The notes: generated by a model not told the origin, from the letters alone. Counted from the stretch's first letter, positions 1-37,755 are shown. The stretch is DNA of 37,755 nucleotides from Deferribacterales bacterium (GCA_050253335.1 JBFWJG010000021.1:1-37755), one strand, 5' to 3'. Program-made: numbers and translations.

Positions 1-660
1 CGTGTCATAGGGATGCTTAACAGTTCCATCGCCCACGATATTAAAAATCTTCTCAACATAGTGCAGAGCTATCTTGAACTGATAGACATATCAGAGCTTG
101 ACCCCGAAGTGGCGGACTATATCGAAACCATCCACTCGGAAGTGAAAAGGATACACGGGCTGACCCTTGATCTGCTGGATTTCTCAAGACAGAAGGTGTC
201 CATAAACCTCGTGCGGTTCAGGGTTTCCGATCTTTTCAAGGATCTTGCCAAGCAGTTCAGGGTTCTCACGAGAGACACAAAAGTCACAGTGGAATTCATT
301 AACGAAGACGACCCCGAGCTCTGGCTGGACAGAGAGAAAATTTTCAGGATGCTCTTCAACCTCATAGGCAACGCTGTTGATGTCCTCGGAGACAGCGGAA
401 GCGTCCGCGTGACAGCCGCCGCCGGAAACGGGTTCTGCGAATTTGATATATTTGATAACGGAAGAGGCATTCCTCAGGATACAATAAACAAGATATTCGA
501 CCCGTTTTTTACATCGGGAAAAATAAAAGGAACAGGATTGGGACTGGCCATAGTCAAAATGATTGTGGAGGCCCACTCCGGCTTTATATGCGTTGATTCT
601 AAACCGGGAGAATTCACGGTTTTCAAAGTCAGGGTGCCGTTGCGATATGAACCTTCTTAA
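1..660 (+). CDS. Sensor histidine kinase, C-terminal HisKA + HATPase_c portion (5'-truncated by window edge)
   Basis: Frame is open from base 1 (RVIGMLNSSIAHDIKN). H-box AHDIKN, N-box NLIGNAVD, G1 DNGRGI, F-box IFDPFFT, G2 GTGLGL. Confidence 0.93.
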   Translation, partial: RVIGMLNSSIAHDIKNLLNIVQSYLELIDISELDPEVADYIETIHSEVKRIHGLTLDLLDFSRQKVSINLVRFRVSDLFKDLAKQFRVLTRDTKVTVEFINEDDPELWLDREKIFRMLFNLIGNAVDVLGDSGSVRVTAAAGNGFCEFDIFDNGRGIPQDTINKIFDPFFTSGKIKGTGLGLAIVKMIVEAHSGFICVDSKPGEFTVFKVRVPLRYEPS

Positions 661-2185
661 AAACCACACACAAAAAAACGAGACAGAATTCAAGTATCTG
701 CTTTCACAGAAGTATGACCTTACCCCCGCGGACTATGTTCTTTTCAGGGAGGAAGGGATTATCACCGCTAAGATAACCACAATGGAATCGGCCGATTCCA
801 TAGTGGAGATCACCATCGCTCCGGACGGGCTGCGGGCGCATATATCACTTTATCCCGCGGTGAATGACGGAGACAGCTACACACTGGAACGCATAATGAG
901 CGTCATTGCCGAAAACGGAATCAGTGTGAACATCAAAACCGATCTAATCAAACAGGCCTATGACATCTACTTCGAAGGCGGAATAATCGAAAACATGCTG
1001 ATCGCGGAAGGAATAAAACCCATAGACGGTTCCGACGCGCAGGTCATGCTTAACTTCGATCCCGTGAACAGCCAGCCCCGCCTGCTGAAAAACGGGCGTG
1101 TGGACTATAAAAATATAGACAATATCCGCCTTGCCAGAAAAGGCGACCTGCTCCTCACCAAGCGCCCATTCACCAACGGCGTCAAAGGGCTCACCGTGCG
1201 CAACGAAGAGATCCCCGCGGAAAAGGGAAAAGATGTCAAGATCACGCTGGATGACGGCATCACCACTGATGAGCATGAAAAAGAATACTACGCCACAGTG
1301 GACGGATGTGTAACCTTCCACAACAACAAGCTCGGCGTAAGCCCCATATACAGCGTGCCCGGCAATGTGGACTACTCCACGGGGAACATCGTCTTCAACG
1401 GCGTTGTGCATATAAGGGGTGATGTGCTCAGCGGTTTTTCAGTAAAAGCCGAGAAGGACATCATGGTGGAAGGCATCGTGCAGGACGCCACACTTGTCGC
1501 CGGAGGCAGCATAGTAATCAAGACAGGGATCAAAGGCGAAACAAACAACAATGTTATCGCTGCCGGAGATGTGACCTTAGGCTACGCGGAAAAAGGGAAC
1601 ATTGCCGCCAGAGGCAATGTGGAAATCCTGAAATACGTCTACAACACAAATATAAAAGCCGGAGGCTATATTCAGGCCACGGGCGCTCCGGGAATCATAG
1701 CCGGAGGGAAGATCACAGCCTTCTCCGAAATAACCGTAAACCAGTCCGGCACAAAGGGAAACAGCAACTTCCTTATGAGTGTCGGAACCAAGTATTACTT
1801 CGAAGATGAACTGAAGGTTCTTCAGGACAACAAAGATAAATACATTCAGAACCTGGAAAAGGTTGACGAATTTTTAAGTAAGCTTGATACTTCCAACAAG
1901 GAAATTTTAAAAAATCCGAAGGTGAAGCAGCTTCTCGTCCTGCGCAAGCAGGTCATGGACAATATGACGAAAACCGAAGAACAGATCCAGAAACTTATAA
2001 AATCAGCCCACCACCGCAGACCGAAGATAAAGATAACAGGAACAATGTTCGAAGGGCTGGATGTTCAGATTTTCAGAGAAAAAATAACCATGAGAGAAAA
2101 GAAGGAGAAGGTTGTCTTCATCTATGATGAAAAATATGAAAGGATAATCTGGGTATCGCTGGATGACAAGACACAGTACGAATGA
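647..2185 (+). CDS. FapA / DUF342 family protein (flagellar assembly protein A-like)
   Basis: Motifs GRVDYKN, GNVDYSTGNIVFNGVVHIRGDV..GF.VKA, repeated beta-helix-like segments and a C-terminal coiled coil. Start moved from the track's 563 to ATG 647, which overlaps the kinase stop by 14 nt. Confidence 0.85.
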   Translation: MNLLKNHTQKNETEFKYLLSQKYDLTPADYVLFREEGIITAKITTMESADSIVEITIAPDGLRAHISLYPAVNDGDSYTLERIMSVIAENGISVNIKTDLIKQAYDIYFEGGIIENMLIAEGIKPIDGSDAQVMLNFDPVNSQPRLLKNGRVDYKNIDNIRLARKGDLLLTKRPFTNGVKGLTVRNEEIPAEKGKDVKITLDDGITTDEHEKEYYATVDGCVTFHNNKLGVSPIYSVPGNVDYSTGNIVFNGVVHIRGDVLSGFSVKAEKDIMVEGIVQDATLVAGGSIVIKTGIKGETNNNVIAAGDVTLGYAEKGNIAARGNVEILKYVYNTNIKAGGYIQATGAPGIIAGGKITAFSEITVNQSGTKGNSNFLMSVGTKYYFEDELKVLQDNKDKYIQNLEKVDEFLSKLDTSNKEILKNPKVKQLLVLRKQVMDNMTKTEEQIQKLIKSAHHRRPKIKITGTMFEGLDVQIFREKITMREKKEKVVFIYDEKYERIIWVSLDDKTQYE

Positions 2186-4979
2186 CAATATAATCATCAA
2201 AGGCGCAAGGCAGCACAACCTCAAAAACATCGATCTTGAAATTCCGAAAAACAAACTGGTGGTCATAACCGGAGTCAGCGGCTCCGGCAAGTCCACCCTT
2301 GCCTTTGACACGCTCTACGCAGAAGGGCAGAGGAGATATGTGGAGTCCCTCTCCGCATATGCAAGGCAGTTCCTTGAGCTCATGGAAAAACCCGATGTGG
2401 ATTCAATCGACTTCCTCTCCCCCGCCATAAGCATTGAACAGAAATCCATCAGCAAGAACCCCCGCTCCACAGTGGGAACAATAACCGAGATTTATGACTA
2501 CATGCGTCTTCTGTATGCCCGTGTGGGCGATGTGCACTGCCCGTCCTGCGGAAAAAAGGTGGAGAGCTACTCGGTTCAGCAGATAGTGGATTTCATAACC
2601 TCTCACCCGGACGATTCCAGAGTGGAGATATACTCCCCCATAGTCAGAGGCAAAAAAGGGGAATACAAAAAAGTGTTCGAAAAACTCCTCAAGGACGGCT
2701 TCGTCCGTGTCCTTGTGGACGGCGAACAGAGAAGGCTTGAGGAAGAGATCGACCTTGATAAAAAAATAAAACACTCAATAAGCGTCTCCATAGACAGACT
2801 CAAGCTGAAGGAAGGCCTGCAGCGCAGGCTGGCAGACTCGGTGGAAACCGCACTGAAGCTCTCCGAAGGGCTGGCGGAGATAGATGTCAACGGCGAAACC
2901 CGCCTCTTCTCGGAAAAATTCGCCTGCCCCGAATGCAGCATAAGCATAGAGGAGATAGAACCCCGCTCCTTCTCATTCAACAACCCCTTCGGCGCATGTC
3001 CTGAATGCGAAGGTCTGGGCGAGAAATCAGTGTTCGATATGGACGCCATTGTTCCAGACCCCTCATTAAGCATAAGAGACGGAGCGCTCAAGCCGTGGGA
3101 GCAGTTCGACAACTTCCACCATTACAACACTCTCGTAGCCATTTCCCAGCAGTTCGGAATAGACATGAACACCCCCTTCTCCAAACTCACGGAAGCGGAA
3201 AAGGAGATAATGCTCAACGGAACCGAAACTCCCCTGAAGCTGGAAACATTCCGAGGCGAGAAAAAGGTTCAGTACGAGAAAAAGTTTGACGGCGTTGTCG
3301 GCTGGCTCCGTGAAAAGCTCTACTCCGACAACATGACAGACAGGGAAACAGCCCGCAGATTCATGGCTTCCATGGACTGCCCCGAATGCAGCGGCGCAAG
3401 GCTCAAACCCACAAGCCTTGCCGTGACCGTCGGCGGAAGAAATATATACGAAACCTCCGAAATGAACATCACCGAGGTTCTGGACTTTTTCAACAACCTG
3501 CATTTTGAGGGTTTCAAAAAAGAGGTTGCGGACAAGATAAACGCCGAAATCAAGCGCCGTCTCAGCTTCCTCAAGGATGTGGGGCTCGAATATATCACCC
3601 TTTCCAGAAAATCATCCACACTCTCCGGCGGAGAGGCTCAGAGGATAAGGCTCGCCACCCAGATAGGCTCAGGACTCACAGGCGTTCTCTATGTTCTGGA
3701 TGAGCCTTCCATAGGGCTTCATCAGCGGGATAACGATATGCTCATAGCCACGCTGAAAAACCTGCGGGACATAGGCAACTCAGTTCTCGTGGTTGAACAC
3801 GACGAAGACACCATAGCCGCCTGCGACCATGTGATAGACATGGGTCCCGGGGCGGGGCGCAAGGGCGGCCACATTGTTTTCAGCGGCAGACCGGAGGAAA
3901 TACGCCACTGCGAGGCATCCCTCACGGGAGCTTACCTCAGCGGGGTTAAAGAAATAGAAGTTCCCAAACGCAAAAAAGCGGACAAAAAACGAATCCTCGC
4001 ACTGAAAGGCGCAAAAGAGCACAACCTCAAAAATGTTGACATAGAAATACCCCTAGGGCTGATGGTCTGCGTTACAGGGGTGAGCGGTTCAGGGAAATCA
4101 ACACTCATAATGGACACCCTTTATCCTGCGCTGATGAAGCGCCTCCACGGAACAGGGATGCGCGGAGGAGTCTTCGCCGAACTCAGCGGGGCAGAGCACA
4201 TAGACAAAGTAATAGACATAGACCAGAGCCCCATCGGGCGCACGCCCCGTTCCAACCCCTCCACCTACACGGGAATTTTCACCGATATGCGAGATCTCTT
4301 CGCCCAGACGCCCGATGCGAAAAAGCGCGGCTACAAGGCGGGAAGGTTCAGCTTCAACGTCCGTTACGGACGCTGTGAAACCTGTCAGGGCGAGGGATAT
4401 ATCAAGATTGAGATGCACTTCCTTCCCGATATGTATGTCAAATGCGATGCCTGCGGCGGAAAGAGATACAACCGCGATACGCTGGACATCCGCTATAAAG
4501 ATAAAAATATCTCAGATGTGCTTGATATGACTGTGAATCAGGCATTTGAGTTTTTCGAAAACGTGCCGAAATTAAAGAATAAGCTTGAAGTGCTCGTCAA
4601 TGTCGGTCTGGGCTATATCAAGCTCGGTCAGCCGGCGACAACCCTTTCCGGCGGCGAAGCCCAGAGGGTGAAGCTCGCGAAAGAGCTGATGAAGCGCCCC
4701 ACGGGAAAAACAGTTTATATTTTCGATGAACCCACGACCGGGCTGCATTTCGATGATATAAACAAGCTTGTGAAAATTTTCAGGGCTTTGACCGAAAGCG
4801 GAAATACTGTTATCATCATCGAGCACAACCTTGATGTTATCAAATGCGCAGACCATATAATCGACCTCGGACCCGAAGGCGGCGACGGGGGAGGAACAAT
4901 AATTTTCAAGGGTACTCCCGAAAAGTGCGCCGAATGCGCAGAGTCATACACGGGAAGATACCTGAAAAGGAAACTTTAG
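2163..4979 (+). CDS. uvrA: Excinuclease ABC subunit A
   Basis: GARQHNLKNI, two Walker A motifs GVSGSGKS, two LSGGEAQR signatures, CxxC zinc fingers, 938 aa. Confidence 0.99.
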   Translation: MTRHSTNDNIIIKGARQHNLKNIDLEIPKNKLVVITGVSGSGKSTLAFDTLYAEGQRRYVESLSAYARQFLELMEKPDVDSIDFLSPAISIEQKSISKNPRSTVGTITEIYDYMRLLYARVGDVHCPSCGKKVESYSVQQIVDFITSHPDDSRVEIYSPIVRGKKGEYKKVFEKLLKDGFVRVLVDGEQRRLEEEIDLDKKIKHSISVSIDRLKLKEGLQRRLADSVETALKLSEGLAEIDVNGETRLFSEKFACPECSISIEEIEPRSFSFNNPFGACPECEGLGEKSVFDMDAIVPDPSLSIRDGALKPWEQFDNFHHYNTLVAISQQFGIDMNTPFSKLTEAEKEIMLNGTETPLKLETFRGEKKVQYEKKFDGVVGWLREKLYSDNMTDRETARRFMASMDCPECSGARLKPTSLAVTVGGRNIYETSEMNITEVLDFFNNLHFEGFKKEVADKINAEIKRRLSFLKDVGLEYITLSRKSSTLSGGEAQRIRLATQIGSGLTGVLYVLDEPSIGLHQRDNDMLIATLKNLRDIGNSVLVVEHDEDTIAACDHVIDMGPGAGRKGGHIVFSGRPEEIRHCEASLTGAYLSGVKEIEVPKRKKADKKRILALKGAKEHNLKNVDIEIPLGLMVCVTGVSGSGKSTLIMDTLYPALMKRLHGTGMRGGVFAELSGAEHIDKVIDIDQSPIGRTPRSNPSTYTGIFTDMRDLFAQTPDAKKRGYKAGRFSFNVRYGRCETCQGEGYIKIEMHFLPDMYVKCDACGGKRYNRDTLDIRYKDKNISDVLDMTVNQAFEFFENVPKLKNKLEVLVNVGLGYIKLGQPATTLSGGEAQRVKLAKELMKRPTGKTVYIFDEPTTGLHFDDINKLVKIFRALTESGNTVIIIEHNLDVIKCADHIIDLGPEGGDGGGTIIFKGTPEKCAECAESYTGRYLKRKL

Positions 4980-4980
4980 C

Positions 4981-6816
4981 GTGAAGAAGAAAACTGCCTT
5001 ACTGATCTTAATTCTGCTCGCCTCCTTCGCATCCGCATTCGCGGAGGAGCTGATTGACAAGTATAACTCCGCCAAGAACGACCTTGCATACATAGAGAAA
5101 TCATCAAAAGTCACACGAAAATCCTATGAAAACGTGGCTGACAGGTTTTTCCAGATATACTCCGTTCAGCCCTCCGGAGCGCTGGCGGATGATGCCCTGC
5201 ACTACACGGCGCAGACCTATTACAGAAGCTACAAACGCTTTAACAGCAGGGATGACCTGCTGAAAACAATCAGAAACCTGAACCTCCTCGCCATAAACTA
5301 CAGCACGAGACTTGCGTCTCTGGCATATATCCAGCTTGCGGACATCTATATAGCAAGCAAGGATTACCCCTCCGCAAGGTTCACCCTGAACAAGATGCTT
5401 ATAAAATTCCCGAAATCCGAAGACACTCCTGCGGCTAAGAAAAAGCTGGAACAGATAAACGAACTCATCGCCGCCGCGGAGAGAAAAGACCGCTCCCTGA
5501 CTCCGCCCCCTGCCCCCCGCGCCTTGGCTTCCCTGCCGGAGGAGAACATCCCCCCCGCTGTGCCGGAGCTCAAGGCTGACCCCGCCTCGGCGGCAAACAC
5601 CGGTTATGAGCCTGCTGTGAAAAGCACCGACAGCCTCTATACGGATAACGCCCCGTCAGACCAAGGAAGCGGAGAAAACCACTACGGCGTTAAAGCCGGA
5701 GAGCAGAGCGACAAGGTGGTCAAAAGCATACGCCACTTCGCCGCCAGCGACTACACAAGGGTGGTGATAGACCTCAATAAGCCCACGGAGTTTATGAAGC
5801 ACTGGCTCAGGGAAAACCCCGAGTTCAACAAACCGCCTAGGCTTTTCATCGATCTCAAAACAGATTCCATAGACTCCGCCATTCCCAAGGAGATAGACAT
5901 AAAAGACGGCCTCCTCCGCTCCGTGCGCTGGGCTCCGAACCGTCCGGGCGTAACGCGCATAGTTCTCGACAGCGACAATGTTAAGGACTTCACCGTATTC
6001 GCCATGAGCAATCCGGACAGGATAGTCATAGACGTCAGCAATCAGGATATCGACAACAAGAACAGAGAACCGGTATCAACCGCGCAGAACAGCATAAATG
6101 ACGGCAGAGACCTCTCAAAGGCGACTCTGGCAAGCGTTTTCGGTCTTAAAGTGCGCCGTATAGTAATAGACGCGGGCCACGGCGGAAAAGACCCCGGAGC
6201 CTCATATTACGGGCTGAAGGAGAAGGATATTGTCCTGGACATAGCCCTTGAGCTGGAAAAGCTTTTCAAGCAGAACACAGACCTTGACGTGCACCTCACA
6301 AGAAGGACGGATGTGTTCATCCCCCTTGAGGAGAGAACAGCCATAGCAAACAGGCTCAAGGCGGATATCTTCGTCTCCGTCCATGTCAACGCCAGCAGAA
6401 ACAAAAACAGCAGCGGGCTTGAAACCTTCGTGCTTAACGTAACCAAGGATCAGTCGGCTCTGGAAGTCGCCGCGGCGGAAAACATGGCCACGGAAAAATC
6501 AATGAGCGACCTTCAGGGAATCCTGAAAGATATAATGCTTAACTCCAAGCTTGAGGAATCGCTCCTCCTCGCCGCCAAGGCGCAGGAATCGCTCACCCAG
6601 TCGGTTTACGGCACAGCGAACCACAGAAGCAACAGAGGGGTCAAGCAGGCTCCGTTCTATGTTCTTGTGGGTGCGAAGATGCCCTCCATACTGGTTGAGG
6701 CGGGCTTCATCTCAAACAGGGAAGAAGCAGAGATGCTGAAAAGCAGCGCCCACAGAAAGAAAATCGCCTACGGCATTTTTCAGGGCTTACAGAGCTATAT
6801 AGAACTGCATAAGTAA
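4981..6816 (+). CDS. N-acetylmuramoyl-L-alanine amidase (signal peptide, TPR-like N-terminus, Pro-rich linker, AMIN, Amidase_3)
   Basis: GTG start with signal peptide; AMIN-like RVVIDL/PPRLFID/PDRIVID; catalytic motifs IDAGHGGKDPG, KEKD, SVHVN, LVEAGF. Confidence 0.93.
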   Translation: MKKKTALLILILLASFASAFAEELIDKYNSAKNDLAYIEKSSKVTRKSYENVADRFFQIYSVQPSGALADDALHYTAQTYYRSYKRFNSRDDLLKTIRNLNLLAINYSTRLASLAYIQLADIYIASKDYPSARFTLNKMLIKFPKSEDTPAAKKKLEQINELIAAAERKDRSLTPPPAPRALASLPEENIPPAVPELKADPASAANTGYEPAVKSTDSLYTDNAPSDQGSGENHYGVKAGEQSDKVVKSIRHFAASDYTRVVIDLNKPTEFMKHWLRENPEFNKPPRLFIDLKTDSIDSAIPKEIDIKDGLLRSVRWAPNRPGVTRIVLDSDNVKDFTVFAMSNPDRIVIDVSNQDIDNKNREPVSTAQNSINDGRDLSKATLASVFGLKVRRIVIDAGHGGKDPGASYYGLKEKDIVLDIALELEKLFKQNTDLDVHLTRRTDVFIPLEERTAIANRLKADIFVSVHVNASRNKNSSGLETFVLNVTKDQSALEVAAAENMATEKSMSDLQGILKDIMLNSKLEESLLLAAKAQESLTQSVYGTANHRSNRGVKQAPFYVLVGAKMPSILVEAGFISNREEAEMLKSSAHRKKIAYGIFQGLQSYIELHK

Positions 6817-6825
6817 TCACGGGCA

Positions 6826-6855
6826 GCACAGCCGCAGGTATTCTTACGGCTGTGC
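6826..6855 (+). terminator. Stem-loop downstream of the amidase gene (possible terminator)
   Basis: gcacagccg (6826-6834) pairs with cggctgtgc (6847-6855); only a weak T tail follows. Confidence 0.5.
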
Positions 6856-6954
6856 CCGCCTTTGTCTCATCCTTTCCATATTCATAACCCTATTCATTTT
6901 TTTCATGTATTTTTCTCTTGATTTTTTCTCCCGTGATCTATAAAAATAACACTG

Positions 6955-6981
6955 TTGGCACTCAACGCATCAGAGTGCTAA
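6955..6981 (+). promoter_or_regulatory. CIRCE operator (HrcA binding site) of groESL
   Basis: TTGGCACTC-aacgcatca(N9)-GAGTGCTAA, one mismatch to the consensus TTAGCACTC-N9-GAGTGCTAA. A plausible sigma70 promoter (TTGATT 6918-6923, TATAAA/TAAAAA near 6939-6946) lies just upstream. Confidence 0.95.
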
Positions 6982-7027
6982 TAACCTGATTAAGGCAATT
7001 AAAACAAAAAATATAAGGAGGAAGAAG

Positions 7028-8982
<1,955 letters not shown>

Positions 8983-9023
8983 TCATCACGCAACCTGTTT
9001 CGTTATATTTCAATAAGTTTCAC

Positions 9024-9060
9024 AAAGCCCGCAGGCCTCACCGGTTTGCGGGCTTTTTTT
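9024..9060 (+). terminator. Rho-independent terminator of groESL
   Basis: aaagcccgcaggcc...ggtttgcgggcttt stem followed by a T-run. Confidence 0.9.
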
Positions 9061-9193
9061 ATTTGATATTTTTTCAGTTTGTTTCATTATTTTTCAGCAA
9101 GTTGTGCAGGTTTATGGGTATAATGGGAAACATTATGTTCTGGGAAAAATAACTCCAGAGGAGTATTCTGAAAGAGCGGAAAACTACTAAAAT

Positions 9194-10078
9194 TTGAGGC
9201 TTTCAAAAATGTTTATGACTCCAGATTTTGAAAAAATATACAAAAACATTGACTCCAATGAATTAACTACAAGAATACGGGAATTTCGTAAACTTAATAT
9301 CAGAAACATGTCTACCAGTGAACTCGGAGAGGCAGTATATAAAGTACTAGTTGTCAATAACCGTTTCACCTTCCCAACACGCACACTAAATTACCAGGCG
9401 TGCACAATATTTTTCCGAGTAAGAAAGCTCGACGGGAGTATAATTCCTAATAAAAATCTATCAACTCTTTCAGATTTTTGGAACCCTCCCTCTGAAGTAA
9501 TACTCAACTACGGCAGACTAAATAAGCCTAATGAATCTTTACTTTATACATCACCAGACCCCAATCTATGTATTCAAGAAATGAAAATCAAGACTGGAGA
9601 ATATTTTGCCCTTATTAAGTATGAGTCAAAGGAAGTTATAAAAGCGAATCCAATATCCAGTGACATTGACTTTAAAGCTTTTAATATAAATGATCCCAAA
9701 GCACAGCTTAATTTAAATATAATAAATGATTTCTTAAAAGATGAATTTTCCAGAGACGTTGGTGTTGGAACTGAATACCTTTACAAGACCTCTGAATTTA
9801 TCGCAAAAAACTTTTTTGATCTTCCTCCGAGAGCCATGCAGGACGCTTGGTTGTATTCATCAATTTGGGACAAAACTAATTATAATATTTGCTTCAGACC
9901 TGAGATAGCAAAGGAACTACTTGAATTAAAAGGCGCTGTTATAGCAAAACTGGACGATAATCGTAATATAAATTGCTATGCCATTAGCTATGTATCCAAA
10001 ATAAATAACAATGTACAGTTTGAAACGATCGAAAGTGATATGAAAAAGGAACTCTTTCCTGAAATTTGTCCAAACTGA
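9194..10078 (+). CDS. RES-domain-containing protein, AT-rich and likely horizontally acquired (true start may be ATG 9209)
   Basis: FFRVRK...WNPP...YGRLNKPNESLLYTS...IQEM...YSS pattern typical of RES domains. Line 9241-9300 has 17/60 G+C versus 37/60 at 10441-10500. Confidence 0.7.
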   Translation: MRLSKMFMTPDFEKIYKNIDSNELTTRIREFRKLNIRNMSTSELGEAVYKVLVVNNRFTFPTRTLNYQACTIFFRVRKLDGSIIPNKNLSTLSDFWNPPSEVILNYGRLNKPNESLLYTSPDPNLCIQEMKIKTGEYFALIKYESKEVIKANPISSDIDFKAFNINDPKAQLNLNIINDFLKDEFSRDVGVGTEYLYKTSEFIAKNFFDLPPRAMQDAWLYSSIWDKTNYNICFRPEIAKELLELKGAVIAKLDDNRNINCYAISYVSKINNNVQFETIESDMKKELFPEICPN

Positions 10079-10262
10079 AACTAATATCAAAAAAATTCTG
10101 AACATATTCATGTACAAAAGATCGAAAATATAATATTACTCATTTGTTCAATTAAATGAGATATTAAGTTCAAGTACTCATGTTGTGATACTCTAAAGAG
10201 ATGCTTCAAAATGAGCCTAACGCCTGAATTTTACAGAACACTTATGAGTTACTTCATTTCTT

Positions 10263-10877
10263 ATGAAAAAGCTTGAAGCATCGTTCTTTGACCGTACTCC
10301 GTGCGAGGTAGCCCGTGATCTTCTGGGCAAGGTGATATTCCGTCTGCATGACGGTGTGTGGCTCAGGGCGCAGATAATAGAAACCGAAAGCTATTACATG
10401 CACGAAAAGGGAAGCCACGCCTCCCTCGGCTACACCGAAAAGCGCAGGGCGCTGTTCATGCCCGCCGGAACAATATATATGTACTACGCCCGCGGCGGAG
10501 ACTCGCTGAACATGAGCTGTCACGGTGAGGGAAACGCAGTGCTGATAAAATCCGGCTATCCTTACGGGGATGATGCGGAGATGATACGCATGATGAAAAA
10601 GCTCAATCCCCTCAAGAGCGACGGGCGGGAGCGGGAAACGGAAAAGCTGTGCAGCGGACAGACCCTTTTATGCCGTTCCCTCGCCCTGAAGGTTCCGCAG
10701 TATGACGCAAAAACATTTGACGAGTGCTTCTTCATGGCGGATACGGGCTACAGGCCGGAAAAGACAGCCGAAGCCCCGCGCCTCGGCATCCCCAAGGGGC
10801 GTGACGAGCACCTGCCTTACAGATATATTGATGTAAAATATATGAATTTCTGCACAAAACCCCTAAAAAATCCTTAA
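10263..10877 (+). CDS. 3-methyladenine DNA glycosylase, MPG/AAG family
   Basis: FFDR..EVARDLLGK, IIETESY, GTIYMY, LN.S...GNAVLIK, PRLGI, PYRY motifs. Confidence 0.9.
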   Translation: MKKLEASFFDRTPCEVARDLLGKVIFRLHDGVWLRAQIIETESYYMHEKGSHASLGYTEKRRALFMPAGTIYMYYARGGDSLNMSCHGEGNAVLIKSGYPYGDDAEMIRMMKKLNPLKSDGRERETEKLCSGQTLLCRSLALKVPQYDAKTFDECFFMADTGYRPEKTAEAPRLGIPKGRDEHLPYRYIDVKYMNFCTKPLKNP

Positions 10878-10881
10878 AATC

Positions 10882-10890
10882 TGGTATAAT
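10882..10890 (+). promoter_or_regulatory. Extended -10 promoter for the DsrE-like gene
   Basis: TG-G-TATAAT 27 nt upstream of the ATG at 10918. Confidence 0.55.
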
Positions 10891-10917
10891 GTTCAGAAAA
10901 ACATCTGCGGTGGAAGT

Positions 10918-11400
10918 ATGAAGAAAATTCTGATCGCGGTTATCCTCACGCTGTTTGCCGCATATGCCGCATACGCCGAGGAAAGCCACTCCGACTCGCT
11001 TTCAGGTCTCAGCACGGTCAGGGCAGTTATTGATTTGAATCAGGGCAAGGCAAACCTTCTGGATCTCCGCCTTGTCTCCATCAGAAAAACCTTTGAGAGC
11101 TTAAAAAGCGAAGGCGTCAAACCTGTGTTTATCGTTGTTGTCCGCGGCGATGCATCCGCCTTTATGGCAGAGTCCGACAAATATATCAGCAGTATGGACA
11201 CAGGGCTGAAGAAGATAATGCACAAGCGGATAAACGAGCTCAGGGATATGGGAGTGCGCTTTCAGCAGTGCGGTCTTTCACTGGCGTTCATGAAGATAGA
11301 CCAGTCAGAAATTATAAACGGTGCTGAAATCGTCAAAAACGGCTACATCAGCCTTGCGGGGTATCAGAACAAAGGATACGCGCTGTTGTCCATGGACTAG
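10918..11400 (+). CDS. Exported DsrE/DsrF-like family protein
   Basis: Signal peptide ending AYA; VVVRGDA, GVRFQQCG (single conserved Cys), V.NGYISL..YQNKGYA. Confidence 0.75.
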   Translation: MKKILIAVILTLFAAYAAYAEESHSDSLSGLSTVRAVIDLNQGKANLLDLRLVSIRKTFESLKSEGVKPVFIVVVRGDASAFMAESDKYISSMDTGLKKIMHKRINELRDMGVRFQQCGLSLAFMKIDQSEIINGAEIVKNGYISLAGYQNKGYALLSMD

Positions 11401-11414
11401 ATTTTACACAAAAA

Positions 11415-11637
11415 AGCCTCCCCGAAGGGAGGCCTGAGTTTGCCGGCAAAATTCTTTTAAAAGTGAAAAAGCCGCATAAATCCTCTCCTGCCCTCCTTTT
11501 CAAAAGGAGGGTGTTTTGCTTTAAGCGGAAACAACTTCCCCCTTTAACAAAGGGGGACGCGAGGGGGATTTTACGGATATGAACAAGCTTTTTACTATAT
11601 TTCTCATCAGTCTGAGCCTCCCCGAAGGGAGGCCTGA
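11415..11637. mobile_element. MITE-like 177-bp insert flanked by a perfect 23-bp direct repeat of a terminator hairpin
   Basis: agcctccccgaagggaggcctga occurs at 11415-11437 and 11615-11637. The insert (11438-11614) contains an inverted pair of palindromic units at 11478-11511 and 11538-11571. Confidence 0.7.
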
Positions 11638-11643
11638 ATCTTA

Positions 11644-12159
11644 TTAAGCAGCCGTGTCCGCCGCGGGAGTGAAAACCCTCGTGGCAAGTTCGGCATCCAG
11701 AAGGAAAATGCCGTTTCCGTTACCCTGAACAAGCCTGAGCTTGTCTATAATCTGGTTAACGGATGATTCCTCCTCAATCTGCTCGGTAACAAACCACTGG
11801 AGAAATGCGTTTGTTCCGTGGTCTCTCTCGTCAATGGCAAGGTCAACAAGCTTGTAAATCCTTTTTGTCACTTCTCTTTCATGAACAAGGGTCTCCTCGA
11901 AGATAGAGAGAAGCGTGTCGTAATCCTTCTTAGGTTTCTTTATGGTCTCAAGCTCCACTTCGGCGCTCTGGTCGAGGATGAAGTTATAAAACTTCATGGC
12001 GTGCATCATCTCTTCCTGATACTGCACGCTGAACCAGTTTGCGAAGCCTTTGAGCCCTTTGCTTTCGCAGTGTGCGCTCATGGCAAGGTAAACATAGGCA
12101 GAATACATTTCAAAGTTAAGCTGTTCGTTCAGCGCTTTTTCCATTTTCTTGGAAATCAT
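11644..12159 (-). CDS. ftnA: Non-heme ferritin
   Basis: LNEQLNFEMYSAYVYLAM, QYQEEMMHAMK, HEREVT, FLQWFVTEQIEEE ferroxidase motifs; RBS GGAGGAG. Confidence 0.95.
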   Translation of the reverse strand: MISKKMEKALNEQLNFEMYSAYVYLAMSAHCESKGLKGFANWFSVQYQEEMMHAMKFYNFILDQSAEVELETIKKPKKDYDTLLSIFEETLVHEREVTKRIYKLVDLAIDERDHGTNAFLQWFVTEQIEEESSVNQIIDKLRLVQGNGNGIFLLDAELATRVFTPAADTAA

Positions 12160-12175
12160 GGTCTCCTCCGTTTTA

Positions 12176-13750
12176 TCAGGCGTATACCCTGAAATCTATT
12201 TCGGGAAATATACTGTTTTTTGTTTCAAGCTTTGTCAGGAAATCATAGTCGAAATCCCTGTTGTCCACAAGCTCCCTTAACCTGAGGAAGTTATGGATGT
12301 GTTCCTTTGTTCTTCTTATGGAATACTCAGTGGCGGTCTCAGTGGTCATGAGAAACGCCCAGTCGCTGCTCTGCGCCAGAAAAAGCTCTCTGGTCATCTG
12401 GTTAAGAGCGCGCTCAAGGAAGTTTTCCTTGGTTCCGCTGTGTTTTCTGGCGAGGCTCACCATTGCGTCCGCCATGAAATGCAGGTGGCGGTAAATCCAC
12501 TCGTTCCCGTTGTTAAGCCATACGTCATAATAGCCCTTGTCGCCCCATGAGGAGGGGTTCACCTCAACCATCTGGTTGGTGGGAAATTCAGCCAGATATT
12601 CCATAGGGGTCACAGCGGTGATCTCCGGATTCCGGTCTATCTCGCGGAAAACATTTGCGAGAAAATCGGGCCCCTCAAACCACCAGTGGCCGAAAAGTTC
12701 CGCGTCATAAGGAGAAACCACAAGAGGCTTTCTGTCCATTATTCCGTTGAGTTCCTTTATCTGCTTCTCCCTCTCCGCAACAAAGTGAGCGGCGTGTTCC
12801 GCCGTTTTGTTCTTTGCCGCTTCGGGTTCATAGATCTCTTTGTCCTCTCCGGTTCCGGTTATTTTATGATACTTCATGCCCGTAAAAACCCTTGTTCCGT
12901 CGGGGCTTATATAGGGCGCGATATATTCCGCGTCCAGATCGTAGCCTATGTCGCGGTAAAAATCCCTGTAGCAGGTGTCGCCCGGGTAGCCTTCCTTGCT
13001 GCTCCAGACCTGCTTTGAGGAGTAATAGTCACGCCCGAAGGCTGCCACTCCGTTTGAGGTGTACACAGGTGCGTATACTCCGTAACGGGGTCTGGGTCTG
13101 GAGTAGAGCACTCCGTGCGTATCAACGAAAAAGTATTTTATGCCGTAATCGGAAAGAATTTTCTCAAGCCCTGCGTAATAAGCGCACTCAGGTAGCCATA
13201 TCCCTTTCGGGGGGGTTCCGAATTTTTTCTCATGGCTTTTCACCGCAAGCTCAATCTGCGCCCGCACGGCATTGTCGCCGTTCATCAGAGGCAGAAAACC
13301 GTGGGTAAACCCGCAGGTGATTATCTCAAGGCTTCCCTTGTTCATGAAATATTTATAGCCGTTCAGCACATTCTTGCCGAGAAAGCCGTGATAAAACTCC
13401 TTCAGGCGCTCGAAGCGCTCAAGGTACATCCAAGCCACACGGTTCTGCGCGCGGTCATGGACGGTTCTCTCCTTCTCTTTGTTCGCAAGCTCTATGAGCC
13501 TGTCCAGATATTTCTCGAACCTCTGCATAAGCATAGTGTCCGAAAGCATATCAGCCAGAGGCGGAGTCACCGAAACAGTAACACGGAAGGGAACGCCTTC
13601 CTCCTCAAGCTTTCTCATGTTCATCAGAAGAGGCAGATATGTTTCGCTTATCGCCTCGTACAGCCAGTGCTCTTCCAGAAAATAGTCAAATTCAGGATGC
13701 TTCACAAAGGGAAGGTGCGAGTGAAGAACCAACATCCAGCAGCCGGACAT
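12176..13750 (-). CDS. GH57 1,4-alpha-glucan branching enzyme (DUF1957 C-terminus)
   Basis: LVLHSHLPFV, nucleophile motif WLPECAY, acid/base motif PYDAELFGHWWFEG, AQSSDWAF. Confidence 0.9.
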   Translation of the reverse strand: MSGCWMLVLHSHLPFVKHPEFDYFLEEHWLYEAISETYLPLLMNMRKLEEEGVPFRVTVSVTPPLADMLSDTMLMQRFEKYLDRLIELANKEKERTVHDRAQNRVAWMYLERFERLKEFYHGFLGKNVLNGYKYFMNKGSLEIITCGFTHGFLPLMNGDNAVRAQIELAVKSHEKKFGTPPKGIWLPECAYYAGLEKILSDYGIKYFFVDTHGVLYSRPRPRYGVYAPVYTSNGVAAFGRDYYSSKQVWSSKEGYPGDTCYRDFYRDIGYDLDAEYIAPYISPDGTRVFTGMKYHKITGTGEDKEIYEPEAAKNKTAEHAAHFVAEREKQIKELNGIMDRKPLVVSPYDAELFGHWWFEGPDFLANVFREIDRNPEITAVTPMEYLAEFPTNQMVEVNPSSWGDKGYYDVWLNNGNEWIYRHLHFMADAMVSLARKHSGTKENFLERALNQMTRELFLAQSSDWAFLMTTETATEYSIRRTKEHIHNFLRLRELVDNRDFDYDFLTKLETKNSIFPEIDFRVYA

Positions 13751-14484
13751 TATCTTCCCTCTCTTTTTGCTGTTTCGCCGGAGGATACTGATTTCTCAAT
13801 AAATCTCATAGCCTCCTGAAATATACGGACGCTTCCCGGAACAGACGAGTCAAGCTCGTTCACACCGGAAAGACGGTATATATCCTCAATTTTTTCCCCA
13901 ACGGTCATCCACGTTTCCTCATCAATAATTTCACTTATTTTATCAGAGGGCATACGCACCCTGCGCGACTGCGCAACGGCAAAGTAATTGCCCTTATTGT
14001 CCAGCAGCCCTATTTCGGCCCAGATCAACCTGTCCGGCACATAAAGGTCGAAAAACCAGTTGCCGTATCTGCCCACACGGACACTTGCAAGCTCATCCGC
14101 ATTTTCCTCTCCGTTTCCGCCGTAAATTTTCAGAACGAAGGATACTTCGGGGCTTGAATGTTCCGACCGGAAGCGGTTCACTGTGCTGTCCGCCACTTCC
14201 CAGTAGACATATTCCTTTCTGGGATTTATGGGAAGCAGAACCGCAGTGTCTATCTGATACCTGTTAGGTATCGGATATTCGGCAGGGCGCACCTTCTCAG
14301 GCATGGCGTGAGCCGCCTCAGCCTTGTGCAGCTCTGTGCTGGAATAAGCCTGCCGTGCCGGCATGGCCGAAGCCAGAGCTTCCGCCAGTTCTTCCTTGGT
14401 CATTTTAGACCTGTTTTCAACATTAAGCTCAACAGCAAGTCTGTAGAGCTCCTTTTTTGTCATTTCAGAGAGATTCATGTTCAT
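13750..14484 (-). CDS. Rho-N-like domain + DUF4912 protein (start 14484 or 14478)
   Basis: N-terminus LSEMTKKELYRLAVELNVENRSKMTKEELAEAL (Rho_N-like), then YPIPNRY...LLPINP...YVYWEV...WFF...AEIG (DUF4912). ATGA overlap with the glgA stop. Confidence 0.8.
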   Translation of the reverse strand: MNMNLSEMTKKELYRLAVELNVENRSKMTKEELAEALASAMPARQAYSSTELHKAEAAHAMPEKVRPAEYPIPNRYQIDTAVLLPINPRKEYVYWEVADSTVNRFRSEHSSPEVSFVLKIYGGNGEENADELASVRVGRYGNWFFDLYVPDRLIWAEIGLLDNKGNYFAVAQSRRVRMPSDKISEIIDEETWMTVGEKIEDIYRLSGVNELDSSVPGSVRIFQEAMRFIEKSVSSGETAKREGR

Positions 14485-15893
14485 CCTCCGTCCGGTGACC
14501 GGTAAATCTCGAGGTACTGTGCCGCCGCTCTCTCCCATGAAAAATCAGCGCAACATGAGGATTTCATAACCTTCTGCGTTAAATCGCCCGTGCTGTACAG
14601 TTTTATTGCTTCATCAACTTTGGATATAAGTTCCGCCACTGTGTATTCCTTCATAACCAGCGCACATCCGTTCTCCGCAAAATGCTTCACAGTGTCCTCC
14701 GCCCCGCCCGCAGGGTTGACGAGGGGCACTGCGCCGTATCTCGTTCCTATGAGGTGGGATGAACCGAAAGGTTCATACACGGACGGAGCCAGTATGAAAT
14801 CCGCCGCGGCAAAAAGCCTGTGCGCCAGTGCATGGTCATATTTCGTGTGTATGAAAAAGTTGCCGAAGCAGTCCGCCAGCTTCTTGATAATACGCACGTA
14901 CATTTTATCGCCGTGGCCGAGTATGAAAAAATCGGCCTCTTTCTGCGCCAGATCCGGTGCCGCGTCCAGCACAAGCTCCAGACCTTTTCTGTTGTTCATG
15001 CGGCCTATCATTACAAAAAGCGGTCTGTCCGGATTTATGCCGAAATCCTTTGCCAGATCCTTCTTGCAATCTTTCTTCCAGTTTTTCCCGCTGCCGATTC
15101 CGCATGAAACATAGCAGTCTTCGCCGGGATTCCATACATTATAATCTATACCGTTGAGAATTCCTTTCAACTTGTATGAATATTTTGTCATAACTCCTTC
15201 CATCCCTCCGGCAAAACCTTCGGTCTGGATGTCCCGCGCGTACGCGGGGCTGACGGTGGTTATGAAATCGGAGTAAACTATCCCCGCCTTGAGGAAGCTT
15301 ATCTGTCCGTAAAACTCTATTCCCTCAATGTCATACACTTCCCACGGAAGGTTCAGTTCCTCCAGATCCATCCTCTGGAAAAGACCCTGACACTGGACAT
15401 CGTGCACCGTGAAAACCGTTTTCCACTTCATATCCCTGAAAAGCAGGGAGTTATAAAGGGGCACAAGTCCCGCCTGCCAGTCGTGGCAGTGGATAACATC
15501 CGGCGAGGCGCAGCCCCCCGCAAAGTAAAACAGACATGCCTGCGAAAACACCGCATACCTGAGATCATTGTCGGAATAGTCAAAGTCGCCGGAGCCGTAT
15601 ATGCCGCCTCTGCTGAAAAGCTCGGAATTAGCAAAAAACAGATACTCCACACCTGAAACATCCGCCGAGTGAACGGCGAACTCATATTCCCTCTCTCCTG
15701 CGCTTACGTTTATCCTGATCCCCGTGTCCGCTATCTCACCCGCACTTCTGTCTGTGAGAAGGTAAAGAGGAACGCAGATCCGCACTGTGTGTCCGTCTGC
15801 CGCCTGAGCGGAGGCAAGCTTCTCCACGAAGGTTCCCAGACCGCCTGTCTGAACAAAGGGGGCGGCTTCGCCGGTTACATGCGCTATGTTCAT
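14481..15893 (-). CDS. glgA: Glycogen/starch synthase (GT5)
   Basis: E.APF.QTGGLG, IHCHDWQAG, TVSP.YA, GILNGID, GR....KG, PS.YEPFG. Start trimmed to MNIAHV (15893), overlapping the galT stop. Confidence 0.9.
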   Translation of the reverse strand: MNIAHVTGEAAPFVQTGGLGTFVEKLASAQAADGHTVRICVPLYLLTDRSAGEIADTGIRINVSAGEREYEFAVHSADVSGVEYLFFANSELFSRGGIYGSGDFDYSDNDLRYAVFSQACLFYFAGGCASPDVIHCHDWQAGLVPLYNSLLFRDMKWKTVFTVHDVQCQGLFQRMDLEELNLPWEVYDIEGIEFYGQISFLKAGIVYSDFITTVSPAYARDIQTEGFAGGMEGVMTKYSYKLKGILNGIDYNVWNPGEDCYVSCGIGSGKNWKKDCKKDLAKDFGINPDRPLFVMIGRMNNRKGLELVLDAAPDLAQKEADFFILGHGDKMYVRIIKKLADCFGNFFIHTKYDHALAHRLFAAADFILAPSVYEPFGSSHLIGTRYGAVPLVNPAGGAEDTVKHFAENGCALVMKEYTVAELISKVDEAIKLYSTGDLTQKVMKSSCCADFSWERAAAQYLEIYRSPDGG

Positions 15894-16933
15894 ACGCCCC
15901 CCGCCTGTCTGAGGTATTCCGCCGCCTCTTCGGGACGGACGGGATTGATGTGAAAACCCGTGCCCCACTCGAAGCCGGCGTAGCCTGTGAGTCTGGGCGC
16001 TATCTCTATATGCCAGTGATAGTCAAGCTTGATGCTGTGCCAGAAATCCGGCTTGCCCGGGCGGTAGTTCAGCGGGGGCGAGGTATGTATAACCATATTC
16101 AGCGGCGGGTCTTCCAGAACCCTGTCCAGCCTGTGAAAAATCTCCGTTATCATGTCAGCGAGGCTGGTCAGCCCGCTTTCTGAGATAACCGCGAAGCTGT
16201 GCCCGTGCTGTCTGGGGTAGATGGACAGCTCAAACGGAAAGCTTGAGGCATAGGGGCAGAAGGCGATGAAATCCTGATTTTCATAAACTATGCGGCTGTT
16301 GTCCTTGTGCTCCTGCTCAAGTATGTCACAGAAGATGCAGCGCTCTTTCCGCCTGTAGTGCTCCTTTGCGCTTTTCAGTTTGGTCTTCAGAATGTTCGGC
16401 ACAACAGGAAGCGCTATCACCTGCGAGTGCGGATGGGTGATGTTGGTTCCGAAGCCGAGGCCGTAGTTTTTAAAAGGCATTATGTAGCGGAACCTTGTAT
16501 CATTTGAGAGATCCCGCACCCTTTCCCTGAATGAGTAAAACAGGTTGTAAACGGTCATCCTGTCGTAGGTTTTAAGGCGCATGGAATGCACGGGGGTGTC
16601 GATTATAACCTCGTGAGCGCCTATCCCCGTCACTGTGTCGTATATGCCGCTGCCGCTCCTTTTAAGCTCACCCTCTATGCCGAAGGCGGGGTACTTGTTG
16701 GGGACGACACGGGTAAGCCAGTTGGCATCGTTCTTTTTGCCGAATGAGCGCATGGCGAAGATCTCGTGCGGGGTGTGAACCTCATTTCCATAGCAGAACG
16801 GGCAGTTAATCTGTGCTTTTTCACCATGGGAATAGTCCTGACGCTCCACAAGGAAATCGTGGGGTCTGCGGCTTCGTTCGGTGGCGATTACGCTCCATTT
16901 CTGTTTTACGGGGTCAAACCTGAGTTCCGACAT
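15890..16933 (-). CDS. galT: GalT-family (HIT superfamily) hexose-1-phosphate nucleotidyltransferase, possibly ADP-glucose phosphorylase-like
   Basis: MSELRFDP...W.VIA.ER.RRP, CPFC.GNE, RVVPNKYPA, HEVII, HPHSQ catalytic motif, YHWHIEI.PR, AGFEWGTG. Confidence 0.88.
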   Translation of the reverse strand: MSELRFDPVKQKWSVIATERSRRPHDFLVERQDYSHGEKAQINCPFCYGNEVHTPHEIFAMRSFGKKNDANWLTRVVPNKYPAFGIEGELKRSGSGIYDTVTGIGAHEVIIDTPVHSMRLKTYDRMTVYNLFYSFRERVRDLSNDTRFRYIMPFKNYGLGFGTNITHPHSQVIALPVVPNILKTKLKSAKEHYRRKERCIFCDILEQEHKDNSRIVYENQDFIAFCPYASSFPFELSIYPRQHGHSFAVISESGLTSLADMITEIFHRLDRVLEDPPLNMVIHTSPPLNYRPGKPDFWHSIKLDYHWHIEIAPRLTGYAGFEWGTGFHINPVRPEEAAEYLRQAGGV

Positions 16934-16968
16934 TGTGCTCCCTTTTATTGTTAAACCGTATGAATATA

Positions 16969-16997
16969 ATAATATACCTGTGCTTCCGGGCGATCAA
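16969..16997 (-). promoter_or_regulatory. Putative internal sigma70 promoter for galT-glgA-DUF4912-GH57-ferritin
   Basis: Minus strand TTGATC-N17-TATTAT in the 68-bp gap upstream of galT. Confidence 0.5.
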
Positions 16998-17001
16998 CCG
17001 A

Positions 17002-19017
17002 TCATTCCGCCCTGAGGCTTCCCGAAAAAACCGCCCTGCCCTTAAACCGTACGGGGATAAACAGGGAAACTCCCTGCGCGGTGAGATCCACGCCCTTCTC
17101 CGACTGGGAAACAGTGGAAAAAATATTCGAAGCGGCGCTTCCCGCATCAGTCTCAAGGGTTATCCTGCCCGTGATTCCGTCGGTTATTTCGAATGAACCG
17201 CCCTTATGGCACATGCCGCACTCCCCGCCGTTCACAGTGATATTCGTCATGTCCCAGAGGTGGAAGTTCATCTCGCAGACATAAGTCAGCTCCGCCGGAC
17301 AGTCCGTCACAAGCTCCGTCTCAAACTTCACGGATTCACCCGTGAAGCTGTATCTCTTTATTATCTCCGCGCTGTACGTCACACCGCTGTGGTATATGCC
17401 GCCTTTGCGCCTAAACGTGAGAGAATCCGCCTCAGCAGTCATCTCCGCAGGCTGGTTTGTAAAGTCCGAAAGCTCCGCGAAGGAGCATGAGGCAAACTTC
17501 TCAGCCTCGAATTCAGACACTACGTGATCTATGAACGAGTTTTTGTTGTACCAGTCATAAACAAGCATGGCCTTCATCTCGTCCGTTATTTCCACATTGA
17601 GATCATGTATGGTGGATATTCCGCTTTTTTGTTCGTCCTCGTTTTTTTCTTTCAGAAGCATGGCGTGGTACGCCTCTTTTCTTCTGGATATTGTATTGAT
17701 AAGGTTAACGTTGTTGCGTTTAAGCTCAAGGGTGGTCATCTGCCCGCAATCCCTTGAGGTGAAGCTGGCGTTAAATACGCTCATGCGGACATAGGCATCG
17801 TCATAGCCGTCATAATCCAGATCAGCGGTCTCCACCAGGGGAAGATTTTCCGCAAGGCGCTCATACTCCTTCTCCGCCTCGATTATGAAGCTCCATGAGT
17901 TGTTGCGCAGGTTCGGCAGATAAAGCCCGCCGAATATGCCGTGCCACAGGGCATCATTGCACTGCGCCTTGTAAAGAGCCTCAGTCAGCGCTTCGTCCTG
18001 CATTTCTGCCGCATAGGCGCTTAGCCTCAGGGCGCGTTTATGGATACGGTTGCTCTCGGGGTACTTGGCAAAGAAATTTTTCCATATGCCCCCCTTAACG
18101 AAAACCTCCGCAGCTTCTTCCTGCCCCTCTTCTTTGAGGTGTTCCTGAAGCTTCTCCATCTCCTCTATCCTGCCCGCAAAGAGCGACCATTCGCCCATCT
18201 CGTGATATGAGGTTATGGGCAGATAAGCAAGCCCCGCGGGCTTTACCCTGTCTGCCGTTTCGCCGAAAAACGCGAACTCGCATTTGTCTGATGAGATAAC
18301 CGCATCAAGGAACCTTTCCAGCCACCCCTCATCATACACCCATTCATAGGTATGCGGCCACACGCCGAACTTCTCGCCGTCATCGAATATCACGGAGCAT
18401 TTTCCTCCGCTGTCAGCGGTTTTTGCCAGATATTCCACTATCGCCGACTCCTCCTTAAAAGGAATGAGGTAGCGCAGGTTTTTATCTATGGGAAAAATAT
18501 TTACCCGCTTTCCGTCCTGCTCGGTCACATAGTAGCCGTTCAGCATCTCTTTATAATATCCTGCGGAAATGAAGTGATAGTCATCCACAATCATGTTCCG
18601 CACGCCGACTTCCGTGACATCCGTTATGATCGCAGGATCCCAGACACGCTCGGTGAGCCACAATCCGTCCGGCATCTGGCCGAAGTGATTGTTAATGTAG
18701 CTGCTGAGCTTCTCTATCTGCCCCCTTCTGTCGCCGGAAGGAATGGCGGAAAGCACGGGTTCGTAATATCCGCCGGTGAAAAACTCTATCTGGTTATTAT
18801 CCGCCAGCTTCTTCATACTGCCGAAAACATCTCTGTGATTCTGCCTGATGTAGTCAAGGAGCCAGCCGCTGTAATGAACCGCGAAGCGGAACTTGGGATA
18901 AAGCAGCGCCGCCTCCATAAAAGGCGCATAGCAGCGCTCCACAGCCTCGTCCACAACATGGCTGAAATTCCCCACCGGCTGGTGGCAGTGTATTCCGAAA
19001 AGAAACGGCATTCTCAT
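17002..19017 (-). CDS. GH57 4-alpha-glucanotransferase / alpha-amylase (DUF1925/DUF1926 type)
   Basis: HCHQPVGNF, nucleophile WLTERVW, acid/base FDDGEKFGVW, QCNDALWHGIFGGLYLP.LR. Start trimmed to MRMPF (19017). Confidence 0.9.
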   Translation of the reverse strand: MRMPFLFGIHCHQPVGNFSHVVDEAVERCYAPFMEAALLYPKFRFAVHYSGWLLDYIRQNHRDVFGSMKKLADNNQIEFFTGGYYEPVLSAIPSGDRRGQIEKLSSYINNHFGQMPDGLWLTERVWDPAIITDVTEVGVRNMIVDDYHFISAGYYKEMLNGYYVTEQDGKRVNIFPIDKNLRYLIPFKEESAIVEYLAKTADSGGKCSVIFDDGEKFGVWPHTYEWVYDEGWLERFLDAVISSDKCEFAFFGETADRVKPAGLAYLPITSYHEMGEWSLFAGRIEEMEKLQEHLKEEGQEEAAEVFVKGGIWKNFFAKYPESNRIHKRALRLSAYAAEMQDEALTEALYKAQCNDALWHGIFGGLYLPNLRNNSWSFIIEAEKEYERLAENLPLVETADLDYDGYDDAYVRMSVFNASFTSRDCGQMTTLELKRNNVNLINTISRRKEAYHAMLLKEKNEDEQKSGISTIHDLNVEITDEMKAMLVYDWYNKNSFIDHVVSEFEAEKFASCSFAELSDFTNQPAEMTAEADSLTFRRKGGIYHSGVTYSAEIIKRYSFTGESVKFETELVTDCPAELTYVCEMNFHLWDMTNITVNGGECGMCHKGGSFEITDGITGRITLETDAGSAASNIFSTVSQSEKGVDLTAQGVSLFIPVRFKGRAVFSGSLRAE

Positions 19018-19089
19018 AATTATTCTTCCTGTTTGTTTATGATGCACATGCGGAGCGGACTAAAACTTTTAACCCGCTTCGCAAGATAT

Positions 19090-21189
19090 TTATACTATCC
19101 AGTCGTCACTGAAGTTATCAGAGAGATCGACCTCGACCATGTTATACTGCGGTGCGCGTTCCACCGCCTCGCCGTCTTTAAACAGGCGGAATATTATATA
19201 AAGCCTTCCGCTGTTGTCGGGCAGGTTTCTGTGCGGCAGGGCAATTTCCGCTATGCGGTTTATGCCCCATTTTATGCCGCCGCCGTTTTCGCCTCTGCCT
19301 GTTTTCAGGGGGATGCGGAACTTGGCAGGGCTGCTCCCCGTCACTTCCGTTTCTATCTCATAGCCTTTGTCCATGGCTCCGTTGAAGGCGCCTTCAATAC
19401 GCAGATACAGATTTTCCGCGTCATACCCGAAGAAAAGCCTGCGTAGCACATTTGACGAGGCGTGCATAGCCCCTGAGTCAAACTTGAGGTCAAACTCCCC
19501 AGCGCTGAGCCATTCGAAGAAGCTTGTCACCTCGCCGTCCGGAACGGCAGTGAGAAAATACTTCGGTTTTCTTATAAGCCCCGATTTGTAGGAACGTTTT
19601 ATGGGGATATAAAGCTCCTGCGGTATGCCGGTTCCGAGGATCCTGTACGCATTGATCAGATACCCTCTGAAAAGCTTGTCAAACACATCCGCCTGAAGGC
19701 TGAAATGGTCATCGCCGAACCACCAGAACCAGTCGCTCCCTTCGGCTATGCGTATCTCGTTCATGGCTTTTTCTTTCTTATCCGCATCCAGAGCCTTGTC
19801 CACAGCCTGTCTTGCGGCGTTGAGCAGTCTCCATGCCTCGTTCTTTTCCCTGTGGCCGAGCCATGTGGTAAAATTGCCGTATATCCATGAGCCTGCACGG
19901 ATTTTATCCAGCTCCTCCTGCGGCACATCCGCAAGTTCCGCAGCCTCTGACATGGTTACTGTGTTTATCCATTTTTCACGCCCGATCCGCTCATAGAGGG
20001 CACGGAAGAACTTATCCCCGTTTTCGGGGTAGTATTCCCACGCATTTTCCCCGTCCAGAATGACGGGAACGATGCAGGATTCATCCACTGAATCGTATAT
20101 AACTTTAAGCTTCGCCACAAAGTCGTCCGCGGCTTTTTCCGCGTCCATCCCGCTGTAGGTGAAGCCGATCAGATCGCTTAATATTTTGTCACGGAAGAAT
20201 ATATTTATCTTCCCGCTTGCTGTTTTATAATAATGTCTGCGGTAGAGCTTTTTCCTCTCCGCCGAAACGGAGAAATTCAGACCTGATGAACCCGCCAGAA
20301 CATCCTCGTCACTGGCTATCCATTTTACTCCGTTAGCGGAAAATAGCTCCGCCGCCCGCCCGCTTATGCTCCCTTCCGCCGGCCACATGCCGGAAGGCCT
20401 GCTGCCGAAAATATCTTCATAATATTTCACAGCCGCTTCCACATGCCACTGAGGGTCACGCCCGAAATCGCCGAAGGCGGCGGGCATGGGTATCTCCGGC
20501 AGGGCTTCCTTGGCGGAATCCAGATCCAGAAGCAGGGGCAGAATAGGATGATAAAACGGAGTGGCGGAAACCTCTATGCTCCCCGCATCCTGCAGTTCCC
20601 TGTAAAGCGGGATGATCCGCTTTACCGCTCCGCACAGGGTTTCCATCAGGCTGATTTTATCCTCCTGAGTGAAGCCTTTCCCCTTTGCGATGAGGCTTTC
20701 AATGAGCGGGTATTCCCTGCGGAAGAAGTTCCCTGTCCAGCTGAGCAGGTAAAGCACCTGCAAATCCAGTATCTCCGCATCGCTGAACAACCTTTCCGTG
20801 TTCTCAAACATGCCGCTGCGGCTGTTTTTGCTGTAAAGCTCCGCATACCTTCTGAAAGGGGCGATCATGTTTGCGAAGTTCGCCATGAAAAGCTGGGGCA
20901 CAAGCCCGCACCTCTCCTCCGATGTGAGTTCGGAGGGTTTTTTCAGCATGGTTCTGAAAAAAAGGTCATCCACATTTATATTTTCATAATCCTTGAGCTG
21001 GACAAGAAGAGAGGGGACAAGGTTGAATGTCTGCCTTATCCCCTTATATTCTTTCAGGTAGGCGGGAATCTCGTAGTAATCCTTCACGGCGTGCAGGAAC
21101 ACCCACGGCATGTGGTATGTTCCGTCCTGCCCGTCCTTGTAGAAGGGCTGGTGCATATGCCATAAAAAAGCGAGATTCAGCTTCTTCAT
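19090..21189 (-). CDS. GH57 amylopullulanase-type glycoside hydrolase
   Basis: FLWHMHQPFY, PFYHPILPLL, nucleophile WPAEGS, acid/base ILDGENAWEYY, AEGSDWFWW. Start trimmed to MKKLNL (21189). Confidence 0.9.
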   Translation of the reverse strand: MKKLNLAFLWHMHQPFYKDGQDGTYHMPWVFLHAVKDYYEIPAYLKEYKGIRQTFNLVPSLLVQLKDYENINVDDLFFRTMLKKPSELTSEERCGLVPQLFMANFANMIAPFRRYAELYSKNSRSGMFENTERLFSDAEILDLQVLYLLSWTGNFFRREYPLIESLIAKGKGFTQEDKISLMETLCGAVKRIIPLYRELQDAGSIEVSATPFYHPILPLLLDLDSAKEALPEIPMPAAFGDFGRDPQWHVEAAVKYYEDIFGSRPSGMWPAEGSISGRAAELFSANGVKWIASDEDVLAGSSGLNFSVSAERKKLYRRHYYKTASGKINIFFRDKILSDLIGFTYSGMDAEKAADDFVAKLKVIYDSVDESCIVPVILDGENAWEYYPENGDKFFRALYERIGREKWINTVTMSEAAELADVPQEELDKIRAGSWIYGNFTTWLGHREKNEAWRLLNAARQAVDKALDADKKEKAMNEIRIAEGSDWFWWFGDDHFSLQADVFDKLFRGYLINAYRILGTGIPQELYIPIKRSYKSGLIRKPKYFLTAVPDGEVTSFFEWLSAGEFDLKFDSGAMHASSNVLRRLFFGYDAENLYLRIEGAFNGAMDKGYEIETEVTGSSPAKFRIPLKTGRGENGGGIKWGINRIAEIALPHRNLPDNSGRLYIIFRLFKDGEAVERAPQYNMVEVDLSDNFSDDWIV

Positions 21190-21191
21190 AC

Positions 21192-23690
21192 TCAGGCCTG
21201 TTCCTCCAGCCATGACTGGATTTTGTCAATGTATTCATCCTGAAGCTCTTTGCCGTCCGCCTCGCACATGGACTCCACATATACATGGACATTCGCCGAA
21301 TACTGATCCGGAACCATGTGCACCCAGCCTTTGGAGCCGAGCATTATTTTTATGCCGTCCAGAAAAGAGGCTTCCTTGTCCATGGCCTCCTCGCTCATTT
21401 TGCGCATCAGGAAGCCCTTGAGTTCAAGCGGGCAGTTGATCACATTATGAACGAAGTAGTACGCGGGAATAAGCTTCATAATATCGGAAACGCTTAAACC
21501 CACTTTCGCCAGCAGTTCAAGGATCTTGACAGAAGCGAACATTGAGTCGGTGTTGGTTCCGTTGTCGGTGAACATATAGTTGTTGTTGAGGTTGCCCACA
21601 AAGTCGAAGTTGCGCAGATATTCGCTTTTCAGTCCGGTGATCTTCCCGCGGACTATCTCAACGTTTTTCAGCTCCCTGTCAAGCACGGTGGGGGCGTAAG
21701 CGGGCAGATAAACCTTCATTTTCTTTTTGGCGGAGAGATCCATAATCTTCAGAATGAACATCAGCGCCCTGTCTGAACGAAGGCTTTTGCCCTCATTGGT
21801 GATTATATTAAGACGTTCTCCGTGGGGGTACACCACAAAGCCGAGATCGGCCTCCATGACCTTAACGATCTCCGAAACCTCTTTCATTGAAGTGGCAAGC
21901 TGGTGGATGGTTTTGGAGAGCTTCTTCTCATCCTGATATGCGTTGAGGATTACCGAATCCGTGCCTGTTTTGTTGAGGATTTCGGGATATACATTGTCCG
22001 TTGTGCCGTTCATCAGATCCACAACAAGCTTGAACCTGCGGGTTTTCACAAGGGATATGTCTATATTGCGCATGAAGCTTTCACGGTAGAACTCTTTCAC
22101 CATGGGCTGTTCGTATATTTCGCCTATCTCCTCGTGGGAGGCGCGGCGGAAGTTCTCGCGGAAGAAGACACGCTCGATATTTTTCTCAAAGTTGGAATCT
22201 ATGGGTGTTCCGTGCTCATCGAAGAACAGAATCTCCGTGTGGGTTGAATCTGTCTGCGACTGGCGGAAATACACGCCCGCAACCTCCCCGAAGGTGGAGA
22301 GCTTGTGGGTCATCACCGGCACGGGGGACATGCGCACATCAGTTGCGTTTACACCAGTTGAGAGCAGACCGCCGAGGAAGCAGCGTTTAAGCATCCGCGA
22401 ACCTCTGTGATAGTCACGGCTGAGAAGCACACGGGAGCCCGCAGGAAGCTGACTGCCGAAGGCTGAGCCGAGCTTGGCGGCCAGTTCGGGACTCATCTCC
22501 ACATTTGTGCGGGCGGAAACCTTGCCCCCCTCGAATATGGATTTCTTCCATTTATCGCCCCAGATAAGGTTGCTGCTCACTATCGAGCTTTCCTCTATCT
22601 GTTTGTTCGGCCAGACCATGACATCTTTCTCGAATATTACGTAGTTGCCCACCTCTGTGTCCTGAGCGATGATGAAGCCGCTTTCGCCCAGAACCTTTTT
22701 GCCGAGCTTAACACCGTTGCAGAGAACGGCGTTCTTTATATTGCAGGCGTAGCCTGTTTCAACGTTTTCCCAAAGGATGGATGACTCCACTGACGTGTCG
22801 TCCCCTATGGAGCATCCTCTGCCTATTACGGTGTCCTTGATTTTGGCGTTTCTGCCTATGACGCAGCCGTCACCGAGAAGCACCAGCCCCTCGAAAACCG
22901 CGCCTTCGCCCACTTTCACATCCGAACCCATGTAGCAGATTCCGTTGTCCTGCTCATTCGGCGTTCCCGCCAGCGGCAGTTCCACCTCGCCCGCAAGGAT
23001 GTCCTGCAGTGCGGCGCGGTAGGAATCGGGGTTGCCCACATCACGCCAATAGCCTTTGGCGTTGTAGCCGTAAATCTTCGTTCCGCCCGCCATCAGCTTG
23101 GGGAAGAGATCCTTGGAGAAGTCGAAGTTGCTGTTCTCCGGTATGTATTTCAGAACTTCCGGCTCGAATACATATATGCCGGTGTTGATGGTATCGCTGA
23201 AAACCTCGCCCCAGCCCGGCTTTTCCAGAAAGCGGACTATCTGCCCTTCCTTGTCGGTTATCACCACTCCGAACTGGAGAGGATCGGGCACTGAGGTGAG
23301 GGTTATGGTGGCTTTGGACTCTTTGAAGTCGTGGTAGCCTATTATTTCCTGTATGCTGAAATCTGTGATGAGGTCGCCGCTCACCACGATGAATCTTTCG
23401 TCAAGAAACGCTTCGGCCTTTTTGACCGCTCCCGCTGTTCCGTAATCATCGTCCGGCTGGACATAGCGGATGTTCACCCCTTTGCTGCTTCCGTCGCCGA
23501 AATAGCTTTTAATCACTTCGGGCTTGAAATAAAGGAGGATTACGATATCCACAATCCCCGCGTTTTTCAGGGAGTCGATAATATATTCCATCATAGGTTT
23601 GTTCATAACCGGAATCATGGGCTTCGGAACGCTGGATGTCAGAGGCTGAATCCTTGTTCCGAATCCGCCGGCCATAACCACTGCTTTCAT
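21192..23690 (-). CDS. Sugar-1-phosphate nucleotidyltransferase (mannose-1-P guanylyltransferase-like) + hexapeptide repeats + degenerate PGM/PMM domain
   Basis: MAGGFGTRIQPLT..PKPM, GTAGAV, FLEKP, INTGIY, YWRDVG; left-handed beta-helix region; phosphohexomutase-like C-terminal half. Confidence 0.88.
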   Translation of the reverse strand: MKAVVMAGGFGTRIQPLTSSVPKPMIPVMNKPMMEYIIDSLKNAGIVDIVILLYFKPEVIKSYFGDGSSKGVNIRYVQPDDDYGTAGAVKKAEAFLDERFIVVSGDLITDFSIQEIIGYHDFKESKATITLTSVPDPLQFGVVITDKEGQIVRFLEKPGWGEVFSDTINTGIYVFEPEVLKYIPENSNFDFSKDLFPKLMAGGTKIYGYNAKGYWRDVGNPDSYRAALQDILAGEVELPLAGTPNEQDNGICYMGSDVKVGEGAVFEGLVLLGDGCVIGRNAKIKDTVIGRGCSIGDDTSVESSILWENVETGYACNIKNAVLCNGVKLGKKVLGESGFIIAQDTEVGNYVIFEKDVMVWPNKQIEESSIVSSNLIWGDKWKKSIFEGGKVSARTNVEMSPELAAKLGSAFGSQLPAGSRVLLSRDYHRGSRMLKRCFLGGLLSTGVNATDVRMSPVPVMTHKLSTFGEVAGVYFRQSQTDSTHTEILFFDEHGTPIDSNFEKNIERVFFRENFRRASHEEIGEIYEQPMVKEFYRESFMRNIDISLVKTRRFKLVVDLMNGTTDNVYPEILNKTGTDSVILNAYQDEKKLSKTIHQLATSMKEVSEIVKVMEADLGFVVYPHGERLNIITNEGKSLRSDRALMFILKIMDLSAKKKMKVYLPAYAPTVLDRELKNVEIVRGKITGLKSEYLRNFDFVGNLNNNYMFTDNGTNTDSMFASVKILELLAKVGLSVSDIMKLIPAYYFVHNVINCPLELKGFLMRKMSEEAMDKEASFLDGIKIMLGSKGWVHMVPDQYSANVHVYVESMCEADGKELQDEYIDKIQSWLEEQA

Positions 23691-23784
23691 TGTATTTCCT
23701 CACTCTTTATGCTGTTTTTATTTCAGGGCGCAGTCTTAACGCCGCTTCTTTTCTTATATCGGAAGATGTGCTCTCGGTGTTTCT

Positions 23785-24153
23785 TCAGGCTTTGTTTTTC
23801 TTTATAACGGCAGAAATCTCATTCAGAAGAGACTCCAGATCAGAGGGGGACTTCACCCAGTAGCCGTCAGCAAGCCATGTGGAAAAATCATCCTGATAGG
23901 CGCTGTAGGCTGTTGCGAGGATCGTTTTCACCGTTTTGTACTTTTTGGTGATCTCCTGAAGTATGTCTATGCCGCTTTCGCCTTTAAGCTTGATGTCAAG
24001 GAGGATAACATCGATCTTCTCCTTCTCAAGTATCTTAAAACACTCGGCACTGTTTGAGGCTTCAAATACTTTGTAGCCGCTGTCTTCAAGCTCTGTGCGG
24101 TAAAGTAGCCTGATCTCTGATTCGTCATCGACAACCAATACCGAATATGCCAT
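23785..24153 (-). CDS. Single-domain response regulator (receiver only)
   Basis: VLVVDDE, phospho-acceptor ILLDIKL, ATAY, YWVK; RBS GGAGG. Confidence 0.92.
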   Translation of the reverse strand: MAYSVLVVDDESEIRLLYRTELEDSGYKVFEASNSAECFKILEKEKIDVILLDIKLKGESGIDILQEITKKYKTVKTILATAYSAYQDDFSTWLADGYWVKSPSDLESLLNEISAVIKKNKA

Positions 24154-24172
24154 ATCTGACCTCCAATTTAAT

Positions 24173-24272
24173 TACAAAAATACCTACATAGTGTGGTATT
24201 TTTGTACACGCTCGCGCCTTGCGGAGCAAGGCTTCGCTTCGCACGGCGCAACTCCAGTCCATGGAGTTGCAT
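24173..24272 (-). repeat. GGA-loop structured repeat, copy A (short type)
   Basis: Closely similar to 34830-34931 (acacgctcgc...cttcgcacggcgcaactcca.tccatggagttg); three hairpins. Confidence 0.85.
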
Positions 24273-24303
24273 ACGCTCCGGTACGCGTTCCGTCTCTTTT
24301 GAT

Positions 24304-24363
24304 GATAGTTCAGAAACGGTACATCCTGTCCGTTTCCTCACACGCTCGCGCCTTGCGGCAGGC
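24304..24363 (-). repeat. GGA-loop structured repeat, copy B (partial)
   Basis: atagttcagaaacggtacatcctgtccgtttcctcacacgctcgcgccttgcgg matches the starts of the copies at 34680 and 34830. Confidence 0.85.
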
Positions 24364-24376
24364 AATTTTTAAGACT

Positions 24377-24410
24377 GAAAATGCCCGAAGACCAAAAAAA
24401 GGTTCGGGCA
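24377..24410 (-). terminator. Terminator-like hairpin inside the leader of the response regulator/glycogen cluster (or the rpe terminator)
   Basis: Minus strand tgcccga-acc-T7-ggt-ct-tcgggca followed by tttt. Confidence 0.55.
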
Positions 24411-24504
24411 CAGCAGTATGCCGCATATTTTCAAGACCTGTGTCCGCCATCATAGTTCCGCAAAGCTTAACAAGTGAAAAAGGCGTGACACATCTTTTGT
24501 ATCA

Positions 24505-24534
24505 AGTATACCACGGGGCGGGAATAATGGGCAA
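24505..24534 (-). promoter_or_regulatory. Putative sigma70 promoter facing the glycogen cluster
   Basis: Minus strand TTGCCC-N18-TATACT with an extended -10 TG-G. Confidence 0.55.
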
Positions 24535-24580
24535 TACGATAAAGATTTGGATTAGTTTGAAAAAATGTCAGGAAATGCGG

Positions 24581-25219
24581 TTACTTGAGCGATTTTATCG
24601 CTTCAGCGTATGAGGATGCGCCGAAAACATAGCTTCCGGCAACAACGGCATTGCAGCCGGCGTTTTCAAGAATTTTTACATTTTTATCAGTGACTCCGCC
24701 GTCAACCTCGATGATAAGTTCAGGCCTGAGAGCCTTTTTCATTTCGGCAAGCTTGGCAACCTTGGCCACCGAACTCTCTATAAACTTCTGTCCGCCGAAA
24801 CCGGGGTTCACAGACATTATCAGCACCATATCCAGAAAAGGCAGAATCTCCTCCAGCACGGAGACAGGAGTGTGGGGATTGAGAGAGACACCTGCCATGC
24901 ATCCATGAACTTTGATCTCGCTCACTGTTCTGTGAAGATGTGTGCACGCTTCATAATGCACGGTTATGAGGTTTGAGCCGGCATCGGCAAAGTCTTTGAT
25001 GTATCTGTCGGGGTCGGTGATCATCAGGTGCACGTCAAAAGGCTTCTGCGTGGTTTTGCGCAGATGTTTCACCACAGGCGCGCCGAAGGTGATATTAGGA
25101 ACGAATACGCCGTCCATGACATCAAGGTGGATCCAGTCTGCCCCGCCCTTGTCGATGGCCTGTATCTCTTCCGCCAGTCTTGAAAAATCCGCGCTGAGTA
25201 TTGAAGGTGCAACTATCAT
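24581..25219 (-). CDS. rpe: Ribulose-phosphate 3-epimerase
   Basis: APSILSADF, HLDVMDG.FVPNITFG, DVHLMI, MSVNPGFGGQKFI, IEVDGG, VAGS. Confidence 0.98.
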   Translation of the reverse strand: MIVAPSILSADFSRLAEEIQAIDKGGADWIHLDVMDGVFVPNITFGAPVVKHLRKTTQKPFDVHLMITDPDRYIKDFADAGSNLITVHYEACTHLHRTVSEIKVHGCMAGVSLNPHTPVSVLEEILPFLDMVLIMSVNPGFGGQKFIESSVAKVAKLAEMKKALRPELIIEVDGGVTDKNVKILENAGCNAVVAGSYVFGASSYAEAIKSLK

Positions 25220-25327
25220 CGGGCTATGATATTCATCAGCGTATGAATGTCAACAAATTAAAAGGGACTCCCTGTTTTTTACAAATTTTATATAACGGCA
25301 GCCCAAACCGGAGCCGATGGATCATTT

Positions 25328-26320
25328 ATGAAAAAGCTTTTTATCACATTTCTTCTTACAGTATTCACGGGAACTCCGTCTTTCGCCGTGCCCCTCACTG
25401 ACGAGGCTCTCTCATTCGCGGACAGGCTCTATTCGAAATACGGCATCGACCCTGTGAAAACCGCACTTATCATTCAGAGCGCAGAATATTCCGAAAAGGC
25501 TCTCTCTCTTATGGACAGACAGTTTGAAAAAAGCGGCTGGGGGGTTTACAGAAAAGGGATGGTAACAGGTCCCAGAAGCACCAAAGGGGGCAGGTTTTAC
25601 CTTGAACACAGACCAAGCCTCGAGCTGGCTTATATGCAGTTCGGCGTGACTCCGGAGATAATCGCCGCAATACTCGCTGTGGAAACCAACTACGGAGACT
25701 ACAAACTGCCTCACAGAGCTGTTGACGTTCTTTCCACCCTCGGCTTCTTTTATCCGAGGCGCGCAGACTACTTCCGCTCCGAGCTGGAAGCGCTTTTAGC
25801 CTATGCGGAAAAGAAAGGTATGGATCCCTTCTCGTTCATGAGCTCATACGCAGGCGCTGTGGGCATACCGCAGTTTATGCCCAGCAACATAAGCAAATAC
25901 GGAGTTGATTTCGGCGGGGACAGCATTGTCGATCTTGTTAACAGCAAAACAGATGCAATAGGAAGCGTTGCGAATTATCTGGCCAAGTTCGGCTGGCAGA
26001 AGGACAAACCAACCGCAATAAAGCTCCGCGGCACAGGGTTTGACAGCTTTCTGGGGCAGGGATACGAGCCGAAATTCACGGTTAAGGAGCTTGAGGACGC
26101 AGGAATAGTCTTCGCCATACCGGCAGACCCGTCAGAAAAAGTGAACCTGATACGCCTCCAGACAGACAAAGGCTTTGAGCATTGGGCAATATTCAGCAAT
26201 TTCAGAACAATAATGCGCTACAACAACAGCGCAAACTATGCTCTGGCTGTTCTTCTCATAAGCAAGAATATTGAGGAGGAAAGAAAAATGCTGGAGGCGG
26301 AAAATACGGGAGGCTCATGA
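25328..26320 (+). CDS. mltB: Lytic murein transglycosylase B family (SLT_2)
   Basis: Signal peptide; catalytic AILAVETNYG, SYAGAVGIPQFMPS, GVDF.GD, SVANYL, YNNS..YA. Confidence 0.9.
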   Translation: MKKLFITFLLTVFTGTPSFAVPLTDEALSFADRLYSKYGIDPVKTALIIQSAEYSEKALSLMDRQFEKSGWGVYRKGMVTGPRSTKGGRFYLEHRPSLELAYMQFGVTPEIIAAILAVETNYGDYKLPHRAVDVLSTLGFFYPRRADYFRSELEALLAYAEKKGMDPFSFMSSYAGAVGIPQFMPSNISKYGVDFGGDSIVDLVNSKTDAIGSVANYLAKFGWQKDKPTAIKLRGTGFDSFLGQGYEPKFTVKELEDAGIVFAIPADPSEKVNLIRLQTDKGFEHWAIFSNFRTIMRYNNSANYALAVLLISKNIEEERKMLEAENTGGS

Positions 26321-26329
26321 AAGCCTCCC
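26308..26329. terminator. Hairpin between convergent mltB and ABC ATPase genes
   Basis: gggaggct-catgaa-agcctccc, an 8-bp stem overlapping the mltB stop. Confidence 0.5.
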
Positions 26330-26338
26330 CGCTCTGTC

Positions 26339-27064
26339 TTACAATATCTGACTGAGAAATTTCTTCAGTCTTTCGTTCTGAGGATTGTTATATATAGCCT
26401 CAGGCGTGTTTTCTTCGATTTTGAGCCCTTCATCCATGAAGACCACCCTGTCTGACACTTCACGGGCAAAGCCCATTTCATGAGTTACCACAACCATTGT
26501 CATCCCCTCTTTGGCGAGGGTTTTTATAACGTCAAGAACCTCGCCTATCATCTCGGGGTCAAGGGCGCTTGTGGGTTCATCAAAAAGCATGACCTTCGGA
26601 CGCATGGCAAGGGCTCTGGCTATCGCCACCCTCTGCTGCTGACCGCCGGAAAGCTGTGAAGGGTAGCTGTCCCTCTTGTCCGCAAGCCCTACCTTGGCGA
26701 GCAGATTCTCGGCTATCTTAACCGCTTCCGCCTCTTTCATTTTCTTAACTTTCAGCGGAGCAAGGGTAATATTGCCCAGCACTGTTTTGTGGGGAAAAAG
26801 GTTGAAGCTCTGGAAAACCATCCCCACATCCTCCCGAAGCTTGTTTATGTTCGTTTTGGGATGAGTGAGCGAGTTTCCGTCTATCTCTATTTCTCCGGAG
26901 GTAACTTCCTCAAGGAGATTCAGTGTTCTCAGCATAGTGGATTTGCCCGAACCGGAAGGACCGATGATAACCACCACCTCTCCCTGAGCGACATCCAGAT
27001 CAACCCCTTTAAGTGCCTGAACACCGTTGGGGTAAGTTTTTACAACATTTCTTGCTTTAATCAT
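26339..27064 (-). CDS. Polar amino acid ABC transporter ATP-binding protein (GlnQ family)
   Basis: [55 protein letters not shown]. Confidence 0.96.
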
Positions 27065-27078
27065 TTGCGCGCCTCCCT

Positions 27079-28023
27079 TTAATCACTGCTTGCCATTTTC
27101 TTTTCAAGCTTCTGCACCAGAACGGAAAGCCCCGATGTGAGCACAAGATAAAGAAGCGCAACCGTGAACCATGTTTCAAACGGGCTGAAAGTGGTGGCGC
27201 TGACCTCCCTGCCTGCCTTTGTGAGGTCGGTTATGGAGATTACCGAAACAAGGGAGGAGTCTTTGATAAGGGATATGAACTGCCCCGCCATAGGGGGGAG
27301 AGTTCTTTTGACGGCCTGAGGCAGAACAACATAGATCATTGCCTTTGTGTAGCTCATGCCGAGGCTTCGTGCCGCTTCCATCTGCCCTTTGTGGATTGAC
27401 TGAATGCCCGCGCGGACAATCTCCGCGACATATGCGCCCGTAAAAACCGCAAGGGCGGCCACGCCCGCAGTGAAGCGGTCCAGGGAGAGAACGGTTCCGA
27501 TAAAGAAATAGAATATGAATATCTGCACCAGAAGCGGAGTGCCCCTGATCAGCTCAACATAAAGTATGGAGAGCTTCTTGAACATCGGGTTGCGCGAAAT
27601 CCTCGCCAGCCCGGCAAAAACGCCGATGATCACGGCGAAAATTATCGAGAAGAAGGATATCTGAAGTGTGGTGGCAAGCCCGATTAAGAGCGGGCCTGCC
27701 TTCCACGATTTATTTACGGCAACAGTGTGCCCTTTCAGTACTGTATCGCCGTCACCAAGTCTGCTTTCCTGCGGTTTTTCAACAACGAAAGCTTCGCCTC
27801 CGCCGTGGGGGACAACACTGATTCTCCCTTTTTCAACAACGGCTTTGCCGTCAAAGGGAGCTTTGACTGTCTCCTCCGCAGTGTAGATGATGAACTGTGG
27901 AATCCTGTTCCAGCGCCATTTGTAGTCGATCTCAAGGGTCGCCATATACAGAGCGCCGATCAGCGCGGCCACCAGCGCATAAAACGCTATGTTCCAAGCA
28001 AGGTCTTTTCCTGAACGGGTCAC
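27079..28023 (-). CDS. Polar amino acid ABC transporter permease (HisM/GlnP family) with an extra periplasmic insert
   Basis: [44 protein letters not shown] start. Confidence 0.94.
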
Positions 28024-28039
28024 TATCGCCTACTCCGAA

Positions 28040-28876
28040 TTATTCCTGAATATCTTTCAGCCAGTCGTTGGAAAGGAACCATTTGTTGTATGTTTCCTGA
28101 TAGAATCCGTCGCCTTTAACCTGAGCAAGGAAGTTGTTCAGCCAGTTCATAAAGTCGTAGTCGCCTTTTCTGATGGCCCATGCAAGGGGTTCATATGTGA
28201 AGGGCTCGTCTATGAAGAAGAGGTTTTCGCTGTTCTGAGAGAAGAAAGACGCGTTGTAGGGAAGGTCATAAACAAAAGCGTCCGCTTTGCCGTTTATAAC
28301 TTCCATAGCCGCTTCCTGCTCAGTTTCGAAAAGTCTGATTGTGGCGTTGCCTATGAATCTTTTTGTTGCGTATTCAGCAGTTACGCCGAGTTTTGTCGCG
28401 ATAACGAACTTGGGATCGTTAAGATCTGCATAGCTCTTTACAGTGCCTTCGTGTTTTTTGTGCACAAGGATTGTCTGGCCTACAGTGATGTAGGGGTTCG
28501 CGAAGTTAACCTGAATGTTTCTTTCAGGAGTGATTGTCATGCCTGACATGATTATGTCAAACTTCTTAGTAAGAAGAGAAGGAATGATTCCGTCCCATGC
28601 AGTGTTTACAAGAACAAGCTTAACACCGAGGTCTTTAGCCATTCTTTCCGCCATGTCAACGTCGAAGCCAACGATGTCGCCCTGTTTGTTTTTAAGCTCG
28701 AAGGGCATGTAGCCTGCTTCAAGACCGACATGAAGTTCGCCTCTCTTGACTATTTCATCAAGTACGGAACCGGCTGCTGCGGGTGCGGCGGATGTTTCTG
28801 ATGTTGCCTCTTTTTTTTCGGATGAGCAGGCAAAGCTCATCAGCATTACGGCAAGAATTACCAGTAATTTCTTCAT
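28040..28876 (-). CDS. Polar amino acid ABC transporter substrate-binding lipoprotein (SBP_bac_3)
   Basis: Lipobox SFAC, YMPFE, GFDVD, WDGIIPSL, SGMTITPER, F..PY. Confidence 0.94.
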   Translation of the reverse strand: MKKLLVILAVMLMSFACSSEKKEATSETSAAPAAAGSVLDEIVKRGELHVGLEAGYMPFELKNKQGDIVGFDVDMAERMAKDLGVKLVLVNTAWDGIIPSLLTKKFDIIMSGMTITPERNIQVNFANPYITVGQTILVHKKHEGTVKSYADLNDPKFVIATKLGVTAEYATKRFIGNATIRLFETEQEAAMEVINGKADAFVYDLPYNASFFSQNSENLFFIDEPFTYEPLAWAIRKGDYDFMNWLNNFLAQVKGDGFYQETYNKWFLSNDWLKDIQE

Positions 28877-28887
28877 ATTACTTCCTC

Positions 28888-29058
28888 CTAATAGGATTTT
28901 CCTTCTTCAAGAATTTCCGAGATAATCATGTTGGAGCCGCATTCCGGACATTTGCCGATCTGCTCTTTAGGGATGTATTTGATTTGGGTAAACTCGCACT
29001 TCGGACACTTAACTTCAACAGCCTGAATTTTGTCAGAATCGGAATTTTTCTTACTCAT
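28888..29058 (-). CDS. Small zinc-ribbon protein, 56 aa (below the ORF-track cutoff)
   Basis: My translation: MSKKNSDSDKIQAVEVKCPKCEFTQIKYIPKEQIGKCPECGSNMIISEILEEGKSY*. Two CxxC knuckles, upstream GGAG RBS, and a TAG stop that overlaps the AGGAGG RBS of the SBP gene. Confidence 0.85.
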   Translation of the reverse strand: MSKKNSDSDKIQAVEVKCPKCEFTQIKYIPKEQIGKCPECGSNMIISEILEEGKSY

Positions 29059-29238
29059 CCCCGAAACTCCCGTAAAATAAATTGGTCTTACCCCAGTAAA
29101 AACCGCATACTATAATAAAACTGTTAAAAAATAAAGCTAATTGTGGCATAACACCTGTTATCTGTAGCATCACACAGTTAAAGGAGCCTTAAAATCAAAC
29201 TGTTCAGGAAACTTCTGCGTTCCGCGGGGAAGCCTACT

Positions 29239-29865
29239 ATGGAGAAGGGGGCGAACGCTCTTCAGGAGAAAAATTTCTCCAGAGCCTACCGCATCTTCTC
29301 CGCCCTTGCGGATGAAAATGTTCCGGAAGCCGTGTTCGCCCTCGGCACAATGTATGAGAACGGATTCGGGCTTCCGCAGGATCTGAGACGCGCCCTCAAG
29401 CTTTACATAGCTTCCGCCAGAAGAGGGGTTAATGAAGGAGCATACCGCGCGGCGATGATACTCATCAAAGGCGACACCGGCCACAGGGATCCGCTTCTTG
29501 CCGTAAGGCTCCTTGAGGAAGCGGCGGAACGCGGCCATGACAGAGCGCAGTATAAGCTGGGGTTTTACCATCAGGCGGCAAAATATGTTGTGCGGGACTA
29601 CGACAAAAGCATCGCATACTACAGACAGGCGGCGGAACAGGGAAACGCCGACGCGCAGAACAAACTGGGACTTATGCACGCCGCAGGCAAGGGAACAGCG
29701 AAGAACTATGAAGAGGCGATAAAATGGCTTACGCTCGCCGCCGGACAGCGGCACCCCGAGGCACTGTATAACCTCGCGTGCATGTATCATGAAGGAAAAG
29801 GCGTGCAGGCAGACCTGAAAAAAGCCGTTCGGCTGTTCAAACTCGCCGCCAAGGCATACGGATAA
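29239..29865 (+). CDS. Sel1-like repeat (TPR) protein
   Basis: Five repeats of type A...LG.MY..G.G...D...A..(W/Y)...AA..G. Confidence 0.92.
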   Translation: MEKGANALQEKNFSRAYRIFSALADENVPEAVFALGTMYENGFGLPQDLRRALKLYIASARRGVNEGAYRAAMILIKGDTGHRDPLLAVRLLEEAAERGHDRAQYKLGFYHQAAKYVVRDYDKSIAYYRQAAEQGNADAQNKLGLMHAAGKGTAKNYEEAIKWLTLAAGQRHPEALYNLACMYHEGKGVQADLKKAVRLFKLAAKAYG

Positions 29866-29885
29866 CAAGGCTCAGCCATCAGCGA

Positions 29886-30164
29886 GAGATTCTTCACTGC
29901 GCTCAGAATGACGCTGAAACAGGCACAGGGATGTGCCCGCGGAGTGCGTACCGCAGCGAATGCGAGGAACGCAAGCGAAGCCTAAGCAGCAAGCGGTTTC
30001 ACCGCGCAGGCTGCGTGTGAAGAAAAACTGCACGGACGCAGGTTTTTCTGAACTACGGAAAGACAGAGACTGCTCACTCTCTCAGGGTTCGCGATGCCGC
30101 AAACCCGCCGTCACTCTGAGCATACGCGAAGAGTCTCTGAGGCACAAAGGTCCGGGATTCTTCA
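29886..30164. repeat. Second palindromic repeat family (gtcattctgagc...gaagaatctc type), four full or partial units
   Basis: Units at 29886-29912, 30066-30098 (degenerate), 30110-30137 (inverted) and 30154-30164 (truncated, contains the dnaA stop). Confidence 0.7.
29920..30056 (+). repeat. GGA-loop structured repeat, copy C (long type, opposite orientation)
   Basis: Reverse complement aligns end-to-end with 34680-34816, including a 55-nt block with 2 mismatches. Confidence 0.9.
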
Positions 30165-31499
30165 TTGGTATAAGGTCTTCTCCAGTGCGGTGATAATCTC
30201 CTGAATCTCTTTGTCTTCCTTGCATTTCTTCTCAATTGACTGCACTGAGTGAAGAACAGTTGAATGATCCCTTCCGCCGAAGAGTTCACCCACTTCCTGC
30301 AATGAAATATTCAGCTTGTTCCTTAATATATACATGGCTATCTGCCTGGGCAGAGATATGCTTTTTGTGCGCTTCTTTGATTTAAGGTCGCTCATCTTCA
30401 CGTTGAAGTAGCCTGTCACAGCATCGATAATATTCTCCTCCGTGACCATTTTATCCTTGCGGACAAGAAACTTATCAAGTGACTTCCGCGCGAGTGCGAT
30501 GCTCAGGGGTTCATTATGGAAAGAAGCGTATGCGCTGAGACGGACAAGAGCCCCGATAAGCTCCCTTATGTTCTCAGTTTTGATATTTTCAGCAAGGAAC
30601 ATACCCAGCTCGTCAGAGAGCTTGAGGTTCATTATGTCCGCGCGCTTCATTATGATCGCCGCCTTCTCCTCCGTTGAGGGAGCCTGAATATCGGCGATAA
30701 GTCCCCATGCGAAGCGGCTGCGCATCCTCTCCTCAAGGTCTGGAATCTCACTGGGCGTTTTATCGCTGGTGAGAATTATCTGCTTCTGGGATTCGTACAA
30801 TGTATTGAAAGTGTAGAAAAATTCCTCTGTGCTTCTCTGTTTGCCCGCAAGAAACTGAACATCATCAAAAAGCAGCATATCTATATTGCGGTATTTGCTT
30901 CTGAATTCATCCATTTTCTTGGTTTTCAGCGACTGGATCATCTCATTGGTAAATGTCTCGGAAGTTATGTACAGCACCTTGAGCTTGGGGAACCGTTCCA
31001 TGATTCTGTTGCCCGCCGCCTGCATGAGGTGTGTTTTCCCGAGCCCCACGCCGCCGTAGATAAAAAGCGGGTTATACTTCTGGAAATGCCCCTCGGAAAC
31101 CGCAAGGCAGGCCGCATGTGAGAACTGGTTTGAACTGCCCACGACGAAGTTTTCAAAAATGTAATCCCGGTTGAGGTTGGAAGAGGCGGGAATTTTGTAG
31201 TCCGCCACAGCGGAAGAAGTCACCGGAGCCTGAGAAACTGTCTGCGCCTTCGGAGCATCACCAGTGATGATAAGTACGTCAGCGTCTATTGAAAGCCCCT
31301 CGTTGAAAATCTTCTTTAATGTATCGAGATATTTCTCCTCAACCCAGTTCTTATAAAACTTGTTCGGAGCCTGAAGGGTGATCAGATCCCCCCTCACCTC
31401 AACCATCTGCAAAGGCTTTATCCATGTGGACACCACATCGTCGGAGCAGTGTTTTTTCGCTTCTTTAAGTACTTCTTCCCAGATCTTTACATCTTCCAT
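30162..31499 (-). CDS. dnaA: Chromosomal replication initiator protein DnaA
   Basis: FENFVVGSSN, YNPLFIYGGVGLGKTHL, DDVQFL, RSRFAWGL, NIRELIGAL, PRQIAMY, FGGRDHSTV. Confidence 0.99.
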   Translation of the reverse strand: MEDVKIWEEVLKEAKKHCSDDVVSTWIKPLQMVEVRGDLITLQAPNKFYKNWVEEKYLDTLKKIFNEGLSIDADVLIITGDAPKAQTVSQAPVTSSAVADYKIPASSNLNRDYIFENFVVGSSNQFSHAACLAVSEGHFQKYNPLFIYGGVGLGKTHLMQAAGNRIMERFPKLKVLYITSETFTNEMIQSLKTKKMDEFRSKYRNIDMLLFDDVQFLAGKQRSTEEFFYTFNTLYESQKQIILTSDKTPSEIPDLEERMRSRFAWGLIADIQAPSTEEKAAIIMKRADIMNLKLSDELGMFLAENIKTENIRELIGALVRLSAYASFHNEPLSIALARKSLDKFLVRKDKMVTEENIIDAVTGYFNVKMSDLKSKKRTKSISLPRQIAMYILRNKLNISLQEVGELFGGRDHSTVLHSVQSIEKKCKEDKEIQEIITALEKTLYQ

Positions 31500-31610
31500 A
31501 GTGCTGCAATTCCAATAAGCTGATTTTATTTTTCGCGCCGAGAATAAATCATATAAGGCATGTCTGATCAGTATATGTCTTTTTCCTCTCCGCGAAAAGG
31601 GATAATAGGC

Positions 31611-31643
31611 AAAAAAAGGCGAAGCCTCTTTAGAAGACTTCGC
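31611..31643 (-). terminator. Rho-independent terminator downstream of the aminotransferase
   Basis: Minus strand gcgaagtcttctaaagaggcttcgc followed by c and T7. Confidence 0.7.
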
Positions 31644-31691
31644 AGATTTTAAAATTGATTAAAAAGATTTGGTTTCTTTGGAAGGAGTTTG

Positions 31692-31727
31692 AGGAAACCT
31701 TTCTTTTTCATTAAAGAAAGGTTTCCT
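31692..31727. repeat. Perfect 15-bp inverted repeat
   Basis: aggaaacctttcttt-ttcatt-aaagaaaggtttcct. Confidence 0.85.
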
Positions 31728-31765
31728 TAATTTTTCAAGAAAATATCCTTCTTAAAACCGAATGC

Positions 31766-31807
31766 GGCTTCGCTCCGCACGGCGCGTTCCCGTCCATGGG
31801 AATGTAT
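31766..31807 (-). repeat. GGA-loop structured repeat, copy D (fragment)
   Basis: ggcttcgctccgcacggcgcgttcccgtccatgggaatgtat aligns with the 3' half of copies A and F, with a re-paired terminal stem. Confidence 0.75.
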
Positions 31808-33114
31808 CACTTCGCTGAAGATTCCACGTATTCCACTATTTTTTCGGCGAGGCGACGCACCATGAATTCGAAGCGGTCCGCATCGCGTTCAAGGAGTGTC
31901 ATGCGGAATCCGGGCTTGCTTGTGAAGAATGATGTCAGCGGGACAACGCAAATGCCTGTGGCGCCGAGGAGATAGTAAACAAAGCGCTTATCGTTTTCTA
32001 TGTTGGTGCCTGTTATGCTTTCCACATAGTTCCGCACTCCCTCATCCTCGATATGCAGTTTCTGCTTGCTGTTGAGGACAGCCTCATTGAACACGACAGA
32101 CATATAGAACGCGCCGTTTGTCCTGTTCACAACCACATAGGGGACATCACGCAGGATGCTGTAGGCTATATTTGAAAGTTTTTCGTAATGCTTTATTTTT
32201 TCAGCAAGATAAGGTTTGTACTCAGGGTGAGACATTATGCGCGGAATGGACATCTGAGGGAATGTGGTGGAGCAGACCTCGGACATTTTCTGTGTGAGGA
32301 TGGCGTCCACATATCTCTGGAAAGCGGGGTCCTTGTCATAGTTGTAGACCTCGATCCAGCCGCATCTCGCTCCGGGCCAGGGGTATTCCTTGCTGATCCC
32401 TTTCATGCTTATTCCGGGCACATCGCCTATTATGTCGGAGAGAAGCACGGTTTTTGAGCCGTTGTAGGACATATTTGCGTATATTTCATCAAACACGAGC
32501 ATAAGGTCATATTCTTTGGCGATGCGCACTATCTGCCTGAGCCCTTCTTCCGTGTGAACATAGCCGGTGGGGTTGTCGGGGTTGATTACCAGTATGCCCA
32601 CTATGGAGCGGAAGCTTCTCACCTTGCTCTCAAGCTCGTCAATATCCGGCGCCCAGTGCTTGTAAGGGTTCATCTGGTATGTGTTCGGCGGGAAGGAAGC
32701 ATGGAGAACCTCCGCCAGAAGGTGCGTGGAGTATGTGGGTTCGGGCATGATGATCCTCGCATCAACCCTGATCGCGCTGTATGATCTCGCTATCGCGTCG
32801 CCCAGACCGTTGAAGAAAATAATATCCTCCGCCGTGATCTGCGCTCCGCCGCGTGCGTTAACCTGTGCGGCTATGTACTCTCTGGTTTCCAGAACGCCTT
32901 TGGTGGGCGAATAGGCGTATGCGTTGTTATCCATGATAATTTTCGCGAGTTCCTCTTTCATCCAGTCCGGAAGAATTTCGCCTTTGACAATGGGATCGCC
33001 TATGTTTTCCCAGTAAATGTCCACACCTGCCTGACTGAGTTTGCTCGCCACATTAACAATGTTGCGTATCTCATAAGTCAGGCCGTTTCCGCTTTTGGCA
33101 AGATCATACCTCAT
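31807..33114 (-). CDS. PLP-dependent aminotransferase class I/II (AlaA/AspC-like)
   Basis: ENIGDP, Y..TKG, INPDNPTG, FDEIY, PLP-lysine motif GISKEYPWPGARCGW. Confidence 0.92.
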   Translation of the reverse strand: MRYDLAKSGNGLTYEIRNIVNVASKLSQAGVDIYWENIGDPIVKGEILPDWMKEELAKIIMDNNAYAYSPTKGVLETREYIAAQVNARGGAQITAEDIIFFNGLGDAIARSYSAIRVDARIIMPEPTYSTHLLAEVLHASFPPNTYQMNPYKHWAPDIDELESKVRSFRSIVGILVINPDNPTGYVHTEEGLRQIVRIAKEYDLMLVFDEIYANMSYNGSKTVLLSDIIGDVPGISMKGISKEYPWPGARCGWIEVYNYDKDPAFQRYVDAILTQKMSEVCSTTFPQMSIPRIMSHPEYKPYLAEKIKHYEKLSNIAYSILRDVPYVVVNRTNGAFYMSVVFNEAVLNSKQKLHIEDEGVRNYVESITGTNIENDKRFVYYLLGATGICVVPLTSFFTSKPGFRMTLLERDADRFEFMVRRLAEKIVEYVESSAK

Positions 33115-33145
33115 TAGTCTACCCTCGCATAATATGACCGTTGAA

Positions 33146-33199
33146 TACCCGTTTTACGGGTAAATCATCGTTTATATAACAATATTTGTATACTTTCAA
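33146..33199 (-). promoter_or_regulatory. Sigma70 promoter and adjacent palindrome for the aminotransferase
   Basis: Minus strand TTGAAA (33199-33194)-N17-TATAAA (33176-33171); palindrome tacccgt-ttt-acgggta at 33146-33162. Confidence 0.6.
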
Positions 33200-33267
33200 T
33201 AAGCAGTTTACGTATTTTTAAAACATAACAGACAGCTTATTTTCCGGCGTTTTTTTGACCGTGAAAC

Positions 33268-33305
33268 AAAAAAAGCGCCGCTTGCCCAAGGTAGGGAAAC
33301 GGCGC
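33268..33305 (-). terminator. Rho-independent terminator of gltX-der
   Basis: Minus strand gcgccgtttccc...gggcaagcggcgc followed by T7. Confidence 0.8.
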
Positions 33306-33339
33306 CTGCAATTTTTCAGCCATGCCTGATTAAAGAGGG

Positions 33340-34668
33340 TCAGCCTTCTTTCTTCTCCCCTCTCTGCCTGATGAACAGCTTTATGGGTATACCCTGAAAA
33401 CCGAAGTATTCCCTTATTATGTTGATCACGAAGCGCTGGTATGAAAAGTGCACCGAATCCGGATAGTTGGCGAAGATAACAAATTGCGGCGGGCACGCCG
33501 CCACCTGTGTCATGAAGTAAAGCTTGAGCCTTCTTCCCTTAACCACCGGAGGCTGGTGACGCTCAAGGGCGGTTTGCAGAACACGGTTAGCCTCTCCTGT
33601 GCCTACCCTTTTGGTATATTCCTTATAGAGACCCTTCGCGGCCTCGAAAATTTTATAAACGTTTTTGCCGCTCATGGCGGAAGCGAATATAACAGGGGGA
33701 TTGTTAAGGAACTGCAGCTTAAATTCTATGTCAGCTCTCATTTCCTTTGCGGCCTGATCCTTGTTTTCCACAGCGTCCCACTTGTTGACAACGAGAATAA
33801 CGGGTCTGCCCGCTTCCCATGCATCCGCAATAACCTTTACATCGCGTTCGTTAAGGCCTTCAACCCCGTCAATGAGGCAGACTGCTATATCCGAGCGGGA
33901 AACTGCGTCCTCCCAGCGGTAGTAGCCGTATTTCTCTATCCTGTCCTTGAACATGACGGATTTTTTTCTGATACCTGCGGTATCTATGAGCACATATTTC
34001 TCATCGCCGTATTCAAAGAGAGTGTCCACAGCATCCCTTGTAGTGCCGGGAATATCAGTGACAATGAGCCTCTCCTCACCGAGCCAGCGGTTGATCATGC
34101 TGGACTTGCCCACATTGGGGCGGCCTGTGACGATCAGCTTTATGCGGCCGTCATAGCTGAAATTTTCCTCTTCCTCATCTTCCGGCAGGCGGGAGATTAT
34201 CTCGTCCATAAGGTCGTCCACGTTTCGCCCGTGGGTTGCGCTTATGGGGAAAACCTTGTCGATTCCCATGGAAAAGAAGTCATAGGCGAGGTTGTCCGCC
34301 GCGGATGAGTCTATCTTGTTTACAGCGACTACAAAGTCTTTTCCGCCCTCCCTCAGGAGTCCGCACACAATTTCATCCAGCGGGTGAACGCCTTCGCGTC
34401 CGTCTACCATGAGGATGAAAAAGTCTGCTTCTTCAAGGGAATACATGAACTGACGCTGCATTTCCTTTTTTACAATCTCTTCTTTCAAGTCATATCCCGC
34501 GGTATCCACCACACGGAAACGCCTGCCGAGCCATTCGGCGGTAAATTCTATTCTGTCACGGGTAACGCCCGCCATGTCGTCCACGATGGCGATTCTCTGC
34601 CCCGCCAGTCTGTTGAAAAGTGTGGACTTGCCTACGTTCGGGCGTCCGATTATTCCGATTTTTTTCAT
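33340..34668 (-). CDS. der: Ribosome biogenesis GTPase Der (EngA)
   Basis: Two G domains (GRPNVGKS, DTAG, NKID/NKWD) plus a KH-like C-terminus (PPQFVIFAN, SYQRF). Confidence 0.98.
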   Translation of the reverse strand: MKKIGIIGRPNVGKSTLFNRLAGQRIAIVDDMAGVTRDRIEFTAEWLGRRFRVVDTAGYDLKEEIVKKEMQRQFMYSLEEADFFILMVDGREGVHPLDEIVCGLLREGGKDFVVAVNKIDSSAADNLAYDFFSMGIDKVFPISATHGRNVDDLMDEIISRLPEDEEEENFSYDGRIKLIVTGRPNVGKSSMINRWLGEERLIVTDIPGTTRDAVDTLFEYGDEKYVLIDTAGIRKKSVMFKDRIEKYGYYRWEDAVSRSDIAVCLIDGVEGLNERDVKVIADAWEAGRPVILVVNKWDAVENKDQAAKEMRADIEFKLQFLNNPPVIFASAMSGKNVYKIFEAAKGLYKEYTKRVGTGEANRVLQTALERHQPPVVKGRRLKLYFMTQVAACPPQFVIFANYPDSVHFSYQRFVINIIREYFGFQGIPIKLFIRQRGEKKEG

Positions 34669-34679
34669 TCCATATTCCT

Positions 34680-34816
34680 GATAGTTCGAAAAAACCTACA
34701 TCCTGTAGTTTTTTCTCACTCGCAGCCTGCGGAGCAAAGCTCCTTGCTGCTCTGGTTACGTTTGCGTTCCTCGCATTCGCTGCGGTACGCACTCCACGGG
34801 CACATCCATGTGCCTG
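34680..34816 (-). repeat. GGA-loop structured repeat, copy E (long type)
   Basis: Matches the reverse complement of 29920-30056; abuts the der RBS. Confidence 0.9.
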
Positions 34817-34829
34817 AAATTCTTTTTCT

Positions 34830-34931
34830 ATAGTTCAGAAACGCTACATCCTGTCCTTTTCTTCACACGCTCGCGGTTTGCAAAGCAAACCTTCACTTCG
34901 CACGGCGCAACTCCATCCATGGAGTTGTATA
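34830..34931 (-). repeat. GGA-loop structured repeat, copy F (short type)
   Basis: Matches copies A and B at 24173-24363. Confidence 0.9.
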
Positions 34932-34952
34932 TGTCTCACAGGCAAAAGTACC

Positions 34953-36395
34953 TCAGCCAATGATCTCCAGAGCTGCGTCAAGTCTTCTCAGCAGTTCGTC
35001 CACGGGCATGAGTGTTGCCATTTTATCTATTTCAGGCCCCTTGACGGAGCCGGATATGCCTACTCTTACCGCCATGAAAAGGGGCTTGCCCTTCACACCC
35101 GTTTCTGCCTGAACAGCCTTGGGTATGTCCTTATATTCCTCTTCCTTAATATATCCGCTGAAAGCGGCTACTTTTTCCCTGAACGCTTTAAGCACCGCAG
35201 GCGTGGTTTCCAGTTTGAGAAATTCCATAGCCTCCTCATCCGGTGTCTGATACTGGAAGTATACCTTCATAACATCAGGCGCGTCGCCGAGAAGTTCCAT
35301 CTTGCTTGCGACTGAGGCAATCATTTTCACATAAACTTCCCTTTCCAGCCTGTCCGCGGGAAGACCGGCTTCAATGAGAAAAGGCATACAGAGCTCCGCG
35401 AGCTCCTCAGGAGTTTTCATGCGGATGTACTGTCCGTTCAGCCATTTCAGCTTCCCGAAGTCGAAGACTGCGGCGCTGGTTGATACACGTTCAAGACTGA
35501 ACGACTTTATCAGCTCCTCGCTGCTTATTATCTCTCTCTCCTGTTCGTCAGACCAGCTAAGCAGAGCGAGGAAGTTGAACAGGGCATCGTTCAGGTAGCC
35601 CTGCGAGCGGAACTGCTCAATGCTTGTGTTGCCGTGGCGTTTGGAGAGCTTTGACCTGTCCTCGCCGAGAATCATGGGGATGTGTATGAACTCAGGGCGG
35701 CTGAAATTCAGGGCATCAAAAATAAGCGCCTGCTTTGGGGTGTTGCTCAGATGGTCATCCCCTCTTATCACATGGCTTATTTTCATCAGCGCGTCATCTA
35801 TAACCACCACATAGTTATACACAGGCACCCCGTCAGGGCGGACAATTATAAAATCGCCGAAAACACCTGTCTCGAAATCTATCTCGCCCTTAATCCTGTC
35901 GGAAATGTGCACAACCTCTTTATCAATCTTAAAACGGATAGCGTATGGAGCCTCCGAAGCCTCAAGCTCCGCCTTCTGCGAGGGGGAAAGGTTTCTGCAT
36001 CTGCCGCTGTAAACAGGCTGGCGGTTTTCTATGCGCGCCTTCTCCCTTTCGGCGTCAAGCTCTTCCTTGGTGCACCAGCATTTATACGCATGCCCTTTCT
36101 CAAGGAGTTCCTCAGTGTATTTTTTATATATATCAAATCTTTCTGACTGCCTGTATGGGCCGTAATCCCCGCCTTTCTGGGGGCCTTCGTCCCAGTCCAT
36201 AAGAAGCCATTTCATATCCTCATATATAAGCTCCTCACTGGCGAGGGTGGAGCGATCGAAGTCCGTATCCTCTATTCTCAGAATGAAAGTGCCCCCCATG
36301 CTGCGCGCGAAAAGATAATTGAAAAGCGCCGTTCTGGCGTTCCCTACGTGTATGTGCCCTGTGGGGCTGGGTGCGAATCTCACTCTTACTGACAT
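34953..36395 (-). CDS. gltX: Glutamate--tRNA ligase
   Basis: RVRFAPSPTG.IHVGN (HIGH), LRIEDTD, YRQSER, HVIRGDDH, KLSKR (KMSKS). Confidence 0.98.
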   Translation of the reverse strand: MSVRVRFAPSPTGHIHVGNARTALFNYLFARSMGGTFILRIEDTDFDRSTLASEELIYEDMKWLLMDWDEGPQKGGDYGPYRQSERFDIYKKYTEELLEKGHAYKCWCTKEELDAEREKARIENRQPVYSGRCRNLSPSQKAELEASEAPYAIRFKIDKEVVHISDRIKGEIDFETGVFGDFIIVRPDGVPVYNYVVVIDDALMKISHVIRGDDHLSNTPKQALIFDALNFSRPEFIHIPMILGEDRSKLSKRHGNTSIEQFRSQGYLNDALFNFLALLSWSDEQEREIISSEELIKSFSLERVSTSAAVFDFGKLKWLNGQYIRMKTPEELAELCMPFLIEAGLPADRLEREVYVKMIASVASKMELLGDAPDVMKVYFQYQTPDEEAMEFLKLETTPAVLKAFREKVAAFSGYIKEEEYKDIPKAVQAETGVKGKPLFMAVRVGISGSVKGPEIDKMATLMPVDELLRRLDAALEIIG

Positions 36396-36530
36396 AGCTC
36401 ACAAACTCCTTTTGTTTAAGCACGCCCTGTTTCCGGCGCGCATTATCTCAAAATACGCCACTTTATAGATTTTGTAAAATTGATCAAGCAAAATCAGGCA
36501 AATAAAGGATAATTCACACATCATGCTTGC

Positions 36531-36560
36531 TTGACAGAGGTCTTTGCCGGAATGTATAAT
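36531..36560 (+). promoter_or_regulatory. Consensus sigma70 promoter for the chemoreceptor gene
   Basis: TTGACA (36531-36536)-N18-TATAAT (36555-36560). Confidence 0.75.
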
Positions 36561-36654
36561 TTACAATATCGAAACATCTGACGCTTTCCGGCACTATGTG
36601 TGCATTCCGCGTATCTCTTTCATCTGAAAATCAAAATAATCCTGTGAGGGGCTC

Positions 36655-37755
36655 ATGAAAATCAGCACCAAAATGACCGTTTTCATCAATATTTTTCTCA
36701 TCGCCTGTTTCTCCGTTCTTTTTATGTTCAACGCTAAAAACGCACGGGAAAAAGCATTTGAAGCGGAAATAGACAAGGCGCGCAAAATCATAACCATGGC
36801 CGAGGGGATCAGGGAATATTCCAATTCCCTCATTCACAGCGGAACATTCGATATGGAAGAGCTTAAACAGGATTCCGGCAAACTTGTTCAGATAATACCC
36901 GTTGTTTCCGCCATAAGAGTTTCAGAGGCAAAGGCGGAGCTCACCGGAATGCAGTTCAAAGTGCCTAAGATATCGCCCAGAAACCCGAAAAACATGCCTG
37001 ATGAAGTGGATCTTAAAGCCCTTGAGTACCTTATAAAGACAGATACAAAATCCGGAGACACGCCGGAGCATGTCGTTCACGATTCCGAGAACGGCATAAT
37101 CCGCTATTACAAGGCTGTCCGCCTGACAAAAGAGTGCGAGTGGTGCCACGGAGATCCCGCCACATCCATGGAGCTTTGGGGCAATGACCAGGGTCTGGAT
37201 CCCACGGGAGTGAAGATGGAAGACTGGCGCGCGGGGGAAATACACGGAGCATTTGAGTTCATGATACCCATCGGCCCGATTAACGCCGCCGTGAGCGAAG
37301 TGCTGGCGAAGGACTTCAGCGCCATGGTGGTTATACTCCTTATACTCAGCGTGAGCACGGTTTTCATGAGCCGGAGGGTTCTTTTCAGCAAGCTGAAAGT
37401 TGTGGAAACTAGGCTTAAAAACATCGCCACAGGAAAAGGCGACCTCACAAAATATATGGAGCATAAGGGGAATGACGAACTGGGCGCCATATCTGCAAAT
37501 TTCAATCTTTTCATCAACTACATAAAGTCAATTGTAGTGGATATACAGGAACAGGCGGAATACATACAAAAGGCCACGGAAAAGCTTGACGCAAACATTG
37601 ACGAAATCGGAAAAGGGATCACCGACCAGAAAGCGGACACCGAACAGCTCTCAGCCGCGGTCAGTGAAATGTACGCAAACGTGGAGAGCATAGCGGAAAA
37701 CTCCCGGCTGACTTATCAGAAAGCCGTCCAGACACAGACAGCGTCGGGAAAAGTA
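36655..37755 (+). CDS. Methyl-accepting chemotaxis protein with a periplasmic heme-c (DUF3365-type) sensor, 3'-truncated by window edge and absent from the ORF track
   Basis: My translation from ATG 36655 (RBS GAGGGG): MKISTKM, TM1, PRNPKNMPD, IRYYKAVRLTKECEWCHGD (CxxCH at 37135-37149), GEIHGAF, TM2, HAMP (GKGDLT...NDELG...FNLF), start of the MCP signalling domain. Confidence 0.92.
   Translation, partial: MKISTKMTVFINIFLIACFSVLFMFNAKNAREKAFEAEIDKARKIITMAEGIREYSNSLIHSGTFDMEELKQDSGKLVQIIPVVSAIRVSEAKAELTGMQFKVPKISPRNPKNMPDEVDLKALEYLIKTDTKSGDTPEHVVHDSENGIIRYYKAVRLTKECEWCHGDPATSMELWGNDQGLDPTGVKMEDWRAGEIHGAFEFMIPIGPINAAVSEVLAKDFSAMVVILLILSVSTVFMSRRVLFSKLKVVETRLKNIATGKGDLTKYMEHKGNDELGAISANFNLFINYIKSIVVDIQEQAEYIQKATEKLDANIDEIGKGITDQKADTEQLSAAVSEMYANVESIAENSRLTYQKAVQTQTASGKV

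Follow-up and report, generated by a model that had tools for sequence, protein, structure and literature searches.

A dispersed intergenic repeat with CsrA-type GGA hairpin loops and long host duplications in a Deferribacterales bacterium

Introduction

Repeats of the REP/BIME/REPIN type, as generally portrayed, are intergenic, prefer positions 3' of genes and between convergent genes, form arrays and persist vertically with turnover. The repeat family described here shares these traits. It differs from REP/BIME/REPIN-RAYT systems in that its high-copy genomes hold no Y1/RAYT gene, long host duplications accompany it and the unit is not a simple palindrome doublet.

Dispersed repeats bearing CsrA sites are already in print, among them TwoAYGGAY and Bacillaceae-1 (PMC4333381; for TwoAYGGAY also bioRxiv 10.64898/2026.09.22.753630), which corrects the preliminary description of the present DNA, whose author knew of no such case. 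The TwoAYGGAY RNA motif (Rfam RF01731, clan CL00106; Weinberg 2010 PMC2864571; Gardner and Eldai 2015 PMC4333381; Li et al. bioRxiv 10.64898/2026.09.22.753630) has been suggested, as a proposal only, to form a Csr/Rsm sponge with mobile-like expansion (bioRxiv 10.64898/2026.09.22.753630). Like our family, it is structured, intergenic and present in many copies of strongly varying number, with A(N)GGA loops on two hairpins and with tandem G-A pairs. However, our unit lacks the enclosing basal stem, its GGA hairpins are parted by a capped tandem-GA stem (a third helix) whereas those of TwoAYGGAY are adjacent, and its arrays are tandem and same-strand rather than divergent doublets. Against a gathering threshold of 43, the top score of the TwoAYGGAY model in this genome is 22.4 bits, at a place that is not a full unit, and the window has no match. 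Host duplications accompany our repeat, while the main text of the TwoAYGGAY preprint is silent on them (bioRxiv 10.64898/2026.09.22.753630).

Treponema denticola carries the TD-1 and TD-2 motifs, the latter being RF03162 (Weinberg 2007 PMC1950547). In the parts of that paper dealing with TD-2, 36 copies with covarying stems are given for one genome, their position is described as not 5'-regulatory and no CsrA link is proposed (PMC1950547). The Rfam consensus of TD-2 comprises a short AUGGAU hairpin, a middle hairpin with GAG/GAAG and a long A/U-rich hairpin with an ACGGAU loop, and our consensus fold likewise has three hairpins with GGA on the first and the last. The TD-2 model scores below its threshold of 48.7 here (33.8 bits, E 0.003) and in a second genome of the genus, G029 (31.0 bits), and both core sequence and phylum are different.

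For the CsrA side, the portrayal of the Campylobacter jejuni flaA leader by Dugar (2016 PMC4894983) offers a FliW-type CsrA, ANGGA hairpin loops and an mRNA that is both target and sponge; the CANGGANG hexaloop is presented there as a high-affinity CsrA/RsmE site (PMC4894983). The present host has the same fliW-csrA arrangement and flagellin-leader sites, but where C. jejuni has one native leader, about 160 repeat-borne modules lie here in unrelated transcripts. Long variable direct repeats (8-514 bp, with no mechanism proposed) are known from IS1549 and IS1634 (PMC2266710). Our target duplications are similarly long and variable; those elements, in contrast, are autonomous and of the DDE type, whereas ours is non-coding, with no PF01609 transposase and no terminal inverted repeats seen. 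The concept of a mobile repeat with CsrA sites is thus known; new here are the host duplications, 16 of them in coding sequence. Literature searches found no description of this repeat family or of such duplications.

Results and Discussion

The window is the whole analysed stretch of 37,755 nucleotides (GCA_050253335.1 JBFWJG010000021.1:1-37755). The repeat copies and their neighbours are as follows.

23785..24153, minus: response-regulator receiver gene (PF00072), downstream of copy A
24168..24273, minus: copy A, full short unit; GGA-bearing hairpin 1 (24249-24269), followed by the core, a variable hairpin 2 and hairpin 3 (24174-24205); 99.9 bits with the covariance model (training-set member), z -6.8
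24302..24363, minus: copy B, 5'-truncated; 3' half of core and hairpin 3, GGA hairpin 24313-24336; E 0.005
24449..24534, minus: two weak sigma-70-like promoter matches upstream of B and A (0.9 expected by chance)
24581..25219, minus: ribulose-phosphate 3-epimerase gene (PF00834), upstream of B and A
29239..29865, plus: Sel1-repeat gene (PF08238), upstream of copy C
29887..29912, minus: palindrome of a second, unrelated repeat family
29918..30058, plus: copy C, long subtype; GGA hairpins 29922-29937 and 30028-30041; E 2e-5
30110..30136, plus: second palindrome of the same unrelated family
30162..31499, minus: dnaA (PF00308), convergent on copy C, downstream of copy D
31766..31807, minus: copy D, 3'-truncated; hairpin 1 with GGA (31787-31802) and half of core; E 3e-9
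31807..33114, minus: class I/II aminotransferase gene (PF00155), upstream of copy D
33340..34668, minus: engA/der GTPase gene (PF01926, PF14714), directly downstream of copy E
34678..34818, minus: copy E, long subtype; GGA hairpins 34799-34814 and 34696-34708; E 7e-4, z -3.0
34827..34931, minus: copy F, full short unit; GGA hairpins 34908-34927 and 34839-34862; 88.3 bits (training-set member)
34953..36395, minus: gltX (PF00749), upstream of F and E

A covariance model built from 38 copies in the genome matches all six copies in the window, which bears out their earlier assignment to one repeat family; copies A and F were in the training set and match by construction. The nine GGA hairpins were likewise recovered: the seven motifs quoted earlier are found verbatim at their coordinates and strands, and those at 24249-24269 in copy A and 34839-34862 in copy F complete the number. 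In copy A, the hairpin 3 loop lacks GGA and the hairpin 1 loop has a 1-nt insertion. An Rfam scan of the window returned no relevant family.

Placement differs from copy to copy. Copy A ends about 20 nt before the response-regulator start codon, and the sigma-70-like matches upstream, if real, would put B and A in a 5' leader. Hairpin 3 of copy E adjoins the ribosome-binding region of der; between gltX and der, each of the four genomes of the genus has an array, and the related genome G030 has no spacer there. Copy D begins at the aminotransferase stop codon, at a site that is empty at two orthologous loci (L119 and L120). Copy C occupies a convergent spacer, and is found in G027, a genome of the same genus, and missing from L120. 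Lying between the plus-strand Sel1 gene and the minus-strand dnaA, it is sense to one of them and antisense to the other, and thus says nothing about orientation, contrary to the preliminary reading. Three loci in the window are informative in this respect: A/B, D and E/F.

Genome-wide, the family comprises 139 short and 21 long units (about 160), none of them inside coding sequence; the core pattern occurs 139 times, against 0 in one base-shuffled genome. A unit consists of a short CANGGANG hairpin, a conserved tandem-GA core with a variable hairpin, and a long CA(N)GGANG hairpin. Twenty-one of 28 predicted pairs have changed on both sides, and the covariation score is 0.451 against 0.153 for shuffled alignments (0/500 shuffles reaching it); in hairpin 3, 1032 of 1090 cells are Watson-Crick. 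Counts of G-U and A-C (20 vs 11) do not fix the strand. Loop conservation was followed in 86 units picked by their stem only from 136 distinct units. Loop columns C, A, G, G, A and G are fixed at 99-100% and both N columns are free. GGA is far more conserved than its neighbouring loop positions (85/86 against 39-48/86 units), as the idea of CsrA-binding modules had implied, is kept in hairpin 3 of 88/92 units with a good stem, and is predicted to be unpaired at 0.93-0.97 over 221 sites.

The core is conserved at 92-100%. DNA GNA mini-hairpins are stable. Such a reading was considered for GCGNAGC and rejected, as compensation follows alternative pairs (6/7 and 3/4) and not the mini-hairpin pairs; moreover, N is deleted or added in variants.

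The loop CA(N)GGANG equals the CANGGANG hexaloop, and hairpins 1 and 3 both place ANGGA in a hairpin loop, which characterizes CsrA-binding RNA. Judged from sequence, the pattern of free and fixed loop positions is one that matches CsrA specifically. The host has csrA (G000:C12:10985-11215), adjoining fliW, as had been anticipated, and the same loop occurs in both of its flagellin leaders, 33 and 43 nt before the start. The repeats place this loop at a distance of 24-51 nt from a following start at 14 of 46 loci. csrA is present in all 31 clear carrier genomes, and none of eight csrA-less genomes has the repeat. This co-occurrence is weak, because 29 csrA-positive genomes of the phylum have no clear match and because the repeat is also missing from the csrA-positive members of those families to which the csrA-less genomes belong. 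Within arrays, GGA is retained no more often in the last unit (36/39) than in inner units (43/49, p=0.73), so that no difference in selection on the unit proximal to the Shine-Dalgarno sequence was found. The available RNA data, four contig-level sets of a single study with a small share, sum paralogues in their depth over the repeats and thus allow no inference on repeat expression or strand. Taken together, the reading of the repeats as putative CsrA-binding modules is partly supported.

Orientation in this genome is non-random, as proposed: of 50 co-directional loci, 42 have GGA on the strand of the mRNA (p=1.2e-6), and it is on this genome-wide count, not on the window, that the bias rests. 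The co-resident palindrome family, with about 103 genome copies, serves as internal control and shows no strand bias (26:27). In sister genomes, all 24 classifiable co-directional arrays (out of 98) are sense, and single best loci in other genomes are sense at 14:2. The distant relative G054 has 59 matches (~60) with GGA loops kept, but no sense bias (7 sense vs 10 antisense; 17 co-directional of 37 loci). Replication strand is an improbable cause of the bias, since 6/8 loci on the estimated lagging strand follow the gene, although numbers are small and only 46/141 contigs were assignable. Among spacers of at least 100 nt, the repeat occupies 22/85 convergent and 3/190 divergent ones, that is, divergent promoters are avoided. 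Genes downstream are presumably mixed in function, going by their N-terminal translations. This mixture, along with occupancy differing between close relatives, argues against gene-specific regulation at most sites.

The proposal of a mobile repeat is upheld insofar as presence and absence differ between sister genomes, which have empty alleles; this is mobile-like behavior. Direct duplications flank 27 of 88 loci. In 16 of these, the duplicated stretch is 18-69 bp of host coding sequence, from the ends of neighbouring genes, and in most cases it starts again 5-21 nt beyond the last hairpin; in 5/16 a partial second unit follows, i.e., local re-copying. The combination of a fixed 3' end, a ragged 5' end and a variable target duplication is confined to a minority of loci. 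Around the window's own copies no long duplications were found (best score 9), and a search for the source of a 54-nt 3' extension at one locus, L209, found none. Pattern hits outside the lineage (L102, L285, L290, L305, L308) are without the hairpins and seem to be chance matches within coding sequence.

No candidate helper enzyme tracks the element. Y1/RAYT transposase (PF01797) is absent from the four genus genomes and G030, DDE_Tnp_1 (PF01609, IS4/5-type transposase) from all five, and protein self-comparison revealed no multi-copy transposase. GIY-YIG occurs only in one 615-aa ORF. Reverse transcriptase (RT, PF00078) is present in one of the four genus genomes, with none in G000, G029 (complete), G030 or G054, and RtcB is patchy (4/16). 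In 30 loci, relatives' Y1 genes included, no copy lies beside a Y1 or RT gene; viral contigs gave 0 repeat matches and flank logos no inverted ends.

How do these observations bear on the nature of the repeat? A selfish REP/REPIN-like element, of no regulatory gain to the host, is a possibility that we regard as rather unlikely. Loops and core would be kept since only intact copies get copied by an unrecognised nucleic-acid-binding enzyme, or CsrA would merely shield the element's RNA, and the sense bias would stem from the way in which copies are made or from removal of those in harmful orientations. Such an element would account for a core that is as invariant as GGA and unexplained by CsrA, for tandem G-A pairs kept in two families and for GGA loops kept in G054, where the sense bias is absent. 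Orthologous sites, with their rapid turnover and reshuffled arrays, point the same way, as do the long duplications, which suggest an active copying process. Against it stand the Y1/RAYT, DDE_Tnp_1 and GIY-YIG results, the absence of copies beside Y1/RT genes and the lack of viral matches; the loop pattern, too, fits CsrA specifically.

Enterobacterial REP stem-loops act as mRNA 3'-end stabilisers or processing barriers. A generic function of this kind, with GGA loops incidental and inherited from founder copies, would suit the stable folds and the enrichment after genes and in convergent spacers; at 17 of 64 loci the repeat starts within -6 to +10 nt of the sense gene's stop. However, stems have diverged to more than 30 compensated types with unchanged loop letters, and a stabiliser needs no particular loop sequence, which makes this explanation improbable. 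Still harder to credit is a multi-copy sponge like RsmX/Y/Z, with every copy transcribed as a separate small RNA from its own promoter. CsrB/RsmXYZ sponges are stand-alone transcripts with a promoter and a terminator of their own. Two GGA hairpins per unit are in favor of this reading, as are the G054 copies, which are orientation-independent and have a shared flanking motif on both sides. Yet in this genome many copies begin at the stop codon of the preceding gene, where a promoter would not fit; their orientation is that of the host gene; and at A/B no terminator-like site was found in the spacer and promoter matches are at chance level.

We favor, with a probability of roughly 55%, a lineage-specific, self-propagating repeat of ~100-140 nt that acts as single-stranded RNA within host transcripts and offers two CsrA-type loops per unit. 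The flagellar-type CsrA dimer would bind the CA(N)GGANG loops. With hairpin 3 at 24-51 nt from a following start codon, the dimer may span both that loop and the GGA of the Shine-Dalgarno sequence and so lower translation, in the manner of the flagellin leaders. All copies together might act beside FliW as a CsrA sink that is distributed and coupled to transcription. Copies would be made by strand-copying, with the 3' end fairly fixed ~11 nt past hairpin 3 and the 5' end ragged. This copying would duplicate tens of bp of target and build local arrays, and recombination between direct repeats may then remove copies.

A bolder version, which we consider doubtful, is a bacterial SINE-like element. 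A polymerase of the host, or a transient one, would turn processed RNA units back into DNA, with the 3' end trimmed ~11 nt past the last hairpin and the 5' end set by cleavage either within the first loop or in mRNA upstream. Sense insertions with 20-70 bp target duplications would result, placing hundreds of CsrA-binding modules in housekeeping operons; in a FliW-type bacterium presumed to be without Csr small RNAs, these would make up a distributed CsrA sink.

Conclusions

TwoAYGGAY-like GGA repeats are widespread, and their mode of spread and Csr binding were open questions in 2026 (bioRxiv 10.64898/2026.09.22.753630). The present family offers two handles on them: a strand bias across the genome that an internal control family does not share, in a host with the flagellar, FliW-controlled type of CsrA; and filled and empty alleles with long target duplications, which constrain the copying mechanism and are not explained by the transposase and RT families tested. 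If CsrA binding holds true, repeat turnover would rewire the target set of a global regulator between close relatives.

Structure and size of the repeat family

The host assembly (2.58 Mb in 142 contigs, the window being contig C21) contains 139 short units of the GGA-hairpin repeat by the core pattern, 136 of them distinct and a few being contig-end duplicates; one shuffled genome gave 0 matches. Another 21 long units were detected separately from the short ones, and additional variants are present among 51 other intergenic GGA hairpins. Of the 287 strong GGA hairpins between genes, 236 belong to the repeat, and no unit lies inside coding sequence in the host genome by gene calls made for this analysis rather than by a standard gene finder.

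Each unit opens with hairpin 1 (7 bp, loop ANGGAN), followed by a 3-bp mini-hairpin and one free base. Tandem G-A pairs mark the core stem, which a variable 5-bp hairpin caps. Next come a 4-nt linker, hairpin 3 (stem of 10-13 bp, AGGAN or ANGGAN loop) and a short tail rich in A/T. In the alignment of 38 copies, both bases vary at 21 of the 28 predicted pairs. Pairing in helices 1 and 4 reaches 98.5% and 99.1%, and covariation is 0.451 vs 0.153 for shuffles, a value inflated by kinship among the copies. The preliminary description named GGA loops no more conserved than other loop positions as a refuting result, and the outcome is the opposite: in 86 of the 136 units, selected solely on their paired stems, the letters C, A, G, G, A and G of the loop are 99-100% fixed, whereas the commonest base at the two N positions reaches at most 56% and 45%. 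GGA is present in 88 of 92 well-formed hairpin-3 loops. A tandem array of a divergent subtype, with a 199-nt period and a core like the family-f7 form, was also seen at G000:C96:120-720.

The nearest known motifs are TwoAYGGAY (RF01731) and TD-2 (RF03162). The repeat may work similarly to TwoAYGGAY but scores 22.4 vs 43 bits and has no basal stem, and is therefore not a member; that motif is covered in PMC4333381 and PMC2864571, and the supplement of the latter may describe it further. TD-2, treated in PMC1950547, has the same layout in its Rfam consensus, yet the repeat scores under its threshold. The repeat is real and structured: a variant, so far uncatalogued, of an already known kind with a putative function.

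Copies and other elements in the window

All nine GGA hairpins of the window were located as previously described.

Repeat copies and other elements of the window
24168..24273, copy A, full short unit, GGA gone from the last hairpin
24302..24363, copy B, truncated unit
29918..30058, copy C, long subtype
31766..31807, copy D, truncated unit
34678..34818, copy E, long subtype
34827..34931, copy F, full short unit
29887-29912 and 30110-30136, second palindromic family (GTCA...GAAGA-TC type), about 103 copies genome-wide
31661-31745, dnaA leader, third small family of long hairpins rich in A/T, about 9 loci genome-wide
9194-10078, A/T-rich 294-aa ORF after groEL, atypical codon use, low gene-call score

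Of the 103 second palindromes, 44 have a GGA unit no more than 400 nt away. We take them to resemble repeats tied to small GIY-YIG (Ssn-type) nucleases, yet the sole GIY-YIG match in the host genome is one 615-aa ORF, presumably UvrC. The third family is missing from the dnaA leader site in L119 and L120, two loci of other genomes. The 294-aa ORF was probably horizontally acquired.

Orientation and placement

The 95 host loci comprise 50 co-directional, 22 convergent and 3 divergent spacers, with 20 at contig ends. Co-directional loci are 42 sense vs 8 antisense (p=1.2e-6), and the second palindrome family (103 copies), used as a control, displays no strand bias (26:27). The proposal that GGA follows transcription is supported as a genome-wide bias. 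Copy C lies between the convergent Sel1 gene and dnaA and carries no orientation information, so that only three window loci are informative on orientation. Among spacers of at least 100 nt, occupancy is 22/85 for convergent vs 3/190 for divergent ones. Where the gene lies on the estimated lagging strand, the repeat follows the gene at 6 of 8 loci.

Among arrays in sister genomes (n=98), a set not independent of the host genome, 24 are sense and none is antisense; 22 lie in convergent and 2 in divergent spacers, and 50 are unclear. The single best locus in each of 25 other genomes is sense in 14, antisense in 2, convergent in 3, divergent in 1 and unresolved in 5. A family-f7 genome, G054, has 59 repeat matches; its 37 loci, of which 7 are sense and 10 are antisense while 17 lie in convergent and 3 in divergent spacers, speak against a sense bias, despite GGA being retained in the loops.

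Turnover and long direct duplications

The gltX-der junction, the spacer with copies F and E, holds 1-5 units of varied make-up in all four genus genomes; the more distant G030 has no spacer there. The sites of C, D and A/B are each empty in at least one sister genome.

A direct repeat (score >=16) flanks the array at 27 of 88 testable loci vs 4 of 1000 permuted flank pairs. At 16 of these 27, half or more of one duplicate (18-69 bp long) is coding sequence, and in 15 of the 16 the second duplicate begins 5-21 nt past hairpin 3 (mode 11). A gene's last codons are repeated in 16/93 spacers with an element vs 3/508 others, and these three exceptions hold a missed element variant immediately before the copy. 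Sister genomes and a metagenome show duplication at 14 of 134 arrays, a lower rate than the host; around the window's own copies there are no duplications of this type.

In the sister genome G029, the repeat breaks codon 13 of a probable smc gene; a second copy of the first 39 bp lies downstream and continues into the intact frame, and the host carries the plain allele. A 21-nt match links the 5' flank of this insertion to the flank of another copy. Conversely, a 58-bp duplication on host contig C41 takes in a gene's SD and its first codons, where sister G027 has a 98-nt empty spacer. These two cases argue for true target duplication. A partial second unit follows the duplicate in 5 of 16 cases, and at one orthologous site the duplicates of two genomes are specific to their lineages, indicating that units are also re-copied locally, starting from the 3' tail. 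Empty alleles may be losses via recombination between the direct repeats.

The helper search gave no candidate among Y1/RAYT, RT, DDE_Tnp_1 transposases or multi-copy proteins, and viral contigs contained no match to the repeat. Long target duplications with no helper detected among the families searched (Y1/RAYT, GIY-YIG, RT, DDE_Tnp_1) are the surprising part. Long variable repeats are reported for IS1549/IS1634 in PMC2266710; a literature search covering few subscription journals found neither this repeat family nor GGA repeats flanked by host duplications described. A separate observation concerns genome G014, whose contig C2, a second replicon, bears 17 identical Y1 transposase copies on one strand only.

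CsrA and predicted sites

The presence of csrA, left to be confirmed in the preliminary description, is established: the gene lies 3' of fliW and closes a flagellar hook-junction operon, which presumably includes flgK/flgL. In the two flagellin leaders the loop of the repeat recurs, 33 and 43 nt ahead of the start codon, together with an SD GGA. At 14 of 46 repeat loci, the last GGA hairpin lies 24-51 nt ahead of the start codon. Near 4480 on the minus strand of G000:C107, the hairpin 3 loop is the likely SD and the next gene's start codon falls within the 3' arm; this site is a possible exaptation and might be the best place for testing cis-regulation. A single GGA hairpin near 20436 (+) of G000:C12 has a sigma-28-like promoter sequence on its 5' side and is probably a native CsrA target that does not belong to the repeat family. 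PMC4894983 describes CANGGANG hexaloops as high-affinity CsrA/RsmE sites.

Distribution across relatives

csrA occurs in 60 of 68 genomes of the phylum. Search models R1 and R2 together match, among the matches listed, 16/16 family f1 genomes, at least 15/21 family f7 genomes and, marginally, one genome outside both. All carriers have csrA, and the repeat is found in 0 of 8 csrA-less genomes, again among the matches listed; since 29 csrA-positive genomes have no clear repeat match, this co-occurrence supports a connection weakly. Three f7 genomes place the repeat immediately 5' of the same gene's SD, and placement at the same gene, after a recR-like gene, recurs in several f7 genomes (L056, L058, L066, L255, L259, L260, L263); its N-terminus is RNase E/G-like. 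The repeat also lies 5' of an oxidoreductase gene at L061, L063 and L271, and at L049 (G051) copies are interspersed with tRNA-like genes in one cluster.

Interpretation

CsrA does not explain the core conservation (92-100%) or the persistence of the AGCGA/GAGCG tandem-GA motif across two families. That the repeat is a selfish element, with loops that function in the copying of the element itself, is a serious though less probable reading. That the repeat is a generic stabiliser appears unlikely, and independent small RNAs are more improbable still. The RNA data comprise contigs only, from four runs of one study.

The CsrA idea had been put forward as new; the concept is already in print, as bioRxiv 10.64898/2026.09.22.753630 proposes Csr/Rsm sponging with mobile-like expansion. 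For this repeat it is a plausible candidate function. We favor, at a probability of roughly 0.55, the reading that the unit folds as RNA inside host transcripts and binds CsrA. It would spread through copying of a strand up to a fixed 3' end, at the DNA level by template switching or a putative nickase; a route through processed RNA ranks as less likely. A unit abutting the SD would confer cis repression upon CsrA binding, and the many copies together would act as a distributed CsrA sink.
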